Below are positions 1-64,000 of a stretch of DNA of 64,000 nucleotides, one piece after another (positions within the stretch are counted from its first letter, which is position 1; the number at the start of each line of letters is the position of its first letter). The DNA lies in contig JBDKSP010000088.1 in the NCBI GenBank assembly GCA_039680575.1, positions 63 to 64,062 of the forward strand. The letters run 5' to 3'. The notes beneath the pieces are model-generated. The model was not told where the DNA came from. It did not search any database and worked only from the letters and a program-made list of their open reading frames with translations. This DNA is from Armatimonadota bacterium. Lineage in GTDB: Bacteria; Armatimonadota; UBA5829; DTLH01. A program made the translations under genes and the position numbers.

Positions 1-101
1 TCGATTATGGTATTGAGAATGCGGGTCTTCTCTGCTTTGCCTGCTTTCTTGTAAGGCTTGCGGAAATGGCGAATGATTTCATCCTTTGCTTGCTGGGTCA
101 T
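1..101 (-). CDS. 5' end of an unidentified gene running off the window start (N-terminus MTQQAKDEIIRHFRKPYKKAGKAEKTRILNTII...)
   Basis: On the minus strand an ATG (reverse complement of 99-101) sits 10 nt after a perfect AGGAGG Shine-Dalgarno (reverse complement of 112-117). The frame stays open to position 1. It is not in the ORF track because it is open-ended and short. Confidence 0.3.
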   Translation of the reverse strand, partial: MTQQAKDEIIRHFRKPYKKAGKAEKTRILNTII

Positions 102-142
102 CGATGCGTTTCCTCCTACAAAAACAGCATCGGCATATCAAC

Positions 143-206
143 CTTTCGGTACGATTCTTAAATGAGGCAACGATTCACTTTCGGTACGATTTTAGATGAG
201 GCAACG
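143..206. repeat. Two tandem ~30-bp direct repeats (CTTTCGGTACGATTnTTAnATGAGGCAACG) in the intergenic region upstream of miaA
   Basis: Copy 1 at 143-172 and copy 2 at 178-206 are about 90% identical with a period of 35 bp. Read directly from the sequence. Confidence 0.6.
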
Positions 207-253
207 CGCAATCTTGTTGTTTGATGGTAGTTGTGATATAGTGTGGTGTTTGA

Positions 254-1228
254 ATGATGGAAGGGATGCTTCACAACCGGTCTAATGATAAGCGGCTCGT
301 CGCTATTGTCGGGCCAACGGCTTCGGGGAAAACAGCAGCAGCCCACGAACTCGCCAGGAGAGTCGGGGCTGAAATCGTATCTGCCGACTCGATGGCTATC
401 TATCGCGGAATGGACATCGGGACAGCCAAACCAAGCCCGGAAGAACGGTTGGAAGTCCATTACCACATGGTAGATGTGGTCGATCCGAACGAGCCTTTTA
501 CGGTAGCCGACTATCAGGAGCGCGCCGTCGAGGTTGTAGAAGATATCATCTGCCGTGGACGGCTGCCCATCGTAGCTGGTGGAACGGGGCTCTATGTTCG
601 TGCCGTAATAGACGGGTTGAATATTCCGAGTGCGGGTATAGATTCAGAGCTTCGAGCGCGCTTGAAGCGGGAAGCCGATGAAAAGGGCAGCGAGTGGCTG
701 CATAAACGGCTTGCGGAAGTAGATCCGGTCACTGCCGAAAGGCTTCACCCGAACGATATAAAGCGGATTATCCGGGCGCTTGAGGTTTACGAGCAGTCCG
801 GGAGGCCTATGTCGGAGATAGTCGAGGAGACCAGGCCGAAAGCGCCGAGGTATCCCGGCGCGGTCCTTTACGGGCTTACGATGGACCGGGAGAAGCTCTA
901 TCGCCGGATCGAAGAACGGGTCGATGAGCAGATAAGAAGAGGACTTGTCGAAGAAGTCCGGCGGCTGCTCGATTCCGGTTATGACGTCGATCTTCCTGCT
1001 ATGCAGGGTTTGGGGTATAAAGAGATCGCAGCCTGTCTGAAAGGCGAATATGATCTGAATTCCGCTGTTGAAACGCTGAAACGCAGCACACGGCGGTTCG
1101 CAAAACGTCAATATACATGGTTCCGCGCGGATAAGAGAATCCGGTGGATAGATGTTAACGATATTACACCTGCCAAGGTTGCCGGTATTATCGAGACGGA
1201 ACTTCGGGAGGCAGGAGTTTTTGAGTAA
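254..1228 (+). CDS. miaA: tRNA dimethylallyltransferase (tRNA isopentenyltransferase)
   Basis: P-loop GPTASGKT near the N-terminus; length and conserved blocks match MiaA; hfq follows it as in the conserved miaA-hfq arrangement. The exact start (254, 257 or 266) is uncertain. Confidence 0.9.
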   Translation: MMEGMLHNRSNDKRLVAIVGPTASGKTAAAHELARRVGAEIVSADSMAIYRGMDIGTAKPSPEERLEVHYHMVDVVDPNEPFTVADYQERAVEVVEDIICRGRLPIVAGGTGLYVRAVIDGLNIPSAGIDSELRARLKREADEKGSEWLHKRLAEVDPVTAERLHPNDIKRIIRALEVYEQSGRPMSEIVEETRPKAPRYPGAVLYGLTMDREKLYRRIEERVDEQIRRGLVEEVRRLLDSGYDVDLPAMQGLGYKEIAACLKGEYDLNSAVETLKRSTRRFAKRQYTWFRADKRIRWIDVNDITPAKVAGIIETELREAGVFE

Positions 1229-1355
1229 AGACGAGGGTAAGCTGATAGACAGAGGCCTTTCGTCTTTTGCCGGCGTCGAAAACTTTTTGATCGGCGCGGG
1301 AGAAGCAACGGGGTGGAGATTTGTCCCACTCAATTTGGTTAAAGGGAGCGTGTAG

Positions 1356-1661
1356 ATGAATAAGACCCAGATGAACCTGCAGGACTTGTTCCTGAACCAG
1401 GTAAGGAAAGAGAACACGCCGGTAACCATCTACCTGATAGGTGGCGTGCAGCTCAAGGGGATGGTAAAGGGATTCGATGCCTTCACCGTGATCTTGGAAA
1501 GCCCTGGAAAGCCGCCACAACTTATCTATAAGCATGCTGTAGCGTCAGTAGTGCCGGTGAAACAGATAGGGCTCGGACCGATGGTGGCAGAGAGAGAAAG
1601 AGTAGCAAGAGGTGCTGTGGCCGAACCTGCCAAGGCAGAAGAAGAGGAGCAGAAAGAGTGA
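1356..1661 (+). CDS. hfq: RNA chaperone Hfq
   Basis: Sm-like core ([23 protein letters not shown]...[10 protein letters not shown]) matches Hfq. AGGGAG Shine-Dalgarno upstream of the ATG; acidic C-terminal tail. Confidence 0.9.
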
Positions 1662-2524
1662 TTTTCTCAAAGATGCATGGCCTGGGCAACGACTTTGTCG
1701 TAGTCAACGGCTTCACCGAGCATCTGGACGACGCTGTAATCAATAAACTGGCTATAGGAGCTTGTGACAGGAACTTCGGGATCGGGGGGGACGGCCTGAT
1801 ACTTGTTATGCCGTCTGAAACCGCCGATTTCCGTATGAGGATGCTGAACCCGGACGGGAGCGAAGCGGAGATGTGCGGTAATGGTATCCGCTGCGTCGCA
1901 AAGTTCACGTTTGAGCACGGGATCACTACGGCTAACCCGGTACGGGTGGAAACCCTCGCCGGGTTGAAGACCATCGAACTCACGGTCGCCGGAGGCAAAG
2001 TTACCGCAGCCAGAGTGGATATGGGCGCGCCGAAGCTCGACCGCAGTGAGATACCGGTAACTGTTCCGGGGACCGGGCCGGTTATCTCGGAACCGCTTGT
2101 GCTCGATGACCGCACTCTAGGCATCACTTGTGTCTCGATGGGCAATCCGCATTGCATTACGTTCGTGGATGATGTCGAGTCTTATCCTGTCCGAACGGTC
2201 GGCCCTAAGGTCGAGCGGCACCCGGCGTTTCCGGAGCGAACGAATGCTGAGTTTATCGAGGTAGTTTCTCCCAGTGAGATCAAGATGCGCGTCTGGGAGC
2301 GGGGCGCGGGCGAGACCCTTGCCTGCGGTACCGGCGCGTGTGCATCGACGGTCGCCTCGATCCTAAACGGCAAGACCGGGAGGTCGCTGACAGTCCACTT
2401 GAAAGGCGGCGACCTGAAGGTGGAATGGCTGAAAGATGATGGTCCGGTGGTGATGACCGGCCCGGCCGTCGAAGTTTTTACAGGAGAGATTCCTGAGTAT
2501 ATGCTGAAAGCCTGGTTAGTATAG
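1658..2524 (+). CDS. dapF: diaminopimelate epimerase
   Basis: N-terminus [16 protein letters not shown] is the canonical DapF start. The GTG start overlaps the hfq stop by 4 nt. Both catalytic Cys regions are present ([14 protein letters not shown]). Confidence 0.9.
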
Positions 2525-2583
2525 CTGTCAGCATTCAGCTTTTGAACCGCGAATTGCGCGAAAAAGGGACTAGATGAGACTCG

Positions 2584-2612
2584 TGCTTCGGGAAGAAAAG
2601 AATCCCGAAGCA
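2584..2612. repeat. REP-like hairpin TGCTTCGGGA-N9-TCCCGAAGCA (a degenerate second copy at 2643-2665)
   Basis: Perfect 10-bp inverted repeat. The same arms recur at 6789-6818 and 43410-43439, with a variant at 49641-49665. Confidence 0.5.
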
Positions 2613-2804
2613 TCGAAAGACGTGAAAAAGGGACTATCGGCCTGCTTTGGCTCTTGCAGTCCGAAGCATAGAATTAAGTTATTTATTAGTGGAAGATGCT
2701 ATAAATCTCCACCTTCTGCGTTTCTATTTATTCTGCGCCTCCGCGGTTCCAAATTTGATGGCTGATAGCTTTGGAACTATTTCCTTAGAAAAAGGAGAAA
2801 CCCG

Positions 2805-3980
2805 TTGCAGTACGCGAAACGATTAGACCTTATACCGCCGTATCTTTTCGGCGAGATAGCAAGAATGAAGGCAAAGGCGGTTGCCGAAGGGCGAGACCTG
2901 ATCGACCTCGGTATCGGCGACCCTGACCAGCCGACACCTGATGCAATCATCGAAAAATTATGCGAAGCAGCCAAAAACCCGGTCACTCACCGTTATGATG
3001 AGACGGAAGCCGGATGGCCGAACTTTTTGGATTCTGTTTCCAGATGGTATAAAAAGCGCTTTGGCGTTGATATAGACCCCAAGAGCGAAGCAATGCTGCT
3101 GATAGGCTCGAAGGACGGGCTCGCGCATTTTGCCTGGGCTATGACCGATCCCGGAGATGTCGCCCTCGTGCCCGACCCCGGCTACACCGTCTATAAAGTG
3201 AACACGCTCCTTGCCGGAGGCGAGCCGGTGGCTATGCCGCTTCTGGAGAAAAACGGGTTTTTGCCTGATCTTACAGCAATCCCGTCGGATGTCGCCAAAA
3301 AAGCGAAGGTAATGTATCTCAACTATCCGAACAACCCGACCGGAGCGGTCGCAAATGTCGATTTCTTCCGTGATGTGGTCAAGTTCGCAAAAGAGCACGA
3401 CATCGCCGTCTGCCATGACTGTGCTTACAGCGAAGTCTACTATGATGACTATCTCCCGCCGAGCTTTTTGGAAGCAGAAGGCGCTAAAGATGTGGCGATA
3501 GAGATGCATTCGCTCTCGAAGACCTACAACATGACCGGCTGGCGCATCGGAATGGCTGTCGGAAACCCGGAACTCGTCCGGGTGTTGAATAAGCTGAAAT
3601 CGAATGTCGACTCAAGGCAGTTCCCTGCGATAGACATAGCCGCAAGCCATGCCTTGGAGCACGTGAGCAACGCCAAAACGCTTGCGCTCTATAAAAAGAG
3701 GCGGGACATTCTCGTAGACGGGCTGAACGAGATCGGCTGGAATGTCAAGAAACCTGTGGCGTCGCTCTATGTTTGGACAAAGGTCCCGAATGGTTATACA
3801 TCTGCTGAGTTCGTAAAGACACTCCTTACGGATGCCGGTGTTTTGGTTATCCCAGGCAACGGTTACGGCACTTACGGCGAAGGCTACATCAGAATGTCTC
3901 TCACCGTTGCAGGTGATAAGGACGGCGAAAAGATGAGAGATGCCGTCAGCCGCATTGCGGAGAATATCAAGGTCAAATAG
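2805..3980 (+). CDS. dapL: LL-diaminopimelate aminotransferase-like class I/II aminotransferase
   Basis: TTG start preceded by AAAGGAG. PLP-aminotransferase fold with the N-terminal LIPPYLFGEI motif typical of DapL. Sits directly downstream of dapF. Confidence 0.7.
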   Translation: MQYAKRLDLIPPYLFGEIARMKAKAVAEGRDLIDLGIGDPDQPTPDAIIEKLCEAAKNPVTHRYDETEAGWPNFLDSVSRWYKKRFGVDIDPKSEAMLLIGSKDGLAHFAWAMTDPGDVALVPDPGYTVYKVNTLLAGGEPVAMPLLEKNGFLPDLTAIPSDVAKKAKVMYLNYPNNPTGAVANVDFFRDVVKFAKEHDIAVCHDCAYSEVYYDDYLPPSFLEAEGAKDVAIEMHSLSKTYNMTGWRIGMAVGNPELVRVLNKLKSNVDSRQFPAIDIAASHALEHVSNAKTLALYKKRRDILVDGLNEIGWNVKKPVASLYVWTKVPNGYTSAEFVKTLLTDAGVLVIPGNGYGTYGEGYIRMSLTVAGDKDGEKMRDAVSRIAENIKVK

Positions 3981-4015
3981 CGGCAAACTTCATATTTCGG
4001 TTGCGGAGTTTGAAA

Positions 4016-4440
4016 TGAATCTTGTTCTCATTGCTTTTATAGTGGTAGTCTCCCTGGTTATAATAGTGCGGATTGCCAGGCGCATTACAGCACAGATTGA
4101 AAAGATCAATGCAAGCGAGAAGAAGCAAAAAGGCATAACTTCAGCGCTGGGTAACATTCATGGATGGTATGGTGTTATTGCATTTGTTTTCCCTGCGCTG
4201 AAGCGCGTATATACAAGCTGGAAGAAAGCCCCCGACGGCAGCATAGAGCAGTTGGGGTGGGGGCTCCTCTTATCTCTCATTGCTGCAATCGGTATATGGT
4301 TGGTAATAATGCTGACTGATAAAGTCATTAACCGTCAGCCGTACCAACCGAAGATGGTTGACGGAGAATCAACTGAGTATATGGCGGGTTTGGCAGGGCA
4401 GAATTCTTTAACTCTGCAATCCGGATTTCGTAATAGATGA
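4016..4440 (+). CDS. hypothetical small membrane protein (two predicted transmembrane segments)
   Basis: ORF with a hydrophobic N-terminus (MNLVLIAFIVVVSLVIIV) and a second hydrophobic stretch. Start chosen at the first ATG that does not overlap dapL. Confidence 0.4.
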
Positions 4441-5696
4441 TTATGCACGATGTTGAATCACATGACCGGGCGGTTCTGGTAGTAATAGACCCGCCCGACA
4501 CCGCTATTGCAGAATGGAATACTGAAGAATTAAAAGAGCTGCTTGAGAGCGCTAATGCGGAGCTTGCCGACGAGGTGCATCTGCGCAGGTCGCACCCTGA
4601 CCCGGCTTACTACATCGGTCAGAGCAATGCGCTGCAGGTGTATGAGGTAGTGCAGGATGTCGGCGCCTCTGTAGTGGTTCTGGGTGAGGAGTTGCGCCCC
4701 GCGCAGCAGCGAAACCTCGAAGAAACCGCGACCGTGCGGGTGATCGACCGCACGCAGCTCATCCTCGATATCTTTGCCCAGCGCGCCCACTCGAAAGAAG
4801 GTAAACTTCAGGTCGAGCTTGCCCAGCTAAAGTACCTCCTTCCGAGACTTACTGGCCGGGGAACATCTATGTCTCGGCTCGGAGGCGGTATCGGCACTAG
4901 AGGTCCGGGCGAAACTAAGCTTGAGTCCGACCGCCGGAGAATTCGCGACAGGATCAGTGATCTCACCGAAGAACTTGAGGAAGTCCGGCGGCATAGAAGC
5001 GTGCAGAAAGCTGCCCGCAGGAGGCTGCCGTTCCCATCGGCGGCACTCGTCGGATATACAAGCGCGGGGAAATCGACACTGATTAATACGCTTTCCGGTG
5101 CAGAAGTCTATGTCGATCCGAAGCTCTTTGCGACGCTAGATCCGACTACCCGGCGCGTAGTGCTGCCGGATGGATGGTCAGTGCTCATAAGCGACACGGT
5201 CGGGTTCCTCCGTAACCTGCCACACCACCTTGTGGCGGCGTTTCGCGCTACGCTGGAGGAGGTAATCGAGTCGGATTTTCTTATCCATGTGGTCGATGCA
5301 AGCCACCCGCGTGCCCGTGAGCAGCAGGAAGCCGTAATGCAGGTTCTGGAGGAGCTTGGGGCAGCCGGTAAGCCGGTCCTTACAGTGTTCAACAAGAGCG
5401 ATCTGCTGACAGACCAGTATGAGCTCCGCCGTGCAGTCGTCGAGACGCCGAACTCGGTCTATATCTCGGCAAAAAAGCATGAGGGACTGCCAAATTTGAT
5501 GAGGCAGATATCGAAGACGATCCAGTCTCTTCTGACCCATGTCCACCTGGAAGTCCCCTATGGCCGAAGCGACCTTGTGGCTCTCTGCTACGAGCGCGGA
5601 CGTGTCCTCTCGGCGGATTATCAGGAGGATAAGATAGTCGTCGATGCCGAGATTACGAACGATCTGGCAGGGAAGCTGGAGAGCTATATCAGATAG
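4437..5696 (+). CDS. hflX: GTPase HflX
   Basis: HflX N-domain followed by a G-domain (GYTSAGKSTL, DTVGF, NKSD). Confidence 0.9.
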   Translation: MIMHDVESHDRAVLVVIDPPDTAIAEWNTEELKELLESANAELADEVHLRRSHPDPAYYIGQSNALQVYEVVQDVGASVVVLGEELRPAQQRNLEETATVRVIDRTQLILDIFAQRAHSKEGKLQVELAQLKYLLPRLTGRGTSMSRLGGGIGTRGPGETKLESDRRRIRDRISDLTEELEEVRRHRSVQKAARRRLPFPSAALVGYTSAGKSTLINTLSGAEVYVDPKLFATLDPTTRRVVLPDGWSVLISDTVGFLRNLPHHLVAAFRATLEEVIESDFLIHVVDASHPRAREQQEAVMQVLEELGAAGKPVLTVFNKSDLLTDQYELRRAVVETPNSVYISAKKHEGLPNLMRQISKTIQSLLTHVHLEVPYGRSDLVALCYERGRVLSADYQEDKIVVDAEITNDLAGKLESYIR

Positions 5697-5805
5697 AGAG
5701 GTAATTTTCTCCTTCTCCCCTTGCGGGAGAAGGTTGGGATGAGGGGTATTCCGGCAGCGAAGCTGCCGATGGCCGCCACGGAGGGCGGCCACTACGCATA
5801 TTGGT

Positions 5806-5891
5806 GCTGCGGGAATGGCAAGTCTGTATAAACTATTGATTTACACAGATTTAATTCCCGCAGCAGTAACATGTCGTAATAGCTGCGGGAA
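5806..5891. repeat. Nested palindromes built on GCTGCGGGAAT / ATTCCCGCAGC (arms at 5806-5816, 5854-5864, 5882-5891)
   Basis: Read directly. The same arm pair recurs at 43463-43473 / 43512-43522. Confidence 0.45.
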
Positions 5892-6002
5892 CAAATTAGG
5901 AACAATAAGGAGGATACTCGCATATCTTCCGTTCACGCAGTATAGAAATGTTTCGGCGCGCGTATTTTGCGCTGAGGCCAGCCTTTCGGATTGGTGTAGA
6001 CT

Positions 6003-6046
6003 TATGCTTCTCCCCGTGGTCCGGTAGGTCCACGGGGAGAAGCATA
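6003..6046 (-). terminator. 17-bp perfect-stem hairpin (TATGCTTCTCCCCGTGG ... CCACGGGGAGAAGCATA) directly downstream of the GyrI-like gene
   Basis: Perfect inverted repeat with a 10-nt loop. There is no clear U-tract, so it may be a REP-type element rather than an intrinsic terminator. The core CACGGGGAGAAGCA recurs at 40365-40378. Confidence 0.4.
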
Positions 6047-6082
6047 GGGGATCTCCTCTAGATCCTGAATCCCTTCTTTTCA

Positions 6083-6559
6083 CTATTTTAACGGCACATA
6101 GATGTCCATCAGTGAGTTTTCCGAGTTATCGAAGCATCCTCCATAGTATTCGAAGCAGTAATTGCCTGCAATCTCAAGCCCTGAGGCCGGAATCCATTCA
6201 GTATATATTTTCTGGAAAGTATCATGAAGCTTGCTGACCGGACCTTTGTGCGTAAACACCGCATATTTAGCGGCAGGGACCGTTTTTGTTGACATTCCAT
6301 CCGGCACTTCGTCGAAGCTCGAGACTTCCATGGCGGCGATATAGTAAAATTCGGCACCCTGTCCACACTTGCACTCGCCCTTACACATACACTCGCAAAG
6401 ACCGTAGCTTGCGTTTCCATTTACGACATTCTTGATCTCGCTCATCCGCGGAAGGAACTGCTTGTCCCATAGAGCAGGGATTTCACCATTTAGATTAGCT
6501 CCGATGTACTTATTGCCTATGAGCTTGATTTCGCCTCTTGTAACTATCTTCGGTTCCAT
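6083..6559 (-). CDS. GyrI-like (AraC effector-binding-domain fold) small-molecule-binding protein with a Cys-rich insert
   Basis: Pattern typical of the GyrI-like family (IKLIGNKY...EIPALW...YGL...YAVFTHKGP...WIP...FEYY). Carries the insert CECMCKGECKCGQG. Confidence 0.65.
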   Translation of the reverse strand: MEPKIVTRGEIKLIGNKYIGANLNGEIPALWDKQFLPRMSEIKNVVNGNASYGLCECMCKGECKCGQGAEFYYIAAMEVSSFDEVPDGMSTKTVPAAKYAVFTHKGPVSKLHDTFQKIYTEWIPASGLEIAGNYCFEYYGGCFDNSENSLMDIYVPLK

Positions 6560-6788
6560 ATCATCCTCCTGTTGATAACGAACAATTGTTCGTGCAGGTC
6601 ATTATACAACAAGGCAGCTTGTCTTTGGTAGTGGCCGCAGATTAAATATTGTTCACAGATATTGCAGGATGGTAGCTGGAGGAAAGAGAAATGAGCATTC
6701 GTTTGTTTCGAGGAAACAGCATGTATTTGCGATGCTTCGGCTGCGTGTAGTTTGCGCCGAAGCCAGCATCGAATTTTGCGGAGATTTC

Positions 6789-6818
6789 TGCTTCGGGACG
6801 AACTGCGGTCCCGAAGCA
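6789..6818. repeat. REP-like hairpin TGCTTCGGGA-N10-TCCCGAAGCA (a degenerate neighbour at 6730-6772)
   Basis: Perfect 10-bp arms identical to those at 2584-2612 and 43410-43439. Confidence 0.5.
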
Positions 6819-6838
6819 GATCATCTAATAAAGCAAAA

Positions 6839-6867
6839 GCCCGTCGATTATAGATGAACCGACGGGC
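6839..6867 (-). terminator. Intrinsic terminator of tRNA-Glu
   Basis: On the minus strand a GCCCGTCG/CGACGGGC stem with a 13-nt loop is followed by UUUUGCUU. It lies 39 nt downstream of the tRNA 3' end. Confidence 0.55.
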
Positions 6868-6905
6868 CAATTTGGTGATGGCGGCCTAGATTACCGCCCA
6901 TATAC

Positions 6906-6980
6906 TGGTAGCGCCAACGGGAGTCGAACCCGTCTTACGTCCTTGAAAGAGACGTGTCCTAACCGATGGACCATGGCGCC
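6906..6980 (-). tRNA. tRNA-Glu (anticodon TTC)
   Basis: Reverse complement folds as a cloverleaf: acceptor GGCGCCA/TGGCGCT, anticodon loop CTTTCAA, T-arm GGGTTCGACTCCC, encoded CCA. Confidence 0.9.
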
Positions 6981-7308
6981 AAAACAAAAGCCGGACTTTT
7001 GCCCGACCGGAGTTATTATACCAGAATCCATGTCTGGCTGCAAACAATTTTTCGCGGGCTTCTCCGTGTGTCTTCTAATTATCCTCCAATACCCTCCAAA
7101 CCTCCTCCAAACTTGCCCATGCACTATTATCGATAGGCTGTTCACGTGCTGCGGATGGCGATAACGGTAGTCAACACAATGTAGCTGTATAGGCTGTTAA
7201 ATCTCAAATATAATCCAAATGTTCTTCGAAATGTCGCTGTACAAGGCAAACACATTAGTGGAGAGGAAAATTTCCCCATATGATTTTTACAAACTATGGT
7301 CGAGTCTA

Positions 7309-7337
7309 TTGACACACCCATCAGTCGCTGGTATCAT
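7309..7337 (+). promoter_or_regulatory. Sigma70-like promoter of the dcw cluster (TTGACA-17 nt-TATCAT) with ATTGG(T/A) direct repeats downstream
   Basis: Consensus -35 at 7309-7314 and -10 at 7332-7337, about 90 nt upstream of the mraZ ATG. Repeats GATTGGTAGG, TATTGGTATCG and AATTGGAGG lie between the promoter and the start. Confidence 0.5.
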
Positions 7338-7428
7338 CCCTTCACTGGTACGGAATGGAGGATTCATGGTGACCGATTGGTAGGCATGATGAATCCTATT
7401 GGTATCGAATTGGAGGGGGATCAACCCC

Positions 7429-7917
7429 ATGTTCGGCGGCTCTTTTACTCATAAACTGGATGAGGTCGGTCGGTTTATTATGCCGAGGAAGTTCCGGCTG
7501 TCGCTTGGTGAGACATTTATCATCACCAGGGGAGCCGGTTGCCTGCTTGTTATGCCTCAGGACAGGTTCAATGAGATCTACCGCCATGCTCAGGGACTTG
7601 GAAATCCGCTTTCCGTGCTGTTCGATCCGAATACGCGGCGGCTTTACCATCAACTCTTCTCCGAGATGATCGAAACCAAGGTTGACGGGCAGGGCAGGGT
7701 GCAGCTATCCCCCGAACTCCGTGCTTTCGCTGGCATTGACAAAGAGCTTGTAGTGCTTGGTGTGGGCGAGTGGATCGAAATCTGGGGAATCGAGAAGTGG
7801 CAAGCCTATAAAGAGGAGAACCTGACTACGGATCTGCTCGTAGACGCAGCAACTCGACCGCAGTCGTCCGGGGAAGGCGTAGATGGGGCAATATCACCGT
7901 CCAGTCCTCTTGGATGA
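7429..7917 (+). CDS. mraZ: transcriptional regulator MraZ
   Basis: Starts MFGGSFTHKLDEVGRFIMPRKFR (canonical MraZ); GGAGG Shine-Dalgarno 12 nt upstream; first gene of the dcw cluster. Confidence 0.85.
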   Translation: MFGGSFTHKLDEVGRFIMPRKFRLSLGETFIITRGAGCLLVMPQDRFNEIYRHAQGLGNPLSVLFDPNTRRLYHQLFSEMIETKVDGQGRVQLSPELRAFAGIDKELVVLGVGEWIEIWGIEKWQAYKEENLTTDLLVDAATRPQSSGEGVDGAISPSSPLG

Positions 7918-8836
7918 GGTTATAGAGTTTTTAGACCCGCAGCCTGGCCAGATATTCATAGATTGCACACTTGGTGGCGCCGGGCACACAAAAGCGATAC
8001 TCAGCCGTATTATACCTGGGGGATGCGTCATAGGTATTGACCGTGACCAGGATTCGATAAATCAAGCGCAGCGCGAACTTGAACAATTCAAAGATAATGT
8101 AATCCTTGTCCGAAGGGATTTTGCAGATCTGGATGCGATACTTGAAGAACTCTCGATAGAGTCCGTTAATGGGGTCCTGATGGACCTTGGTGTTTCATCT
8201 CACCAGTTGGATGAACCGGAGAGAGGGTTCAGTTTTCAGGCTCCTGCGCCGCTTGATATGAGGATGGACAGGAATGAGCCGGAGACGGCTGCCGACCTGG
8301 TCAACCGGCTTCCTGAAAAAGAGCTGGCAGACCTGATATACATCCATTCCGATGAGCGGTGGTCCAGGCGGATAGCGAGGGCTATAGTCCGGGCGAGGGA
8401 AAAGTCGCCGATTACGATGACAACGGAACTGGCCGAGATAGTGGCATCCGCCGTTCCCGGAGGTCGAAGAGAGAAGATTCATCCCGCGACAAGGACGTTT
8501 CAAGCGCTCAGGATCGCGGTGAACCGTGAAATGGAAGCTCTCGATATGGCGCTCGAAGCAGCCGCGAGGGCTCTTGCAATCGGCGGGAGGATGTGTGTAA
8601 TCAGCTATCACTCGCTTGAGGACAGAAGAGTTAAGCAGTTTTTTATAGCCGGAAGCGGGCGATGCCAGTGTCCTCCGGGACTGCCGGTATGCACATGTGG
8701 CAGTAAGCAGTTCCTTGAGGTGCTGACCAGGAGACCCGTAGTACCGGGCGATGAGGAGATAGAGGCAAATCCGCGAGCGCGGAGTGCCAAAATGAGGTGC
8801 GCCGAGAAAGTCGGCTTAATGGGACAGGGAAGGTGA
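7883..8836 (+). CDS. rsmH: 16S rRNA (cytosine1402-N4)-methyltransferase RsmH (MraW)
   Basis: Starts M..YHRPVLLDEVIEFL with a SAM-binding motif (DCTLGGAGH). Position after mraZ. Confidence 0.9.
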   Translation: MGQYHRPVLLDEVIEFLDPQPGQIFIDCTLGGAGHTKAILSRIIPGGCVIGIDRDQDSINQAQRELEQFKDNVILVRRDFADLDAILEELSIESVNGVLMDLGVSSHQLDEPERGFSFQAPAPLDMRMDRNEPETAADLVNRLPEKELADLIYIHSDERWSRRIARAIVRAREKSPITMTTELAEIVASAVPGGRREKIHPATRTFQALRIAVNREMEALDMALEAAARALAIGGRMCVISYHSLEDRRVKQFFIAGSGRCQCPPGLPVCTCGSKQFLEVLTRRPVVPGDEEIEANPRARSAKMRCAEKVGLMGQGR

Positions 8837-8842
8837 AGAATC

Positions 8843-9229
8843 ATGGCTGTAGCAGCAACAAAGACTGCTCCTAGAGCGTCTGTAACCGAACAACAACAGC
8901 ATAAGGTATTACCACCGATCTCCCGCAGGTACAGGAAAAGGCGGGGGGTTATCCTCGCAAGGACCGTGTTTTGTATCCTGGCTATGGTCTCTCTCCTCGG
9001 ATACATCGGGTTGTATGCCCAAGTCACGATTTATGGCTATAAACGAGCGGAACTCGTTAAAAACATGAGGCAGGTCGAAATGGAGAACCAAGCTCTTAAG
9101 GCGGAAATACAGACGCTTTCAAGCCCTGAGCGCCTGGCTGAGGTTGCATCCGCCACCGGAATGACACCCGGCAGTGATGTCGTTTACATTTCGACGCATG
9201 GCGATGTGAAAGTCGCGCGAGCCGACTGA
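8843..9229 (+). CDS. ftsL: cell division protein FtsL-like (single transmembrane segment plus coiled coil)
   Basis: Position between rsmH and ftsI; one transmembrane helix followed by a short coiled coil (EMENQALKAEIQTL). Confidence 0.5.
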   Translation: MAVAATKTAPRASVTEQQQHKVLPPISRRYRKRRGVILARTVFCILAMVSLLGYIGLYAQVTIYGYKRAELVKNMRQVEMENQALKAEIQTLSSPERLAEVASATGMTPGSDVVYISTHGDVKVARAD

Positions 9230-9356
9230 CAGCAAAGAGTTTCAGGTGTCACTGAGACTCTCCCGGATGAGTTTCAGCAATACCTGTATACGATCGGCTG
9301 TTGATAGAACGGCTGAATTCATAGATTGTATCCTCGATCACTATTTATTGGTTTTT

Positions 9357-11144
9357 ATGATAAATGGGAGGCCATTCGTGGCTGCGAAGTACCTGAAGTT
9401 CTTTAAGAAACGTACCGCATGGCTTTTAGTCATTTTTGGGGTCCTTTACCTCACGATAGCCGGGCGGCTTTTCTTTATACAGGTGCTTAACAACGAGCAT
9501 TACCGGAAATTTGCCGAGGATGTTCGGGTGAGACAGCCGAGAACACCCTCGGTTCGCGGCGACATCTGCGATCGGAATGGCAGCCAGCTCGCGACGAGCG
9601 TCCCTGCCTGTGCAGTTTATATCGATCCCAGGCAGATCAGGGACAGGCAGAAAGTCGTAGAGCAGCTTTCCCTGCTTATCGGGATGGATAAAGCCAGTGT
9701 GGATGCCATTATCGGAAAAGCGATCCTCAAAGGGAGGACATTCGCTTACATCGAGCGGCAGCTTCCCACTGAGATCGGCGATAAGGTCCGCGAGGCAGGT
9801 ATTCCTGCTGTCGGCGTATTGAGTGAGTCGAAAAGGGTCTATCCGTGCGGCAGTCTGGCTGCTCACATACTTGGATTTGCGTGTATTGACGGTATCGGAC
9901 GCGAGGGAATCGAGCGGGCTGAGGAGCGTTACCTTAAGGGACGGGACGGATTTACCGAAGCTGAGGTCGATTCAAAAGGCCGGATTATCCCGGAGACGAA
10001 GCGGCGGACAGTGCCGCCGGTCAACGGCTGCAAGATCAACCTGACTATCGATGCATATTTGCAGCATGTTACTGAAGAAGCTCTTGCGGCGAGTTTCAAA
10101 GAGCATCAGGCGGTTGGAGCCACGGCGATTGTGCTTGATCCCAAAACGGGAGAGATCCTTGCGCTGGCTAACTGTCCGTCTTACGATCCTAACAATCGTA
10201 AAGGCGTCAAGGCCGATGTATGGCGGAACAGGGCTATTACCGATCTATATGAGCCTGGGTCCACTTTGAAAATGGTGACTGTCGCTGCAGGCGTGGAAGA
10301 GGGGTTGTCCCCGACTGAGGTCATGGGGACCTGTACGCGCCAGGGTATGCAGATCGGCAGGAACAAGGTCAGATGTTCGCTTCACGCGCCCTATGGATCG
10401 GGTCATGGCGCGGTCAATATGTTTGCCATCATCAGGCACTCCTGCAATATCGGTGCTGCAGCGGTCGCACTCAGGATAGGACCTGATAAGTTTTATTCAT
10501 ATCTAGAGGGGTTTGGGCTGCAGTCCAGACCCGGAAGCGAAATGGCTGGAGAGACCTATTTCCCGCTGGGCTCGCCGGATGGATGGGCTGCCATAAAGCT
10601 CGCCAATATCGGCTTCGGGCAGGGTATCGCGGTAAGCCCGCTTCAGATGGCCTGTGCATATGGAGCAATCGCAAACGGCGGCAAGTTGATGCAGCCGAGG
10701 GTAATTCGTGAGATGCGGGATCAGGACGGAAAGATCATCCGGGCATTCGAGCCTAAGGTAGTCCGGCAGGTGGTCTCGGAGGCTACCGCAAGGAAAGTGA
10801 CCGAGATGCTGATGGACTGCGTGGACGACGGCACCGGGAAGACGTCCAAGATCGAAGGTTACAGCGTCGCGGGGAAAACCGGCAGCGCGCAGAAGGCTCG
10901 TGTCGATGGGCGCGGATACGCTCCAGGTAAATTCATTGCTTCCTTTATGGGGTTCGTTCCGGCGCGAAATCCCAGGCTGGTGATCTGTGTAGTAGTCGAT
11001 GAGCCGAAGGGAACGCATTGGGGAGCTACAGTCGCCGGCCCTGTCTTTAAAGAGATTGCCCAGAGGGGGATGCTCCACCTGGGGGTTCAGCCGGATGAAC
11101 CGCTTACATCCGAGATGAAGGTGGGTGGCAACCCCGGCGCGTAG
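9357..11144 (+). CDS. ftsI: peptidoglycan D,D-transpeptidase FtsI (PBP3)
   Basis: Transmembrane anchor, PBP dimerisation domain and transpeptidase motifs STLK, SCN, KTGS. Start uncertain: ATG 9357 or GTG 9378 (GGGAGG 8 nt upstream of the latter). Confidence 0.85.
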   Translation: MINGRPFVAAKYLKFFKKRTAWLLVIFGVLYLTIAGRLFFIQVLNNEHYRKFAEDVRVRQPRTPSVRGDICDRNGSQLATSVPACAVYIDPRQIRDRQKVVEQLSLLIGMDKASVDAIIGKAILKGRTFAYIERQLPTEIGDKVREAGIPAVGVLSESKRVYPCGSLAAHILGFACIDGIGREGIERAEERYLKGRDGFTEAEVDSKGRIIPETKRRTVPPVNGCKINLTIDAYLQHVTEEALAASFKEHQAVGATAIVLDPKTGEILALANCPSYDPNNRKGVKADVWRNRAITDLYEPGSTLKMVTVAAGVEEGLSPTEVMGTCTRQGMQIGRNKVRCSLHAPYGSGHGAVNMFAIIRHSCNIGAAAVALRIGPDKFYSYLEGFGLQSRPGSEMAGETYFPLGSPDGWAAIKLANIGFGQGIAVSPLQMACAYGAIANGGKLMQPRVIREMRDQDGKIIRAFEPKVVRQVVSEATARKVTEMLMDCVDDGTGKTSKIEGYSVAGKTGSAQKARVDGRGYAPGKFIASFMGFVPARNPRLVICVVVDEPKGTHWGATVAGPVFKEIAQRGMLHLGVQPDEPLTSEMKVGGNPGA

Positions 11145-11395
11145 GTTTTTTACCAAGCTTGGGGCTGAGAGGCTAGGAACGGAAACTTGGGCGAGTTCGG
11201 TCCCAGCCTTCAGCCCCGGGGATTTCAAGGGTTTTGCCCTTAATAATCTTGCGGCTGCAGTACTCCGGAAAATACTGCGGCTGAGCGAGTTGGGGGGCCG
11301 TGCATGAAGCTGGAATTGGGAATCTTGGGCGAGTCCTACTCTGTGCTGTGCGGCCCTTTTCTTTTTCGCTGGATTTATAAACGGAAAGTGAAATT

Positions 11396-12856
11396 ATGCG
11401 TCTTAATGAGCTTATCGAGCCGGTTGGAGCAAGCTCTCCAACTGGTGATGTAGATATTACCGGGATCACCTATGACTCGCGCAAGGTGGGTCCCGGTTCA
11501 CTGTTTGTAGCCTTCAAAGGTGGGACTTTTGACGGACACGCCTTTATAGGGGATGCAGTCGCAAAAGGCGCGGCCGCGATTATCTCCGAGAGGAAAGTAC
11601 AGGCGGATGTCCCCGTAGTGGTTGTCCCCGATCCACGCGCCGCTCTTCCGGCGCTTGCCGCAAAACTCTACGATTATCCTTCACGCAAGATGACGATGGT
11701 CGGCGTGACCGGCACAAACGGCAAAACGACCACGACGCACATGGTCCAGAGTATATTCCAGGCTGATGGTAAAAAGGCAGGACTTATCGGGACGCTTGGC
11801 GCGCGGATAGGCGATAAGTTTATCGAGACGGAGCACACTACGCCTGAATCGTCCGATCTCCAGCAGGTCCTTGCGAGGATGGTCAATGAGAAGGTCGATG
11901 CGCTTGCTATGGAGGTCTCATCCCATGCCCTGGTGCAGGGACGGAGCGCCTATTGTGAGTTCGACTGTGCGATATTCACAAATCTCACCCAGGACCACCT
12001 GGATTTCCACGGAACTCTTGAGGATTATCTTGCCGCCAAACTTATGCTTTTCTCTGAGTACCCCTCGCGCTCATCGAAGCACTTTGTTGCAGCTGTAAAC
12101 GTAGACGACTCAGCTGCCGAGAAGGTAATCAAGGCGGTAAAAGGTGATGTCATCACCTATGGGATAGATTCGGAAGCGGATGTAAGAGGCTCCGATATCG
12201 ATGTAAGCGCATCGGGCGTTTCGTTCGTTATAAACTCTGGCGGCCGGTTAACGCAGGTCTCACTGCCGGTCGGCGGCTATTTTAACGCTTATAACAGCCT
12301 CTCTGCCGCTGCTGCCGGGTTGGCGCTCGGAATAGACCTTGAAACGGTCGTAAAAGGGCTGGAAAATGTGCCTAAGGTTCCGGGACGGTTCGAGTCCGTG
12401 GACTGCGGACAGGATTTCGGGGTGATTGTCGACTACGCGCACACACCGGATGGCTTGGAGAACGTCCTGAAGACGGCCAGAAGCCTTGCCAAAAAGCAGT
12501 TGATAGCCGTTTTTGGCTGCGGAGGGAACCGGGACCGTGGAAAACGCCCGATTATGGGCCGGATCGGCTCCGAGCTCGCCGATGTTGTGATTATTACGTC
12601 AGACAACCCTCGGAAAGAGGACCCGGCGGAGATAATCAAGGACATTCTTGAAGGAGTGCCGCAAAATGTCAAACCAGAGGTATTGGTCGACCGCCGGGAC
12701 GCGATAGGTCATGCGATTATGATGGCTGAAAAGGACGATTTGGTCGTAATCGCAGGCAAAGGACACGAAGATTATCAGATTTTCGCCGACAGGACAATCC
12801 ACTTTGATGACAGAGAAGTGGCAAGAGAGATTATTAAGAAGAAACTGAACAAGTAA
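11396..12856 (+). CDS. murE: UDP-MurNAc-tripeptide synthetase MurE (meso-DAP-adding)
   Basis: Mur ligase domains. The DNPR motif (ITSDNPRKEDP) indicates meso-DAP specificity. Confidence 0.9.
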   Translation: MRLNELIEPVGASSPTGDVDITGITYDSRKVGPGSLFVAFKGGTFDGHAFIGDAVAKGAAAIISERKVQADVPVVVVPDPRAALPALAAKLYDYPSRKMTMVGVTGTNGKTTTTHMVQSIFQADGKKAGLIGTLGARIGDKFIETEHTTPESSDLQQVLARMVNEKVDALAMEVSSHALVQGRSAYCEFDCAIFTNLTQDHLDFHGTLEDYLAAKLMLFSEYPSRSSKHFVAAVNVDDSAAEKVIKAVKGDVITYGIDSEADVRGSDIDVSASGVSFVINSGGRLTQVSLPVGGYFNAYNSLSAAAAGLALGIDLETVVKGLENVPKVPGRFESVDCGQDFGVIVDYAHTPDGLENVLKTARSLAKKQLIAVFGCGGNRDRGKRPIMGRIGSELADVVIITSDNPRKEDPAEIIKDILEGVPQNVKPEVLVDRRDAIGHAIMMAEKDDLVVIAGKGHEDYQIFADRTIHFDDREVAREIIKKKLNK

Positions 12857-12859
12857 AAG

Positions 12860-14215
12860 ATGATTTACACAATACGCGAGGCGATAGCCGCTCTGGGCGG
12901 CGAACTGGTCAAAGGGAAAACCGATACCGAAGTAACCGGCATATCGACGGATACACGCACAATCCAGTCCGGTGACCTGTTCTTCGCACTCATCAGTGAA
13001 AACTCCGACGGGCACAGGTTCGCCGCTGCCGCTATTGAGAAAGGCGCATCCGGTGTTATCGTTTCCCAGGACGTTGACGTAGAAGGGACGGTTATCCGCG
13101 TTCCTGATACGCTGGTAGCTCTCGGTGACCTCGCAGCTTGGTACAGGCGTCAGTTCAATGTCCGCGTCGTGGGGATTACGGGGAGCGTAGGGAAGACCTC
13201 TACTAAAGAAATGGTAGCTGCTGTCCTCGGACGCAGTTTCAATGTGCTGAAAAACGCCGGCAATTTCAATAACGAGATCGGCGCTCCTCTGACGATATTC
13301 CAGCTTCAGCCTGAACACGATATTCTGGTTCAGGAAATGGCTATGCGGCTCCCAGGCGAGATCACGGAGCTTGCCGAGATCGTTCGTCCCGATATAGGGG
13401 TCATCACCAATATCGGGATTTCGCATATAGAGCGGCTGGGCAGCCGTGATGCGATTGCTGCGGCCAAGTCGGAGCTTCTGGAAGCCCTTCCGATGGAGGG
13501 AATCGCCGTTCTCAATGCGGACGATCCATATTTCGAGTTTTTATCCAGTAAAGTGCCGTGCAATGTGACTTCTTATGGAGTCAAAGCGGGAGATGTCCGT
13601 GCGGAAAATGTCGAGCTGGATGCGGACGGAAGGCCGAGATTCACCGTAGTAGTAGGTGAGGCACGTTTTGACGTTACGCTTCCTGTCATAGGCGAGCATA
13701 ACGTCTCGAACGCGCTTGCCGCCGTGGCTGTGGGCTTATGTTTCGGCATTTCCAAGGAAGAAATTGCCGCCGGGCTGGAGTCTCTATCATCTACGGAGAA
13801 GCGGGCAAATGTCATCGAGTGCGCTGGCGGCTACAGGGTTATAGATGACTCCTACAACGCAAGCCCCGCGTCCATGACAGGTGCGCTGAAGACACTTGCC
13901 GTTATGGACGGGGCGCGAAAAATAGCCGTGCTCGGCGATATGAAGGAACTTGGCGGCCATGCCGAAGCAGCTCATACCGAGGTAGGGAAGGTCGCTGCCG
14001 GGTCGGGGCTCAGTATGATAGTTGCCGTCGGAGAGTTGGCAAAGAACATCTCATCCGGTGCGCGAAGCGCCGGTTTTACCGGAGATATTCTGGAATACGG
14101 CACGAGTGACGAAGCCGCTGCCGATCTTAAGAGTGTTATCAAGGCCGGTGATGTTGTGCTCGTAAAAGCCTCTCGCTCTATGGCGGCGGAAAAGATAGTG
14201 GAGGCGCTCAAATAA
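12860..14215 (+). CDS. murF: UDP-MurNAc-pentapeptide synthetase MurF
   Basis: Mur ligase with P-loop GITGSVGKTSTKEM; position after murE. Confidence 0.9.
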   Translation: MIYTIREAIAALGGELVKGKTDTEVTGISTDTRTIQSGDLFFALISENSDGHRFAAAAIEKGASGVIVSQDVDVEGTVIRVPDTLVALGDLAAWYRRQFNVRVVGITGSVGKTSTKEMVAAVLGRSFNVLKNAGNFNNEIGAPLTIFQLQPEHDILVQEMAMRLPGEITELAEIVRPDIGVITNIGISHIERLGSRDAIAAAKSELLEALPMEGIAVLNADDPYFEFLSSKVPCNVTSYGVKAGDVRAENVELDADGRPRFTVVVGEARFDVTLPVIGEHNVSNALAAVAVGLCFGISKEEIAAGLESLSSTEKRANVIECAGGYRVIDDSYNASPASMTGALKTLAVMDGARKIAVLGDMKELGGHAEAAHTEVGKVAAGSGLSMIVAVGELAKNISSGARSAGFTGDILEYGTSDEAAADLKSVIKAGDVVLVKASRSMAAEKIVEALK

Positions 14216-14217
14216 TT

Positions 14218-15255
14218 ATGGACCAATCAACCGGATATTCCACTTTTCTTATTTCTTTCATTGGCACAATGCTCATCATGCCGATTACAATTAAGACACT
14301 TCGAGCTATGAAAGCCGGACAGGTAATACAGCAGGAAGGCCCGAAAGCTCACGCCGCGAAAGCCGGGACTCCCACAATGGGCGGCATAGGTATTCTCTTT
14401 GGACTGCTCCTTGGCACAGGGTGGTTTGTCTTCAAAGAGGTGGCATCTACCGCCGTTCAGCCGCAGTCGCCCAGTATGACGATTGTGTTTGCGGTGCTCA
14501 TACTTACGCTCGCTTATGCTGTGCTCGGAGCCGCGGATGATTATCTGACTATCCGCCCGCGCGGTGGAAAGCGTGGTATCGGCAGTAAACCGAAGTTCGC
14601 GCTGCAGTTTCTGATCGCCATCGCCTTTGTTGCCTGGCTCAACTGCAGCGGAAACCTGAATACTGTCATCAAACTCGGCTCGCTCTTCAGCTTCGACCTC
14701 GGTTGGGCATATGCGCCTCTCGCCGTGCTTTTTATCACCGGGATGGCGAACTTCGTCAACATTACGGATGGGCTGGACGGCCTCGCTGCAGGGCTCGCAA
14801 TTCCACTTGTTCTCACTCTTGCGTTTTTGGTCGAGTTTGTCGGAGACAGTTGGAACACTCTTGTGTTTTCATACATGCTTTTTGCCCTTGCAGGAGCTTG
14901 TTTGGCGTTTCTCTGGTATAACTACAACCCTGCGAAGGTGTTTATGGGCGATACGGGCTCGCTTGCAATCGGCGTGATGATCCCAGCGCTTGCTATTGTG
15001 ATGAAACTCGAAGTTTTGATGGTCGTCGCGGGGATGGTCTTCATACTCGACGGGCTTTCATCGGCCTTGCAGTGGGCGTATTTCAAGTATACGAGGATAC
15101 GGACCGGCACTGGAAAGCGAATATTCAAGATGAGCCCGGTCCACCACCATTTCGAGCTATCCGGTCTGCCGGAGCAGCTTGTTGTAGTCAGATTTTGGAT
15201 TGCAGGCGCGCTATTCGCTCTTCTCGCGCTTTTGATTGCGGGGTTACAGCTGTAA
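14218..15255 (+). CDS. mraY: phospho-N-acetylmuramoyl-pentapeptide transferase MraY
   Basis: Polytopic membrane protein with MraY motifs (NxxNxTDGxDGL, MGDTGS, HHHFE). Confidence 0.9.
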   Translation: MDQSTGYSTFLISFIGTMLIMPITIKTLRAMKAGQVIQQEGPKAHAAKAGTPTMGGIGILFGLLLGTGWFVFKEVASTAVQPQSPSMTIVFAVLILTLAYAVLGAADDYLTIRPRGGKRGIGSKPKFALQFLIAIAFVAWLNCSGNLNTVIKLGSLFSFDLGWAYAPLAVLFITGMANFVNITDGLDGLAAGLAIPLVLTLAFLVEFVGDSWNTLVFSYMLFALAGACLAFLWYNYNPAKVFMGDTGSLAIGVMIPALAIVMKLEVLMVVAGMVFILDGLSSALQWAYFKYTRIRTGTGKRIFKMSPVHHHFELSGLPEQLVVVRFWIAGALFALLALLIAGLQL

Positions 15256-16673
15256 TGACAGGAAAAGAGTTTGCAGGAAGAACAGTTGCCGTCATCGGGA
15301 TGGCAAGGACAGGGATGGCTGCGGCAGAGGTTCTGACGGACCTCGGCGCGCGCGTCATTTTGTTCGATCAGCAGCCTGCAAACAAGTTGGAAAGCGCTAT
15401 AAACGAAGCAAGGAAGCTCGGTGTAGAAGTGAGAGTAGAGTATCCCGGCGTCGATTTCGATGGGGTCGATCTTCTTATCCCAAGCCCCGGCGTCAGGGCG
15501 ACTTCCCCTATCTTTACAGAAGCGAAGGCTCGCGGCGTCGAGATCATGTCAGAGATCGAGCTGGCATACCGCATCTCGAAAGCCCCTATGATAGCGATCA
15601 CCGGAACGAACGGCAAGACGACCACTACTGTCCTTACCGGGAAGATCATGAAGGCCGACGGCAGAGAGACTTACATCGGCGGCAACGTCGCGGCAGGCGA
15701 TCTCAAGCTGCCGCTGGTGAAAGCTGCACATAAGGCATCTCCTGACGCGGTCATCGTGGCAGAGATCAGCACATTCCAGCTCGAATGGATATCAAGTTTC
15801 AAGCCCAAAGTTGCGATGCTCCTCAACATCACCGTCGATCACCCCGACCGGCATACTCCAGAAGAGTATGCTTTCCTCAAAGAGAGCATATACAGGTATC
15901 AGGATTTTCAAGATTATTCCGTTTCCAATCTGGACAATGCTCCTTCAGCCGCCGCAGGTTCCCGCGCTCATGGCCGGAAGCTCATTTTCAGCAGACTGAA
16001 GCCGGTTGAGCAGGGCGCGTTCGTAGAAAATGGGCTGATAAAGGTCAGGATCGGCGGCAAAGAAACAGTTGCATGCTCTATTGCGGACATCGAGTCGTCC
16101 GGTAGTCTTCCGGGGACTCACAACGTTGAAAATGTTCTCGCTGCGTCGTGCGCAGCGATTGCCATGGGAGCGAACCCTGAGAGTATAGTAACCGCAGTGA
16201 GGAATTTTGCAGGCGTCGAGCACAGAATGGAGAAGGTGCTGACGGCAGGCGGCGTCGAATACATCAATAATTCGATGTGCACTAATGCCGAGGCGTTTGC
16301 AAGATCGGTCGAGTCCGTCGGGAGACCTGCTGTAGTCATAGCAGGCGGAAAGCACAAGGGCGGAAGCCTGGAACAGGTGGCTCAGGCGGTCAGGAAATAC
16401 GCGAAGCACCTGGTTTTGATCGGCGTGAGTGCGGATGAGATCGAAGAAGCCGTCCGTGAGGCAGGATATACGGATATCACCCATGCAGGCTCGATGGACG
16501 ATGCCGTAGCAAAGGCAGTCGCGCTTGCCGGACCGGGAGATACCGTAATTCTCGCTCCAGGATGCGCGAGCTTCGATATGTTCGACAGTTTCGAGGAAAG
16601 AGGCGTTATTTTTAAGAGCGCGGTAAAGCAGCAAGTAGCTTTGAGGTGGGGAGAAGATGAAAAAAGCTGCTAG
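15255..16673 (+). CDS. murD: UDP-MurNAc-L-Ala--D-Glu ligase MurD
   Basis: Rossmann N-domain (VIGMARTGMAAA) and P-loop GTNGKTTTT. The ATG at 15255 overlaps the mraY stop. Confidence 0.9.
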   Translation: MTGKEFAGRTVAVIGMARTGMAAAEVLTDLGARVILFDQQPANKLESAINEARKLGVEVRVEYPGVDFDGVDLLIPSPGVRATSPIFTEAKARGVEIMSEIELAYRISKAPMIAITGTNGKTTTTVLTGKIMKADGRETYIGGNVAAGDLKLPLVKAAHKASPDAVIVAEISTFQLEWISSFKPKVAMLLNITVDHPDRHTPEEYAFLKESIYRYQDFQDYSVSNLDNAPSAAAGSRAHGRKLIFSRLKPVEQGAFVENGLIKVRIGGKETVACSIADIESSGSLPGTHNVENVLAASCAAIAMGANPESIVTAVRNFAGVEHRMEKVLTAGGVEYINNSMCTNAEAFARSVESVGRPAVVIAGGKHKGGSLEQVAQAVRKYAKHLVLIGVSADEIEEAVREAGYTDITHAGSMDDAVAKAVALAGPGDTVILAPGCASFDMFDSFEERGVIFKSAVKQQVALRWGEDEKSC

Positions 16674-17895
16674 AAGACAGCCTGCGGATGTCTGGTTCTT
16701 TGCGGCAACTGTGCTGTTGGTAGTTGTCGGCATACTGCTGGTGTTCGATTCCAGCTTTGCAAGAGCCGGTGACAAGGGACTGTCGAACTCCTGGTACTTC
16801 GTAAACCGGCAGATTATGTTCGCCGCTATCGGGTTTGCGGGACTGTTTCTGGGGATGAAAATCCATCCTGAGAAGCTGAGAGCCGTGACAAAGGTCTTCA
16901 TGCTTTTTTCCATCATACTTCTGGGGGTCGTTATGTTCCCTGGAGTGGGAAAGTCGATTGGGGGGGCTGCGAGGTGGATTCCAATTGGACCATTTCACCT
17001 TCAGCCGTCTGAGGTTGCCAAACTTGCAATCATCTTTTATATGGCGGACCGACTCTCCGCGAAAGGTCCCAGGATCAGGCAGATCGGTGTGCTCCTTTCG
17101 CATCTCGCAGTTGTCGGCCTGGTAGTGGCATTTGTCATTGTCGAGCCGGATATGGGGACGGCGTCATCCATTGTCTTTATCACGGCTGCTATGCTCTACG
17201 TTGCAGGCGTGAGGAAACGTCATATGATCGGGCTGGCGGCGACTGGTGTAGCCATGGGCGGACTGCTGATAACCATCGAGCCGTATAGAATGCAAAGGGT
17301 CTTGACATTCCTCGATCCGAGCAAGGACTACTACGGAAGCGGCTACCAGATCACACATGCCTTGATGGCTCTTGCTACGGGCGGCATGACAGGCGCAGGA
17401 CTCTGTGAAGGACGTGAAAAATTTTTCATTCCTGCGCCGCAGACCGATATGATTGCAGCGACCCTTGCAGAAGAGGCAGGCCTTTTCGGGATGCTTCTCC
17501 TTCTGGGGCTGTTTATACTGTTTACATATCGAGGCCTCTGCATCGGACACAAGACAAAGAGCCCATATATGGGGTTTCTTGCGATAGGTATAACCTCGAT
17601 GATCAGCCTTCAGGCTATCATGAATATTGCAGTATTCTCTGCGTCAATGCCTGCCACAGGGGTGCCGCTGCCGTTCATCAGCTACGGCGGATCACATCTT
17701 CTGGTCATGTTGTTCGGCGCGGGGATAGTTCTCTCCGTGTCCCGGCATTCGGAAGAACAGATAGAAGAACCGGAATTGGAAGCTTATGAAAATCGTTGTA
17801 ACAGGCGGAGGGACAGGCGGGCATATTTATCCTGCACTGAGTATCGCTCATCAGCTAGAGGAAGAAGGCGTCGAAGAACTCCTGTTCGTCGGTAG
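16657..17895 (+). CDS. ftsW: peptidoglycan glycosyltransferase FtsW (SEDS family)
   Basis: SEDS polytopic membrane protein in the dcw position. Its Arg-rich C-terminal tail overlaps murG by 110 nt in another frame. Confidence 0.8.
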   Translation: MKKAARRQPADVWFFAATVLLVVVGILLVFDSSFARAGDKGLSNSWYFVNRQIMFAAIGFAGLFLGMKIHPEKLRAVTKVFMLFSIILLGVVMFPGVGKSIGGAARWIPIGPFHLQPSEVAKLAIIFYMADRLSAKGPRIRQIGVLLSHLAVVGLVVAFVIVEPDMGTASSIVFITAAMLYVAGVRKRHMIGLAATGVAMGGLLITIEPYRMQRVLTFLDPSKDYYGSGYQITHALMALATGGMTGAGLCEGREKFFIPAPQTDMIAATLAEEAGLFGMLLLLGLFILFTYRGLCIGHKTKSPYMGFLAIGITSMISLQAIMNIAVFSASMPATGVPLPFISYGGSHLLVMLFGAGIVLSVSRHSEEQIEEPELEAYENRCNRRRDRRAYLSCTEYRSSARGRRRRRTPVRR

Positions 17896-18868
17896 CCAGC
17901 ATGGGCCGGAGAGGCAGTTGGCCGAACAGGCTGGCTTGCGCTTCATGGCTGTCCCAAGCGGGCCGATAGCAGGAATGTCCTTGAGGACTGTGCGTTCTAT
18001 GGGGCGGCTTGGCCTCGGGATCGTGAAGGCCTGTTCAATCCTGCGAAAGTTCAAACCGGATGTCCTTGTTGGGACCGGCGGCTATACCAGCGCCGGCGTG
18101 GCGCTTGCGGACTGGCTCCTCGGCGGAAAGATCGTCATCCACGAACAAAACTCCATCCCAGGCAAGACAAACCGAATGCTTGCGCGGCTTGCGAAAAAGG
18201 TCTGCGTGACATTCGAAGAGTCAGTCCAGTATTTTCCAAGGGAAAAGACTGTAGTAACCGGGCTTCCGGTCAGACCGGAGATCATATCCGGTAAAGATAA
18301 GCACGCAGCTCGTGAATCGTTCGGTCTGGACCCGGAGAAGGTTACCGTGCTGGTTTTTGGTGGAAGCCAGGGAGCGCGGCGCGTGAACGAGATGGTCCTC
18401 GAAGCTGTGCCGGCGCTGATCGCAGCCGGAATGCAGGTGTTGCACCAGACAGGGAAAAAGAACTACGAGGATGTTTCCTCAAAACAGCCGGATCTGCCTG
18501 GATATGTTATCCTTCCCTACATAGACGATATGGCGGGTGCGTATTCGGCGGCTGATCTGGTAGTCTCAAGAAGCGGGGCTTCGAGTATCGCTGAGATAAC
18601 GGCATGTGGCGTGCCATCCGTCCTGATTCCGTTTCCTTATGCGCATGCGGACCACCAGGCAAAGAATGCCGAAGCTGTCGCGCGAGCAGGTGCTGCTATT
18701 GCAGTTGTTGAAAAGGAACTGACAGGATCGGCACTTACGGGTATAATTATAGAGTTGGCTGCTGACAAGGAGAAACTCGGCAGGATGGCTGAAGCAAGCA
18801 GAAAACTTGGCCGCCCGAACGCGGCGCTTGATATTGCAAAAATAATCCGCGATTTAGCGGCAAATTAG
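17786..18868 (+). CDS. murG: UDP-GlcNAc:lipid I GlcNAc transferase MurG
   Basis: Starts MKIVVTGGGTGGHIYPALSIA; GT28 fold. Confidence 0.9.
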   Translation: MKIVVTGGGTGGHIYPALSIAHQLEEEGVEELLFVGSQHGPERQLAEQAGLRFMAVPSGPIAGMSLRTVRSMGRLGLGIVKACSILRKFKPDVLVGTGGYTSAGVALADWLLGGKIVIHEQNSIPGKTNRMLARLAKKVCVTFEESVQYFPREKTVVTGLPVRPEIISGKDKHAARESFGLDPEKVTVLVFGGSQGARRVNEMVLEAVPALIAAGMQVLHQTGKKNYEDVSSKQPDLPGYVILPYIDDMAGAYSAADLVVSRSGASSIAEITACGVPSVLIPFPYAHADHQAKNAEAVARAGAAIAVVEKELTGSALTGIIIELAADKEKLGRMAEASRKLGRPNAALDIAKIIRDLAAN

Positions 18869-18886
18869 TGGGAATTTAATACTTCA

Positions 18887-20245
18887 ATGACCAGTAAGAC
18901 TCATTTTATCGGCATAGGCGGAGCCGGAATGAGCGCTATAGCGCGTGTGATGCATCACCGCGGCGAAAGCGTTTCAGGTTCTGACCAGAAGAGAAGCACT
19001 ACGACAGACACGCTCTTGTCGGAAGGTATAGATGTAAAAATAGGGCACGATACGGCCAATGTGAAGGGCGCATCGCTTGTGGTCTACTCTGCGGCGGTAC
19101 CGAAAGATAACCCGGAGAGAATGGAAGCCGTGCGGCTGGGAATCCCGGTAATCAGCCGGGCCGAGATGCTGGGGCGATTGATGAAGCCTTATCATCATAG
19201 AATCGCTATCACCGGCACTCACGGCAAAACTACGACCACATCTATGGTCAGTATGGTGCTTTCCGCTGCGGAACTGGACCCGACTGTGCTGATAGGGGGA
19301 GATCTGAACGCCCTCGGCGGGAACGCGCGGGTCGGTGACAAGTCACTTTTTGTTGCGGAAGCCTGCGAAGCATTCAATTCGTTTCTGGACCTCTATCCGA
19401 GCATTGCGGCGATAACCAATATCGACGCCGATCATCTGGACTACCACGGAACGCTTGAAAATATCATCAAGAGCTTCGAAAAGTTCATCAGCCAGGTGGA
19501 CGACGACGGCTGTGTGATAGCCTGCGTAGATGACCCCAATGTCCGCGGTATCCTGAAGAATGTGTCGAAACGGGTCATCGGCTATTCAGTCAACGGAACG
19601 GGTGACATCCGAGCTGAAGATATCTCTGTCGACTCACCCCAGGCAAGCTATGAGCTTGTTAAGGACGGCAAAAAACTTGGTCGCGTAACACTCGGAGTTA
19701 CCGGCATGCAGAATATCGCCAATTCTCTTGCGGCAGCCGCAATCGGGTTCGAGTTGGGCGTGAGTTTCGATGCAATTCGCGCAGGGCTCGCGGATTTCAC
19801 CGGCACGAGCCGCAGGTTCGAGCAGATCAGCACGATAAACGACATTATGATCGTCGACGACTATGCTCACCACCCGACCGAGATCAAAGCGACGCTTACT
19901 TCCGCGCGCGCTGGGTGGCACAGGCGGATCGTGGCGGTCTTCCAGCCGCATCTTTATTCTCGCACTGACTTTTTTGCCAAAGAGTTCGCAGGGAGCCTTT
20001 CGAATGCCGATGTCGTAGTCGTTACCGGTATTTATGCTGCCCGCGAGAAGCCGATAGATGGCGTGACGGCTGAAATGATCGCGAGTAAGATCGACGGCGA
20101 CAAAGTCCACTATATACCGGATAAATCGAAGATAGTGGAGTTCCTGCTGACCGAGATCAGACCCGGAGACATGGTCATCACTATCGGCGCAGGCGACATA
20201 AGGACAGTCGGGGAAGATTTAGCAGTCGAGCTAGGGAACAGGTGA
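18887..20245 (+). CDS. murC: UDP-MurNAc--L-alanine ligase MurC
   Basis: Starts FIGIGGAGMSAIA with P-loop GTHGKTTTTSM. Confidence 0.9.
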   Translation: MTSKTHFIGIGGAGMSAIARVMHHRGESVSGSDQKRSTTTDTLLSEGIDVKIGHDTANVKGASLVVYSAAVPKDNPERMEAVRLGIPVISRAEMLGRLMKPYHHRIAITGTHGKTTTTSMVSMVLSAAELDPTVLIGGDLNALGGNARVGDKSLFVAEACEAFNSFLDLYPSIAAITNIDADHLDYHGTLENIIKSFEKFISQVDDDGCVIACVDDPNVRGILKNVSKRVIGYSVNGTGDIRAEDISVDSPQASYELVKDGKKLGRVTLGVTGMQNIANSLAAAAIGFELGVSFDAIRAGLADFTGTSRRFEQISTINDIMIVDDYAHHPTEIKATLTSARAGWHRRIVAVFQPHLYSRTDFFAKEFAGSLSNADVVVVTGIYAAREKPIDGVTAEMIASKIDGDKVHYIPDKSKIVEFLLTEIRPGDMVITIGAGDIRTVGEDLAVELGNR

Positions 20246-20409
20246 CAGAGAACGGAAAGAATGAAGATTTTCATGCCCAATACCCCTTTAACTGAATGCC
20301 GGAAGCAGGCAAAAACGCTTCATTAGGGACAACCCCCCTGGTGGAAAGCTATATAAACAGAACAGATGCAGTTTAGCACCAGGGGGACAAGGGTTATCGA
20401 TTGCAGCTA

Positions 20410-21678
20410 CTATACGTTTTGCGCCAGCGACTTGATTCGCTGATCGAGCGCTGACTGGTCACTCGCAAAAGATTCCAGCGCCGAAATTGACATAAGGTCG
20501 TCGACAGGCGCTCCATGCCAGCTCGAAAGATCCGGTATCTTCCCCTTTTTACGAATCGCCTGGTGATCTGCTGCTGTCCAGTTGTGGAAGATATTGATAT
20601 TATGCTTATGGCTGAGCTCAACCAGGTCGTCTCCGTGTGTAATTTTGTCGCCCATACTTACTGCATCCTGAGTGAAATCGATAAATGCCTGGTCAATATC
20701 CCATAAATCGTTTATATTGACGGATTTCGCCAAGTTGCTGTCATTCAATTCCACCTGTAGATTCTGTGATTTGTGGAGATAGATGTCATCTTTCCTTATA
20801 TCGAGATCCAGGTATTCTTCTACTGCTTGTATTGGAATGGTGAGGACATCCATTCCTGCCAGTGTAACGATTTGTTGGCCTGATCTTAAGCTGGCAGCGA
20901 TTTGCTCGGTTTTTATGCTGTTGTCCTTCTCACGCAAGTTATTGACAGTTTCATTCGACGCGAGCGCGGCCTTTTCTCCGACATTTTCCGGTGAGCCTAT
21001 ATGGTTTTCTTCTACTACAGAATTCAATCTTCCAAGAAAGACATTAACAAACTTTGGCCGCGAGAAGAGCGTAGCCAGATAGTTCTGTCTGGCCGAAAAT
21101 CCCAGCGTGTAGTTAATCGGAATGTTTTCGCTCGACAGTTTTCTTACAGTTACGAACCCATCCGGTGTCATAGGGACCTTGACGTAGAAGAAATCGGGGC
21201 ATATATCGTAGTATCGCCTTGCGTAGATGCATGACCGATCAACATCGAACCCCAAATCAGGGTGAAGCTCGACACTTACATGCGATCCAAAGCGCTGGAC
21301 CAGGTCCAGCGCGAGCTTTGCATTTACAAGAAATGCCAGCTCGATGACAAGCTCCTGTATTGACATATCGGGGCGGATTTCACGGACCTTTCTCGCTGCG
21401 TAAGTGATGAATCCATCCATTATACCTGTCTGGACCACCTTGTTTACGAGTGTATTGTTAGTTGTAAGCGCTTCCGTTTCCGTGGCCCAGACCTGTCCGG
21501 CTGCGGTCGCGTCACCTGTATCGAGCCAGAGCCGGCTGCCAATCTCGCGGAGCCATTTGAACTTTTCTGTGCTCTCGAATGGGTTCTTATTCGGGCCTTC
21601 GAACCCTTCGAGCGCCAGGTCGTGTATCGTTTTTATGAGTTCAGTGTCTTCTTGTATCTTTGTTTGTTTATTCATCAT
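20410..21678 (-). CDS. transaldolase-family protein (422 aa, longer than canonical TalB)
   Basis: Contains LDTGD and TTNNTLV blocks corresponding to the ADTGD and TTNPSL motifs of transaldolases. Convergent with murC. Confidence 0.55.
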   Translation of the reverse strand: MMNKQTKIQEDTELIKTIHDLALEGFEGPNKNPFESTEKFKWLREIGSRLWLDTGDATAAGQVWATETEALTTNNTLVNKVVQTGIMDGFITYAARKVREIRPDMSIQELVIELAFLVNAKLALDLVQRFGSHVSVELHPDLGFDVDRSCIYARRYYDICPDFFYVKVPMTPDGFVTVRKLSSENIPINYTLGFSARQNYLATLFSRPKFVNVFLGRLNSVVEENHIGSPENVGEKAALASNETVNNLREKDNSIKTEQIAASLRSGQQIVTLAGMDVLTIPIQAVEEYLDLDIRKDDIYLHKSQNLQVELNDSNLAKSVNINDLWDIDQAFIDFTQDAVSMGDKITHGDDLVELSHKHNINIFHNWTAADHQAIRKKGKIPDLSSWHGAPVDDLMSISALESFASDQSALDQRIKSLAQNV

Positions 21679-21811
21679 CTTCTATCACCTGACGGTAAAG
21701 TTGTTTTTCGGACAGATAAAAGTTCTTACCCAGTTTCACCCGAAATATTTAAAATATGGGTAAACTGTAGCTGCTTTACCGGGAAAAGTGCAGCGCATAG
21801 AGGATGGAAGA

Positions 21812-22486
21812 ATGGTTCTAATCGAGGCATCAATCCTTTCAGCCGACCCTATGAGGCTCGGTGAACAGATTAAAGAGGCGGAATCATCTGGAGTAGATGG
21901 ATTTCAGATAGATGTGATGGACGGGCACTTCGTCCCCAATATCACCTTTGGACCGGATGTCGTAAAAGCGATGCGGACAGTTTCTCATAAAATGCTCGAT
22001 GTCCATCTGATGGTTACCGACCCCGACCGCTATCTGGATGCATTTGCGGAAGCAGGTGCGGACCGTATGATCGTCCATGTGGAGGCAAGGTCCAATGCTC
22101 ACCGGGTCTTAAGGGCAATACGCAAACTTGGAATTGAGGCCGGTGTGTCACTCAACCCGGGAACGCCGGTCTGTGAATTGGAAGAGATACTGGACATTGC
22201 CCAGGTTATTCAGGTTATGACGGTGCATCCGGGCTTTGGAGGGCAGGACTTTATCTATAGCCAACTGGATAAGATTCGGCGGATAAAGAAAATGCTCGAA
22301 GATCGCAAGTTGACAATACCCATTGCGGTTGATGGCGGCATAGATACCGCCACTACGCCCGATGCAGTCAAATCCGGGGCTGAGATACTGGTATCGGGCT
22401 CAAGTATTTATAGAGGCAATGCTTCCATTAAGGAAAACATCGCTGCTCTCAGGGCGAGTATTCAAGGGCATACTGAGGAGAGTTGA
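21812..22486 (+). CDS. rpe: ribulose-phosphate 3-epimerase
   Basis: Starts MVLIEASILSADPMRL, with the DVMDGHFVPN motif; GAGGA Shine-Dalgarno upstream of the ATG at 21812. Confidence 0.9.
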   Translation: MVLIEASILSADPMRLGEQIKEAESSGVDGFQIDVMDGHFVPNITFGPDVVKAMRTVSHKMLDVHLMVTDPDRYLDAFAEAGADRMIVHVEARSNAHRVLRAIRKLGIEAGVSLNPGTPVCELEEILDIAQVIQVMTVHPGFGGQDFIYSQLDKIRRIKKMLEDRKLTIPIAVDGGIDTATTPDAVKSGAEILVSGSSIYRGNASIKENIAALRASIQGHTEES

Positions 22487-22628
22487 CTTGCTGCGTCCGT
22501 ATCCACGAGCCGCATACTTTGTCTTCAGCAGCTTCATGTCCAAATGTAATATTATTCACCGGAAACTGCACTGGGTATAAGCATAAAGTGTCTTTTAGAC
22601 TTTGATTCTATTGTAATTGGAGGACACA

Positions 22629-24719
22629 ATGATAGGTAAAAAACCACGTGTCGGTTCCGCCCAAGAATTGGACAATCTGTGCATAAATACCATCCGTTTT
22701 CTATCGGTCGATGCTGTGCAGAAGGCAAACAGCGGGCATCCGGGGTTGCCTCTTGGCGCAGCACCGATGGCTTATGTCCTGTGGGACAGATTCATGAGGT
22801 ATAACCCGGCAAACCCTGCTTGGTTCAATCGTGACCGGTTCATTTTGTCCGCGGGGCATGGCTCTATGCTGCTCTATAGCCTGCTTTACCTCACCGGTTA
22901 TGACCTTCCGCTTGAGCAGATAAAGCAGTTCAGGCAGTGGCATAGCATGACGCCGGGACACTCGGAGAACGTTGCACCGGGAGTAGAAGTGACCACTGGC
23001 CCGCTCGGACAGGGGTTCGCAAACGGTGTGGGACTTGCTATTGCGGAGGCTAACCTGGCTGCGCGGTATAACCGCCCGGGGTTCGATATAGTGGACCATT
23101 ATGTTTATTCGCTCGTAAGCGATGGCGACTTGATGGAAGGCATTTCATCGGAAGCGGGCTCACTCGCAGGGGAACTCAAACTCGGCAAGCTGATATATCT
23201 TTATGATAACAACCATATCACGCTTTCTGCTTCCACCAAACTTGCCTTTACTGAGGACCGCAGGAAGAGATTTGAGGCCTTTGGCTGGCACACTATCACA
23301 GTCGAGGACGGCAACAACCTTAATGCAATAGATAATGCGTTAAGAGAGGCACGCGAACAGAAAGACAGTCCCTCCTTGATCCTTGCAACTACCCACATCG
23401 GTTACGGGTCGCCTAATAAGCAGGATACTGTCGAAGCTCATGGCTCTCCGCTTGGTGAAGAAGAGGTCGAACTGACCAAAGAAAACCTTGGCTGGCCTGT
23501 TGAGCCTGCGTTCTATGTTCCGGATGAGGCGCTCGATCACTTCCGGCAGGCTGTGGATCGTGGGAGAAATTACGAAGACGAATGGAACAGGAAAATGGAG
23601 GATTACGAAGAGTCTTTTCCAGATCTTGCGGAAGAACTGCGTGGAATGATCGCGGGCAAGTTGCCGGATGGCTGGGACTCCGATATTCCCGCATTTCCAC
23701 CTGATACCAAGGGGATGGCGACCCGTGTGGCCTCCGGCAAGGTGATGAATGCCATTGCGCCGAAACTTCCTTTGTTGATCGGCGGTTCGGCGGACCTGAA
23801 CCCATCGACGTATACAGCGCTCACAGGACTGGGGGATTTCCAATCGCCTGATACTGCTGATGGCAGTGCGCAGGGCGCAGTTGGTGGCGTCTGGAGCTAC
23901 GCCGGACGCAATATTGCTTACGGTGTTCGAGAGCATGCAATGGGCGCTATCTCGAACGGTATTGCTGCACATGCAGGACTCCTGCCGTTTTGTGCTACAT
24001 TCCTGATTTTTGCCGACTATATGCGCCCTTCGATGCGGCTTGCCGCGCTTTCCAATGACCATGTGATCTATGTGCTGACTCACGACAGTATCTGGCTCGG
24101 AGAAGACGGCCCGACGCATCAGCCGGTGGAGCAACTCGCTAATTTGCGGGCGATTCCACGAATGGTAGTCATTCGTCCATGTGATGCCAATGAAACAGTT
24201 GTAGCGTGGAAGGTGGCGATTGAGACACGGGACAGACCGGTTGCGCTTATCCTGACGAGGCAGAATGTTCCGACACTGGAGAGAGGAAAATACGCTTCCG
24301 CTGATAACCTGAGGCGCGGGGCGTATGTTTTGTCCGACCCGCCGAACGGCGAACCCGATATAATCCTCATTGCAACAGGATCGGAAGTAAACCTGATAGT
24401 GCAGGCGCAGGAGAGACTGTTTCAGGACGGTATAAACGCGCGCATAGTGTCCATGCCGAGTTGGGAACTCTTCGATAGAGAACCCCAGGATTACCGGGAC
24501 TCTGTGCTGTCTCCATCAGTTACAGCCAGACTCGCGGTTGAGGCTGGTTCCCCGCAGGGTTGGTGTAATTACACCGGCGATAAGGGGGATGTGATCGGTC
24601 TGATTCACTTTGGAGCGTCGGCTCCGGCGGATAAAATCACGCGGGAGTTTGGTTTTACTGTAGAAAACGTCTATGAGTGCGCGAAGCGTCTGGTAGACGG
24701 CAGCGGAAGGAGAAAATGA
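22629..24719 (+). CDS. tkt: transketolase
   Basis: N-terminal thiamine-diphosphate domain ([13 protein letters not shown]), pyrimidine-binding and C-terminal domains. GGAGGA Shine-Dalgarno upstream. Confidence 0.9.
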
Positions 24720-25189
24720 TGCTTTTAGGAATTGCAGTAGACCATGGGGGGTTCATCCTGAAAGACCGGCTGGTCCAGGATCTGGAAATGGAAGGCCATG
24801 AAGTAATCGATTTTGGTGCAGAAGAGTTAACGCCGAATGATGATTTCCCAGACTTCGTCATACCGCTCGCAAGAGCCGTCGCAAAGGGAGAGGTAGAGCG
24901 GGGAATCGCTCTATGCGGAAGCGGTGTCGGGGCGGCAATTGCAGCGAACAAGATCCCAAATGCCCGGGCGGCGCTCGTGACTGACTGTTTTTCCGCTCAT
25001 CAGGGAGTGGAAGACGACGATATGAATATTATCTGCCTGGGCGGGCGTGTAACCGGATATAATCTTGCGCTTGATCTGATAATGGCCTTTCTGAACGCGC
25101 GCTTTGTCGGCGCTGAGCGTTTCTGCCGCAGGCTTGCAAAGATAGCCGATGTGGAGTGTGACAGATACGCGAACATGGATATGAATTAG
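24716..25189 (+). CDS. rpiB: ribose-5-phosphate isomerase B
   Basis: RpiB/LacAB fold ([21 protein letters not shown]). Its ATG overlaps the tkt stop (ATGATGA). Confidence 0.9.
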
Positions 25190-25400
25190 CGATGATCGGT
25201 CTTGGTGTGATGGGCGGCAGTCTCGTGCAACATGTCTGATATGGGCACAGGGTAGCCGGCGACGGACTCTATAGCTGTTGCGGTATTAATAGCTTAATTG
25301 AATGGTACAACCTTTCCCGCTGCAAAAGCGGAAGCATCTGAGAGCTGTTTTTGGGCAGTACCCTGTGGGTAAAGAAAACACTAAAAGGAGGGAAACCATC

Positions 25401-26864
25401 ATGTCAGTTCAAGTTCAGGTAGAGCGGCTTCCAATAAGGATCGAGCCTGATCCAAGGCATGTGCTTTCCCGGTTTTTCCCAGCGGATGAGCAGCAGACCC
25501 GCAGGCGAATCTCCCGTGTGATAGCTCTATCGGAAGACGATACAGAACGCATTCTGTCGCAGTTAGTTGAGCAGTATACCGGCGAGCATTACGACATTAC
25601 TGCAGTCTGGCAGGAGAATTTTCACCGCGTTGAGTCTATGCTGCCGGAAAACTGCCCTAGTTTGAGCCAGGCTCGGCAGCAACTCATCGGTGCTTACTTC
25701 ACAATGGACTATGCGGTCGAAGCAGTGGCATTATTTAACCCATCTATCGTCGAAGCAATAGACCAGAGTGGCATGAGCCCAGGCTCAACGCGTTTTGGAA
25801 TGAGTCTCAGGGCTGTCGGTGAGGGACATGTATCATCTATCGTAATGCGAAACGGCGTGATTGACGCCGACAATAACATCACGCTGGATAGACCATCTGC
25901 GACTCGCCGTGCGCTTGTGGAGGAAGTCAATCCTGAGTTTCAAACAGCACTGATCCGGCGCACACTCCAAAATTTGGGAGCGTTGGGCAATCTGGAGGAA
26001 CTGGTCTTGGACCGATCTGGTGAAATGGTGAGTCTGGCCGAAGTCTACAGCGAACTTGAACGCGTGCGGGAGGAGGTTTCCTCACCTGCACAGTGGCAGC
26101 AGGCAAGAGACAACCTCGTCTCTCTCATGGAATCAAACTACAGGCTGAAGATCCCGGAAGGCGCGGGCTTGTCGGAATTGGTGATCTTTCCGGTCTCACA
26201 GAACGAGAGCCGCGGCATAGAAGACTTGCGGTTGGTGAAATTCACCGAAGACAGTGGTAATGTCACCATCTGCGGGACCTATACAGCCTTTAACGGATAC
26301 ACCATTTTCCCGACGATGCTGGTCGTCCGTGGAAACGGGAGCGTGCAGAGCCACACAATGTCCGGACGCCACGCACAGAACAAGGGAATGGCGCTTTTCC
26401 CCAGAAAGATCAACGGTAAATTCGTAATGTCCGGGCGGCTCGATGGGGAGAACCTCTATATTATGGAGTCGGATAACCCTCTGGTATGGAACGAGGGCCG
26501 AATATCGCAAAAACCGAAGTACTGGTGGCAGTTTTCGGTGATTGGCAACTGCGGTTCACCCATCGAAACCAAAGACGGGTGGTTGATGCTCACTCACGGA
26601 GTCGGGCCGATGCGGCAGTATTCTATTGGTGCTGTGCTCCTTGATCTCGAAGACCCGACACGGATCATCGGAGAACTTGAGGAGCCGCTGATCTCGCCGT
26701 CGGAAGATGAGCGCGTGGGTTATGTGCCCAATGTTGTGTATACATGCGGCGCTATGGTGCATAACAGTTCGCTCATCATTCCTTATGCAGTCAGCGATGT
26801 AGTCACCAAGTTTGCGCGAGTGGACCTGGAGGAACTGCTCTCTGCGCTCCGTTCACATGGGTGA
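25401..26864 (+). CDS. GH130-family glycoside phosphorylase-like protein with a ~270-aa N-terminal extension of unknown function
   Basis: The C-terminal ~250 aa show GH130-type blocks (RGIEDLRLV, TYTAFNG, GWLMLTHGVG, LLDLEDP, YVPNVVYTCGAM). AAGGAGG Shine-Dalgarno upstream. The N-terminal domain was not recognised. Confidence 0.5.
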   Translation: MSVQVQVERLPIRIEPDPRHVLSRFFPADEQQTRRRISRVIALSEDDTERILSQLVEQYTGEHYDITAVWQENFHRVESMLPENCPSLSQARQQLIGAYFTMDYAVEAVALFNPSIVEAIDQSGMSPGSTRFGMSLRAVGEGHVSSIVMRNGVIDADNNITLDRPSATRRALVEEVNPEFQTALIRRTLQNLGALGNLEELVLDRSGEMVSLAEVYSELERVREEVSSPAQWQQARDNLVSLMESNYRLKIPEGAGLSELVIFPVSQNESRGIEDLRLVKFTEDSGNVTICGTYTAFNGYTIFPTMLVVRGNGSVQSHTMSGRHAQNKGMALFPRKINGKFVMSGRLDGENLYIMESDNPLVWNEGRISQKPKYWWQFSVIGNCGSPIETKDGWLMLTHGVGPMRQYSIGAVLLDLEDPTRIIGELEEPLISPSEDERVGYVPNVVYTCGAMVHNSSLIIPYAVSDVVTKFARVDLEELLSALRSHG

Positions 26865-26960
26865 AATAACTTCAACAATTCATGGATGAGAGCAGCCATA
26901 ATAAGGGTATAGATTTGTTTGTGTGACAGCAACCAAATTTACATAGATAGGAGCAGGTAA

Positions 26961-29372
26961 ATGGAGACAAAAACAAAAAAAAGACAGGCTCTGGCGGGGC
27001 CTTTGACAGAAGACGAACTGAGAAGAATGAATGCCTACTGGCGTGCTGCAAACTACTTATCAGTAGGCCAGATCTATCTGATGGATAATCCTCTCTTGAA
27101 GAGGCCTTTATCCATTAAAGATGTCAAACCGAGGCTTTTGGGACATTGGGGAACCACTCCGGGGCTGAATTTTATTTATGTTCACCTCAATCGGCTCATC
27201 AAGGAGCGCGACCTGGACATGATCTATCTCTGTGGACCCGGACACGGTGGCCCTGGAATAGTCGCCAATGTCTATCTTGAGGGCACATACAGCGAGGTCT
27301 ATCCTGAGGTATCGCAGGATGAGGATGGTATGAAGAGACTCTTCAAGCAGTTTTCTTTTCCTGGCGGTATCCCGAGCCACGTCGCACCGGAGACACCGGG
27401 TTCCATTCATGAGGGAGGCGAACTTGGCTACTCGGTTTCTCACGCATTTGGAGCGGCATTCGACAATCCCGACCTGATAGTAGCATGTGTTGTGGGCGAT
27501 GGAGAAGCGGAGACTGGTCCGCTCGCCGCTGCATGGCACTCCACCAAGTTCCTTAACCCTGTGTCCGATGGTGCGGTGCTGCCGATTTTGCATCTGAACG
27601 GATATAAGATCAACAACCCTACCATACTTGCAAGAGTAAGCGAAAAGGAACTTGAGGACCTGTTCACAGGCTATGGTTATAAGCCATATTTCGTTGAAGG
27701 TTCTGATCCGGCTGCAATGCATCAGAAGATGGCGCAGACCCTGGAAGAAGTCATCTCTGAAATCAAGACGATACAGCATGAAGCCCGCATGAGCGGCGAA
27801 GCTGAACGTCCATTCTGGCCTATGATTATTCTTCGCACTCCTAAAGGGTGGACAGGGCCAAAGGAAGTGGATGGTAAGAAAACTGAGGACTTCTGGCGCT
27901 CTCATCAGGTGCCGATGGCCGATATGGTCGAGAAACCGGAACATGTCAAGGTGCTCGAAGGCTGGATGAAGAGCTATCATCCCGAAGAACTCTTTGACAG
28001 CAACGGCAAGCTATTCCCTGAGATTGCTGACCTGGCGCCTAAGGGACAGCGGCGGATGGGTGCAAACCCTCATGCTAACGGAGGCGTATTGCTAAGAGAT
28101 CTCAAGATGCCGGATTATCACGATTATGCCGTGGATGTTCCAAGTCCGGGTGCTGTGGATGGTGAATCCGCCAAAATAGCGGGTGCGTTCCTCCGGGATG
28201 TAATGAGGAACAACATGTCCAATTTCCGTGTGATGGGGCCCGATGAAACAGCGTCAAACCGTTTGAGCGCTTTGTTCGAGGTGACTGACCGGACATGGAT
28301 GGCTGATATATATCCTTATGACGATCATCTTTCGCCTGACGGACGGGTAATGGAGATTTTGAGTGAAACCACCTGCGAAGGATGGCTGGAAGGGTATCTT
28401 TTGACCGGAAGACATGGTCTTTTCAACTGCTATGAAGCGTTCATCCACATCGTGGACTCAATGTTCAACCAGCACGCGAAATGGCTCAAGGTGTCCAAGC
28501 ACATTCCATGGCGAAGGCCGGTAGCGTCGCTTAACTACTTCCTGGCATCTCACGTCTGGAGGCAGGATCACAACGGATTTTCGCACCAGGATCCGGGGTT
28601 TATAGACCTTGTGGTGAACAAAAAGGCGGATGTTGTCCGTGTATACCTTCCACCAGATGCCAACACACTTCTGTGTGTTACCGACCAGTGCCTGAGAAGC
28701 CGCGATTTTATCAACGTGGTTGTAGCCGGGAAGCATCCTGCCCCGCAGTGGCTCGATATGGACGCAGCTATCAAGCATGTTGCATCAGGAATCGGAATAT
28801 GGGAATGGGCATCGAACGATAAGGGAACCGAACCGGATGTTGTGATGGCCTGCGCGGGAGACATACCGACCATGGAGACGCTTGCTGCGGTTGACATACT
28901 CCGAAAGAATCTGCCTGACCTGAAAATCCGCGTTATAAATGTGGTTGACCTGATGACGCTTCAGCCGAAAGAGGAACATCCGCATGGTCTCTCGGACAAG
29001 GACTTCGACAACCTGTTCACAACGGATAAACCGATCATATTTGCCTATCATGGCTATCCGTGGCTGATACACCGGCTGGCTTACAGGCGGACTAATCACA
29101 AGAACCTGCATGTCCGAGGTTACAAGGAAGAAGGTACGACCACGACACCGTTCGACATGCTTGTTCTAAACGATATGGACAGGTATCACCTGGTGAGCGA
29201 CGTGATCGACAGAGTGCCGAAGCTGGGATATCTGGCAGCATATGTCAAGCAGATGCTGAGAGACAAGCTGGTCGAGCATAAAGAATATATCACACAGTAT
29301 GGAGAAGACATGCCGGATATTCGCAACTGGAGATGGCAGCGAGAGATAGGTGAGACTGAGAATTTAGATTAA
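26961..29372 (+). CDS. xfp: xylulose-5-phosphate/fructose-6-phosphate phosphoketolase
   Basis: ~800-aa thiamine-diphosphate enzyme with the hallmark N-terminus ([15 protein letters not shown]...[19 protein letters not shown]...[10 protein letters not shown]). Confidence 0.9.
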
Positions 29373-29397
29373 CACAGCAATTCGGAGGGTTGGTCAA

Positions 29398-30015
29398 ATG
29401 GCATCGACGGATGTAAAGGCTTTTCTACTGGACATCGGAGGAGTACTCCTTACAAAAGGCTGGGACCGGGATGCGCGTAAGCGCGCTGCAGCCAGGTTCA
29501 GTCTCGATATGGAAGAGATGTCGGAACGGCATAATGTCGTTTTTCAGACTTATGAGACAGGCCGCATTTCACTGGACGAGTATCTGCGAAGAATTGTGTT
29601 CTACAAGGAACGTGATTTCTCGCCTGATGAGTTCAAGGAGTTTATCTTCGAGCAGTCGCAGCCGTATCCGGAGATGATTGACTTCACTAAACGGATAAAA
29701 GCGAAATACAACCTGAAAACGGTTGCGCTTAGTAACGAAGGGCGGGAGATCACTATGCACCGCATCAAAAAGTTCGATCTCCCGTCCATTCTGGACTTCT
29801 TCGTCTTCTCATGCTTTGTGAGGACCAGAAAACCTGACCCGGCAATATACAGTTTTGCCATGGACCAGGTTCAGTTGGATATGCATGAAGTTGTCTATAT
29901 TGATGACACTCCGATCCTTTGTGAAGTAGCTGTAGAACTCGGCATACCAACGATATGCCACTCCGATGTTGCTGCCACAAGGGCGGAGCTGGAAAAATAC
30001 GGTTTGACATTATAG
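29398..30015 (+). CDS. HAD-superfamily hydrolase (subfamily IA-like)
   Basis: Motif I LDIGGVL and a C-terminal VYIDDT motif. Confidence 0.7.
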   Translation: MASTDVKAFLLDIGGVLLTKGWDRDARKRAAARFSLDMEEMSERHNVVFQTYETGRISLDEYLRRIVFYKERDFSPDEFKEFIFEQSQPYPEMIDFTKRIKAKYNLKTVALSNEGREITMHRIKKFDLPSILDFFVFSCFVRTRKPDPAIYSFAMDQVQLDMHEVVYIDDTPILCEVAVELGIPTICHSDVAATRAELEKYGLTL

Positions 30016-30068
30016 ATTTTCGGCTACAGCCGAAAATATTTTGTTAGGTTGGTGCAAAGGAAAAGGCT

Positions 30069-31442
30069 ATGAGTATGAAACAGATCGATTCTTCGATATT
30101 CAGAGCTTATGACATAAGGGGTACGTATCCCGACCAACTGAATGAGGATGTAGTGTACCACGTGGTGCGGGCTTATGCAGAGAAACTGAAGCCTAAACTG
30201 GCGGTAGTTGGCCGTGACATGAGGTTAAGCAGCCCCAGCCTGACGGAGCAGGCAATACAGGCGCTTTTAGACGGTGGGAGCGATGTTATCGATGTCGGAT
30301 TGACCACTACCCCGATGTACTACTATTCTGTAAATGTTTTGAACGCCAATGCAGGGGTTATGGTTACAGCTTCTCATAACCCGAAGGCCTATAATGGGCT
30401 GAAGCTCACCGGCCCTCTGGCTACGCCGTCGATTGACTATATCAGTAACGATGACCTGTATAAAGATGCAAGCGCAGCCGATTTTGAGACTCCCAGCAAG
30501 CCCGGCAGGATCATAGATAGAACCAGCATGATAGACCGCTACACGCGTGATGTGCTTGAGGCAAGTGGGATAAATAAATTTGGTGGACTGAAGCTTGTAG
30601 TGGATGCTGGAAACGGTATGGATGGAATCGTGCTTCCCGAACTCTTCAAGAACGCTGATTGCGAGGTTATACCGCTTTATTGGGACCCTGATGGGAATTT
30701 TCCGAACCATGAGGCTAATCCTCTGAAGGAGGAGACTCTCGACGACCTCAAGCAGAAGGTGCTGGAAACGAAGGCGAACCTTGGAATCGCTTACGATGGT
30801 GATGGGGACCGTGTAGGCTTTGTTGACGAGACTGGAAAGCACATTCCGGGTGACATTGTGACTGCTATTCTGGCAAAAACGATGCTCAAAGAGAAGCCGA
30901 GGGCGGAGATTATCTATGATGTCCGCAGCAGTTGGTCTGTGAAGGAAGAAATCGAAAAAGCCGGCGGCAAACCTGTTATGTGGAAGGTCGGCCACGCCCT
31001 AATCAAGAAGAAAATGCGCGAGATAGGGGCTTATTTCGGTGGAGAACTCTCCAGTCACTACTATTTTCAAAAGTTCTACATCACCGATAACGGTGATCTT
31101 GCAATGCTTACCATGCTGAAGACCATTCTGGCTGAAGGTAAGCCGCTTTCCGAAATCGCGAAACCGATCATGCGCTATTTCCACAGCGAGGAGATCAATT
31201 CGAAGGTAGCTGACCCCGCGGCGAAAATCGCGGAGGTGAAAGAGTGCTATCAGAATGGAAGAATAATCGAATTGGACGGAATGACCATTGAGTTTGATGA
31301 CTGGTGGTTCAACCTGCGGCCGAGCCAGACCGAGCCGGTCCTTCGCCTGAATGTGGAAGCCAAGACTAAGGACCTGCTAGAATCCAAAGTGTCGGAGATT
31401 CTGGGCATAGTCCGCGCGGTCCCGGCAAAAGTCTCATCCTAG
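30069..31442 (+). CDS. phosphomannomutase/phosphoglucomutase (alpha-D-phosphohexomutase)
   Basis: Active-site TASHNP, metal-binding DGDGDR, and the sugar-binding loop. Confidence 0.85.
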   Translation: MSMKQIDSSIFRAYDIRGTYPDQLNEDVVYHVVRAYAEKLKPKLAVVGRDMRLSSPSLTEQAIQALLDGGSDVIDVGLTTTPMYYYSVNVLNANAGVMVTASHNPKAYNGLKLTGPLATPSIDYISNDDLYKDASAADFETPSKPGRIIDRTSMIDRYTRDVLEASGINKFGGLKLVVDAGNGMDGIVLPELFKNADCEVIPLYWDPDGNFPNHEANPLKEETLDDLKQKVLETKANLGIAYDGDGDRVGFVDETGKHIPGDIVTAILAKTMLKEKPRAEIIYDVRSSWSVKEEIEKAGGKPVMWKVGHALIKKKMREIGAYFGGELSSHYYFQKFYITDNGDLAMLTMLKTILAEGKPLSEIAKPIMRYFHSEEINSKVADPAAKIAEVKECYQNGRIIELDGMTIEFDDWWFNLRPSQTEPVLRLNVEAKTKDLLESKVSEILGIVRAVPAKVSS

Positions 31443-32599
31443 CCCATCTGCCGTTTGAACCGGCGCATGGCGCCCAGGAATATGACTGAACCAAGCGCGA
31501 GCATGATGAGAATCTGCTGCCAGAGGATTTGTAATCCTGCACCCTTAAGCAGTATACCGAAAACGATGTTCAGATAGTAGTAAGTCGGCTGAATATACAT
31601 AACGGCTAGAAGCGCCCCCGGCATAGCTTCCGGGGGCGTAAACTTACCTGACAGGTAGATCATCGGAGTGAGAAGCATAATGCTTAAGAGTCCCACCTGG
31701 GCAAGATTCCGGCTGATTGAAGCTATAAATACCCCGATTCCGGTCATCGAGAAAACGTATATTGCCGTAATGAAGAAAAACAGAAGGAGACTTCCCTTCA
31801 TCGGGACATGAAACATCGGCCCTATTACTATGAATAGACTGAGACAGCAGCCTATGATGATCGCGAGTGTCATGGAGATGACTTTAGGCAGAATAATCTG
31901 GAGCGGGCTTAACGGTGAGACTGTAAGCTGCTCTATCGTTCCTCGTTCCTTCTCTCTCACCATCGCTGCAGCCGGAAGAAGGAGCGCCAGCATCGTTATT
32001 ACCTGGATTAGCTGGCAGACTGACTGAAACCAGGAGTCCAGCACATTCTGGTTGAACCATATGCGGTGGTTATCTATCAAACCTGGCGGAAGACTGCTTG
32101 ATGACGGAGCTATTCCGATACTTTTGAGTCCATAGGCTTGACCCAAGGGGGCCATTACCATCGAGGAGTATCCTTCTACAATTTCAGCAATGCTCGAGTT
32201 GCTGGCGTCCAGTTGGAGTTGCACCGAATCCGGATCGCCTCGGAGCAGTGATTGCTCGAACTGTGGAGGTATATCGAGAACCGCCATCACTCTCCCCGAA
32301 TCCAGCAGATTTTGTCCTTCACGTGAACCCGATATGACGCCATATGATGAAAACCACGGTTCCTGGAAGCTGTAGATAAGTTCCCGTGATGCCTGCGACC
32401 GGTCGTTGTCGATAAAAGCTATCGGCGCGTGCTCTATCTGCATCGAAACTGAAGTCCCCGCATTGCGTACTCCAAGAATGAATGCGTAGACCAGGATCAG
32501 CATCAGGATAGGGTCTCGCAAAAACTGCAAAACTTCCTTGTAAGTCATAACACTCAGACGGCGCATCCAGCTTTTCCAAGTATCTATTAAAAGGCTCAT
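31439..32599 (-). CDS. ABC-2 type transporter permease (YbhS/YbhR-like)
   Basis: Large periplasmic loop followed by a C-terminal six-transmembrane bundle. Its start overlaps the upstream permease stop. Confidence 0.7.
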   Translation of the reverse strand: MSLLIDTWKSWMRRLSVMTYKEVLQFLRDPILMLILVYAFILGVRNAGTSVSMQIEHAPIAFIDNDRSQASRELIYSFQEPWFSSYGVISGSREGQNLLDSGRVMAVLDIPPQFEQSLLRGDPDSVQLQLDASNSSIAEIVEGYSSMVMAPLGQAYGLKSIGIAPSSSSLPPGLIDNHRIWFNQNVLDSWFQSVCQLIQVITMLALLLPAAAMVREKERGTIEQLTVSPLSPLQIILPKVISMTLAIIIGCCLSLFIVIGPMFHVPMKGSLLLFFFITAIYVFSMTGIGVFIASISRNLAQVGLLSIMLLTPMIYLSGKFTPPEAMPGALLAVMYIQPTYYYLNIVFGILLKGAGLQILWQQILIMLALGSVIFLGAMRRFKRQMG

Positions 32600-33750
32600 G
32601 TTTTTGTCCTCTTGTGAAATCTGAGGTAGCTGATCGAAAAGAGTACAGCAGAAAATACAAGCAAAACCAGGACATTGGTCCAGAGTTGCGCAAATCCGGT
32701 TCCTTTCAGAAAACAACCTTCAACTATTCGCGTAAAGAACATGCACGGGAAGAGGTGCGCAATCTTCTGGCCGCCTGGTGATAGTGACCCTACCGGCACC
32801 ATAACCCCTGAGAAATTGACGGCTGTAATCTGAGTAATGATTGCAGTGAAGATCATGGCAGCCGCTTGTGTCGTCATAAGAGTCGATATTGCAAGCCCGA
32901 GGGTGCAGGTGCTGATAACATAGACCAGCATAGAGAGCAAGAAGAAGAGTGGCGATCCCTTGAACGGCGCACCAAAGACAATCAAGGCTATCAATAGAAG
33001 CACTATTCCGTTTAGGAATGCGATTCCGATGTACGGAATCAGCTTCCCGATGAGGTATTCGCCACGGGTCAAGGTCGATGCATACACGTTGAAGATCGAC
33101 CCGGTTTCCTTCTCCCTTACAACGCCTAAAGCCGTCAAAAGTGGTGGCACCATATAGAGAATCAGAACGAGCAGCCTCGGCGCCAGTCCCAAAACGCTCT
33201 TGATTGCCGGGTTATACAGATACCTGGTGTTGACTTTGACAGGCTGCACTGCTATTTTCGCCCGATCAAGAGGGACTCCGGCTATCCGCGATATATATTG
33301 CGCCAGCAGATTCGCGTTCATAGCGCCGATAATCGACGAAACGTACCCCTTAGTGATCTGCGCCCGGCTCGTATATGTGCCATCCAGGAGCGTCTGCACA
33401 GGAGCAGGCCGTCCCTTGTTCACATTCTTGCCGAAGTCCTTCGGGATGATTATCACCGCTCGAATTATGTTGTTTTGAAGCAGCGGGTCGAGTTCGCGGT
33501 CGTCATAAGCAATCCACACAAGATCAAAGTAACGTGAACTGGAAAAGCGGCTGGCGAAATCACGGCTTTCGGGAGTGTTGTCATTGTCGACAATGGCAAT
33601 CGGTATATGCTCGACATCCATTGAGAGGCAAACTCCGAGAAGGAGCATCAGAAACGATGGCAGCACAAAGGCCAGGACGGCGAACAGCTTGTCGCGTGCT
33701 ACCTCACGGAACTCCTTATACGAAACGGCAATGATTCTGCGAATATTCAT
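32596..33750 (-). CDS. ABC-2 type transporter permease (YbhS/YbhR-like)
   Basis: Paralogous to the downstream permease. Its ATG overlaps the ATPase stop (TAATG). Confidence 0.7.
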   Translation of the reverse strand: MNIRRIIAVSYKEFREVARDKLFAVLAFVLPSFLMLLLGVCLSMDVEHIPIAIVDNDNTPESRDFASRFSSSRYFDLVWIAYDDRELDPLLQNNIIRAVIIIPKDFGKNVNKGRPAPVQTLLDGTYTSRAQITKGYVSSIIGAMNANLLAQYISRIAGVPLDRAKIAVQPVKVNTRYLYNPAIKSVLGLAPRLLVLILYMVPPLLTALGVVREKETGSIFNVYASTLTRGEYLIGKLIPYIGIAFLNGIVLLLIALIVFGAPFKGSPLFFLLSMLVYVISTCTLGLAISTLMTTQAAAMIFTAIITQITAVNFSGVMVPVGSLSPGGQKIAHLFPCMFFTRIVEGCFLKGTGFAQLWTNVLVLLVFSAVLFSISYLRFHKRTKT

Positions 33751-35747
33751 TATGCCGCTCCTTTCGCCTTCTCCGATTCCCGCTCAAGAGATGTTACCGT
33801 ATGGACGAACACTTCTTCCATCGATATAGGCTTCGGAGTAGTGGAGAGAACTTCTATCTGGTGTTCGGCCAGAATCCCGCGGATGCGCTGCTCGTCTTTT
33901 ACCGGGTCGCTCGAAAGCAGTCGTATTCGGCTGCCATAAGGGAGAGCCTCTGGGAATTCACTTGTCACCAAACCCAGCGCATTAGGCGGATCACTGGTCC
34001 TGAATTCCAGCATGTGGCCGACCTGGTTTTCCAGGTTATTTTCGAGCGATTCGGGCGGTGCATCCGCCACGACTCGCCCGGCAAACATCAAAACTATATG
34101 GTCACAACTCTCGGCCTCGCTCATATAGTGCGTGGTAAAGAGTATCGCGACATTATGCACTCTTGAGAGCCGGTAAAGTATGTCCCAGAACTGCCTGCGT
34201 CCAACAGGATCGACCCCTGAAGTCGGTTCATCGAGGAAAAGTGTCGATGGCTGGTGGACCAGCGCACATCCAAGAGAAAGCCTCTGCCGAAGTCCCATAG
34301 GAAGGCTCGCCACCTTCGCATCTCCGCGCCCCGCGAGCCCTGCTACGTTCAAGACCCACTCCGCTCTTTCCAGCCTCAGTTCCCTGGGAACGCCATATAT
34401 CCCCGCATAGAGCATGATGTTTTCCATTACCGTGAGATCGATGTATAAAGAGAACGCCTGCGAAACATAACCTATGCGTTCCTTGATTTCCTGGCCTGCA
34501 AAACGCATGTCCGCTCCTGAGACTTGCCCTTCTCCGCTGGATGGCGGCAGTATGCCGGTCAGCATCTTGATACAGGTCGATTTTCCAGCCCCGTTTGCAC
34601 CTAACAAGCCAAAAATCTCTCCCTGCTTTACCTGGAAAGTCACATGATCGACTGCGGTAAAGCTGCCGAAAATCCGCGTGAGGTCCATCGCTTCGATTGC
34701 TGTCCGTTCCTTCTGTTCTTCCGGCAGGTTTGCGTAAGTCTCGACAGTGCTTGAGGAAGATGCTGCTTCACTTTCTCCCTGCTCTCGCTGCCGAAGAAGC
34801 GCAATAAAGACATCTTCCAGATCGGGGTCCCACATCCGCACTTCCGTAGGCTTCAGTTCCTGCGGCAGGAAGGATACAGCTTCGGAACTTGCTTTCTCGC
34901 GGTCTGAAGTATCTGCGAGCAGTCTGACCCACTCTCCACGTGGCTCTACCTGGCCGTAATGTTCTCTCAGGACACCGAGGGATACTATCTGATTAGGGCA
35001 CCTCAGTTCCACCATCGTGCCCGGAACCAGTCCGACAAGCTCCTCAGGCGTGCCGGATGCAAGAAATCGTCCTTCGTGCATGAGCGAAACCCGGTCAAAC
35101 CGCAGAGCTTCTTCCATGTAGGCTGTGCTGATTAGAGCTGTCATCCCTTCTGCACGGCTCAGTTCAGAGAGGATTGCCCAGAAGTCGCGGCGGGAAACGG
35201 GGTCGACGCCTGTGGTCGGTTCATCGAGAATTATCAGCTCCGGCAAGTGGATGAGGGAACAGATGAGCCCGAGTTTCTGCTTCATGCCTCCTGACAGGTT
35301 CTTCATCGGGCGGTTTCGGAACTTGTCGAGACGAGTCATCTTTAGAAAACGGTTTTTCCGCGCCTCCAGTTCATTTGGAGGAACTAACCTTACCCTGGCG
35401 AAATAATCAATATTCTCCTCGATTGACAGGTCTGGAGAGAGGTTCAGTCCAAGTCCCTGCGGCATCAGACCGATTCGACTCTTAATCAACTCCGCTGACT
35501 TCTCGGATTCGACCTTTTCCCCGAAAACCTCAACGGTTCCGGCGTCATAAGCCAGCACCCCGGCAATCGATTTCATGAGAGTGCTTTTACCTGCTCCATC
35601 AGGACCGATCAGACCGTACATCTCGCCCTTAACTACATCCAGATCGGCCTCTCGAACAGCAACCACATCTCCATAACTCTTGCCGAAACCCCGGACACGG
35701 ACCGGGGGTGGAGGCTCACCGCCGTTCAGTACTGTGGCCGCTGCCAT
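33750..35747 (-). CDS. ABC transporter ATP-binding protein with two fused ATPase domains (YbhF-like)
   Basis: Two Walker A sites (GPDGAGKST, GANGAGKST) and two signature motifs (LSGGMKQKL, LPMGLRQRL). GGAGG Shine-Dalgarno upstream of the ATG at 35747. Confidence 0.85.
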   Translation of the reverse strand: MAAATVLNGGEPPPPVRVRGFGKSYGDVVAVREADLDVVKGEMYGLIGPDGAGKSTLMKSIAGVLAYDAGTVEVFGEKVESEKSAELIKSRIGLMPQGLGLNLSPDLSIEENIDYFARVRLVPPNELEARKNRFLKMTRLDKFRNRPMKNLSGGMKQKLGLICSLIHLPELIILDEPTTGVDPVSRRDFWAILSELSRAEGMTALISTAYMEEALRFDRVSLMHEGRFLASGTPEELVGLVPGTMVELRCPNQIVSLGVLREHYGQVEPRGEWVRLLADTSDREKASSEAVSFLPQELKPTEVRMWDPDLEDVFIALLRQREQGESEAASSSSTVETYANLPEEQKERTAIEAMDLTRIFGSFTAVDHVTFQVKQGEIFGLLGANGAGKSTCIKMLTGILPPSSGEGQVSGADMRFAGQEIKERIGYVSQAFSLYIDLTVMENIMLYAGIYGVPRELRLERAEWVLNVAGLAGRGDAKVASLPMGLRQRLSLGCALVHQPSTLFLDEPTSGVDPVGRRQFWDILYRLSRVHNVAILFTTHYMSEAESCDHIVLMFAGRVVADAPPESLENNLENQVGHMLEFRTSDPPNALGLVTSEFPEALPYGSRIRLLSSDPVKDEQRIRGILAEHQIEVLSTTPKPISMEEVFVHTVTSLERESEKAKGAA

Positions 35748-37165
35748 GGAACGCTCTCCTTCCACCTTATGATGGCATCAGCCGGCATACCTGGTGTCAA
35801 ACGGTGGTCCGGGTTTTTGTTCAGGTAGAGCTTGACGGCGTAGACCAGTTTTACCCGTTCATCAGGTGTCTGCACTTCCTTTGGAGTAAACTCGGCTGTC
35901 GATGAGATATACCTTACTGTCGCATCGAAAGGCATATTAGGGTACGCATCTACATAGACCTTAGCAGGCAGGCCTAGCCGGACTTTTCCGATATCTTTCT
36001 CCGGAACGTAAGCCTTGAGATATAGCTTGTCGAGATTCACTACTTCCAGTATGGGAGAGCCGGCAGTTACGACCTCTCCGGTGTCTCTTACCCGGGTGAC
36101 GACCTTTCCTGTGATCGGCGACACTACGAACAGGCTATTTAGGATGTTTCTTTGTTCGTTTACCGCAGCCTGGGCCTCCTGTATCTGGGACTGTGCACTG
36201 GTGTGTTGGCTTTTGCTGATTGCAACCTGGGTTGAAGCTGTCATAGCCTGTCTTAAGATACCCTCAGCCTGAGCTTTCACTCCTTTTGCGGTTATTACAC
36301 GTGCATTTGCAGCATTAGCGTCCTGCCTTGCGGAAGCGAGTTGGGCCTGAGCACTCTGAAGGCTGGCCTGGGCAGCTGCAACCTGTTCTTTTGCAGTTTT
36401 AAGATCAGCCTGTTTTGCTGCTACCTGCGCTCTCGCTGAACTTGCATTCGCAATTGCACTCTGCAGCTCTGCATGGTCTTTTGCCGCAGTAGTAACATAT
36501 TCATCCCGCTGCCTTTCAGTGACGACTCCTTCTTTGGCCAGATTGGTAAAACGTCGTGCATTTGCCGCTGATAGTTTGGTCTGAGACCGCTGGGATTCAA
36601 CCTGCTTTTCGCTGGAATGCAGGTTAGCTTTTGCTGTTTCTACGTCTGCTGAATATCGGCGGACTGCCGATTTCGCCTGACGGACAGCTGCTGATGCAGA
36701 TTTTACTGCAGCCTGAGCATTCTTTATGTTTGCTTCGGCACTTTTTGCGGCAGCCTGTGCGTCCTGTACACCGCTTTCAGCTTGTATTACCTGGCCTCTA
36801 GCCTGTTCTATACTGGAACTGCCGGTTTCGGAAGTGAGACCGACGTTTTGGCCAGCAGCATTGGCCTGTGCAACCATGACACCATAGTTGTGCTTGGATT
36901 GCTCCAATCGATCTCTGGTCTCAGGGTCATCCAGACGCACCACCATATCACCCCGTGTTACATTGTCGCCTTCTCTTGCAAGAAGCTTCGTTATCTTGCC
37001 ATTGTACTTGCTGGAGACGACCACGACATCTCCCTCCATACGCCCGTTGACCTGGATGAGCCCTTCAGCGAGTGGGGTTTTACGCATCAGGAAATAGATG
37101 CCGACACCTATGGCTATGACTATCAGTGAAATTATTATATTTTTGCGGGTTAACAGCTTTCTCAT
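35726..37165 (-). CDS. HlyD-family membrane fusion protein with a very long Ala/Gln-rich coiled coil (YbhG-like)
   Basis: N-terminal transmembrane anchor and beta-barrel/lipoyl segments, with a ~200-aa alpha-helical hairpin. Confidence 0.75.
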   Translation of the reverse strand: MRKLLTRKNIIISLIVIAIGVGIYFLMRKTPLAEGLIQVNGRMEGDVVVVSSKYNGKITKLLAREGDNVTRGDMVVRLDDPETRDRLEQSKHNYGVMVAQANAAGQNVGLTSETGSSSIEQARGQVIQAESGVQDAQAAAKSAEANIKNAQAAVKSASAAVRQAKSAVRRYSADVETAKANLHSSEKQVESQRSQTKLSAANARRFTNLAKEGVVTERQRDEYVTTAAKDHAELQSAIANASSARAQVAAKQADLKTAKEQVAAAQASLQSAQAQLASARQDANAANARVITAKGVKAQAEGILRQAMTASTQVAISKSQHTSAQSQIQEAQAAVNEQRNILNSLFVVSPITGKVVTRVRDTGEVVTAGSPILEVVNLDKLYLKAYVPEKDIGKVRLGLPAKVYVDAYPNMPFDATVRYISSTAEFTPKEVQTPDERVKLVYAVKLYLNKNPDHRLTPGMPADAIIRWKESVPWQRPQY

Positions 37166-37172
37166 GGTTGCG

Positions 37173-38555
37173 CTACTTCGACCTCCCCTCCGAGTTCACT
37201 CCTTCGTCAGTCTGTGCGGTATGAGTCACCTGCACAAGATCGCCGAGGTATCTGTGGGCTGTGAGGTACGCAGAATCAAGCTGGTATAATGATTGCTGAA
37301 GCCCAGTCTCAGCAGATAAGAGATTCACGTTGGCATCAAGCACTTCCAGGTTCGTTCCTACACCTTCTGCAAACCTGCGCTCAGCCAGTCTCAGACTCTC
37401 CCTTGCGAGGTCCACGGCCTTTCGCGCGGACGTGATTGCGCTGTACGCTGTGTCCATGTCCAGATAAGCGCTTCGAACCGATAGCCTCGTGTCATTGGCT
37501 GCGTTTTCAAGTTCAGTGTTGGTCTTTACCTGTTCCGATCCCAGTTCTTCGGCTTGTGCCCGGATGAGTCCGCCGTCAAATACCATCTGGGATAACTGCA
37601 ATCCAACAAACCATTGCGAATCTGTCATAAAGCCTTTCGACCGTGAGACCAGGTTAGCGGACCCGACAATGTCTATCTGAGGTTTTCTATCCGCTTTCAC
37701 GGACTTTTCGAGCCAGAAAAGCGATGATAACCTGTCTGTGATACTCCGGACCAGTGGGTCGGCTTTCACGGCGATTTCCTCCGCCTGAGCTACCGGTTGT
37801 TGAGAAGGAATGTCGAAAAAGCCTCCCTCCAGATCAATCGGAGAGTCCTTGGGCAAAAGTAGTGAAGTCCGAAGATTAGCCAACGCCAGTTCATACAGGT
37901 TTCGTACATCCGTAAGTCGTTTTTTCTGATCTTCAACCGCAGCTTCAGCGCGAATTACATCATAATCGGTAGCAACACCTTCTTTTCGTAATTTCTGCGC
38001 CTGGGATAAGTGCTCTTCATATGATTTGAGTGATTCTTCGTTGACCAGAACACTCTCCCTGCCATAGATTGCCGCAAGATATGTGCGGGTTGTCTGAAGA
38101 ACAATGGAAAGCTCAGTGTTGCTGGCGGTATTTTCTGCCTCAGTTACTCCAAAAGTCGCACTGCGGGTCCTGTAACGGATACGCCCAGCATCGAATATTG
38201 GATAAGCAGCCGAAATGAATGCAAAGTAGACATCCTGGTCAGCTACGGTCTGTCCGGGAATGATAACGGTTGTGTCATTAATTGCAATTGTTTTCGCATC
38301 AAGGGTAATCGGATCATCCAGATGATAGTAACTTGCACTAAGATCAGCATGCCCTTTTCCCTTGCTTTTCACCCGGTCAACGTTCTTAGTCGCAGTGGTA
38401 ATATTCTGTTTGGATGCCTTGATGGTCAGGTTCTGCTGGATAGCAAGGTCAGCAGTACGCGCGAGGTCGAGTTTGATTGGCTGCGGTTGCTCGGCCCGTA
38501 GTGCAGCTGAAGACATGATGCATAAAATCAGTAGTAGTGTGAAAGCTCTTCCCAT
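37173..38555 (-). CDS. TolC-family outer-membrane efflux protein
   Basis: Signal peptide and two repeated coiled-coil/beta-strand halves typical of outer-membrane factors. First gene of the five-gene exporter operon. Confidence 0.7.
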   Translation of the reverse strand: MGRAFTLLLILCIMSSAALRAEQPQPIKLDLARTADLAIQQNLTIKASKQNITTATKNVDRVKSKGKGHADLSASYYHLDDPITLDAKTIAINDTTVIIPGQTVADQDVYFAFISAAYPIFDAGRIRYRTRSATFGVTEAENTASNTELSIVLQTTRTYLAAIYGRESVLVNEESLKSYEEHLSQAQKLRKEGVATDYDVIRAEAAVEDQKKRLTDVRNLYELALANLRTSLLLPKDSPIDLEGGFFDIPSQQPVAQAEEIAVKADPLVRSITDRLSSLFWLEKSVKADRKPQIDIVGSANLVSRSKGFMTDSQWFVGLQLSQMVFDGGLIRAQAEELGSEQVKTNTELENAANDTRLSVRSAYLDMDTAYSAITSARKAVDLARESLRLAERRFAEGVGTNLEVLDANVNLLSAETGLQQSLYQLDSAYLTAHRYLGDLVQVTHTAQTDEGVNSEGRSK

Positions 38556-38906
38556 TTGGGACCTCTTGTAAAGATTTTGCCTTTCGCAGATATCCGGATT
38601 TTACGGGCGCAATATCAAGATTGCTTCCTATAGAGTTTCAGCAGATAAAGTAACAGCCTTACAGTTATATAAGCAGTTCTCTGATATAGCTTTATCTGTT
38701 GATTTTACACTTACACCTGAAACTCTTCCGGAGGATTTTCGGCAACAGCCAACATATGATTGGCCGTTAATTAATCAGCCGAAAATCTATAGATACTAAC
38801 TTTGAGCCAGCCTTTTGAATGTACCCATATCGCAATGTTGATAAAACTATTCACAAAATAAATCGATATAGCAGATACACGCTCCATTGATTCCCTCTTT
38901 ATCTGA

Positions 38907-38932
38907 CAGGCAAACTCGCAAGAGTTTGCCTG
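38907..38932. promoter_or_regulatory. Perfect 26-bp palindrome CAGGCAAACTC-GCAA-GAGTTTGCCTG in the divergent intergenic region
   Basis: Read directly: 11-bp arms and a 4-nt spacer, ~135 bp upstream of the 39069 gene. A second palindrome, GCCAA-N7-TTGGC, lies at 38754-38770. Confidence 0.3.
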
Positions 38933-39068
38933 TTTATGCAGGTGCCGCTATCTCGTCCCGACCACACCCATATCCCAGTATTTCTACTGGTTTTTTATGT
39001 TCTACTGCAGTTCGCTAGGTATCGCATGTTATAATTCATAGAATAAAATCGTTTTTAAGGGGAAATAT

Positions 39069-40307
39069 ATGCGTTCATTCGTTTGTTTTGGACTGCTATT
39101 GGCTGTTGTACTGAGTGTGCCTGGGTATTGCGCAGTGTTTCAAGATGACTTCAGCGGTGGCCTCAACTCTCGGTACTGGTATGTCACTATGACAACGCCG
39201 GATATGTATTCTGTAGATACCACACACAAAGACATCCGGCTGGCGAAGGTCGCACCGACGCCTGGCGGTTACAAGGACGTCGAGATTAACCTGAACCTTA
39301 GCGCTCTTACATCAAGCGGCATGATCACCGGTGACTTCGACATACAGGTGGATTTCCGGGACGCCAACATAAGTGGAGGTGGGCTGAACCAAGTCGAGTT
39401 ACACACTAGCTATGCAGACGGAACAGCTTTTTTCAATGTCAAAGAATATAGCAACGTGCATGTGTGGACCGGCAGCTACCGGAGTGAACTACCTACGACC
39501 GCGACGGAGGGACGATTCCGCATAAAACGCGTGGGAAGCACTGTCACCGGGTACCTTAACGACCAGCAGATATGGTCGTCCGATACATATCCCGCTGCCT
39601 TGAACTGGGTTGCGTTCAGCATTCAGAACAACAATGGATCTGACGATCCGATATCCGTAACTTATGACAACTTCAGCATCTCAGCGGACGAAATTTTCCC
39701 TTCTACTACTACCCCCAAGCTGTTGACTGACGGCAGCCCACTGACTTTCAGCGGCTATATCGCCACTAGTGGCGCTGGTGACTTCCCTGATTTCTTCTAT
39801 GCCGAAGCATCGAACAGATATGACGGCATCCGCATCGCAGCCACGCCCGATGTAGTCTCCAATCTGACACGTGGAAGTGTTCTGAGTGTGACTGGCAATA
39901 TGGCGACAACAGCGGCTGGAGAGAGAGAGATTATTGCCTGCAGAGTCGATGCGTCACCATCCACGTCACTTATAAAACCACTCGCAATGACGAATCGTTC
40001 AGTCGGTGGTGCTGACATGGGGATTTCTGGACTCGGTCAATGCGGGGTCTATAGAGGATCTGGGCTCAACAATGTCGGACTGCTGATAAGAATTTGGGGC
40101 AAAATAACTGACGTTGGCGAAAACTACCTGGTGATTGATGATGGTAGTGGTAGTCCTGTGCGCGTTGACACGTCGTTTGTCAGCTCCCAACCAGGTAAAG
40201 GCTCGTTCGCTGCTATGACAGGGCTGTCGAGTCTGTATAAGCCGGATACGCTGCGACAAAGACTGCTCTTGCCACTCGCCGCTTCGGATTGGTACGTCAC
40301 GTGGTAG
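39069..40307 (+). CDS. secreted protein with an N-terminal concanavalin-A-like (LamG/glucanase-type) beta-sandwich domain
   Basis: Signal peptide MRSFVCFGLLLAVVLSVPGYCA. The following segment has the DDFSGG...W...F pattern typical of ConA-like lectin/glucanase folds. Assignment is tentative. Confidence 0.4.
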   Translation: MRSFVCFGLLLAVVLSVPGYCAVFQDDFSGGLNSRYWYVTMTTPDMYSVDTTHKDIRLAKVAPTPGGYKDVEINLNLSALTSSGMITGDFDIQVDFRDANISGGGLNQVELHTSYADGTAFFNVKEYSNVHVWTGSYRSELPTTATEGRFRIKRVGSTVTGYLNDQQIWSSDTYPAALNWVAFSIQNNNGSDDPISVTYDNFSISADEIFPSTTTPKLLTDGSPLTFSGYIATSGAGDFPDFFYAEASNRYDGIRIAATPDVVSNLTRGSVLSVTGNMATTAAGEREIIACRVDASPSTSLIKPLAMTNRSVGGADMGISGLGQCGVYRGSGLNNVGLLIRIWGKITDVGENYLVIDDGSGSPVRVDTSFVSSQPGKGSFAAMTGLSSLYKPDTLRQRLLLPLAASDWYVTW

Positions 40308-40433
40308 CAAACGACTAACCTCAGCGTTGTCGAAAGGTTTGTATGCTTTGGGCACACGGGGAGAAGCACGACATCCACTGGTTTTTTCCTTTTCTCCCTT
40401 TTGTGGTGAAAAACTTTTGGAATATTGAGTATA

Positions 40434-40934
40434 ATGGACAAAAGAATAAACTTAATAATACTTTTACTCATCATTTCCGTAAGTGCGCCTGTTTATGCAG
40501 GGACATTTTCAGATAAGGTGGGTGATTTTACGTTCCCGGCGATAGGGATAGCCGCTGCGTTTCCTGCGATGGAAGGTTCTGATGGTTTGGCGGAGGCAGC
40601 TCGACGCTGCGATGGTGTGCTTGTGGCGCTTTCCGTGACTGGACTGCTCAAAGAAAGCGTTCACGAGTGGCGGCCTGACCGGAGTGATGACAAGAGTTTT
40701 CCAAGCGGGCATACAGCAGCGGCTTTTGCGCTTGCCGGAACGCTCTCGGAAGAGTATCCCAAAGATAAGTGGCTGTATTACGGTCTTGCAGCGCTTATCG
40801 GCTGGTCCAGAGTCGACAGCGATAAACACCACTGGCACGATGTTGCGGCGGGGGCAGTTATTGGATATGCTTCCGGGAAATGGTCAGCAGGAAGCAGCGA
40901 CGGAATATTAATAGGTAAGGTTTTCAGGTGGTAA
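40434..40934 (+). CDS. PAP2-family (type 2 phosphatidic acid phosphatase-like) periplasmic phosphatase
   Basis: Signal peptide plus PAP2 motifs (KESVHEWRP, PSGHTAAAFA, SRVDSDKHHWHDV). Confidence 0.7.
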   Translation: MDKRINLIILLLIISVSAPVYAGTFSDKVGDFTFPAIGIAAAFPAMEGSDGLAEAARRCDGVLVALSVTGLLKESVHEWRPDRSDDKSFPSGHTAAAFALAGTLSEEYPKDKWLYYGLAALIGWSRVDSDKHHWHDVAAGAVIGYASGKWSAGSSDGILIGKVFRW

Positions 40935-40935
40935 T

Positions 40936-41979
40936 ATGGTAAGAGTCGGAATTATTGGCGCTTCCGGTTATGCCGGAGGCGAGTTGATCAGGTATCTGCT
41001 TGGACATCGAGAGGCAAAGATTACTTATCTTGCCTCAGACACATATAGGGGAAAACACATCGGAAACGCATTTCCGAGCTTGCTCGGGCATGACTTACCG
41101 CAGTGCAGTTCCTTCAGCGAAGACGGCGGTATGGACCGGGCGGATGTATTCTTCCTCGCTCAGCGCAATGGATGGGCTATGAAGATCGCTCCTCAGCTCC
41201 TGGATGAAGGAAAGAAGGTCATCGACATATCAGCGGACTTCAGGTTCCGCGATGCCGGAGTCTACGAGCAGTGGTATAAAACCGAGCATATCACCAAAGA
41301 TCTGTCTCGAAAGGCTGTCTACGGGCTGCCTGAGTTAAAAAAAGAGTCGATTGTTTCGGCGTCCCTCATCGCAAACCCTGGATGCTACCCGACCAGCGCG
41401 ATTCTTGCTCTCGCCCCGGCTGTGTCATCGGGATTGGTCGATCCGTCAGGGATAATCGTAGACTCCAAATCCGGGCTTTCAGGAGCCGGGCGAAGCAAAT
41501 TCGAGGTGGGCTATCTTTTCTCTGAGGTGGACGGCAGTTTTAAGCCTTACGGCGTCGGCACCCATCGCCACACGCCCGAGATAGAACAGGAAATATCCGA
41601 ACTGGCCGGAAAATCTGTTTGCATGAGCTTCACTCCGCACCTCGTGCCGATGATCCGGGGGATTCTGACCACGGCGTACGCCTCTCTCACGAGAGACGCG
41701 GCAACAGCGGATGTTATCAAGATGTATAAAGAGTATTATGCCAAGTCGCAGTTCGTGGTCGTTCTGGGTGAAGGGCAGTATCCTTCCACCAAGAGCGTCG
41801 CAGGGACGAACTACTGCCATATCGGCTTAAAAGTAGATAACCGCACGGGCCGGTTGATCGTAATGTCGGCGATTGATAATATGGGCAAAGGAGCAGCGGG
41901 CCAGGCGGTTCAGAATCTGAACCTGATATCCGGCCTGCCGGAAGACATGGGGCTTACCGGCACGGCGGTTTACCCGTAA
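40936..41979 (+). CDS. argC: N-acetyl-gamma-glutamyl-phosphate reductase
   Basis: Starts MVRVGIIGASGYAGGEL; catalytic-Cys motif GCYPT. Confidence 0.9.
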   Translation: MVRVGIIGASGYAGGELIRYLLGHREAKITYLASDTYRGKHIGNAFPSLLGHDLPQCSSFSEDGGMDRADVFFLAQRNGWAMKIAPQLLDEGKKVIDISADFRFRDAGVYEQWYKTEHITKDLSRKAVYGLPELKKESIVSASLIANPGCYPTSAILALAPAVSSGLVDPSGIIVDSKSGLSGAGRSKFEVGYLFSEVDGSFKPYGVGTHRHTPEIEQEISELAGKSVCMSFTPHLVPMIRGILTTAYASLTRDAATADVIKMYKEYYAKSQFVVVLGEGQYPSTKSVAGTNYCHIGLKVDNRTGRLIVMSAIDNMGKGAAGQAVQNLNLISGLPEDMGLTGTAVYP

Positions 41980-41983
41980 TAAG

Positions 41984-43186
41984 ATGATGAAGAAAATAGA
42001 AGGCGCGGTGACTGCGCCAAAAGGGTTTTCGGCAGCGGGAGTACGCTGTGGGATAAAGGCGCAGGGGACTGACCTTGCCCTCATCGTTTCAGATGTGGAC
42101 GCAAGCTGCGCGGGGCTGTTTACTACCAACGTTTTCAAGGCTGCGCCTGTTCTGGTATCGTCCGAACACGCCTCATCAGGATACGCCAGGGCTATCGTAG
42201 CCAACAGCGGCAATGCGAACGCCTGCACAGGCGAGCGCGGCATAAATGACGCCGTTCGCATGACAAACCTTGTGGCGGATGCGTCCGGGCTTAATCTTAA
42301 CGACGTAATGGTCTGCTCGACTGGCGTTATCGGCCATTTCCTGCCGATGGATAAGATCGAGACTGGGATTAAAGCCGCGGCAAAGGCGCTTTCACCGGGC
42401 GGCGGCCTCGATGCTGCCCGTGCGATAATGACAACAGACCTCCGCATGAAGGCTGTAGCCTATGAGTTTGAAATCAACGGTAAACCCGTCAGGATGGGGG
42501 CGATTGCTAAAGGCTCCGGGATGATATGCCCGAATGTCGCCACCATGTTCTGTTTTATCACGACGGACGCCGCCATCGAGCCGGAAGTCCTTCATTCATG
42601 TCTGGCGAAGTCGGCTGAGTGCTCTTTCAACAGCCTGACAGTCGATGGGGACACGAGCACGAATGATTCCGTGATAATGCTGGCAAACGGCCTTGCGGGG
42701 AACAAAAAGATCGAGCTTGGAACGCCTGCTCTTGAGGTATTTCAATCGGCGCTCGACACCATTACAGTCGAATTCGCCCGCGAGATAGCGCGTGACGGTG
42801 AAGGCGCGACGAAGCTCGTCGAAGTAGTGGTCAAAAATGCCGCTGGGTACCAGGATGCCAAAACCATAGCTCTGACCATCGCCAATTCGCCGCTCGTCAA
42901 GACCGCGGTCTTCGGTGAAGACCCCAACTGGGGCAGAATCCTTGCTGCTGCCGGCAGGTCCGGTGTAAAACTCGATCCGGTAAAGACCGATCTTTACCTG
43001 GGCGATGTCTTGATCGTACAAAACGGCAATCCGCTCGATCTTTCCGCCGATGAAGCCCGCCGCCCGATGCTCGAACCGGAGATTGTGGTAACGCTGGATC
43101 TCAATATGGGCAGCTCATCAGCAAAAGTCTTCACTTGCGACTTCTCATACGACTACATCAAAATCAACGCAGAGTATCATACGTAG
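41984..43186 (+). CDS. argJ: bifunctional ornithine acetyltransferase/N-acetylglutamate synthase
   Basis: ArgJ fold with the autoproteolytic site ATMF-TTDA. Confidence 0.9.
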   Translation: MMKKIEGAVTAPKGFSAAGVRCGIKAQGTDLALIVSDVDASCAGLFTTNVFKAAPVLVSSEHASSGYARAIVANSGNANACTGERGINDAVRMTNLVADASGLNLNDVMVCSTGVIGHFLPMDKIETGIKAAAKALSPGGGLDAARAIMTTDLRMKAVAYEFEINGKPVRMGAIAKGSGMICPNVATMFCFITTDAAIEPEVLHSCLAKSAECSFNSLTVDGDTSTNDSVIMLANGLAGNKKIELGTPALEVFQSALDTITVEFAREIARDGEGATKLVEVVVKNAAGYQDAKTIALTIANSPLVKTAVFGEDPNWGRILAAAGRSGVKLDPVKTDLYLGDVLIVQNGNPLDLSADEARRPMLEPEIVVTLDLNMGSSSAKVFTCDFSYDYIKINAEYHT

Positions 43187-43190
43187 TTAT

Positions 43191-43563
43191 AGGGAATAGG
43201 GAACAGGGAACAGAAAATATGGCCGGGCTTCACTCCTCTCGGTAGGGGTTTGTAATCCCTACCGGAAAGACAAATAAGGCATCTCTGATGCCGGGCGTGT
43301 AAGTTGAGACTATAAATTACACTTCCGGGATCGGAGATCCCTCTTTTGCCCGTCCGGGCTGTATTGCAAATACAGCCCGAGTGAGTCCCGTAAACCTTCT
43401 CTATTTCTATGCTTCGGGATCGCTTTTTATCCCGAAGCACAATGACCACTAATCTACCGTAAGCTGCGGGAATTGAATAGTAGAAATATGATAGATTATA
43501 CTAAACCTGCCATTCCCGCAGCATATAAAATCCTAAATCCTTCCCTATTCCCCTTCCCTGTAC
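43191..43563. mobile_element. Candidate ~370-bp MITE-like element bounded by inverted AGGGAA-triplet repeats
   Basis: AGGGAATAGGGAACAGGGAACAG (43191-43213) faces CTTCCCTATTCCCCTTCCCTGTAC (43540-43563) in inverted orientation. The interior carries two other genome-repeated palindromes and no ORF. It starts 5 nt after the argJ stop, next to tRNA-Leu. Speculative. Confidence 0.25.
43410..43439. repeat. REP-like hairpin TGCTTCGGGA-N10-TCCCGAAGCA
   Basis: Third perfect copy of the arms seen at 2584 and 6789. A GCTGCGGGAAT/ATTCCCGCAGC hairpin follows at 43463-43522. Confidence 0.5.
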
Positions 43564-43644
43564 ATCCGTTCGCTTGCTTGCTCCTAAGCTATGGTGATGG
43601 TATAATTTATTGTTTTGGATGTGCAGCCGTTTCGAGGGGGTTAC

Positions 43645-43730
43645 TGGTGCCGAAGGTGGGACTCGAACCCACACAAGGTCGCCCTTACCGGTTTTTGAGA
43701 CCGGCGCGTCTACCATTCCGCCACTTCGGC
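43645..43730 (-). tRNA. tRNA-Leu (anticodon CAA)
   Basis: Reverse complement folds as a class II tRNA with a long variable arm: anticodon loop CTCAAAA, T-arm GGGTTCGAGTCCC, encoded CCA. Confidence 0.9.
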
Positions 43731-43800
43731 AAGCATCTTATTATATGAATTCACTGATCTAAAGTCAAGACAGGGAATTGGAAGGTCTGCAATAAACAAC

Positions 43801-46539
43801 ATGAAAGATAACGGCGAAAGCCGGAGACATAAACTTGTAGCGATAGACGGAAACAGCCTGCTATACAGGGCGTTTTTTGCGATGAAGCACCTGTCCACGA
43901 TAAGCGGCCAGCCGACTAACGCTGTCTACGGCTTCACGATGATGCTCCTCAGGCTGCTCCAGGAGGAGAAGCCCGATTCCATAATCGTGGCGTTCGATGC
44001 GCCCGTCAAGACGTTCCGCCACAAGGAATATGACGGGTATAAAGCCCACCGCAAGCCCACTCCTGATGAGCTTCTTTCTCAGGCTCCGATTGCGCGTGAG
44101 ATGGTCGAAGCGTTCAGGATCCCTATGGTGGAAGTTCCCGGCTTTGAGGCGGACGATGTTATCGGCACAGTCGCAAGGCAGGCGTGTGAGCAGGGCTACG
44201 ATACGCTGATAGTTACCGGCGACCTCGATGCGCTTCAGCTCGTAAACGACTGCGTGAAGGTTATGACCACTGTAAAAGGTGTCACCGACACGGTTGTCTA
44301 CGATGCGCGGGCAGTGGAGGACAGGTTTGGCATAACCCCGGAGCAGATGGTCGATTTCAAGGCGCTGAAGGGCGACCCATCAGACAACATACCAGGAGTG
44401 TCCGGGGTAGGGGACAAGACCGCTGCGACGCTCGTGAAGCGGTTCGGGAATGTCGAAACGCTCCTTGAGCATCTAGATGAAATAGAACAGCCCAAACTTC
44501 GCGCTACGCTGGAGCAGTCGGTCGAGCTGGCGAAGATGTCCAAATACCTCGCGCAGATCGTGACGGATGTGCCGTTCCAATATACTTTGGATGACTTGAA
44601 GACCCGCGAGCCGGATTACGAAAGGCTGCGCGAGCTGTTCCGTGAGCTGGAGTTCAGAACACTCTTGAAGAGACTCCCTGAGCCGGAGTCTGGAGAGACC
44701 GTAGAAGACAGGCCGAAGGTGGAACTCGGAGCATGCGGCACGGTCGAGAGTGATAAAGAGCTTTCGGAACTGATAGAGCGGCTTAAATTGGCAGGTCAGT
44801 TTGCGCTTCGGGTCCACAGAACGCAAGGAAAGCCGACAGAGAGTGACCTTATCGGGATTTCCTTTTCTACCGGCTCAGGAGAAACGTCCTATGTAAGGAT
44901 TTCCGGCAGCGAAGACCCCAAAAACGGTGAACAAGGTCTCTTGATCGATTTCGGAGAAAGCCCATTCGCCGTGGATGTGGCTGCATTTCGGGATATTTTC
45001 GAGTCCTGCGCCCTTCTCAAATATGGACATGACCTGAAATCGGACTATGAAGCACTCAAGCTGCGAGGTGTCAAACTTTGTGGAATGAGCTTTGACACTA
45101 TGATAGGAGCGTACGTGCTGAACTCGGCGAGAAGCGGCTACGCGGTCAACGATGTCGCTTTCGAGCAGCTCGGACTTGAGCTTCCTCAGATAGACCGCAG
45201 GTCGAAGGACAAAGATTCGCAACCTAGCCCTGAGAAGGTGATTTGTGCGGAGGCGGAAGCCGTAGGGCGGCTGGTCCCGGTACTCCGCGAAAAGCTGGAA
45301 CAAGATGACCTGATGGTACTTCTCGAAAAGATAGAGATGCCGCTCATCCCTGTCCTTGCGGATATGGAGCTTCGCGGCGTATCTGTCGATACGGCGTATC
45401 TGAGACAGCTTTCCGTGAGGCTGAACGATAGAATACGGGAGCTTGAGCACGAAATTTACGGTCTGGCAGGCCACGAATTTAACATAGGGTCTCCAAAGCA
45501 GCTTCAGGCGGTGCTTTACGAAGAGCGTCAGATACCTGTAGGCAAGAAAACCAAGACGGGCTATTCGACCGATGCCGAAACGCTCGAATCGCTTGCTGTA
45601 GTGCATCCGATAGTCGCGAAAATACTCGAGTGGCGCGAGTTTTCGAAGCTCAAATCGACCTATGCAGATGCGCTTCCTAAACTGATTAACCCGAAAACTG
45701 GGAGAATCCATACATCGCTCAACCAGGCCGTGACCACGACCGGAAGGCTCTCGTCGAGCGAGCCGAATTTGCAGAACATACCGGTCCGAACAGAGATCGG
45801 CCGCGAGATAAGAAAAGCCTTTGTCTCGACAGGCGGGAACCTGCTGGTCGCGGCGGACTACTCGCAGATCGAGCTTAGAATACTCGCACATATAACGGAT
45901 GATTTCGAGCTTGTGAGGGCGTTCGAGTCGGGTGAGGACATTCACCTGCACACGGCTTCTACTGTATTCGGCATCCCTGAGAGTGAAGTTACCTCGGATA
46001 TGAGGCGGATCGCAAAGACGGTCAATTTTGCCGTTATCTACGGAATGAGTGACTTCGGCCTTGCCCGTGAACTCGGTATTCCGAACAGAGAAGCCAGGAA
46101 TTTTATCGACCGGTACTTCGCAAAGTTTCTCGGGGTCAGACGCTATACAGATGAAACAGTGGAGTATGCGAGGGAAAAGGGGTATGTAACGACGCTCGTC
46201 GGGCGCAGGCGGTACATTCCCGAAATCCACAGCGGAAACAGGAATTTCAGGCTGTTTGCCGAACGCGCTGCTGTGAATATGCCTATCCAGGGCGCTGCGG
46301 CAGACATGATGAAGCTCGCGATGATCGCCGTGGACCGCGCGCTCGAAAAAGAAGGGTTGAAGACCCAGATGATCCTGCAGGTCCATGATGAATTGGTGTT
46401 TGAAGTCCCGCCTGAAGAAGTTGACCGGGTAGTCCCGTTGGTGAAGAATTTGATGGAAACCGCGTATCCTCTGGCTGTGCCGCTCCTGGCGGACGTAAAA
46501 ATTGGGAAGAATTGGGCAGAAATGGAGCCGGTCTCTTGA
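43801..46539 (+). CDS. polA: DNA polymerase I
   Basis: 5'-3' exonuclease, 3'-5' exonuclease and family-A polymerase domains (RRxAKxxNFGxxYG, QVHDELVFE). Confidence 0.95.
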   Translation: MKDNGESRRHKLVAIDGNSLLYRAFFAMKHLSTISGQPTNAVYGFTMMLLRLLQEEKPDSIIVAFDAPVKTFRHKEYDGYKAHRKPTPDELLSQAPIAREMVEAFRIPMVEVPGFEADDVIGTVARQACEQGYDTLIVTGDLDALQLVNDCVKVMTTVKGVTDTVVYDARAVEDRFGITPEQMVDFKALKGDPSDNIPGVSGVGDKTAATLVKRFGNVETLLEHLDEIEQPKLRATLEQSVELAKMSKYLAQIVTDVPFQYTLDDLKTREPDYERLRELFRELEFRTLLKRLPEPESGETVEDRPKVELGACGTVESDKELSELIERLKLAGQFALRVHRTQGKPTESDLIGISFSTGSGETSYVRISGSEDPKNGEQGLLIDFGESPFAVDVAAFRDIFESCALLKYGHDLKSDYEALKLRGVKLCGMSFDTMIGAYVLNSARSGYAVNDVAFEQLGLELPQIDRRSKDKDSQPSPEKVICAEAEAVGRLVPVLREKLEQDDLMVLLEKIEMPLIPVLADMELRGVSVDTAYLRQLSVRLNDRIRELEHEIYGLAGHEFNIGSPKQLQAVLYEERQIPVGKKTKTGYSTDAETLESLAVVHPIVAKILEWREFSKLKSTYADALPKLINPKTGRIHTSLNQAVTTTGRLSSSEPNLQNIPVRTEIGREIRKAFVSTGGNLLVAADYSQIELRILAHITDDFELVRAFESGEDIHLHTASTVFGIPESEVTSDMRRIAKTVNFAVIYGMSDFGLARELGIPNREARNFIDRYFAKFLGVRRYTDETVEYAREKGYVTTLVGRRRYIPEIHSGNRNFRLFAERAAVNMPIQGAAADMMKLAMIAVDRALEKEGLKTQMILQVHDELVFEVPPEEVDRVVPLVKNLMETAYPLAVPLLADVKIGKNWAEMEPVS

Positions 46540-46839
46540 CGCAGGATTAAGTTAAGTTTATCATATACTTTGTGTGGCAATCCCCGTGCAGCACATACGT
46601 TGTTGCGCGGCTTCTTGTTTATACAGAATGTGTTTCGGAGCCGGGTTGAGCAGCAGTCAGCCCCGTGCGCCGTTCAGGCCTTTTCCGGTCAGGCTATACG
46701 GAAAGAAAACCGGTAACGATTGTGCTGTCGAAAACTCTGCTGCGGTTTTTGATCGACAAGTAAATTCGGGATCCGCATACGATACGGCGATGTCGTGTTG
46801 TTTTACGGGTGATTCCCAGTGAGAGGAGTATCCTAACAG

Positions 46840-48570
46840 ATGCTGGACGAGAATAAAGACCAAGAGACGAACTCCGCGGCCAATGAGTGGTCGGGAACGC
46901 CGTTCCAGGGCTGGAAAGATTCTGAGAATGGGGAGACTGAAGTGCAGGGAGAAGAGGGACAGGTGGTCGATCCTGTAAAAGAAGAGATGACGGGGACGGA
47001 AACCCCCGGTGATTCAAACGAGGATACGACGCTTGCTGAGGAGCCTTCGAAATCGAATGAAAGTCCGGTCGAAGAACCGGCTGAAGAGCTCGAAAGCAAT
47101 CAGCCCGCACCCCAGGATAACGCGGGTCAGCCCGTGGATTATTCCCGGACTTTCCGCTCGCTCCAGGAAGGTGATGTCGTTAAGGGAGTCGTTGTTCATA
47201 TAGACAAAGAAGGCGTGCTGGTCGATGTGGGCACTAAGTCCGAGGGAATTGTCCGTCCGCACGAACTGAGCCGACAGGCTAATCTTCAACCGGAAGAAGT
47301 CGTTCAGGTCGGGGACAAGATCGATGTATATGTAATGCAGTCCGAAGATCAGGACGGCGGACTGGTGCTTTCCAAAAAACGAGCCGACTTCGAGCGCGCA
47401 TGGGAGCGCGTAGAAGAGGCTCATCGAAGCGGCAAGACTCTTACAGCTATGGTTTCCGACCGGGTCAAGGGCGGAATCGTAGTCGATCTGGGCATCCGTG
47501 GGTTCGTTCCGGCTTCCCATGTTGGAAGCGGCAAGATTAAGAACCTGGATAAGTACGTCGGGCAATCGATTCCGCTGAAGGTAATCGAAGTAGACCGTGA
47601 CCGCCGGAAGGTCGTTCTTTCCAACAGACTTGCAACCGAGGACGAGCGGGAGAAGCTGAGAGCGGAAACACTCAAAACGCTTGCTGAGGGACAGATCAGA
47701 ACCGGCGTCGTGCGCAGGATTACAGATTACGGCGCATTCGTCGATCTGGGCGGTATCGATGGACTGCTTCATATCAGCGAGATGTCATGGACGAGGATCA
47801 AGCATCCTTCCGATGTCGTCAAAGTCGGAGATAAGATTCAGGTGATGGTCCTTAAGCTCAACTTGGACCAGGGAAAGGTTTCCCTTGGACTCAGGCAGAT
47901 CCTGCCGGATCCGTGGGCTGAAGTGGAAGCCAGATACCATGTCGGCGACATTATCAAGGGTAATGTCTCACGGCTGGTCCCGTTTGGCGCGTTCGTTCAG
48001 GTCGAAGGCGGTATCGAGGGTATTATCCCCAACTCCGAGCTTGCGGTTCGCCGAGTAAGCAAGCCTGAGGATGTGGTATCCGTGGGCCAGGAAGTCGAGA
48101 TTAAAGTCATCGATGTCCGACCCGAGGAGCGCAGAATGACGCTGTCGCTCAGACAGCTTCAGCCGCAGCCCCAGGAGCGTGTAAGGGAGCGATCTGAGTC
48201 ATCCAATTATGGCTCATATACCCGGGAAGAGCCCAAGACGACCATTGGCGATCTGTTCGGTGATATGATCCGCGAAGCCAGAGTCGAGCGCCGCGAGAGA
48301 AAGCGCCGCGAACGCGAGGAAGCCGATGATGTCGAGATGTCTGTCGACGTAGAAGAGCCGATGTTCCCTGAGCCGGCTGAAACAGTCGAAGAGACTCCCG
48401 AAGTAGTTGAAGCTGTCGAAGAAACTCCGGCTGCAGAGGAGGAGACCCCTGCTGAGACTGCTCAGGAAGCCGTCGAGGCTGTAGAGGTATCAGAAGAGCC
48501 GAAAGTTCTGGCCGAAGAGATAGAGACTTCCGAGCCCGCAGCTGAGGGTGAGGAGCCTAAGACCGAGTAA
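46840..48570 (+). CDS. rpsA: 30S ribosomal protein S1 with acidic N- and C-terminal extensions
   Basis: Four recognisable S1 domains (GxV..I...GA.V..G). A ~105-aa acidic N-terminal region and a ~90-aa Glu-rich C-terminal tail. Confidence 0.85.
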   Translation: MLDENKDQETNSAANEWSGTPFQGWKDSENGETEVQGEEGQVVDPVKEEMTGTETPGDSNEDTTLAEEPSKSNESPVEEPAEELESNQPAPQDNAGQPVDYSRTFRSLQEGDVVKGVVVHIDKEGVLVDVGTKSEGIVRPHELSRQANLQPEEVVQVGDKIDVYVMQSEDQDGGLVLSKKRADFERAWERVEEAHRSGKTLTAMVSDRVKGGIVVDLGIRGFVPASHVGSGKIKNLDKYVGQSIPLKVIEVDRDRRKVVLSNRLATEDEREKLRAETLKTLAEGQIRTGVVRRITDYGAFVDLGGIDGLLHISEMSWTRIKHPSDVVKVGDKIQVMVLKLNLDQGKVSLGLRQILPDPWAEVEARYHVGDIIKGNVSRLVPFGAFVQVEGGIEGIIPNSELAVRRVSKPEDVVSVGQEVEIKVIDVRPEERRMTLSLRQLQPQPQERVRERSESSNYGSYTREEPKTTIGDLFGDMIREARVERRERKRREREEADDVEMSVDVEEPMFPEPAETVEETPEVVEAVEETPAAEEETPAETAQEAVEAVEVSEEPKVLAEEIETSEPAAEGEEPKTE

Positions 48571-48595
48571 ACGCAGGCTTAGCCTGATTTAGTGT

Positions 48596-48634
48596 AAAAA
48601 AGCCGCATGAATCAGTTTCATGCGGCTTTTTTTG
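48596..48634 (+). terminator. rho-independent terminator after rpsA (bidirectional shape)
   Basis: AAAAA-AGCCGCATGA-ATCAGTT-TCATGCGGCT-TTTTTTT, 26 nt after the rpsA stop. Confidence 0.8.
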
Positions 48635-48793
48635 CCTTTTCTCGCTTCTACCAGGCAAGCATGGGCATGTTCAAGTGTAAGTTGAAATGTTGGACTATTA
48701 ACAATCCATTTCTGCTGAAGGCTGATAGCTGACCACTGAAAGCTCAAAAGCACTTGCCTGCTTACTTCAAAATGATGTAATCTGTGTAGGACA

Positions 48794-49402
48794 ATGGGAA
48801 TTGTGCTTGGGATAACCGGCGGAATTGCAACCGGAAAGACGACGGTCACGGATATGTTTCGTGAGCTTGGCGCCGAGACTATATCGGCGGATGATGTTGC
48901 ACATGAAGTACTGGCGCCTGGAGCGCCGGTCATCGATGAGTTGGTCGAGAGGTTTGGTCATTCCATCATAAAACCCGATGGCAGCATAGACCGGAGCGCG
49001 CTGGCGGAAATAGTTTTCAAGAACCCCGAAGATTTAGCTGCGCTTAACGACATTACGCACCCTCCTATAATTGAGATCATTAAGGCTCGAATAAGAGAGT
49101 TCCGAAGCCGCGCAGGCAAGTGTGATGTGCTCGCGGTGGAGATTCCGCTCCTAATAGAATGCAAATTAATGGGACTTGTTGATAAAGTCATAGTCGTTGC
49201 AGCGGAACAAGAGACGCAGTTAATTCGTCTGACAACAAGAGGTTTCTCGTATGATGAGGCACTGCGGCGCATAGCTGCCCAGTTGCCGACCTCAGAGAAG
49301 CTCCATTATGCTGATGAAGTGGTCCGGACGGATGTGAGTCTGGAAGATACAAGACAGCAGGTGGAGCGAGTGTGGAAATTGGCACAAAGCTGCGACGAGT
49401 GA
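48794..49402 (+). CDS. coaE: dephospho-CoA kinase
   Basis: Starts LGITGGIATGKTTV; CoaE fold. Confidence 0.9.
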   Translation: MGIVLGITGGIATGKTTVTDMFRELGAETISADDVAHEVLAPGAPVIDELVERFGHSIIKPDGSIDRSALAEIVFKNPEDLAALNDITHPPIIEIIKARIREFRSRAGKCDVLAVEIPLLIECKLMGLVDKVIVVAAEQETQLIRLTTRGFSYDEALRRIAAQLPTSEKLHYADEVVRTDVSLEDTRQQVERVWKLAQSCDE

Positions 49403-49640
49403 AAAGTCTGGCTGTGCGAGAGGGATGTCATCGCAGCATAAACCGGTTTTGGCTGTGGTGTGATAGTGGTTTTATCTCCTACAGTGACCGGCACTCCTGT
49501 TGAAGGGCTCCCTGCTCATTAAAATTGCTTGCCTGATTCTTGGCAGTTATGCTATATTGGAACTAAATATACTGCTGACATTGTTTCTGTCTCGGCGTCC
49601 ATTGCCCGTCAGGCACGGTGTGCTTCAACAAGCTGGCAGA

Positions 49641-49665
49641 CGCTTCGGGGATTTTGCCCGAAGCG
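49641..49665. repeat. REP-like variant CGCTTCGGGG-N6-CCCGAAGCG in the long leader of the secreted-protein cluster
   Basis: Same GCTTCGGG/CCCGAAGC core as the other three copies. Confidence 0.4.
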
Positions 49666-49876
49666 CTGACCAAGAAAAGTTCGCGGGTGGACGAAATTGC
49701 GGGCTAATGATGGGATCATCTGTGAGTCCGGTCAATTACGTGGTCGCAGGGATAATCCACTGTCCGGCTGGTACAATTTGTAACAAATCGAACTTGCGCC
49801 ATCGGTATAAAGGCAGGTTGCCTGACCGGCACTTTGCTAACGGTGGTCGTAAAGATTCTTGGGGAGGAAGTTTTCG

Positions 49877-51652
49877 TTGAATCTAAGGAAGCACGAGAGG
49901 CTTTATAGGCTGGTGTCCTGTGTCACGGTGTTTGGATTCATACTGCCGTTGATGCTGACAGTATTTCCGCAGGCTGCTGTAGCACAGTCACAGGCTCAGA
50001 CGCCGATGCAAGTAGGCGTGGTCGAATTCCGTAATGATTCTGGCGTGCAGGGAAGTATGCTTGCCAGGTTTGCTACGGACGCGGTGGTAATCGAGCTCAG
50101 CAAGTCGGACCGCTTTGATGTTATCACAAGAGCGCAGATCGATGCGCAGATGAAAGACCTTGGAATTGCCAACCCGCTTAACAGCGTCGAGCGTAACAGA
50201 TTGGGAGAGGCTCTCTACGCCGATGCTATGATCGAAGGTTCAATCAAGGCAGTCGAACTCCGGGGCAGCGGGTCTACACGCCGTGCTGCCGTCACCATTG
50301 TCATTCGAATGGTCGATCAGTCATCCGGCGAGGTCATTAACGGCGCTATCCAGACAGGTACCAGTAATGTGCGTGTCGGCAGCAGTCCGGACGATGACAA
50401 GCTGATTTCGGAAGCCATTAACAACGCTGCATATCAGGCTGTCAAAACGATGATCGATTACATCATCCCCGAGGCGACAGTCCAGAATACGATCAGAACC
50501 AATGAGATTCTGTTGAATAAGGGTGCCAGAGACGGCATCAGGTTAGGTATGCGGATGATCGTTACGCGGGACCGCGAGATCATTGGGGAAGTCGAGATCA
50601 GGAAGGTAGACCCGGACAACGCGACGGGTTTCATAGTAAAGCAGACACGGGGAATCAGCCCGGAAGACAAGGCTAGAGCAGTATTCGATATGCCGGAGAT
50701 CGCCAGAGTACAGGCGGATTCCGGTACGAAATCCGGTCCTCCTACCGTTTCATCAAAGAAGTCGAGTTCTTTGCCTAAGATCGGTAGAGTGCTCCTGGGT
50801 GTACTTGTTGCCTGGGGTGTATCGAAAATCTTCGATTCTGATGGCACAGAAAGCGTCGGTGGTGTGACCGCTGAAGCAGGATTGTCCGGTTATAACCTGC
50901 CCGTTGAAAGCGGCAGCCCCGGTGTTAGGGTAAAATGGGATGCCAGTAAACTCGGACGCGGCAAGAATGTCATAGAGTATCATATCTGGAGGAACGACGT
51001 AAGCGGTCCAGTGCTTACAGCCCGCGCTTCGGATGGTGTAGCTTTTGATGATGCAAACACCAGGTCTACAGCATATACCACCGCCAACAGCGAGACGAAT
51101 GCTAAGACTACCGGCACGACTACAGTTCCTGCTATGACACTCAGCACGCCTCTTAAATACTGGGTTTCCGCGCTTTATATGGTCCAGTCTTCGGATAGCA
51201 CTCTATATTATGAAACGGACAAAGTTGCTACCGGCCAGGCGACACCTATGTCTCAGATAGCTGTAGCAAATCTCACGCTGCCGGCTGCTGGCAGTCAGCA
51301 GAACTTGCAGAAAGTAACATTTGAGTGGCTTTCCAGAAGAGGCGCGGATGTCTACATAGTTGAAGTTTCAAGCGACCCGACATTCCAGAACCCTGAATAT
51401 GTAAGCAGTCCTGTATACTACTCTCCGGCCGCAGATGGTCAGACGGTAAGGCTGGTGGTATCAGCGTCACTCTATAACTTATTCTCAAGCACAACAAGTG
51501 ATCAACCGATCTGGTGGCGAGTCGGGATGCGGGCAAGTGGAGACTCACCTGGACCAATTCCGGCAAGCGGAAGGTCCAGTATGCGATATTTATATAGTGA
51601 AATAAACTCATTCTATCCGGCTGATACACCTCCGGGCACGCCGGATCAGTAA
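49877..51652 (+). CDS. secreted/lipoprotein-like protein: CsgG/LpoB/FlgO-like N-terminal alpha/beta domain, internal hydrophobic segment, C-terminal Fn3-like repeats
   Basis: TTG start with GGGGAGG 9 nt upstream and a signal peptide (NLRKHERLYR-LVSCVTVFGFILPLMLTVF-PQAAVA). The N-domain pattern VGVVEFRNDSG...RFDVITRAQIDAQMKDL resembles the CsgG-like lipoprotein family. First gene of a four-gene co-directional cluster. Domain call is tentative. Confidence 0.4.
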   Translation: MNLRKHERLYRLVSCVTVFGFILPLMLTVFPQAAVAQSQAQTPMQVGVVEFRNDSGVQGSMLARFATDAVVIELSKSDRFDVITRAQIDAQMKDLGIANPLNSVERNRLGEALYADAMIEGSIKAVELRGSGSTRRAAVTIVIRMVDQSSGEVINGAIQTGTSNVRVGSSPDDDKLISEAINNAAYQAVKTMIDYIIPEATVQNTIRTNEILLNKGARDGIRLGMRMIVTRDREIIGEVEIRKVDPDNATGFIVKQTRGISPEDKARAVFDMPEIARVQADSGTKSGPPTVSSKKSSSLPKIGRVLLGVLVAWGVSKIFDSDGTESVGGVTAEAGLSGYNLPVESGSPGVRVKWDASKLGRGKNVIEYHIWRNDVSGPVLTARASDGVAFDDANTRSTAYTTANSETNAKTTGTTTVPAMTLSTPLKYWVSALYMVQSSDSTLYYETDKVATGQATPMSQIAVANLTLPAAGSQQNLQKVTFEWLSRRGADVYIVEVSSDPTFQNPEYVSSPVYYSPAADGQTVRLVVSASLYNLFSSTTSDQPIWWRVGMRASGDSPGPIPASGRSSMRYLYSEINSFYPADTPPGTPDQ

Positions 51653-51755
51653 GAATTGCTTTCAGCATCGGCCGCACCGTTCGCTATATTGAGATAAAGA
51701 GCGGGCGGCCGACCCGCTACAAGCGGGTCGGGACGACAGGGAGGTACAGGAGAAG

Positions 51756-54752
51756 TTGAACCATAGATATTTACAACTGATGCGATGCAAATGGGCTGTT
51801 ATCTTATTCGCGGTGTTCGTGCTATCCGCGAATGCTGTCGCAGCAGATACTCCGGCAACATCGGCTTATGTACAAAACCAGTTATTAGTCCGGCTCGCGC
51901 CTGGCCTGACTGAAGCCGAGCGAGATGCCGCATTTGATAAGATTGGCGCCAAATTGATCCGCCCTCTGGCGCTTGCAAACACATATCTCGTCGAGCTTGT
52001 GCCTACCCGTGGCGAAACTGTTCAATCTGCAATGACCAGGGCAAGTTCAGTAACAGACATCACTACCGTCGGTCCGAACTATCGAAGATATCCTACTGCT
52101 TCGGTCCCGAATGATACTTTGTGGTCGAAGCTCTGGGGTATGAAGATGATAAACGCGGACGATGCCTGGGATATTACGAAGGGCAGCTCCAGCGTAATTG
52201 TTGCTGTGCTCGATACCGACTTCAGCCTCGATCATCCCGATCTGAAAGACAGATACCTGCCAGGCACGGATACGGCGATGGGCGATGGTGATCCTTCTCC
52301 ATGGGCTCAGAAGGATAAGTTGAGTCATGGGACCCATGTCACCGGTATTATAGCAGCCCAGGGAAACAACAGCGAAGGTGTCGTTGGTGTCTGCTGGGAT
52401 GGAGTAAAGATTCTCCCCATAAAAGTGTTTGCTGACGATGGGTCAGGTGACTCGGCAGCCGTAATAGATGGACTGTATTATGCGAAAGCACAGGGCGCCC
52501 AGGTTATAAATATGAGCCTGGGTGGGGTTTATTCCGATTCTTTCGAGCATGACGCACTAAAAGACCTGTACGCTGCTGGTATTATAATCGTTGCATCCGC
52601 GGGTAATGAGGCTTCGACAGTCAGCTATCCCGCTGCGTATGCTGAAGTAATAGCGGTTTCCGCGTTGGGCGATGATGAACGTCCGGCCGATTACACAAAC
52701 TACGGTTCTGAAATAGATATTGCCGCTCCTGGCGGTGAAGATGTCGAGGATGGCGCAGGTTCTATCTGGAGCACCTGCTGGTCCAAAGACAAAGGGAATT
52801 ATTACTCAGGCTTGCAAGGGACATCGATGGCAGCGCCGCATGTCGCTGGCGCAGCAGCTCTTATGATCTCGTCAGGTATATCACCGAGCCAGGTTACAGG
52901 TATGCTTTACCGCGCAGCAAGATCGCCTAAAGTCGGTGTTCTCGATCCTTTGAAATATGGAAATGGAATTCTCGATCTGTATCAGGCGATGCATGCAAAT
53001 GCTGAAATCAATATAGTAACACCGGAAGATGCAGAAGTACTGGATACAACAACTCCTCAGTTCAAGATATCGACTTATCTTGTCCAGAAGAGCAGTATCA
53101 AGATTTATCTGGACTTTACGGATGCAAATAAAGACGGAACGCCAGATAATCTTGATGAAAGTATCGTGCTGAACGGCACGACAATGGATTCGGATTCAAA
53201 TGCCTCCTGGGATGCCGAAACCAGCACTCTTACTTTGAATTGGCCGTCAGTCGGACAATCTCCACTGTCATCAGGCACTCATACAGTATGCGTTATGGGC
53301 GACCCTGAATCAGGCGCCAATTCCGGGACAGTAAAGGACTGGAAAGTATTTTTTGTAAGACCGAAAGTGATTTCGGCAGGGCGGCACATGTTATCGATTC
53401 CTTATCCGCTGTCGTCGGATGTGACACCTTCTGATTTATTCGGAGGGGATGATTTCTGGTTGGCCAGATACATTCCATCCCAAGATTCTTATGCCACGAT
53501 AAACTATCCGTCGGGAAATGATGAAGATGCTGCCTGGCCGTCGAATCCAGGCGTACATCCGCACGGTGATACTACGGATACTCCTCCTGCGGGTCTAGGA
53601 TACTTCGTCGAGGTACTAACGGATACACCAATTTCAGTAAGTGGAACTGCAGATAAGACCAGAGCTTATGATATTACCTTGACTCGAGGGTCGACCGGAT
53701 GGAATATGATAGGAAACCCGTTCCCATTCCAGGTTGCTTGGGATAGTGTGAAGCTCACATATAGAGGTAAAACGCTGACGTTGAGAGACGCAGTTACAGC
53801 CGGTTGGATTCGTCAGGCTCTGTATAGATATACAACATCAGGATATACATTCGAGAATGATCTTATGAAGGCGGTTCTGGTACCTTGGGAGGGAAACTGG
53901 GTAAGGATACTTCCTGATTATCCGGATAGAAATACCGATACCATGGTCCTAATGGTCCCCCCGGTCGAGTCGACTTCTATTGTAGATGCATCAAAAAGCC
54001 GCGAGGCTACAACCAGCGATGGTTGGTCTGTAAATCTTGTAGCAAAAGTAGGAGATGCTGTCGATTCTCAAAATCTGATAGGTATAGACAGCAGAGCGTC
54101 CGAAGGTTACGACAAGCTTGATGTAGAAGAACCGCCGGTTTTTAACGACTATGTTCAGTTGTCTTTCACGCATAGTGATTGGGTAGACAAAACAGGCCGT
54201 TACGCAAGCGACTTCAGGTCGAGTATAGGGACAGGCAAGACTTGGGAATTTAGCGTCAAAACTGATACATTGAACAAGGATGTTTCGATATCCTGGCCTG
54301 GAATAGCTTCAGTACCGAAGAATTGCCGGCTTGTCCTGGAAGATCTCGACAGCGGTAACAAGGTATATATGCGGACTAGAAACAACTATATATACAACTC
54401 AGGAACAACCGAAAGCTCAAGAAGATTCAAGTTATATGCAGAACCGTCGGACAGCGGTTCTCTGATGATTACAAATGTAGCTATCTCTCAAACGAGAGGA
54501 TCAAGCGTAAGTATTAATTATACGATCTCGCGTGATGCGAGTGTTGAAGTCCGTGTGCGAGATAACAGGAATAAACTGATTCGCAAATTGGGCGGAAATA
54601 CAACTCGCGCCGCAGGGATTAATTCGATGAGCTGGGACTGTGCCCTCAACAACGGAGACCAGGCTCCCAGCGGTCTATATATGGCGGAGATCGTTGCTAC
54701 CGGACCGGATGGTGAGGTGGCAAAGACTATCAGGCCGATTCTGGTAAGGTGA
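51756..54752 (+). CDS. secreted subtilisin-like serine protease (peptidase S8) with I9 propeptide and ~550-aa C-terminal extension ending in a FlgD-Ig-like/T9SS-CTD-like domain
   Basis: Signal peptide and I9-type propeptide. Catalytic triad blocks VAVLDTDFSLDHPDL (Asp), HGTHVTGIIAA (His), GTSMAAPHVAGAAAL (Ser). The C-terminal 350 aa are paralogous to the next gene. Confidence 0.85.
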   Translation: MNHRYLQLMRCKWAVILFAVFVLSANAVAADTPATSAYVQNQLLVRLAPGLTEAERDAAFDKIGAKLIRPLALANTYLVELVPTRGETVQSAMTRASSVTDITTVGPNYRRYPTASVPNDTLWSKLWGMKMINADDAWDITKGSSSVIVAVLDTDFSLDHPDLKDRYLPGTDTAMGDGDPSPWAQKDKLSHGTHVTGIIAAQGNNSEGVVGVCWDGVKILPIKVFADDGSGDSAAVIDGLYYAKAQGAQVINMSLGGVYSDSFEHDALKDLYAAGIIIVASAGNEASTVSYPAAYAEVIAVSALGDDERPADYTNYGSEIDIAAPGGEDVEDGAGSIWSTCWSKDKGNYYSGLQGTSMAAPHVAGAAALMISSGISPSQVTGMLYRAARSPKVGVLDPLKYGNGILDLYQAMHANAEINIVTPEDAEVLDTTTPQFKISTYLVQKSSIKIYLDFTDANKDGTPDNLDESIVLNGTTMDSDSNASWDAETSTLTLNWPSVGQSPLSSGTHTVCVMGDPESGANSGTVKDWKVFFVRPKVISAGRHMLSIPYPLSSDVTPSDLFGGDDFWLARYIPSQDSYATINYPSGNDEDAAWPSNPGVHPHGDTTDTPPAGLGYFVEVLTDTPISVSGTADKTRAYDITLTRGSTGWNMIGNPFPFQVAWDSVKLTYRGKTLTLRDAVTAGWIRQALYRYTTSGYTFENDLMKAVLVPWEGNWVRILPDYPDRNTDTMVLMVPPVESTSIVDASKSREATTSDGWSVNLVAKVGDAVDSQNLIGIDSRASEGYDKLDVEEPPVFNDYVQLSFTHSDWVDKTGRYASDFRSSIGTGKTWEFSVKTDTLNKDVSISWPGIASVPKNCRLVLEDLDSGNKVYMRTRNNYIYNSGTTESSRRFKLYAEPSDSGSLMITNVAISQTRGSSVSINYTISRDASVEVRVRDNRNKLIRKLGGNTTRAAGINSMSWDCALNNGDQAPSGLYMAEIVATGPDGEVAKTIRPILVR

Positions 54753-54775
54753 TTGTGATAGGAGATAGAGTATTT

Positions 54776-57460
54776 ATGCTACGAACAGCAAAAATATTTG
54801 CCATTGTATTGTCGGCAGTCGCTTTGATCGTGCTGTCTGCCCCCGTATTCGCGCAGGATTATACTGCCGGTACCAGTAACGAATATCTGTTGGTAATGAT
54901 GGGTCAGCAGGAAGATGTGTATGTATACGAGCCAGAAGAAAAGCCTGTCGAAAAGCCAAGGTCAGGCCGGTGGGTGATATATACTGTCAAAGGCGATCCG
55001 GAAATATCGGATGATGATAATATTCCGTTGGTAAGGACAGCGGCTGACGGTGGACCGGGATGGAGACATGGGTTCACAACCATAAGAGTAGATAATACCA
55101 GTGAAATATTCGGAGATACTTCTCGCGGAGCTTGGGTGCTTTATCCATATATAAGTGATAAAGAAACGGGCAACTATGTGGGACTTACAGGGCAATATGT
55201 GTGCGGCCTGTGGTATGTTAACGCATCGGCTATAACTGCAAGATTCCGAATGGCGCTGGTAAGGGACCAGGTGAGGCTTGAAGTAGTACTGACCAATTAT
55301 GACACCAAATCACATTATGTTGGTCTGAGACACTGCTGCGATGTAACAACCGATGGAAATATAGATTCCATAACGCATCCGTATGTTCCAGGCAGTGGAG
55401 TTGTAATGGCTGAGACCGATTATTTAGGGTCAGCAATACCGGACTACTTTGAAATGTATGATAGTATCAGCAGTCCCAAGGTAGCAGTGAGAAATACTCT
55501 AAACGAGCAGGATGCAACTGCACCTGACAGAGCAGCATTCGGTTCCTGGCAAAATATGCAGGGAAGCGATTGGGACTTTACCGCTATACCGGATAGAGCT
55601 GTAGGGGATTACGGCTGGGCGCTCTGGTGGGCGCCTGCGCTCCTCAATCCACGTGAATCCAGGACAATTATCACTTATTTTGGAATGGCAGCAGCTACCA
55701 GTTCTTGGACATCAGATAGCGGCAGCATTGGGTCAGTGCCAAAGCAGGATCCTTTCTGCGTGGCAGTGCAGGGACCAAAATCACTCAGTATAGATTATGA
55801 TTCAAGCCAGTCATCCGATACGATGCTGCAGACTAATCCGTTCAAGATAAAAGCATATATATACAACCTGTATACTGGTGATACGACACTGAAAGATGTT
55901 CAAGTTCACTTAACCTTACCGGACGGATTAGAGTTGGTAGACGGGACCGCTACTCAAGAGATAACCAGCATACCGCCTGAAAGCGAAGGACTACCAGTAA
56001 GCTGGAATGTAAAGGCAACTGGTAAAGTGACAGGCACGCTCGATTATATCGTAACAGTTAGCGGCTCGCCGGGGTTACAAAAGCAATTGACACGTAGTAT
56101 AGTAGTCCCTTCTACAGGGACTACTCAGATACAGACAGGATGGCAGATGATCTCGACGCCATTCAAATTCGAGGATTCAAGGATAGAAGAAGCTCTGAAT
56201 CTGGCGGATGATACTTATAGCGCATCATCATGGAATCCTCAGACACAAAGTTATGATACTGTTACGAATATAGCCCCTGGTAAGGGGTACTGGTTAAAAT
56301 CAACTATAGATAGGCCGACTACAAGAGTATCGACTAGCGCGAAACCTTTGTCGGGAGCTGAATCATATTCAATAGACCTTTATACTGGCTGGAATCAGTT
56401 TGGAAACCCGTACATTTATCCTATTCCTTGGGGAAGAGTAAGGGTTTTGGGGACAGCACAGGACGGACTGCTTACGATAGACGAGGCAGTTTCAAAGAAC
56501 CTCATCAGAAAGACTATTTACTGGTGGGATACTGCCGCTGGTGAATATAGTATGTCATCAGATGAGATGGAAAATCTGGTTCCCTGGCAGGGGTATTGGA
56601 TAAAAGCTAAGCAGCCATGCCAGTTGATTATTCCTGCAGTCAGTGAGATAGGTGCAACCTTAAGTGGAGATACTACGAGAAGTAGAGGAAAAGCATCTTC
56701 TGCTTCCAGTACGACGAAATGTGATGGATGGAACCTAAAACTTGTGGCGAGAGCGGGAGAAGTTGAAGATTCCACAAATTATATAGGTATCGATAGCCGT
56801 GCATCGGACACATACGATTCAGCGGACATAGAAGAGCCGCCATCACCCGGTGATTATGTCAGTATAAGTTTTCCACATACGGATTGGGGAGCTAACAGCG
56901 GTAATTATCTTTCGGACATCAGAAGATCCACAGGTGGGACACAGACCTGGGAGTTCAATGTAACATGTGATAAGAAAAATACGGATGTTGTATTGACATG
57001 GCCGGCTTTATCTGGTGTATCGAAAGATTATACTCTGAAAATGACTGATGTAGACGGCAGCTTGACCAGATATATGCGGACTACAAGCTCATATAAATAT
57101 AACTCTGGCGAAGGTGGAGTAAGAAGGTTTAAGCTTGTTGCCGAACCAAGAGGTAATAACAGCTTAATTATAAGCGGACTTGGAATAAATACTTCTCGAG
57201 CGAACGGCAGCGCAACGATATCTTATAATCTTTCCGCGGATGCGTCTACTGATGTCAGGATCAAATCGACTTCGGGCAGGATGGTCCGTAGCCTGGCCAA
57301 AGGTAGAGGCGTTACAAGAGGAATTAATAATCTTACCTGGAACTATCGGGATGAAACCGGAGAGGCGGTTCCTGCTGGCAGTTATATGCTGGAAGTAGTG
57401 GCAACTACACAGGAGGGAGAGGTCGTTAAGACGATACGGCCATTCCTCGTGGCAAGGTAG
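54776..57460 (+). CDS. large secreted protein of unknown function sharing the ~350-aa C-terminal module (including the FlgD-Ig-like end) with the S8 protease
   Basis: ATG at 54776 with GGAGA Shine-Dalgarno and a signal peptide (MLRTAKIFAIVLSAVALIVLSAPVFA). Residues from GWNQFGNPYIYPIPW to the end align block by block with the protease C-terminus. Confidence 0.6.
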   Translation: MLRTAKIFAIVLSAVALIVLSAPVFAQDYTAGTSNEYLLVMMGQQEDVYVYEPEEKPVEKPRSGRWVIYTVKGDPEISDDDNIPLVRTAADGGPGWRHGFTTIRVDNTSEIFGDTSRGAWVLYPYISDKETGNYVGLTGQYVCGLWYVNASAITARFRMALVRDQVRLEVVLTNYDTKSHYVGLRHCCDVTTDGNIDSITHPYVPGSGVVMAETDYLGSAIPDYFEMYDSISSPKVAVRNTLNEQDATAPDRAAFGSWQNMQGSDWDFTAIPDRAVGDYGWALWWAPALLNPRESRTIITYFGMAAATSSWTSDSGSIGSVPKQDPFCVAVQGPKSLSIDYDSSQSSDTMLQTNPFKIKAYIYNLYTGDTTLKDVQVHLTLPDGLELVDGTATQEITSIPPESEGLPVSWNVKATGKVTGTLDYIVTVSGSPGLQKQLTRSIVVPSTGTTQIQTGWQMISTPFKFEDSRIEEALNLADDTYSASSWNPQTQSYDTVTNIAPGKGYWLKSTIDRPTTRVSTSAKPLSGAESYSIDLYTGWNQFGNPYIYPIPWGRVRVLGTAQDGLLTIDEAVSKNLIRKTIYWWDTAAGEYSMSSDEMENLVPWQGYWIKAKQPCQLIIPAVSEIGATLSGDTTRSRGKASSASSTTKCDGWNLKLVARAGEVEDSTNYIGIDSRASDTYDSADIEEPPSPGDYVSISFPHTDWGANSGNYLSDIRRSTGGTQTWEFNVTCDKKNTDVVLTWPALSGVSKDYTLKMTDVDGSLTRYMRTTSSYKYNSGEGGVRRFKLVAEPRGNNSLIISGLGINTSRANGSATISYNLSADASTDVRIKSTSGRMVRSLAKGRGVTRGINNLTWNYRDETGEAVPAGSYMLEVVATTQEGEVVKTIRPFLVAR

Positions 57461-57526
57461 TTCAGTTTGTTTGAAATGAGATATCGCAGGTTAATTGATA
57501 GGACAGGCTGGAAGGAAGATTTGAAT

Positions 57527-60500
57527 ATGATAGGGGTATGCAAGCGACTAGCTCTAGTTCTGGTATTTATTTTCGGAATAATGAGCCCGGTATATGCGAA
57601 TTTGAGTGGAGGAACAGTCGGGCCAGCTCATCCGACTGTCAACTCAATTTCGAATATTAGGTCAGTATGGGAAGTCGAAGACCAGAAAATACCAGATACT
57701 GAGGTATGGAGAACATACGAATTAGGTAGAAACCGGCTTACTACGGCATCAGCATGGCAAGTAAATCCTAGTTACTATAGTCTGCAGCCGGACCCGGATG
57801 CGACAATAACGGAGACTTATAATGCAGTCGATGTCGTAGAATCGGTCTATGTAGAGGTGGATGGAAGTGGCAATATTGTACTTCCTGAGAATGCTGTCGG
57901 TATAAAAGGCGTCTGGATCGACCGATGGCAAAGGAAGAGTGTGTGGCCTGGCGGCGCATTTACTGGAAACACGATAACAAGCGCCCAAGTAACACTTCCT
58001 GCAGGTATTGCACATGTATTTGTATCCTATTATAAAGCGGGAACAAATCTGATACATGTCGAGAATGCGCCTCTTCCAAGCGAATATACTGTATATAAAT
58101 ATCCAGTAACTGCTGGCTTGAAAAAGATTGTTATAAATCCGGAGATATTAAGGTTGGATCCGGATACCGCCGGATTAAGAAATGGCGGAGATGAATGGAA
58201 TAACCTTCTAGGCGTATACGATAACGAGTCTTTGAAGGGTGTAGACTATGCCGCAAGCAGGAATATCGACACAGCCTCATCAACGATATCGTTTAGCAGA
58301 ACCGTAAGCAGCAATGTCAGGAACCTTTACGTAAAGGTATCTACATATGCTATTGATTATGTCAGTATAAACGGTAATCAAGTGCTTCCTACCAGCTATG
58401 ACCCGGATACAGGAGAGATAGTGCTTCCGGAAGAAGTAACAACCGGGCAGGCGGTGGAAGTATCATATCGCCCTCTTGGAAGAAATGTTGTGACGGTAGC
58501 CCAGGTTCCAATAACAGCGGTTACCTCAGTGAGTAGTGAAAACGGTAATTGCACAGTCCAGGGATTTGATGCAGCTACTGGGAAGATAACACTACAGGAT
58601 CCTCTAGAACAGGGAACAAGAACTCTATATTGCGTATATACAGCCACTGATATGCAAAATGTCACAGGCGAAGGTTCATGGAGTTGGATGGAAGGTGGCA
58701 AACCATTTCCTATTGTACGCGAAAGCGACGATCAGGATCAGCGGTATGCTTCTCTGCAGCCGGATCCCGCAACAGGTGGCGTAAGGGTTAAAGGCGGTCA
58801 TGTGAAGTATGGGCCGTATAGACTAGATGAATGGGTGTTCCATGGTGTAGATAGAGTTGATGATGAAGATGCTGTTGGCGTAACCATGCTGGATGGCGAT
58901 GGTAAGACAATAACAACAACAGGAATCGTCGACGCGGCTGATGATAATTGGGGGTGGACTGGTATATTCCTGTTGCCTGCTCATGAACCAGTCCTTATTA
59001 AAAGTGTAATTATATCAAGTATCATAGATGGCGAATTCGTAACGGATAACTATGCGGAGTTCGCCCAGATAATGGATATCAAAACTGCTGCAGGTGACAC
59101 GGTTAGGGGTATTTACATAGATACGGACACAGCGGATGTAGGAGAAAGAGCGTTTGCTGCCAGAATATCGTACTATGTAAGTGGGAAAAACATGGTGTTG
59201 GTGCCAGGACCTTTGCCTATGCCCGCGACAGTTAGAGAAATAGACCTCGATAATCTTTTCCAGCCAAGGTCTAACTTATTGAGGATCAACCCGAATTTGA
59301 TTCAGTTTGATCCTGACACTGAAAATTGGAGAGCAAACGCCCTAAGTACCAATTTATTGGACGGATATAATGTCCTGGGTGTATTCGATAACGCAAACCT
59401 GACAGGATGGAACTATTGGACTCCCGGATCCGGAAAAATAACAATAGATGCAACCGGCGCTGCAGTTTTGCAGTTGAATTGTGTTCCTACGAGTTCAGTT
59501 ACTAGATTATTCGTTAAAGTATCGAGCTATGCCGTTGATGGTGTTTTTACTCAGTCAACCGGCGGAGCTAATTATTATCCAGGCAGATTAGCGGATGCAT
59601 TAGCAACAGATCCAGGCAATGATGTAATGAACGATGGCCATGATTATGCCTGGTACGATCCTAATATCACATCAGAGAAGCTGGAATCTACTGGATACGC
59701 GGAAACCAGAATTGGCGAAATTCACCTTGCAAAGTCATTGCCTGCAAGTGGTCAAGCTGTGTACGTGTCTTGGCGGAAATTGAGCAGGAAGAGTGTATCG
59801 CCTGCGCGACCTCGTGTTATGGCTGTTCCAGTATTCCAATATCTGGGAGATCCGGATATGCCGATGGACGAGGATGAGAATCCTCCGATAGATGCGATAG
59901 GATATCTTTCCGCAACTCCACCGGTAAATTCGGTCAGATTAAACTCATCAGGAAGCCTGCCGGAAGGCACCCAGAATGTATACTACATGGAATACCATGC
60001 GGGAATGTGTGTTGGCGGCACAGCTACATCGGCAGTATACGTCTATGGGTTATTAAGATTTACATTCCAGCCGATGTATATCGTACCAGCTGAGAGTTCT
60101 GCAACGGAGTTTGTATACAGACTTGCTGTAAGCGCTGGGTTGAATATGAGTAAGGCCATACAGCAGCCTTCATATGATTTGAATGATCGGACCAACAATC
60201 TTCTTCTGATGGACCCAAGAGCTCATCCGGTGGACTATGCACCGCTTATAAAAACTGAGCAGGGTAGGATAGACCCAATAACTCGTGAATTTGAGTTTTA
60301 TGCAGCTTCACATCCGGATAAATTGGGTTCGACTCCAACAATATCTCAAAAAGGGCCAATCAGCACGACTGTGCATGCATCAACCGTAGGGCGTGGTACG
60401 GATGGTACTGTTGATTATGGTGGAACCTATCGATATGGGTATGGGCTTGATTGGCTTACAAACTACAATACAGATCCGGATTTCCCAGTAAGCTTTGCTG

Positions 60501-63500
60501 GCGGCGACCCGTTAACACCGGTTATGCCATCTCCGATAGTCTCTGATTCGATAATCAGCGATGATGGAGCATCGAGCACAACATATACGTTTAGAGTTCG
60601 CTATTGGAACAAGGATAACATTCCTCCAAGAGCATGGCTAAAACCGTGGGCGGATGAATCTGGCGCTTCCGAATCAACGGGTGTTGTATTGTATCTTGAC
60701 CTGATGAATGTTCTCGATATTCCAGCAGAGAGCAGTCAAAGCAGCTATAGGCCGCACTTTATGACAAAGGAGTACACAGCCGATAACGACTATACAGACG
60801 GATGCGATTATATATATACAATCGCGCCGTCATCATCGAATGAGTACATATCCCTGATAACTGGAACATATCATTATTTCTTCGGATGTTCGGACGATTC
60901 GCTTAAATTAGATGATATGGATGATAACGTTGTTACAGATGATGACATTTTGCTTTTCGATGGTCAGCTGTCTGGCACTAGCTGGGCTAATTATGATCAA
61001 ACTAGCAGGACACTTACCCGTTCCAGTACTGGCCTAGATCCTTTCGAGCCAAGAAGCCTTAATGACAATGACGGCAGGCCTTGGATGCCGAGAGATATGG
61101 GTAGACGTTATAGCGCCTTCGGTGATGATAGTCCAGGCAGACCAATTAAGGATGAACCGGGTCCGCAGGATTGCCAGATATATGTCGACAGGCAGGATAG
61201 AGCACCGGGTCAATTCGAGTTCCTCTATCCTCAGCAGTATGAGTGGAAGTGTATAGAACATCCTGATATATCGATTACATTGAGTGGGTATGGCAGTAAA
61301 GCTGCCGATGGTTTCCCGAGGTTCTTTGGGACAATAAGTCCATTCTATAGAGCAGTAAACCCGAGCGAAGGTACACCGTGGGTATATGCCGGCTTCGGTT
61401 ATATGGCTTCACGCATGGAATCTTGTGGCGCCACGACTTCGACTATGCTTACGTTCAAGGTCAAGTGTTATCAGAGGGATAATACTGCTCCGCTCTGGGT
61501 GAAGGTCTTCATAAACAATGAGAGTATGAAGATTCTCGATTACAATACAGGGCAGTCGATGAAACCGGAGAACGGCGGTTATACAGGCTATACAATGATG
61601 CCTGCTGCCGTCCAAACATCGGAGTATCAGTCACAGACAGCGCCATACGATTATTCGCTTGGTGTTGATTACGAGTTCAAGACCCAGCTTCCCGCCGGGC
61701 CGCATACCTATTTCTTTATGGCAAACGATGGTATAGCGACTGCGCTTTATCCTGCAAGGCCTGAAGGAGATAAATGGATTGCAGGTGTACAGCAGAATGA
61801 TGATGCCGGATTCGATAACAATTACTGTCCGGGACCATATATCAACAATGCATGCCAATTGTTGACCCCGAGCGTAACTCCGGCGACTGGTATCCAGGGA
61901 CAGCAGTATGTATACAGGGTGCTATATAAAGATGCCGATGGGCAGCGCCCGTATAAGACAAAGATATATATCGATACAGGTACCACAAGTGGCGTAATAT
62001 CGGTAGATATGCTCAAAGAGGACCCATCCGCTTCTGATTATAAAAATGATGGCGTATGGTATGTGCTAAATACTGCAACGATGGAGGATCGTACACTTGC
62101 TAAGGGTGTAAGGCGCTATAGATTCGAGTTTACCGATGACTGGGGCAGGCCTGACGATCCTAACGACGCAATAGAAGGTCAGATGACAAACTATCCAGCG
62201 TCTGGCTCCTGGGTAGATGGTCCTACTATCGGTGAGAATGTACCTCCGACACTAAGGTATGGGAAGATAGAGAGCCCGGATGGTACGGCAAACGGAGCTA
62301 CGCTTTGGGGATTCGAAGTTGAATATAAAGACTTAAATAGCGATGCTCCCAAGTATGTAACTCTATACACAGGCAGATTACAAGATGATGGTACCACGAT
62401 AGAGTGGGACAACGGGACTCAAATGTCACAGGCCGACCCCGGTGACAGTATATACAGTGATGGTTGTGATTTCGTGTTGCAGAAGAGGCTGGAGCAGGCA
62501 TTAGATCCTACAGATGATGCGCCTACATATTATTATGCGTTTGAAGCGTCTGATGGTATAAGCCTGGCGACATGGGTAGGAGAAGATGATCCGACAATTG
62601 ATAAGATCTCTGAATCAGCGGGATGCCTTCTCAAGGAACCGCTTACAACAACGGATTATCTGACTTATTCCTGTAGTAAAACGCCTATTGTAGGGACGCT
62701 GCAGAACCAGCCGACAGATGCCGGTATTCTTATAGACCCGATTGTTTGGGCTTATATGAATGGCGATACGGCAAACCCGGTAATTTTGAGCCGGAAAGAC
62801 GAGTATGTATGTAAAGGCGTAAACCAGAATCTAACAGGAGCGAACACTGTATCTCGATATTACCCGGCAGATCCTCCGGGTTCGGATTTGATTCCGGTTG
62901 AGGCAATAGACCCGGCATATAAGCCGGACATTACTGAGGTTATTGGTGTATATGATAATTCCAGCTTAACAGGAACGAATTATTTCCTTGCGGATGATGG
63001 TACACCAGGAACATATTCAAGTACAAGTTTCATGATAACCTTGCAGAAGAGTCTCCCCTATGGTCAAAACTGGGTGTGGATCAAGTATAACCATAGCGGA
63101 AATCATTCTTATACGCTGGACCGGTGGAACGGTGAATTTACCTTCGATGAGGCAATGGATTCTACAGATGTGTTAGTAGTAGACTATTTCTTCGGAACAA
63201 AACACGAAATTCCGATAGGAATAAATATACCGCCGACATTGAGTAGTCCAAAGCTTACACCGATGGTAGGCGGATCCGGCACAGACTTCGTATATTCTAT
63301 AGAATATAAGGAGACTGAGGGGACGAATGGTCAAGCGCCATCGTTTGTTAGGGTCGTTATAGACGGTGTAGAGCACACGATGAGCACGACAGTGTCGGAT
63401 ACACCGTCCTATAGATCAAGCGTAGTATATAAATATACCGCGAAGCTTGAGAGCGGCGCGCATGAATATTACTTCACTACCAGTGATGGTGTGGGACTGG

Positions 63501-64000
63501 TAACATTACCGGAGGTGAATCAGACTACCGGAAAAATAGAGGCATACGTTGGACCATGGGTGAATAATTCACCAGCGCTCAGCGATGGATCAGCGACACC
63601 GAACCCGGATTCCGGAAGTATAAGTACGACGCAGAGTGTAGTGTATTCGGTAACTTACAGCGATCGCGACGGTGATTTGCCGATTACATTAGCTCCGTTC
63701 GCCAACGATCTGGGAGCGGCAGACGAAATAAAACTTATGAAGTTCCCGATGCCGCTGCTATACACGGACAACACAAATGAGACCTGGAATGTCGGAATCG
63801 TCGATGATATTATCGAAGACCCGGCTCAACCTGGTAAATACAGGTGTATTCGTGTTATGGGAAGTGACGGTCAATCAGCGAGTTATAAAGTAGACCAGTT
63901 TGCTGGAAAGCTGATACAGTTCATTGGCGGTGATCTGGACGGAAGAGTCTATCTGATTGCCAACAATACCAGCAACGTCCTCAAACTGATGACGGATGAC
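57527..64000 (+). CDS. giant repeat-rich secreted protein, 5'-partial view: more than 2,158 codons open to the window end
   Basis: Translated by hand codon by codon from the ATG at 57527 to position 64000 without a stop. GGAAGGAAG Shine-Dalgarno 9 nt upstream. N-terminus MIGVCKRLALVLVFIFGIMSPVYA is a signal peptide. Contains at least two repeated module families. Missing from the ORF track because no stop lies in the window. Confidence 0.8.
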   Translation, partial: MIGVCKRLALVLVFIFGIMSPVYANLSGGTVGPAHPTVNSISNIRSVWEVEDQKIPDTEVWRTYELGRNRLTTASAWQVNPSYYSLQPDPDATITETYNAVDVVESVYVEVDGSGNIVLPENAVGIKGVWIDRWQRKSVWPGGAFTGNTITSAQVTLPAGIAHVFVSYYKAGTNLIHVENAPLPSEYTVYKYPVTAGLKKIVINPEILRLDPDTAGLRNGGDEWNNLLGVYDNESLKGVDYAASRNIDTASSTISFSRTVSSNVRNLYVKVSTYAIDYVSINGNQVLPTSYDPDTGEIVLPEEVTTGQAVEVSYRPLGRNVVTVAQVPITAVTSVSSENGNCTVQGFDAATGKITLQDPLEQGTRTLYCVYTATDMQNVTGEGSWSWMEGGKPFPIVRESDDQDQRYASLQPDPATGGVRVKGGHVKYGPYRLDEWVFHGVDRVDDEDAVGVTMLDGDGKTITTTGIVDAADDNWGWTGIFLLPAHEPVLIKSVIISSIIDGEFVTDNYAEFAQIMDIKTAAGDTVRGIYIDTDTADVGERAFAARISYYVSGKNMVLVPGPLPMPATVREIDLDNLFQPRSNLLRINPNLIQFDPDTENWRANALSTNLLDGYNVLGVFDNANLTGWNYWTPGSGKITIDATGAAVLQLNCVPTSSVTRLFVKVSSYAVDGVFTQSTGGANYYPGRLADALATDPGNDVMNDGHDYAWYDPNITSEKLESTGYAETRIGEIHLAKSLPASGQAVYVSWRKLSRKSVSPARPRVMAVPVFQYLGDPDMPMDEDENPPIDAIGYLSATPPVNSVRLNSSGSLPEGTQNVYYMEYHAGMCVGGTATSAVYVYGLLRFTFQPMYIVPAESSATEFVYRLAVSAGLNMSKAIQQPSYDLNDRTNNLLLMDPRAHPVDYAPLIKTEQGRIDPITREFEFYAASHPDKLGSTPTISQKGPISTTVHASTVGRGTDGTVDYGGTYRYGYGLDWLTNYNTDPDFPVSFAGGDPLTPVMPSPIVSDSIISDDGASSTTYTFRVRYWNKDNIPPRAWLKPWADESGASESTGVVLYLDLMNVLDIPAESSQSSYRPHFMTKEYTADNDYTDGCDYIYTIAPSSSNEYISLITGTYHYFFGCSDDSLKLDDMDDNVVTDDDILLFDGQLSGTSWANYDQTSRTLTRSSTGLDPFEPRSLNDNDGRPWMPRDMGRRYSAFGDDSPGRPIKDEPGPQDCQIYVDRQDRAPGQFEFLYPQQYEWKCIEHPDISITLSGYGSKAADGFPRFFGTISPFYRAVNPSEGTPWVYAGFGYMASRMESCGATTSTMLTFKVKCYQRDNTAPLWVKVFINNESMKILDYNTGQSMKPENGGYTGYTMMPAAVQTSEYQSQTAPYDYSLGVDYEFKTQLPAGPHTYFFMANDGIATALYPARPEGDKWIAGVQQNDDAGFDNNYCPGPYINNACQLLTPSVTPATGIQGQQYVYRVLYKDADGQRPYKTKIYIDTGTTSGVISVDMLKEDPSASDYKNDGVWYVLNTATMEDRTLAKGVRRYRFEFTDDWGRPDDPNDAIEGQMTNYPASGSWVDGPTIGENVPPTLRYGKIESPDGTANGATLWGFEVEYKDLNSDAPKYVTLYTGRLQDDGTTIEWDNGTQMSQADPGDSIYSDGCDFVLQKRLEQALDPTDDAPTYYYAFEASDGISLATWVGEDDPTIDKISESAGCLLKEPLTTTDYLTYSCSKTPIVGTLQNQPTDAGILIDPIVWAYMNGDTANPVILSRKDEYVCKGVNQNLTGANTVSRYYPADPPGSDLIPVEAIDPAYKPDITEVIGVYDNSSLTGTNYFLADDGTPGTYSSTSFMITLQKSLPYGQNWVWIKYNHSGNHSYTLDRWNGEFTFDEAMDSTDVLVVDYFFGTKHEIPIGINIPPTLSSPKLTPMVGGSGTDFVYSIEYKETEGTNGQAPSFVRVVIDGVEHTMSTTVSDTPSYRSSVVYKYTAKLESGAHEYYFTTSDGVGLVTLPEVNQTTGKIEAYVGPWVNNSPALSDGSATPNPDSGSISTTQSVVYSVTYSDRDGDLPITLAPFANDLGAADEIKLMKFPMPLLYTDNTNETWNVGIVDDIIEDPAQPGKYRCIRVMGSDGQSASYKVDQFAGKLIQFIGGDLDGRVYLIANNTSNVLKLMTDD

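Follow-up and report, generated by a model that had tools for sequence, protein, structure and literature searches.

The window analysed here, a stretch of 64,000 nucleotides from an Armatimonadota bacterium, carries on its forward strand a cluster that opens with the gene for a CsgG/LpoB-fold protein and continues with those for an S8 protease, a 903-aa protein that we call p900, and a giant protein. A preliminary description had paired the protease and p900; the two open reading frames (998 and 903 aa) are as it described them, and every peptide quoted from them is present in the translations. The features are as follows.

49859-51652, forward strand: CsgG/LpoB-fold protein, 597 aa, first gene of the cluster (Pfam CsgG 30.5 bits, cut-off 20.8; LpoB E=2.5e-4)
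51756-54752, forward strand: S8 (subtilisin-type) protease, 998 aa (Pfam Peptidase_S8, 188 bits)
52188-52925, forward strand: S8 catalytic domain (aa 145-390), the cargo or head, outside the shared module (Pfam)
53373-53966, forward strand: GW1-GW2 pair of the protease (aa 540-737; AF2, hhalign), with GW1 at 53373-53666 and GW2 at 53667-53966
53967-54020, forward strand: variable linker of the protease cassette (aa 738-755; low conservation, low pLDDT)
54021-54452, forward strand: middle beta-sandwich of the protease cassette (aa 756-899; conservation, all-beta AF2 model)
54453-54749, forward strand: terminal Ig-like domain of the protease cassette, FlgD_ig type (aa 900-998; Pfam FlgD_ig 35 bits)
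54749-57460, forward strand: p900, the 903-aa paralog (FlgD_ig its sole Pfam match)
56132-56641, forward strand: GW1-GW2 pair of p900 (aa 462-631; alignment, independent GW1 HMM), with GW1 at 56132-56365 and GW2 at 56366-56641
56642-56725, forward strand: Ser/Thr-rich variable linker of p900 (aa 632-659)
56726-57154, forward strand: middle beta-sandwich of p900 (aa 660-802)
57155-57457, forward strand: terminal FlgD_ig-type Ig domain of p900 (aa 803-903; Pfam FlgD_ig 34.7 bits)
57527-64000, forward strand: giant protein, signal peptide followed by more than 2158 aa of repeats, its frame open to the window end

The protease is laid out as a signal peptide, a fervidolysin-like N-propeptide (Pfam Fervidolysin_NPro-like, 26.1 bits), a catalytic domain far above the Peptidase_S8 cut-off of 21.8 bits, an Ig-like spacer, and a C-terminal cassette. 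The catalytic triad motifs VLD, SHGTHV and GTSMAAP are all found; the His and Ser columns are conserved in all protease-position orthologs that reach them (42 for His, with one gap, and 43 for Ser), and the xxD-motif Asp can be seen in all printed ortholog sequences covering that position. In p900, a signal peptide precedes a head of about 300 aa, an Ig-like domain and the cassette, and the head has no PDB relative. The first possible start of p900, a GTG at 54749, overlaps the protease stop; a start at the ATG at 54776 yields a cleaner signal peptide. Both translations show an N-terminal signal peptide. The giant matched no Pfam or NCBIfam family. The neighbouring genes are S1, CoaE and a CsgG-like gene.

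By BLASTP, the tails of the two proteins (aa 597-997 of the protease and aa 496-901 of p900) align with 159 identities in 417 columns (38%), 57% positives and 271 bits (E=3e-81), which bears out the C-terminal module that the preliminary description had proposed from sequence. The shuffle control that it had named as a refuter left the pair standing, with 269 bits for the true pair against 16.1 +/- 5.5 bits for the best matches to 200 shuffled p900 tails and a maximum of 24.6. The heads, described earlier as unrelated, showed no relationship (best 15.4 bits, E=5.5), and there was no third copy of the cassette in the 64-kb window. The length first given for the module, about 350 aa, was too short: it starts near aa 540 of the protease and aa 462 of p900, roughly 100 residues before the GWNMIGNPF/GWNQFGNPY motif, and spans about 460 and 440 aa, respectively, because a first GW domain (GW1) precedes that motif and was found by an independent HMM. 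Built with p900-class sequences left out, this HMM matched p900 aa 463-513 at E=3e-7. The earlier interpretation is partly supported: the cassette is discrete and C-terminal on unrelated heads, with the first GW domain as the part that was missed, and its suggested role may be any one of sorting, anchoring or partner binding.

The cassette, about 450 aa long, consists of a pair of GW domains, a flexible linker, a beta-sandwich of about 140 aa, and an Ig domain of the FlgD/T9SS-CTD type, an anatomy that the AF2 model of the whole tail supports. The GW pair (modelled as protease aa 535-742) is predicted as a single compact unit (pLDDT 92.5, pTM 0.88), and its model found no PDB match at E<=1e-3 with Foldseek. 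GW1 and GW2 are homologous, as products of a tandem duplication (hhalign probability 94.7%, E=6e-8), and p900 GW1 cross-matches protease GW2 in BLAST (E=0.003); GWNxIGNP and PWxGYW are the invariant motifs of GW2. The linker is only 12% identical between the two window copies, falls below pLDDT 50 at module residues 200-215 and shows no conserved cleavage motif. The middle domain, all-beta in the AF2 model, is the part best conserved between the two copies (50% identity), with motifs W.L.L.A, IGIDSRAS, D..D.EEPP, TWEF and RRFKL, and it has no sequence match in Pfam, NCBIfam or the PDB. The terminal Ig domain is also all-beta (pLDDT about 80-91) and matches FlgD_ig in both proteins, at aa 910-983 of 998 in the protease and aa 819-888 of 903 in p900 (35.0 and 34.7 bits, cut-off 27). 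A PDB profile search with this domain returned FlgD (7eh9, 5e-8; 7bhq was also aligned) and the PorU C-terminal domain (7e-4), and the NCBIfam matches of the p900 copy were weak and limited to PorZ and PorU C-terminal domains. The protease ends in AKTIRPILVR and p900 in VKTIRPFLVAR, in both cases within the beta-sandwich domain, and the final residue is R or K in 50 of 64 cassettes. The cassette is undescribed, with Pfam and NCBIfam covering just its last domain.

Beyond the window, 128 of the 150 best library representatives have a whole cassette that finishes no more than 16 residues from the C-terminus, and the C-terminal position holds in nearly all 167 open reading frames from 78 related loci. 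Database representatives at E<=1e-30 number 3798, some of them FlgD_ig repeat arrays. The cargoes are diverse, comprising the S8 protease, PD40 propellers with CarboxypepD_reg repeats, polysaccharide deacetylases with ASH/Cep192-type Ig repeats, and proteins with FG-GAP, beta-helix, Laminin_G or PQQ propeller domains. Giant proteins of Calditrichota, KSB1, Marinimicrobia and Cytophagia also finish in this cassette. In one public source, a fragment bears the mistaken name "flagellar hook assembly protein FlgD".

Each tail has its nearest relative in the positional ortholog of another genome, at 0.30-0.85 identity (at least 0.5 in better-sampled clades), while paralogous tails within a genome share only 0.27-0.39. 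Because each tail is nearest to its positional ortholog and not to its same-genome paralog, these identities establish the tail paralogy as ancient, without concerted evolution, rather than as a recent duplication. Between the window and one related locus (L005), the tail is 36% identical and the head 32% in the protease, and 33% and 23%, respectively, in p900. In another locus with the same synteny (L080), the S8 protease (777 aa), the protein p677 and a 2681-aa giant have the GW pair as their sole remnant of the cassette, at their ends. Two further proteins (P0183 and P0184) likewise finish in a GW pair. The terminal CTD is absent from this locus and from variants in WOR-3/Stahlbacteria. Since the GW pair is kept when the rest of the cassette is lost, it forms the minimal element.

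The suspected link between the cassette and the downstream giant proved real in relatives. The giant ortholog of L080, which is 33-36% identical to the window giant, has the GW pair at its end, and a 2021-aa protein of Chthonomonadia (L028, L031-33), with repeats in common with the window giant, ends in the full cassette. Judged from these relatives, the window giant, whose C-terminus lies beyond the window, probably ends in the same tail.

A syntenic cluster recurs in about 50 Armatimonadota-type loci, and the cultured Chthonomonas calidirosea (L047) carries it. The tailed proteins of the cluster number three or four, namely the protease, p900 and one or two giants, and they are accompanied by a pair of CsgG/LpoB-fold membrane proteins and by a putative outer-membrane barrel. 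The p900 orthologs come after the protease in related loci. The flanking families in loci of this type are the CsgG/LpoB-fold F1 (39 loci) and F2 (32 loci) and the barrel-like F3 (28 loci), whose barrel assignment is drawn only from its sequence pattern and a C-terminal aromatic residue. In 39 related loci, an ortholog of the 597-aa protein immediately precedes the protease. The 597-aa protein starts with a signal sequence and contains an LpoB/CsgG-like domain (aa 43-172), a small domain resembling a barrel, and a C-terminal portion rich in beta structure, together with a hydrophobic helix at about aa 305-325 that is conserved in the ortholog alignment. Its match to CsgG (PF03783) covers only profile positions 3-158 of 210, and no clean lipobox follows the hydrophobic region; in its place there are a conserved hydrophobic segment of alpha-helix-like character and extra domains. 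The CsgG/LpoB-fold partners in Armatimonadota have transmembrane helices and not lipoboxes, with no sign of a CsgG-type pore.

A similar arrangement, and with it envelope-gene synteny in a second, distant group of phyla, was found in the FCB group, by which we mean Fibrobacterota, Chlorobiota and Bacteroidota plus allied candidate phyla. There, CsgG-domain lipoproteins lie upstream of the tailed gene (Pfam E 5e-13 to 2e-6), and a barrel of about 390 aa lies downstream in eight loci; of the eight members of this barrel family, five match OMP_b-brl. A CsgG-type neighbour appears in only nine of about 24 FCB-type loci within the DNA examined, and many loci of this type have a single tailed protein. 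The putative barrels of the two phylum groups have no detectable homology.

Among known systems, the type A CTD of type IX secretion (T9SS; PF18962 Por_Secre_tail, TIGR04183) likewise forms the very end of many unrelated secreted proteins, as an Ig-like beta-sandwich of 80-100 aa. The cassette's last domain is homologous to it, and most cassette copies end in a basic residue. In FCB cassettes from Calditrichaceae and Cytophagia (L072, L076), the terminal domain matches Por_Secre_tail itself (27.4 and 28.6 bits, cut-off 27), and one library protein (P0005) carries a precomputed PF18962 assignment. The window terminal domains, by contrast, match neither PF18962 nor TIGR04183 at E<=0.1 and are without the NYPNPF-type motif seen in P0005; moreover, the conserved cassette unit (GW pair, middle domain and CTD) is about five times larger than a type A CTD, and its CTD is dispensable in L080 and in the WOR-3/Stahlbacteria variants. 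We know of no type IX secretion in Armatimonadota. In Bacteroidota, cargo with a type B CTD has its cognate PorP/SprF-family outer-membrane protein encoded adjacently, and the cassette loci resemble this in that a dedicated gene for a putative outer-membrane barrel stands right beside that of a large surface protein bearing a presumed recognition domain at its C-terminus. They differ from it in that the barrels match no PorP/SprF, PorV or PorQ model, the cassette has no type B CTD match, and CsgG/LpoB-fold proteins are extra partners.

Curli CsgG and holdfast HfaB (PF03783) share with the cassette's neighbours a CsgG/LpoB-type domain above cut-off and co-encoding with exported proteins. Unlike them, the neighbours match a partial CsgG profile and LpoB and TolB-N models as well, those in Armatimonadota have transmembrane helices and extra domains, and the signal common to the cargoes is C-terminal, whereas it is N-terminal in CsgA. 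Large subtilases (fervidolysin, Vpr, and the C5a peptidases ScpA/ScpB) also place several beta-sandwich domains after an S8 domain, and the window protease has the fervidolysin-type propeptide and weak whole-tail Foldseek matches to Vpr and ScpA/ScpB; those matches are generic (TM about 0.2), however, the GW pair has no counterpart, and the tail also occurs on non-proteases. With the FlgD hook-capping protein, the likeness is a terminal domain above the PF13860 cut-off that aligns to the solved FlgD structures. We rejected identity with FlgD, as the FlgD N-terminal domain is missing, the scores from NCBIfam FlgD models (22-28 bits) lie far below the cut-offs (230-383), and the context is that of a secreted protease and not a flagellar one. 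The GW modules of Listeria and Staphylococcus (SH3-like; PF13457) resemble the cassette in nothing beyond the Gly-Trp motif and the notion of a wall-attachment repeat at the C-terminus; they were set aside because there was no PF13457 match at E<=0.1 and no SH3-like PDB match, and size, motifs and predicted fold differ, so that our label "GW" is descriptive only. A PEP-CTERM or LPXTG sorting signal was likewise discarded, since the tails end within a beta-sandwich, without a terminal hydrophobic helix.

The reading that we prefer, and hold with even confidence, is that the tail may be a cargo-independent element that delivers proteins to the cell surface or outer membrane, or holds them there; the C-terminal position, the diversity of cargoes, the homology of the last domain to T9SS CTDs and the conserved envelope-gene neighbours are what suggest it. 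The cassette would mark Sec-exported proteins of one conserved envelope gene cluster, and different heads would be delivered by way of the tail to the surface or outer membrane and held on a common platform. We infer that the GW pair would be the part that docks to a partner; the terminal Ig domain, being homologous to the type IX secretion C-terminal domains of FCB-group phyla, would be the export or sorting part. Several observations weigh against this reading: the window terminal domains fail to match the T9SS sorting models, Armatimonadota are not known for type IX secretion, their CsgG/LpoB-fold partners have transmembrane helices in place of lipoboxes, few FCB-type loci show a CsgG-type neighbour, the barrels of the two phylum groups share no detectable homology, and the GW pair has no structural relative to hint at its ligand.

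If the tail were instead a substrate- or ligand-binding module, CBM- or adhesin-like, it would target an external polymer or surface and not the cell's own envelope, and this we regard as unlikely. Its domains are all-beta, as in many carbohydrate-binding modules, the conserved acidic loop of the middle domain (D..N..G...DG.D..D.EPP) could bind calcium, and a protease, a polysaccharide deacetylase and lectin-like domains are found among the cargoes; yet no CBM family matched at E<=0.1, and most cargoes are not carbohydrate-active enzymes. Weak whole-tail Foldseek matches to GH2 accessory Ig and sugar-binding domains point the same way as the all-beta fold, but are generic (TM near 0.15). The strict C-terminal place in more than 250 proteins also argues against it, as binding modules occur at either end or internally, and the conserved association with membrane-anchored CsgG/LpoB-fold proteins and with barrels speaks for the envelope of the cell itself.

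Co-encoding of three or four same-tailed proteins, jointly inherited across the phylum, is what might be expected if the tail were a self-assembly module through which these proteins polymerise or co-assemble into a surface lattice or fibre, with the protease and the giants as components of a single structure. The top whole-tail Foldseek match in the PDB is the subtilase Vpr in its fibril form (8jmw, E=1.8e-7); Vpr is reported to form enzymatically active extracellular fibrils (PMC10657474). With a TM of 0.19 and an rmsd of 15 A over 211 columns, however, that match is typical of any tandem Ig/Fn3 array, and the single tailed protein of many FCB-type loci fits co-assembly poorly. We think self-assembly distinctly improbable, and it is compatible with surface delivery, not exclusive of it.

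We give little credence to the idea that the tail, or its middle domain and CTD, is a cleaved C-terminal pro-region or intramolecular chaperone for export and folding, so that the mature proteins would share nothing functional. Precedents exist in the C-terminal pro-sequences of some secreted subtilases and in T9SS CTDs, which are removed after export. The homology of the terminal domain to such CTDs, the poorly conserved flexible linker between the GW pair and the remainder, the persistence of GW-ended proteins in a lineage without the middle domain and CTD, and a predicted active protease always co-encoded in Armatimonadota would all be consistent with cleavage. Over phylum-level distances, however, the GW pair and middle domain are conserved at least as well as the catalytic head, which argues for a function in the mature protein, and the same tail occurs on non-enzymes, with no conserved cleavage motif in the linker. 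A purely compositional resemblance, or a recent gene conversion or local duplication without functional meaning, would suit two adjacent genes on the same strand but has a negligible chance of being right, refuted as it is by 200 shuffles that stay far below the true pair, by the cassette's presence in thousands of proteins, and by copies that are each nearer to their orthologs in other orders of the phylum than to their neighbour.

Surface delivery or retention by the tail could be part of a larger scheme, which we advance as possible but doubtful: the GW tail, the CsgG/LpoB-fold proteins and the barrel may form an unrecognised envelope system for very large surface proteins, free of T9SS in Armatimonadota and combined with it in the FCB group, with the GW pair as a new docking fold.

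Armatimonadota are widespread, but few have been cultured, and very little is known of the construction of their cell surface. The cassette offers a sequence handle on a set of their predicted surface proteins and likely envelope partners, a set conserved phylum-wide in the same chromosomal place that comprises a protease with a predicted intact catalytic site, a protein of 900 aa, and giants that range from 1800 to over 2600 aa. Its GW pair and middle domain are absent from Pfam-A and NCBIfam, although thousands of database proteins carry them under the label hypothetical or, mistakenly, FlgD; the structure of the GW pair is predicted with confidence and has no solved relative. The cassette connects a phylum not known to have T9SS with the T9SS-type sorting domains of the FCB group. 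It could thereby shed light on the recruitment of C-terminal sorting domains and on the way in which two-membrane bacteria outside Proteobacteria attach giant adhesin-like proteins.

Four open reading frames lie head to tail on one strand of the window, each beginning with a Sec-type signal sequence as read from the translations:

49859–51652, + strand: 597-aa protein with a CsgG/LpoB-type domain
51756–54752, + strand: 998-aa subtilase (the protease), Peptidase_S8 match of 188 bits at aa 145–390
54749–57460, + strand: 903-aa protein (p900), for which Pfam gives FlgD_ig alone, at the very end
57527 (ATG)–64000, + strand: the giant, more than 2158 aa and open at the window's end, with no Pfam or NCBIfam family

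The protease has a fervidolysin-type N-propeptide, catalytic-triad motifs and the same terminal FlgD_ig match as p900, and every positional ortholog whose sequence extends over the catalytic residues retains them. The first possible p900 start overlaps the protease stop codon in GTGA (window 54749–54776), a start at ATG 54776 instead would leave a cleaner signal peptide (MLRTAKIFAIVLSAVALIVLSAPVFA), and with either start the two genes are tightly packed in operon-like fashion. A promoter and terminator scan of 49.3–57.7 kb performed no better than on shuffles.

The preliminary description had proposed that the protease and p900 share a C-terminal module of about 350 aa on unrelated N-terminal parts. 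We found that protease aa 597–997 align with p900 aa 496–901 at 38% identity and 57% positives (BLASTP, 271 bits, E=3e-81), far above 200 shuffles of the p900 tail (16.1±5.5 bits, maximum 24.6), while the N-terminal halves reached a best score of only 15.4 bits; every peptide originally quoted from the two proteins is present in the translations. The sharing was thus confirmed, and its extent had been underestimated: the module has four parts and starts at protease aa 540 and p900 aa 462. There is no third copy within the 64-kb window.

Parts of the shared tail, with boundaries from the 64-sequence cassette alignment and identity between the two window copies

GW1: protease aa 540–637, p900 aa 462–539, 24%
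GW2: protease aa 638–737, p900 aa 540–631, 35%
Linker: protease aa 738–755, p900 aa 632–659, 12%
Middle beta-sandwich: protease aa 756–899, p900 aa 660–802, 50%
Terminal Ig domain: protease aa 900–998, p900 aa 803–903, 40%

Homology between the two GW domains (a descriptive label) was found with hhalign (probability 94.7%, E=6e-8), and a GW1 model built without any p900-class sequence still matches p900 aa 463–513 at E=3e-7. The GW pair of the protease (aa 535–742) was predicted by AlphaFold2 from a 33-sequence alignment as one compact unit (pLDDT 92.5, pTM 0.88). Foldseek matched this unit to nothing in the PDB at E≤1e-3; the top hit had E=0.046 and TM 0.27, and the weak sub-threshold matches were cupins and jelly rolls. 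In the model of the whole tail (pLDDT 69.8) the linker is disordered and the middle and terminal domains are all-beta. The PDB matches of this model (Vpr fibril, PorU, GH2 and C5a peptidase, TM about 0.15–0.2) reflect generic tandem-Ig architecture and were not taken as functional evidence. By sequence, the terminal domain alone has solved relatives, namely FlgD Ig domains (5e-8) and the PorU C-terminal domain (7e-4). The middle domain was rejected as a diverged copy of the terminal or GW domains (hhalign probability below 1%). Arg or Lys is the last residue in 50 of the 64 aligned cassettes.

For every Armatimonadota tail, the nearest neighbor in the identity matrix was the same-position tail of another genome. 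Tails of positional orthologs are 0.30–0.85 identical, and at least 0.5 within better-sampled clades, against only 0.27–0.39 for paralogs of the same genome; judged by these sequence identities, the two window tails are ancient paralogs and not a recent copy. Chance similarity and recent duplication are excluded by the shuffles and by this matrix, respectively. Between the window and L005, a related locus, the protease tail is 36% and its head 32% identical, and the p900 tail 33% and its head 23%, so that on this measure the tails are conserved at least as well as the heads.

An exhaustive HMMER search with the tail profile, used in place of word-index searches that gave 6 matches for the tail and 10 for the GW alignment, found 3798 proteins at E≤1e-30 among 1.84 billion representatives, some of them FlgD_ig repeat arrays. 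Among the best 150 of the 3798, 128 have the whole cassette in one stretch, and its end is never more than 16 residues from the C-terminus. Scanning one genome per species gave 78 loci, about 50 of which are Armatimonadota-type metagenome-assembled genomes (Fimbriimonadales, Chthonomonadales including Chthonomonas calidirosea, Armatimonadia and Abditibacteriales); the remainder belong to Calditrichota, KSB1, Marinimicrobia, Cytophagia/Bacteroidota, WOR-3, Stahlbacteria and WS1. The window's closest relative is the Armatimonadota locus L001, with 83–92% amino acid identity for the first three proteins of the cluster and about 76% for the giant. The cassette is C-terminal in nearly all 167 ORFs of the related loci, where it follows S8 proteases, PD40 propellers with CarboxypepD_reg repeats, polysaccharide deacetylases with ASH/Cep192-type Ig repeats, and FG-GAP, beta-helix, Laminin_G or PQQ propeller heads. 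Tailed proteins are publicly named "hypothetical protein", "PKD repeat protein" or "subtilisin family serine protease", and one fragment "flagellar hook assembly protein FlgD".

The gene order in Armatimonadota-type loci is S1, CoaE, PD40 giant, F1, S8 protease, p900, the 2021-aa protein where present, F2 and F3, while in the window's own lineage (L001, L004 and L080) it is S1, CoaE, F1, S8, p900 and giant.

Conserved genes of the Armatimonadota-type cluster besides the protease and p900

Giant of ~1800–1900 aa, between CoaE and F1: PD40, CarboxypepD_reg and tail
F1, ~595 aa: CsgG/LpoB-fold protein, 39 loci
2021-aa protein with tail, after p900: Chthonomonadia loci
F2, ~236 aa: small CsgG/LpoB-fold protein with a C-terminal hydrophobic helix, 32 loci
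F3, ~650 aa: signal peptide, Big_1/invasin-type Ig domain and a C-terminal part ending in ...LLTAFY (putative outer-membrane barrel), 28 loci

F1-type proteins (window 49859–51652; orthologs such as L005 6579–8357) have a conserved hydrophobic helix at about aa 305–325, preceded by Lys-rich sequence and followed by a beta-rich region of ~270 aa with a Pro-rich end; if the signal peptide is cleaved, the C-terminal half would be cytoplasmic, which is odd. F2 and F3 form the end of the cluster (L005 14064–16755, L028 20210–20983, L042 15191–17395). In the PDB, the F3 profile finds invasin and intimin Ig domains only. An LptE/LptD-like identity for F2 and F3 was not adopted on single sub-threshold matches (LptE E=0.014, LptD_N E=0.0054); an LPS-related role, if true, would suit surface attachment, but the matches are too weak to call.

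Nine loci of the Fibrobacterota–Chlorobiota–Bacteroidota (FCB) and allied candidate phyla have one or two CsgG-domain proteins upstream of a tailed giant, either of 230–260 aa or of 450–475 aa, the longer kind carrying a lipobox and TPR repeats (Pfam CsgG E 5e-13 to 2e-6). Directly downstream of the giant, eight loci encode a ~390-aa protein with an aromatic last residue and, in five of the eight, an OMP_b-brl match. This putative barrel found no PorV/PorP-like match in Pfam, NCBIfam or the PDB, and has no detectable homology to the Armatimonadota-type barrel. Tailed proteins thus have CsgG/LpoB-fold proteins and a putative barrel as neighbors in two very distant phylum groups.

S1 and CoaE directly precede the cluster in distantly related members of the phylum too; the window's S1 homolog (576 aa, 46840–48570) is extended at either end by long stretches of acidic, low-complexity sequence. 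G+C is 0.45–0.49 in window 52000–64000, where the tailed genes and the giant lie, vs 0.50–0.55 in 1–52000. Recent transfer seems a less likely cause of this drop than biased amino acid composition, given that synteny of the cluster beside S1 and CoaE extends across the phylum. In the groundwater locus L003, a second partial S8 head lies inside the giant gene (9267–10406; 54% identity to window protease aa 37–415) and is probably an assembly artefact or rearrangement.

A minimal form of the tail was found in L080 (Armatimonadota, GCA_021373255.1, 10001–22334), which is syntenic with the window. Its protease (777 aa) and second protein (677 aa) both terminate directly after GW2, and its 2681-aa giant, 33–36% identical to the window giant, shows GW1 and the beginning of GW2 about 116 residues before the stop, where the available DNA ends. 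This lineage has lost the middle and terminal domains simultaneously from its three tailed proteins and kept the GW pair, which hints that each half of the cassette has a job of its own; the GW pair may be central to what the tails do in common. It is also the only part of the cassette at the end of two more database proteins, and WOR-3 and Stahlbacteria cassettes stop after the middle domain.

The cassette had also been tied, as a possibility, to the giant encoded downstream. The GW part of the tail does occur on the L080 giant and the full tail on the Chthonomonadia 2021-aa protein, which is 30–32% identical to the window giant's repeat region over about 400 aa, but the window giant's own end lies beyond the window. 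Its last 458 visible residues had no match in a word-index protein search, and a metagenome scan for its end returned one locus, L079, sharing the repeat and no cassette. From L080 and the Chthonomonadia locus L028, therefore, we infer that the window giant very probably carries the tail. Its visible part (57527–64000) contains repeats of ~100–150 aa, judged from the translation and overlapping matches, with the pattern ...PPTL...Y.V.Y.D.DG..P....V.IDG......Y..G..Y.Y...L..G.H.Y.F.ASDG; these repeats are also present in Chthonomonadia tailed giants, a WS1 protein (L050) and the otherwise unrelated L079 protein.

In FCB cassettes, the last domain matches both FlgD_ig and Por_Secre_tail (27.4 bits in L072 and 28.6 in L076, cut-off 27), and the database protein P0005 has a classic NYPNPF...K sorting domain. 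The window cassettes align column by column with these, P0005 included, and by that alignment their last domain is a homolog of type IX secretion (T9SS) sorting domains. Against T9SS models, the window terminal domains had no match at E≤0.1 and fall outside the family as modeled; p900 gave only faint matches, to PorZ and PorU terminal domains. We found nothing relevant in the literature on T9SS in Armatimonadota or on FlgD Ig-like domains as sorting elements.

A common sorting, anchoring or partner-binding role had been suggested for the module. The diversity of heads and the C-terminal placement agree with this, and comparison across genomes leads us to propose that the tail may be a cargo-independent delivery and attachment element, a reading whose chances we put near even. 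It draws on several features: the tail is strictly C-terminal, is indifferent to cargo and occurs on proteins with Sec signals; its last domain is homologous to a known C-terminal sorting domain; the GW pair persists where the other parts have gone; and membrane-protein and putative barrel neighbors recur. The terminal Ig domain would act in export or sorting. Docking would fall to the GW pair, which would fix the mature protein to a platform in the envelope that the co-encoded CsgG/LpoB-fold proteins and barrel either form or are needed for, and the protease would accordingly be an enzyme retained at the surface beside p900 and the giant. That the tail is instead a substrate-binding module appears unlikely to us. 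A co-assembly module for a lattice or fiber, somewhat less probable again, would be compatible with delivery and attachment. Least probable is a removable C-terminal pro-region.

A C-terminal sorting or anchoring element common to diverse exported proteins is already known. Of this tail, the last domain alone is represented in Pfam-A (2025 copy) and NCBIfam (2026); the GW pair and middle domain are undescribed there and absent from the full-text literature searched. New in this multi-domain tail are the GW pair with its predicted new fold, the operon-level use in Armatimonadota and the CsgG/LpoB-fold partners. The finding extends well beyond the two genes and is testable in a cultured species.

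Follow-up and report, generated by a model that had tools for sequence, protein, structure and literature searches.

Near its end the window (the whole stretch of 64,000 nucleotides analysed here, from an uncultivated Armatimonadota bacterium) carries the greater part of a cluster of six genes on the plus strand, whose products are, in this order, a CsgG/LpoB-like protein, an S8 subtilase, p903, a giant protein (from here on the giant), p270 and a Big_1-headed probable outer-membrane barrel. The gene for the giant is the fourth in this vertically conserved envelope cluster; the preliminary description of this DNA had taken it for the last of its cluster, but two further conserved co-directional genes lie beyond the window edge.

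Re-translation confirmed the uninterrupted frame claimed for 57527-64000 (plus strand), which is 2,158 codons long without a stop. Upstream of 57527, its first ATG, the stop codon of the gene before it closes the frame. By our own estimate a stop-free run of 2,158 codons would arise by chance with a probability of (61/64)^2158, about 1e-45, and the frame is therefore not attributable to chance. An independent Logan assembly (contig L009), which matches the window at 19,225 of the 19,225 overlapping nucleotides (100%), shows neither an in-frame stop nor a frameshift and carries the frame on to a stop at window-equivalent position 66,553. With this identical contig the gene is complete at 9,027 nt (57527 to window-equivalent 66553), of which the window holds the 5′ 72% (57527..64000), and its product has 3,008 aa, a mass of 326 kDa and a pI of 4.5. 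The preliminary description had also considered an assembly collapse of repeats, which is no issue because 57000-64000 contains no tandem or direct DNA repeats. The orthologues of the giant are collinear and 47-76% identical to it; compared with the orthologue at locus L001 (76% identity) dN/dS is 0.13. These results show a genuine gene that is kept under purifying selection.

The product is rich in Thr, Gly, Asp, Ser and Tyr (T 8.6, G 8.5, D 8.5, S 7.7, Y 6.0%), in keeping with the composition first described for it, and begins with a signal peptide (aa 1-24; 57527..57598, plus strand), read from the sequence by eye and kept in four orthologues. Judged again by eye, MIGVCKRLALVLVFIFGIMSPVYA|NLSGG at the N-terminus follows the n/h/c pattern of Sec signal peptides and is kept in all orthologues; from this peptide the giant is predicted to be exported through Sec. 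A signal peptide alone accounts for transport to the periplasm, not for passage across an outer membrane. Among secretion signals no T1SS/RTX repeats, TPS domain, autotransporter barrel or T9SS type A/B CTD model was found in the giant.

The giant is almost wholly β-stranded and strings together some 25 small sandwich domains: two A-units, three linker domains assigned to no family, nine B-modules, one inserted domain and one Ig-like domain, with a GWN domain and a tail at the end. The two types of recurring module noticed at the outset are real, but they are detected by profile-profile and iterated-HMM comparison only: BLASTP of the giant against itself gave no internal match at E<=0.01, while the iterated HMMs found nine copies of B and six of an 'a' sub-repeat.

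The A-units, of about 270-320 aa each, are composed of small β-sandwich sub-domains. A-unit 1 (aa 130-396; 57914..58714, plus strand), supported by hhalign, iterated HMMs and an AlphaFold model, contains three 'a' sub-repeats of about 50 aa (58205-58357, 58361-58471 and 58526-58651, plus strand; iterated HMMs). A-unit 2 (aa 514-836; 59066..60034, plus strand; hhalign and iterated HMMs), with 'a' sub-repeats at 59372-59539 and 59687-59776 (plus strand; iterated HMMs), is its divergent duplicate, the two aligning with an hhalign probability of 98%. An isolated 'a' sub-repeat (aa 1805-1857; 62939..63097, plus strand; iterated HMM) follows linker domain L3 (aa 1685-1803; 62579-62935, plus strand). 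Linker domain L1 (aa 837-1002; 60035..60532, plus strand), which was assigned to no family, and linker domain L2 (aa 1133-1291; 60923..61399, plus strand) were found by hmmsearch in 22 and 29, respectively, of about 150 distant giants. Structure prediction, one of the checks proposed earlier, succeeded for one A-unit and failed for the B-module region: the model of A-unit 1 is confidently all-β (pLDDT 83.8, pTM 0.77), whereas that of aa 1001-2158 (pLDDT 39) is unusable. The A-unit model has no whole-unit match in the PDB; at the level of its predicted sub-domains there is a weak similarity (Z <=6.2 over about 80 residues) to Ig-like domains from phage fibres and from the S-layer proteins Sap and SbsC.

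Five of the nine B-modules, each about 100 aa long, lie complete in the window and a sixth is truncated by its edge (all plus strand; iterated HMM): module 1 (aa 1003-1129; 60533..60913; E=1e-25), module 2 (aa 1292-1409; 61400..61753), module 3 (aa 1443-1543; 61853..62155), module 4 (aa 1574-1684; 62246..62578), module 5 (aa 1903-1995; 63233..63511; E=9e-30), which is the cleanest copy and served as profile seed, and the start of module 6 (module aa 2016-2216; 63572..64000), which is interrupted by the inserted domain of about 160 aa (aa 2033-2193). The profile searches suggested for the repeats gave a match to a solved structure and none to a Pfam model: positions 1-94 of the 100 of the B profile align with residues 818-901 of PDB 6fhj_A (E=8.3e-15, 58.7 bits), the entry of the xanthanase PspXan9 (PMC10049358), with the common signature P-T-L-S...G..ST.F.Y...Y.D....P....V.IDG....M...D..Y.DG..Y.Y...L..G.H.Y.F...D. 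Membership in a Big_1/Big_13-type Ig family was rejected, since no score reaches the Pfam gathering threshold (Big_13 on the B consensus 15 bits, cutoff 27; Big_1 on the 6FHJ segment 20 bits, cutoff 34.9). The B-module is probably not the xanthan-binding CBM84 itself, because the structure of the CBM84-bearing xanthan lyase is absent among the best 60 of 553 matches, the last of these 60 having an E of about 0.3, and because the 'PspCBM84' construct begins with DGRVYT at about residue 876 (PMC10049358), near the end of the aligned stretch.

B-modules occur in 3,837 representative protein clusters (50% identity; E<=1e-3) from bacteria and from Lokiarchaeota and Thermoplasmata archaea, where their partners are typically extracellular (PPC, PKD, LTD, MAM, FG-GAP and β-helix domains); sub-threshold matches to AMPK1_CBM, X25 pullulanase and Big models are also seen in B-module proteins. 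The module represents a large Ig-like family with one solved representative and no Pfam model and is, together with the GWN domain, a ready candidate for a new family model.

Upstream of the giant the cluster begins with the CsgG/LpoB-like exported protein of 591-597 aa (49877..51652, plus strand; Pfam CsgG 30.5 bits, cutoff 20.8, and LpoB), whose CsgG/LpoB-like domain is N-terminal and which ends in a PP tail, PADTPPGTPDQ (51617-51649, plus strand). The S8 protease already noted in the cluster (51780..54752, plus strand; Peptidase_S8 E=3e-55) is a subtilase whose prodomain is fervidolysin-like; it has an internal GWN domain (53637-54038, plus strand; E=1.7e-11) and a terminal FlgD_ig-like domain (54483-54704, plus strand). 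The exported protein p903 (about 900 aa; 54776..57460, plus strand), found as the exact protein also on L009, likewise has a GWN domain (56348-56734, plus strand) and a terminal FlgD_ig-like domain (57203-57412, plus strand), and over its last approximately 410 aa it shares 38% identity with the C-terminal part of the S8 protein. Beyond the giant follow p270, a membrane-anchored protein of about 270 aa with an LpoB/CsgG-like domain and a transmembrane helix, and the Big_1-headed protein, of which Pfam and PDB profiles recognise the N-terminal Ig-like domain only and which, from its sequence character and a terminal Phe, is probably an outer-membrane β-barrel. Only the protease among the cluster products has a confident family assignment.

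The same six genes are present at L001, L003, L004, L005 and L009, and the same cluster surrounds distant giants at L010 and L011 (30-41% identity), again downstream of coaE, L011 being without the Big_1 gene at that position. Within Armatimonadota the gene order is conserved over a range of protein identity from 76% to about 30-40%, in most loci at the same chromosomal site, and the gene for the CsgG/LpoB-like protein has orthologues in all loci. The neighbours include polA, rpsA and coaE, with no phage genes among them. Glycoside hydrolase genes stand beside several loci (GH116 at L001, GH2 at L003, GH36 at L010, GH65 at L011). The ABC/HlyD/OEP genes of the window (33750-38555) are 19 kb away in the opposite orientation and look like those of an efflux system.

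At its C-terminus the giant has the Ig-like domain, then the Trp/Tyr-rich GWN domain and then an L-D-x-P-P-x-x-P tail. The Trp-rich C-terminal GWN domain is common to the giant, the S8 protein and p903 (or pX at other loci); it occurs in 64 of about 150 B-module giants tested, other regions of the giant in 18-56. In protein P0035 an S8 domain 54% identical to the window's protease stands inside a giant-type body; together with the common GWN domain this speaks for a functional link. In some relatives the GWN domain is followed by a FlgD_ig/Por_Secre_tail-like domain. A terminal [DE]xPPxxP tail is common to the giant, the CsgG-like protein and p270, is found in the latter two at all close loci and ends 19 of 152 giant-type proteins, with 0.045 expected; within the window the motif occurs in one real ORF only. 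Judged from these sequences, A-units, B-modules and a GWN C-terminus, encoded in a CsgG-like/S8/pX cluster that is orthologous at L001, L003-L005 and L009-L011, define an Armatimonadota family of giant proteins. Since the GWN domain matches nothing in Pfam or the PDB (nor in NCBIfam), its role in docking is a conjecture.

Literature searches found nothing on Armatimonadota envelope proteins or on the system of this cluster, and because no component of the cluster has been characterised, the function of the giant is still inferred. We lean to the view that it serves the cell envelope as a structural protein, forming a fibre or coat that most likely is displayed at the outer membrane or attached to it, with dedicated partners for assembly and processing. 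The TolC-like OEP gene in the window is counted towards a diderm host, and an outer membrane was seen by cryo-EM in the Armatimonadota species F. sacchari (PMC11535203). For localisation, docking, protease and ligand we infer the following: Sec would export the giant; the GWN domain and the PP tail would be the address that docks it where the protease and p903 (via GWN) and the LpoB-like proteins (via the tail) sit; the N-terminal A-units and the B-modules would project outward, with polysaccharide as a possible ligand in view of the B-module's homology to an accessory module of a secreted enzyme that hydrolyses polysaccharide; and the co-encoded subtilase would probably mature or trim the assembly.

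A bolder form of this proposal, which we put forward tentatively and think rather less likely to hold, is that GWN domain and [DE]xPPxxP tail are the address labels of an undescribed envelope-assembly system, widespread in Armatimonadota, in which a dedicated set (CsgG/LpoB-like protein, p270, Big_1 barrel and subtilase) would export, dock and mature the giant at the outer membrane. If true, surface proteins would here be sorted or anchored by a new pathway whose logic is comparable to that of the SLH, T9SS-CTD and sortase systems, and the two docking signals would represent a new way of attaching proteins to the diderm envelope and a means of tracing the surface proteome of Armatimonadota, a widespread phylum with few cultured members.

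Of the other explanations, the best placed, which we nevertheless consider unlikely, is that of a periplasmic or envelope-spanning scaffold, reaching for example from the outer membrane to peptidoglycan or inner membrane together with the LpoB/CsgG-like proteins and p270. The Sec signal is the only one evident, no signal for outer-membrane translocation having been found; two partners have LpoB/CsgG-type periplasmic domains, one of them also a transmembrane helix; the locus is vertically conserved beside rpsA-coaE, like a core envelope function and not like a variable adhesin; and the periplasm of F. sacchari is unusually wide (55 nm) (PMC11535203). Against such a scaffold speak the fusion of B-modules elsewhere to typically extracellular domains, the FlgD_ig/Por_Secre_tail-like domains, typical of surface cargo, in which distant giants end, and the adjoining probable outer-membrane barrel, which suggests an outer-membrane step.

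The preliminary description had favoured a surface adhesin or S-layer-type protein, which is supported in part; a modular exported protein is what was found, whereas RTX/T1SS, SLH and S-layer family domains were not. A true S-layer protein, self-assembled into a two-dimensional lattice over the cell and matured by the subtilase, is less probable again than the scaffold: neither SLH nor another S-layer family domain was found, the structural matches of the giant are generic Ig-like sandwiches, and typical S-layer monomers are far smaller than 326 kDa.

We doubt still more that the giant is a polysaccharide-capture scaffold, a long multivalent carbohydrate binder that tethers the cell to extracellular glycans or harvests them. 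Homology of the B-module to the accessory β-sandwich of PspXan9 would fit, yet carbohydrate binding by the matched module is putative and the module is probably not CBM84; the matches to AMPK1_CBM, X25 pullulanase and Big models point the same way below threshold, with no catalytic domain or curated CBM family detected; and the glycoside hydrolases beside several loci, in a phylum with conserved polysaccharide catabolism (PMC11535203), vary from locus to locus and lie outside the conserved module. An artefact, be it a non-coding long ORF, a misassembly, collapsed repeats or a prophage tail-fibre gene, is ruled out by the identical independent assembly, the lack of DNA repeats and the dN/dS, next to collinear orthologues at at least seven loci, the phage-free neighbourhood of polA, rpsA and coaE and a BFVD search with no match at E<1e-3.

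The giant can be set beside several known systems. Clear homology links the B-module to PspXan9 (GH9 endo-xanthanase of Paenibacillus sp. 62047/P. nanensis; PDB 6FHJ/6FHN), in both cases within a secreted protein; in PspXan9 one copy, one of three C-terminal modules, is appended to an enzyme, whereas the giant lacks a catalytic domain and carries nine. Giant adhesins with Ig-like repeats on the surface of diderm bacteria (for example SiiE, LapA/MpIBP-type RTX adhesins and Bap-like proteins) have an uncleaved C-terminal T1SS signal and RTX repeats and no N-terminal Sec signal, whereas the giant has a Sec signal, lacks RTX (neither the window protein nor P0001 and P0003 at full length gave a HemolysinCabind/RTX match) and ends in GWN domain and PP tail; its repeats are highly divergent at about 25-30% identity, in contrast to near-identical tandem copies, and within the cluster there is no dedicated T1SS (ABC transporter, membrane-fusion protein, TolC) beside it. 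Two-partner secretion (TpsA) was rejected, as the giant has no Haemagg_act or other Pfam match and the barrel candidate shows Big_1 and Invasin_D3 only, with no POTRA/ShlB.

Compared with the S-layer proteins SbsC (Geobacillus) and Sap (Bacillus anthracis), which the giant resembles at the level of generic small β-sandwiches, it is 3-4 times larger and without their SLH/anchoring modules, Pfam and NCBIfam having revealed no S-layer domain (SLH, CWB2, SbsC-type N-terminus and similar). Nor is it T9SS cargo, as it lacks a type A/B sorting domain (TIGR04183/Por_Secre_tail); among curated models the S8 protein and p903 match FlgD_ig only, and TIGR04183 misses the window's proteins. Precomputed matches to Por_Secre_tail and CHU_C exist for P0167, a distant fragment. 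Although no sorting machinery was found for the GWN proteins, their arrangement recalls the address logic of SLH domains, T9SS CTDs and dockerins: the giant and the protease carry the C-terminal GWN module in common with a third exported protein, and the genes for all three are neighbours.

The preliminary description had read an uninterrupted frame on the plus strand from the ATG at 57527 to position 64000, and translation bears this out with 2,158 sense codons and zero stops. The stop of the preceding gene closes the frame on its upstream side, the ATG at 57527 is the first one, and we estimate that random sequence would yield so long a run with a probability of (61/64)^2158 (about 1e-45). 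The gene is missing from the ORF track solely because, as had been supposed, the tool omits ORFs that run off the source. An exact look-up of the sequence of p903, the uncharacterised protein encoded next to it on the upstream side, in public assemblies found a Logan contig from SRR15035646 (L009), which matches the window without a single difference over their overlap of 19,225 bases and, extending past 64000, continues the frame to a stop at window-equivalent position 66,553. The complete gene of 9,027 nt encodes a protein of 3,008 aa (326 kDa mature, pI 4.5, 21 Cys), here called the giant.

Because the protein modules of the giant share only about 25-30% identity, 57000-64000 is free of direct DNA repeats, whether tandem or dispersed, which removes the concern of an assembly collapse. 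The gene has withstood both objections foreseen for it, an in-frame stop or frameshift (L009 identity) and a collapse of repeats (no DNA repeats); an artefact is excluded. Collinear orthologues of 3,015-3,146 aa were found at 76, 59, 47 and 47% identity (the close clade), and comparison with the 76% orthologue (pN 0.14, pS 0.60, dN/dS 0.13) indicates that purifying selection acts on the gene.

The giant begins, as first described, with a signal peptide (aa 1-24; MIGVCKRLALVLVFIFGIMSPVYA followed by NLSGG) that is kept in all orthologues and that, judged by eye, combines a basic n-region with a hydrophobic core of 12 residues and a V-x-A motif for cleavage. The richness in Thr, Tyr, Asp and Gly is likewise found (T 8.6, G 8.5, D 8.5, S 7.7, Y 6.0%). 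The recurring modules are real and are seen by profile methods (sliced profile comparison), not by BLASTP: self-BLASTP gave no internal repeats at E<=0.01, nor did hhalign in self mode. An N-terminal region (aa 25-129) is followed by A-unit 1 (aa 130-396), a spacer (aa 397-513) and A-unit 2 (aa 514-836; hhalign probability 98% versus A-unit 1), each A-unit containing 'a' sub-repeats with the consensus VLGVYDN..LTG.NY....G.ITL...LP.G...V.V.Y. Then come the linker domain L1 (aa 837-1002), the module B1 (aa 1003-1129), L2 (aa 1133-1291), B2, B3 and B4 (aa 1292-1409, 1443-1543 and 1574-1684), L3 (aa 1685-1803), an isolated 'a' sub-repeat of about 50 aa (aa 1805-1857), B5 (aa 1903-1995) and B6 (aa 2016-2216), which is split by a 160-aa insert within which the window ends. 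Beyond the window lie B7-B9, an Ig-like domain (aa 2618-2793) and a C-terminal domain named GWN after its invariant G-W-N (aa 2793-3007), the chain ending in ...SLDMPPASPVGSGK. Searches of Pfam and NCBIfam with the giant and its full-length orthologues found no family at a threshold as loose as E<=1, and phmmer of the giant against the PDB gave no match. An AlphaFold model of aa 1001-2158 from six closely related rows was discarded (pLDDT 39).

A profile built from 14 copies of the B-module (A4) was used in an exhaustive HMMER scan of 1.84 billion representatives, which found 3,837 B-module proteins at E<=1e-3, of which 590 reach E<=1e-30. The highest copy number is 50, in a protein of 6,784 aa. 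The named carriers are MAG proteins of Armatimonadota, Lokiarchaeota and Thermoplasmata; among the archaeal ones, P0038 (Lokiarchaeota), P0134 and P0119 (both Thermoplasmata) have multiple B-modules. The fusion partners are of extracellular types (PPC, PKD, LTD, MAM, FG-GAP, beta-helix/NosD), and none of the copies is above a Pfam threshold. The profile matches one solved structure, 6fhj_A residues 818-901 (E=8.3e-15), which belongs to the GH9 endo-xanthanase PspXan9 of Paenibacillus sp. 62047 (PMC10049358; PMC11002231). This match identifies the B-module as a bacterial Ig-like beta-sandwich, homologous to one non-catalytic C-terminal module of PspXan9. It is probably distinct from CBM84 itself, because the 'PspCBM84' construct starts at DGRVYT (about residue 876), where the aligned stretch is nearly over (PMC10049358), and because the CBM84-bearing xanthan lyase is absent from the best 60 of 553 PDB matches listed (last E about 0.3). 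The B-module is a large unannotated Ig-like family of bacteria and archaea that lacks a Pfam model and has a single solved homologue.

How widely the giants themselves occur depends on the search. In a word-indexed homologue search the whole giant yielded 5 relatives, the B profile a single one and the GWN profile 10 fragments; alone, this search would wrongly suggest an orphan family of five members; the exhaustive scan gave thousands of B-module proteins and dozens with the full architecture. A GTDB scan was limited to three loci because its patterns are specific to the close clade. When the best matches of the exhaustive scan, about 150 distant giants, were searched with HMMs from slices of the family alignment, A-units were found in 18-24 of them, L1 in 22, L2 in 29, the insert in 56 and GWN in 64. 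Every named member with the full architecture belongs to Armatimonadota. Sub-repeats are reshuffled and amplified in the distant giants, for example as runs of a unit of about 70 aa in one of them, P0052.

The window comes from a chromosome, with polA, rpsA and coaE ahead of the cluster. At five close loci (L001/L002, L003, L004, L005, L009) the gene order is CsgG/LpoB-like (about 590 aa), S8 subtilase (about 990 aa), p903 (about 900 aa), giant, p270 (about 265 aa) and Big_1/Invasin_D3 (about 650 aa), after which the genes vary from locus to locus. The giant gene had been taken for the last of the cluster, which is incorrect, since those for p270 and the Big_1/Invasin_D3 protein come after it. 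Loci were also checked for two distant giants, P0061 (2,866 aa) and P0170 (4,097 aa), whose C-terminal domains are about 35-40% identical to those of the close clade; every gene present around them is orthologous (29-41% identity), again 3' of coaE. This conservation shows that the cluster is old and has been passed on vertically rather than as a mobile adhesin island. At one of the two distant loci, L011, the Big_1 gene is missing at its cluster position.

Between coaE and the first cluster gene lies an unusually long non-coding gap (about 470 nt, 49403-49876), which may be a promoter or leader region; the 126-aa TTG ORF listed at 49500-49880 looks spurious. A scan of the whole window placed no Rfam family in this gap at the gathering threshold, the sole Rfam matches being two tRNA genes at 43648-43730 (-) and 6909-6980 (-). 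GC-rich perfect hairpins follow the CsgG-like gene (intergenic, 51700-51718) and the giant gene (11-bp stem, window-equivalent about 66563-66588, L009 21788-21813); they might act as terminators or stabilise transcripts, dividing the cluster into smaller units. Scanning for promoters and terminators did no better than with shuffled sequence, and the same holds for the terminator total.

The GWN domain, which ends the giant (L009 about 21130-21775), is also present in the S8 protease (aa 628-761, 53637-54038, E=1.7e-11) and in p903 (aa 534-662, 56348-56734, E=3.6e-16). It comprises about 130-215 aa, is rich in Trp and Tyr with the pattern GWNQ[IF]G ... Y.W.WD ... PW.GYWI, and its profile has no match in Pfam or the PDB; we regard it as a candidate new anchoring or assembly domain. 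At the distant loci the S8 and p903 orthologues terminate directly past GWN. In the clade of the window the two proteins share a C-terminal cassette of 410 aa (GWN, middle region, FlgD_ig; 38% identity), the p903 profile matching only FlgD in the PDB. The giants fall into two C-terminal classes. GWN is terminal in 34, of which 19 close with [DE]xPPxxP plus 0-6 residues (0.045 expected from shuffling of their last 60 residues). In 30 giants 130-260 further residues follow GWN, and 19 of these giants finish with a hydrophobic stretch and a terminal Arg; at least one of this class, P0072, has a Pfam FlgD_ig match in the extension, and the cassette shared by S8 and p903 also ends such distant giants.

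At every close locus three unrelated proteins share a C-terminal tail of the form [LIMV]-[DE]-x-P-P-x-x-P plus 0-6 residues, namely the CsgG-like protein (PADTPPGTPDQ, 51617-51649), the giant (L009 21730-21775) and p270 (comparison locus L001, 19130-19942). At the distant loci it ends the giant and the LpoB-like protein, the latter without the acidic residue. The window has 138 stop-to-stop segments that are 100 aa or longer, and among these the acidic form occurs in the CsgG-like ORF only. This terminal PP motif could be a docking or sorting signal.

In p270 the tail is preceded by a signal or anchor, an LpoB/CsgG-like 'TVLVFPFDN' domain with a weak GNA1162-like match, a Lys-rich stretch, a transmembrane helix and an acidic linker. 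The Big_1 protein, encoded outside the window (L001 20067-22007; comparison locus L010, 19495-21432), has one N-terminal invasin-type Ig domain, then about 500 Gly/Tyr/Ser/Asn-rich residues of alternating hydrophobicity and a C-terminal Phe (...FRVEFNVGQF). Its profile matches only invasin-type Ig domains in the PDB, and to judge from the character of its sequence it is probably an outer-membrane barrel. An Armatimonadetes MAG protein of 2,853 aa (P0035, MBI2844315.1) contains a prodomain and an S8 domain inside a giant-type body (aa 1053-1443), the S8 domain being 54% identical to the stand-alone protease of the window; this fusion points to a functional link of the protease with the giant.

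The giant is thus a real, selected, Sec-signal-bearing chain of about 25 small beta domains, encoded in a conserved six-gene neighbourhood whose members have domains and a terminal motif in common. That it is real and has not been characterised is well documented; as to its function, we infer a structural role in the envelope, as a fibre or coat component. GWN and the PP tail would dock it where the protease, p903 and the LpoB-like proteins also attach. Processing of the assembly would fall to the subtilase, and polysaccharide may be a ligand of the distal A- and B-modules. Sugar-binding modules are often rich in Trp and Tyr, and GWN is rich in invariant Trp and Tyr.

A serious rival is a scaffold that stays in the periplasm or spans the envelope. 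The giant showed no signal for translocation across the outer membrane, and Armatimonadota are diderm, the periplasm of F. sacchari being 55 nm wide (PMC11535203); apart from this envelope, literature searches on a giant, S-layer or FlgD_ig system of Armatimonadota gave nothing relevant. In the window a TolC-like OEP gene marks a diderm. It lies at 33750-38555 (-) with genes for a two-ATPase-domain ABC protein and an HlyD-family adaptor, probably an efflux system, which appears to have no link to the cluster of the giant; two further minus-strand ORFs lie at 31439-33750. Further rivals to the fibre or coat component are a true S-layer protein and a glycan-capture scaffold. The giant failed the defining test for an SLH-type S-layer protein, the domains that define a T1SS/RTX adhesin, TpsA/TPS protein, autotransporter or T9SS cargo are missing, and a phage fibre or prophage was rejected for want of phage context and of a BFVD match.

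The putative barrel of the Big_1 protein carries its Ig-like head N-terminally, whereas in intimin and invasin the order is reversed. The giant itself belongs in kind to a familiar class, the modular Ig-like envelope proteins; new are the unnamed but very widespread B-module, the arrangement of the A-units, the occurrence of GWN and the PP tail across a dedicated cluster, and the depth to which this cluster is conserved.

Follow-up and report, generated by a model that had tools for sequence, protein, structure and literature searches.

Two families of repeated modules in a giant, putatively secreted protein encoded within a conserved gene cluster of Armatimonadota

The final part of the 64,000-nucleotide stretch of DNA analysed here (the window) is occupied by a forward-strand open reading frame that begins with an ATG at position 57527, downstream of a purine-rich GGAAGGAAG, and is still open where the window ends, with 2,157 aa encoded up to that point (Table 1). 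The orthologues of its product share the same start and reach 3,015-3,146 aa; counted from the N-terminus, the window covers about two thirds of a protein of ~3,000 aa. The first residues (MIGVCKRLALVLVFIFGIMSPVYA...), with which the orthologues also begin, constitute an apparent Sec-type signal peptide (called directly from the sequence letters) that is 70% conserved among them. The protein as a whole is acidic, rich in T, G, D and S (Cys 0.8%), and shows a mean identity of 0.60 to four orthologues; all organism names available for members of its family belong to Armatimonadota. The gene belongs to a six-gene secreted-protein cluster, the order of which is kept around orthologues at 76%, 47% and ~38% identity and which always adjoins rpsA-coaE. 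The cluster members are a CsgG-like protein, an S8 subtilase with a FlgD_ig tail, a 650-900-aa protein (carrying a FlgD_ig tail in closer relatives), the giant protein itself, a ~260-aa protein and a Big_1/Invasin_D3-like protein, and signal peptides were present in all four of the cluster proteins that lie inside the window. A curli-type CsgG secretion system was not recognised here, since the match of the 597-aa neighbour to CsgG is weak and partial (E 2.8e-7, profile positions 3-158 of 210; LpoB/GNA1162-like matches compete with it) and CsgA/B/E/F-like genes were not found in the cluster.

Table 1. The giant open reading frame and its modules (all coordinates are positions in the window; aa, residues of the encoded protein)
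Feature	Coordinates	Strand	Evidence and remarks
Giant ORF, N-terminal 2,157 aa	57527..64000	+	single open frame, orthologue start
Sec-type signal peptide (putative), MIGVCKRLALVLVFIFGIMSPVYA	57527..57598	+	hydrophobic core then VYA
A supermodule copy 1, aa 156-418	57992..58780	+	hhalign vs copy 2; AF2 all-beta
A-core unit 1, aa 226-270, NLLGVYDNESLKGVDY...LYVK	58202..58336	+	A-core HMM
Fourth, degenerate A-core unit, aa 339-371	58541..58639	+	A-core HMM; C-terminal two thirds of unit
Poorly conserved spacer between supermodules, aa 419-536	58781..59134	+	orthologue identity 0.27 vs 0.60 overall
A supermodule copy 2, aa 537-858	59135..60100	+	hhalign vs copy 1; insertions relative to copy 1
A-core unit 2, aa 615-664, NVLGVFDNANLTGWNY...LFVK	59369..59518	+	A-core HMM
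B1, aa 1013-1127	60563..60907	+	B HMM i-E 8.9e-22; Ig-like beta-sandwich (predicted), long loop insertions
B2, aa 1303-1409	61433..61753	+	B HMM i-E 3.3e-24
B3, aa 1451-1541	61877..62149	+	B HMM i-E 1.5e-24
B4, aa 1590-1683	62294..62575	+	B HMM i-E 1.9e-19
A-core unit 3, aa 1804-1854, EVIGVYDNSSLTGTNY...VWIKY	62936..63088	+	A-core HMM i-E 8.4e-25; isolated between B4 and B5
B5, aa 1911-1995	63257..63511	+	AF2 pLDDT 88.7, Foldseek; compact reference copy
B6, N-terminal half only, aa 2027-2054	63605..63688	+	B HMM matches positions 2-27 only
Start of B6-splitting insert, aa 2055-2157	63689..63997	+	continues past window; orthologue identity 0.68

A profile dot-plot of the whole giant protein, a check proposed in the sequence-only reading of this DNA, revealed internal similarity in the form of two repeat families (A and B) and only those, and profile-profile alignments (hhalign), HMMs and a shuffle control all support the earlier view that both families are genuine. 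When the window was translated in all six frames, no further occurrences of A or B came to light. The units follow one another in the order A A A - B B B B - A - B b, and the description of the families as interleaved consequently applies to the single A unit between B4 and B5 and not to the remainder, where A A A is simply succeeded by B B B B. Paralogous copies are only 22-33% identical and display no similarity at the DNA level (chance matches of 21-25 nt only), in keeping with the former statement that simple slippage does not account for them. Neither building block is named in the domain databases searched.

The unit common to all A copies is a core of ~50 aa (with a period of ~65 aa where it is found in tandem in relatives). 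The three copies previously noted at 58206, 59372 and 62939 were each recovered, starting at nt 58202, 59369 and 62936, and were joined by the degenerate fourth one; after iteration, the HMM i-E amounted to 1.3e-15 for unit 1 (6e-4 with a seed holding no same-position copy), 1.7e-18 for unit 2 (1.1e-5 in the first pass) and 3.4e-12 for the degenerate unit (5e-3 in the first pass). The module length of ~90 aa that had been suggested proved too long for the shared unit, as only copies 1 and 2 possess its second half (V[KR]VS.YA[IV]D); similarly, the 'DPDT'-type linker reported to precede every copy is found before these two (aa 210 and 594), whereas copy 3 is preceded by only a degenerate 'IDPAYKPD'. 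Copies 1 and 2 sit inside a 250-320-aa supermodule that is tandemly duplicated, and they are similar to each other both by segment BLAST (E 1.9e-11) and by hhalign of orthologue profiles (probability 99.1%, E 1e-18, 243 columns). The same type of profile comparison connects copy 1 with copy 3 (probability 92.5%), and SA1 229-275, a segment that speaks for the degenerate unit, aligned to the copy-3 region with a probability of 89.3%. AF2 predicts the supermodule to be all-beta (pLDDT mostly 70-90 over aa 100-380), and assigns a pLDDT <50 to the first part (to aa ~460) of the spacer that follows. No relatives of family A were detected in PDB, Pfam or NCBIfam, and none were found outside the giant-protein family among the sequences examined, a restriction that in taxonomic terms is based only on a few named matches and the 150 best B matches.

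The family B domain is 85-115 aa long; the window contains five complete copies and, of a sixth, the N-terminal half, against nine copies in full-length orthologues. All six of the starts proposed beforehand were retrieved by the B HMM; an insert of ~120 aa interrupts the sixth copy, the C-terminal half of which lies past the window (aa 2181-2218 in P0001). An HMM built exclusively from B5 orthologues scored B2 at 14.5 bits and B3 at 9.6 bits (vs a maximum of 5.4 in 1,000 protein shuffles), and pairwise hhalign of orthologue profiles joins all B copies with probabilities of up to 97.7% (B1-B2 93.3%, B4-B5 94.8%, B2-B5 95.5%). The most conserved 30-aa segment of the giant protein (identity 0.88) starts at aa 1447, in the B3 region. 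When taken to public databases, as had been advised, the B profile matched 3,129 protein clusters from bacteria and archaea (up to 50 copies per protein), in which it co-occurs with PKD, PPC, LTD, beta-helix and FG-GAP domains, typical of extracellular proteins. No Pfam family was found at threshold in the window protein, P0001, P0003, P0045 or P0035, no NCBIfam match was obtained, and the curated thresholds of named Ig-like and adhesin families (Big_1-13, PKD, Cadherin, CARDB, FN3 and others) were not reached. The B regions of eight further B-rich proteins gave only sub-threshold scores with Ig-like, adhesin-repeat and CBM families of Pfam, the matches being to AMPK1_CBM, Ig_PIFI, Big_13 and Big_7; a match of Cytochrome_P460 to B-rich proteins was a marginal summed one, with no significant stretch.

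Structure prediction, likewise proposed at the outset, yielded for B5 a 7-8-strand beta-sandwich (pLDDT 88.7), and on this model family B is an Ig-like beta-sandwich of the E-set type. Furthermore, family B is homologous to a C-terminal beta-sandwich module of the xanthanase PspXan9 by both sequence profile and fold: hmmsearch of PDB sequences with the B profile retrieved residues 829-903 of 6FHJ chain A (E 7.6e-13, 52.6 bits, profile positions 4-93 of 97), while the best Foldseek match of the B5 model was 6fhn (TM 0.88, rmsd 1.7 A, 85 columns, 34% identity), with 6fhj and 6fhn being the only structures at E <= 1e-3. PspXan9 (the GH9 endo-xanthanase of Paenibacillus sp. 62047, PDB 6FHJ/6FHN) is described as Ig-like - GH9 - beta1 - beta2 - beta3 - CBM84, and its module shares with B 33-34% identity and the motifs F.Y.A.Y.D....AP, V.IDG, M and Y.DG..Y.Y...L..G.H.FYF...D. 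The B-like stretch (829-903) is followed by the last ~106 residues of the chain, and the 'PspCBM84' construct, the forward primer of which encodes DGRVYT (residues 876-881, inside that stretch), has its first ~28 residues in common with it (PMC10049358). The stretch may correspond to beta3 or to the beginning of CBM84. The enzyme has one such accessory module, whereas the giant protein, which is not an enzyme, is built around nine. The next structural matches are E-set domains (GH13 amylase N-terminal, sulfite oxidase dimerisation), a group to which CBM48 (Pfam AMPK1_CBM) also belongs and with which B shares the 7-8-strand sandwich (Foldseek probability ~1.0, TM 0.5-0.63), but with E-values of only ~1e-2, identities of 11-17% and Pfam scores below the gathering thresholds. 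The sequence-only reading had regarded an assignment of the modules to well-characterised domains of known function as evidence against itself; since B matches a solved, functionally uncharacterised xanthanase module and A matches nothing, this is not what was found.

The only solved B homologue comes from a polysaccharide hydrolase, in which it adjoins and overlaps the stretch cloned as CBM84, and this lends some substance to the notion of a polysaccharide-capturing scaffold, in which B (and perhaps A) would act as carbohydrate-binding modules and the protein would hold glycans, or particles rich in them, at the cell instead of being mainly a structural fibre. The structural neighbours (among them starch-binding-type E-set domains of GH13 enzymes), the sub-threshold Pfam match to AMPK1_CBM (CBM48), the conserved aromatic residues in both A and B, and the 17-fold lower activity of a related Cohnella xanthanase without its N-terminal beta2-beta3 modules (PMC11002231) point in the same direction. 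We nonetheless consider such a function unlikely, as neither the giant protein nor the conserved six-gene cluster contains a glycoside hydrolase or lyase domain (GH116 and GH2 genes being nearby in single loci only), xanthan binding has been assigned to CBM84 and not to beta1-beta3 (PMC11002231, PMC10881899), and E-set domains are often plain spacers.

Across ~35-36 related giant proteins a BBBB..Bb..BBB skeleton (4+2+3) is recognisable in most cases, some of the proteins being partial. The first six full-length B copies of P0001 are each closest to the copy of the same ordinal position in all five of the distant relatives compared (identity 30-51% at the same position vs 24-32% for the best paralogue), the same-position match being only partial for the last two full-length copies. 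Given that homologous linkers join B2-B3-B4 and B5-B6 in tandem (the B-linker-B units being homologous as blocks) and that same-position copies are closest, we infer an ancient intragenic duplication, after which the scaffold was frozen; the B set may have been fixed before the protein family diversified, its nine copies (4 + 2 + 3) serving as a scaffold or shaft. The A units, on the other hand, are located in four slots, with 0-10 units per slot and numbers that vary among relatives (the slot of A-core unit 3 has two in P0002-P0004), and where they form tandem arrays with the ~65-aa period their identity rises up to ~60% (61-63%). Both families would thereby originate from ancient intragenic duplication, with the A units having kept expanding and contracting by tandem duplication, and the three to four A units of the window (two of them inside the duplicated supermodule) would be old and diverged.

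The arrangement had earlier been taken to suggest domain shuffling, whereby modules are acquired from, or exchanged with, other genes and not duplicated in place. The promiscuity of B across bacteria, archaea and many architectures and the isolated position of A-core unit 3 between B4 and B5 would fit with such an origin, and for A the idea of a mobile module does retain some support from the copy number per slot, the tandem arrays and P0159, another protein, the C-terminal domain of which carries an insertion of two A units, a different domain context. For B, however, shuffling is not the best description of copies that are tandem and fixed by position, and the variable A counts reflect tandem arrays within fixed slots of a single protein family; as a general account of the interleaving we find it very improbable. 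That the repeats are a compositional-bias artefact or a chance recurrence of motifs in a long T/G/D/S-rich protein, a suspicion that the low pairwise identities and some BLAST E-values of only 1e-3 to 1e-5 could arouse, is refuted by the shuffle control, the hhalign probabilities in both families, the independent PDB match, the confident sandwich model and the thousands of external matches, and is of negligible probability.

Considering the above as a whole, we regard as the best explanation, and a reasonably probable one, a secreted, all-beta modular giant protein with a B scaffold, A units in variable slots and a history of intragenic duplication, the likely role of which is that of a cell-surface fibre or adhesin. 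Once exported by the Sec route, it would be displayed on the cell envelope or released from there; an anchor or sorting motif was not identified in the giant protein. The B domains would confer length and rigidity, possibly via Ca2+ bound at the conserved Y-x-D-x-D-G-x-x-P loop, as its motif suggests (B1, B2 and B4 are without the full DxDG loop), while the N-terminal and A-unit regions may offer variable contact surfaces, and the protein presumably works together with the products of the five co-linear secreted-protein genes. A far bolder version, to which we attach little credence, sees in the six-gene locus a hitherto undescribed system for envelope assembly that spans the Armatimonadota lineage. 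The giant protein, after export and processing by the neighbouring gene products, would then be the principal subunit of a core surface layer or fibre, and A would be a new small fold, the expandable arrays of which tune surface specificity.

The surface fibre or adhesin favoured here would be nothing unusual among giant modular surface proteins and falls within a known class. LapA, SiiE and MpIBP typify the giant adhesins, and BAP combines several module types with polymorphism in copy number. The BAP of Acinetobacter baumannii is described as an array of 80-110-aa Ig-like modules and as highly polymorphic (PMC4647330). Similarly to BAP-type adhesins, the giant protein comprises several thousand residues that are mostly arranged in ~100-aa beta-sandwich modules, has more than one repeat type per chain with copy numbers differing between relatives, and is of acidic composition with possible Ca2+ loops; the long array of ~100-aa beta-sandwich repeats characteristic of LapA, SiiE and BAP is present in the form of nine B copies per full-length protein. 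It departs from T1SS adhesins in having an N-terminal Sec signal peptide and not a C-terminal T1SS signal, and an RTX or T1SS-secreted adhesin of the LapA, SiiE or BAP type is not supported by the mode of export, as RTX/HemolysinCabind had no match in the full-length orthologues and ABC, MFP or TolC genes were not found in the cluster. To the Big and Cadherin families there is no sequence relationship at Pfam thresholds. Moreover, in contrast to homogenised adhesin arrays, the B copies of the giant protein are old and fixed position by position.

The giant ORF of the forward strand stays open from the stop codon preceding it to the end of the window, which hence covers residues 1-2,157 of a longer protein; GGAAGGAAG lies just upstream of its first ATG, and the encoded N-terminus (MIGVCKRLALVLVFIFGIMSPVYA) is a typical Sec signal peptide. 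We find the product to be a secreted, all-beta, modular protein with two genuine and ancient repeat families, of which B forms a fixed Ig-like scaffold and A is a small unit present in variable number. A word-indexed search returned five homologues (and one match each for the B and A profiles), four of them full length (P0001-P0004: 3,015-3,146 aa; 76, 59, 47 and 47% identical); the start residues are the same in all, and two carry names that place them in Armatimonadota MAGs. As an exhaustive HMM search added at least 30 clusters (50% identity) of long-range homologues, the word-indexed search badly under-reports the family, and concluding that only five homologues exist would be wrong. The only match among the genomes scanned with the whole protein was the MAG encoding P0001. 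Pfam and NCBIfam gave nothing at threshold in the window protein, the full-length orthologues or the expanded relatives.

Self-BLAST of the whole protein produced the identity HSP only, and internal repeats were sought by masked 100-aa segment searches, HMMs and hhalign. The six starts that the sequence-only reading had proposed for family B all proved correct when an HMM was iterated from B5 to convergence. Since the iterated E-values are inflated by orthologues, independent tests were used: an HMM built from B5 orthologues alone scored B2 at 14.5 bits and B3 at 9.6 bits (maximum of 1,000 shuffles 5.4), and hhalign of separate orthologue profiles connected every copy (probabilities: B1-B2 93%, B2-B5 95.5%, B3-B5 91%, B4-B5 95%, B5-B9 97.7%). 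Together, the shuffle control and hhalign rule out chance or a compositional artefact as the source of either family. Each full-length protein contains nine B copies; in the window B6 is limited to the first ~28 residues of its domain, which a conserved ~120-aa insert interrupts; as P0001 shows, the second half of this domain and three more copies lie past the window end. This split after the first strands (a domain nested within a domain, here 'Bb') recurs in most family members. Conservation in the window protein is highest in the B domains (0.67-0.76 identity to orthologues). Over stretches of 30 aa it peaks at the start of B3, TPSVTPATGIQGQQYVYRVLYKDADGQRPY, which stays nearly invariant even among orthologues at 47% overall identity, a hint at a specific interaction site.

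Features of the giant gene and its surroundings, in window nucleotides and residues of the giant protein (B1-B6, B copies in window order)
Feature	Window (nt)	Protein (aa)	Elsewhere
Six-gene secreted cluster, right after rpsA(S1)-coaE	49859-64000		Loci of relatives: L001, L002 and L003, 1-22300; L005 (distant), 880-25783
Low-G+C region (903-aa and giant genes)	54001-64000		
FlgD_ig-type end of subtilase	54480-54749		
Overlap, GTG start of 903-aa ORF with subtilase stop (4 nt)	54749-54752		
FlgD_ig-type end of 903-aa protein	57200-57457		
Stop codon preceding giant ORF	57458-57460		
First ATG of giant ORF	57527		
A supermodule, copy 1		156-418	
A unit 1		226-270	
A unit, fourth, degenerate		339-371	
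Spacer between A supermodules	58781-59134	419-536	
A supermodule, copy 2		537-858	
A unit 2		615-664	
B1		1013-1127	
B2		1303-1409	
B3		1451-1541	
Most conserved stretch, B3 start	61865-61954	1447-1476	
B4		1590-1683	
A unit 3		1804-1854	
B5		1911-1995	
B6 (first part)		2027-2054	
Split B domain ('Bb')	63605-63997 and beyond		P0001, aa 2034-2218

Three A copies had likewise been claimed, and their positions stood; the extent and motif described for the unit did not, as the shared core measures only ~50 residues (EVIGVYDNSSLTGTNY...ITLQKSLPYGQNWVWIKY in copy 3, 92.5% hhalign probability to copy 1) and copy 3 lacks the 'VKVS.YA.D' half of the motif. Copies 1 and 2 lie within a tandemly duplicated supermodule of 250-320 aa, whose two copies align over 243 columns (hhalign 99.1%, E 1e-18) and are also detected by BLAST (E 1.9e-11) and phmmer (4.7e-12). 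The A units were located with a core HMM seeded only with third-slot units and an unrelated fragment (P0159). AlphaFold2 predicted aa 100-460 as all-beta at moderate confidence (mean pLDDT 68.9) and as disordered past aa ~380; the supermodule model had no Foldseek match at E <= 1e-3 in PDB and BFVD, and searching PDB sequences with A profiles gave no meaningful match. The spacer between the supermodules, predicted to be disordered in its modelled portion (to aa ~460), shows by far the lowest conservation in the protein (0.27 identity to the orthologues vs 0.60 overall). Within the window, mutual identity of A units is only 26-33%; in the expanded relatives they form true tandem arrays (63-66-aa period, up to ~60% identity), and in P0159 two of them sit within a domain homologous to the C-terminal one of the family. 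A appears to be a small, lineage-restricted beta unit of varying copy number with no detectable relatives.

The most informative result came from the family-wide comparison, in which 30 of the 150 best B matches proved to be additional representatives with long-range homology to the window protein (29-56% identity across roughly 900-2,300 residues for the best of them). These share the skeleton BBBB .. Bb .. BBB, and all 30 contain A units, whose number differs by slot (N-terminal 0-10, B4-B5 1-5, B6-B7 0-3, C-terminal 0-2); the string of the window itself is AAA BBBB A B(b). In all five distant relatives compared, each of the first six full-length B copies of P0001 was closest to its counterpart at the same ordinal position (30-51% identity, with 24-32% to the best-matching paralogue); its last two copies follow this only partly. 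This pattern indicates that the B set was fixed before the family diversified. At the nucleotide level no repeat was found in the giant gene, and since the DNA search gave only chance matches of 21-25 nt, recent slippage is rejected. The 'domain shuffling' that the sequence-only reading preferred to slippage loosely describes the variable A units and is at odds with the fixed B scaffold. The full-length relatives P0001-P0004 and P0159 end in a conserved ~250-aa domain (RWDP...Y, GWNQIG and DPWRGYWIR motifs) for which Pfam had no match, and their extreme C-termini, outside the window, carry a conserved [LW]D.PP.[AS]P motif (LDMPPAAP, LDMPPPSP, LDEPPAAP, LDQPPAAP, WDMPPPAP) that may be a sorting signal.

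Modelled from a 34-copy alignment (AlphaFold2, pLDDT 88.7), B is a sandwich of seven to eight strands. Its profile matched one solved protein only among PDB sequences, the Paenibacillus GH9 xanthanase 6FHJ/6FHN (residues 829-903, E 7.6e-13), which was also the top Foldseek match (TM 0.88, rmsd 1.7 A, 34% identity), followed by E-set domains of GH13 enzymes and sulfite oxidase (E ~1e-2). By the module order that secondary literature gives for this xanthanase (Ig-like - GH9 - beta1 - beta2 - beta3 - CBM84; PMC11002231), the matched module would most likely be beta3, but the first residues of a construct called PspCBM84, DGRVYT (PMC10049358), fall inside the matched stretch, so that it may instead be the start of CBM84. 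B is therefore a widespread E-set Ig-like domain with a solved structure and no name. When 1.84 billion cluster representatives were searched exhaustively with its HMM, 3,129 proteins passed E <= 1e-3 and 472 of them E <= 1e-30; the highest copy number, 50, was reached in a protein of 6,784 aa. The few matches with names belong to Armatimonadota, Lokiarchaeota and Thermoplasmata MAGs. In eight B-rich proteins, B itself drew only sub-threshold Pfam matches (AMPK1_CBM, Big_13, Big_7), and its Pfam partners were PKD, PPC, LTD, beta-helix/NosD and FG-GAP, typical of extracellular proteins. B is thus an extracellular domain of more than 3,000 50%-identity clusters in bacteria and archaea that no searched Pfam-A/NCBIfam model recognises at threshold, and a model derived from it would annotate many 'hypothetical' giant proteins.

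We infer that the giant protein forms a fibre or adhesin-like structure exposed on the cell surface, in which the B domains would serve as a shaft (Ca2+ at the Y-x-D-x-D-G-x-x-P loop of most copies may add stiffness) and the N-terminal and A regions would offer variable contact surfaces. It is of the same kind as other giant multi-Ig-like surface proteins (e.g. BAP, PMC4647330), and as giant repetitive surface proteins are common, the architecture itself is unsurprising; it combines one solved but unnamed domain with one apparently lineage-restricted unit. The main rival, that the modules bind polysaccharide, draws on the xanthanase and E-set/CBM48 connections of B, but the locus has no associated enzyme and we consider this rival unlikely. 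T1SS genes and RTX repeats are absent, by which membership among RTX/T1SS adhesins is rejected, and the cluster has no conserved glycoside hydrolase; the curli system was considered and likewise rejected.

Upstream of the surface-structure candidate, on the same strand, lie genes for an rpsA-like S1 protein and CoaE. Next come those for three proteins that all have signal peptides: one of 597 aa that weakly matches the CsgG/LpoB type, an S8 subtilase of 998 aa ending in a FlgD_ig domain, and one of 903 aa with the same kind of tail. This order is kept around the orthologues at 76% and 47% identity and a ~38%-identical 4,306-aa relative, and in each of these loci a ~250-270-aa gene and then a ~640-aa Big_1/Invasin_D3 gene come after the giant gene, giving a six-gene order of CsgG/LpoB-like (~595 aa), S8 subtilase, 650-900-aa protein, giant, ~250-270-aa and ~640-aa Big_1/Invasin_D3. 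The giant protein is hence a candidate core envelope structure, encoded in a syntenic, apparently vertically inherited secreted-protein cluster of an uncultured lineage in a phylum (Armatimonadota) whose cell surface is poorly known; that the cluster constitutes an undescribed Armatimonadota envelope-assembly system is a speculative reading that we hold to be quite improbable. The FlgD_ig-type ends of the subtilase and the 903-aa protein finish in near-identical residues (KTIRPILVR / KTIRPFLVAR), so that the two may share a C-terminal domain for sorting or anchoring; the precomputed Pfam matches of the distant locus L005 do not record this tail. The overlap between the 903-aa ORF and the subtilase gene is consistent with translational coupling. 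Finally, G+C falls to 0.45-0.47 in the last 10 kb of the window, vs 0.50-0.56 across most other window DNA; given the synteny of the locus in relatives, this drop would more likely reflect amino-acid composition than a recent transfer.
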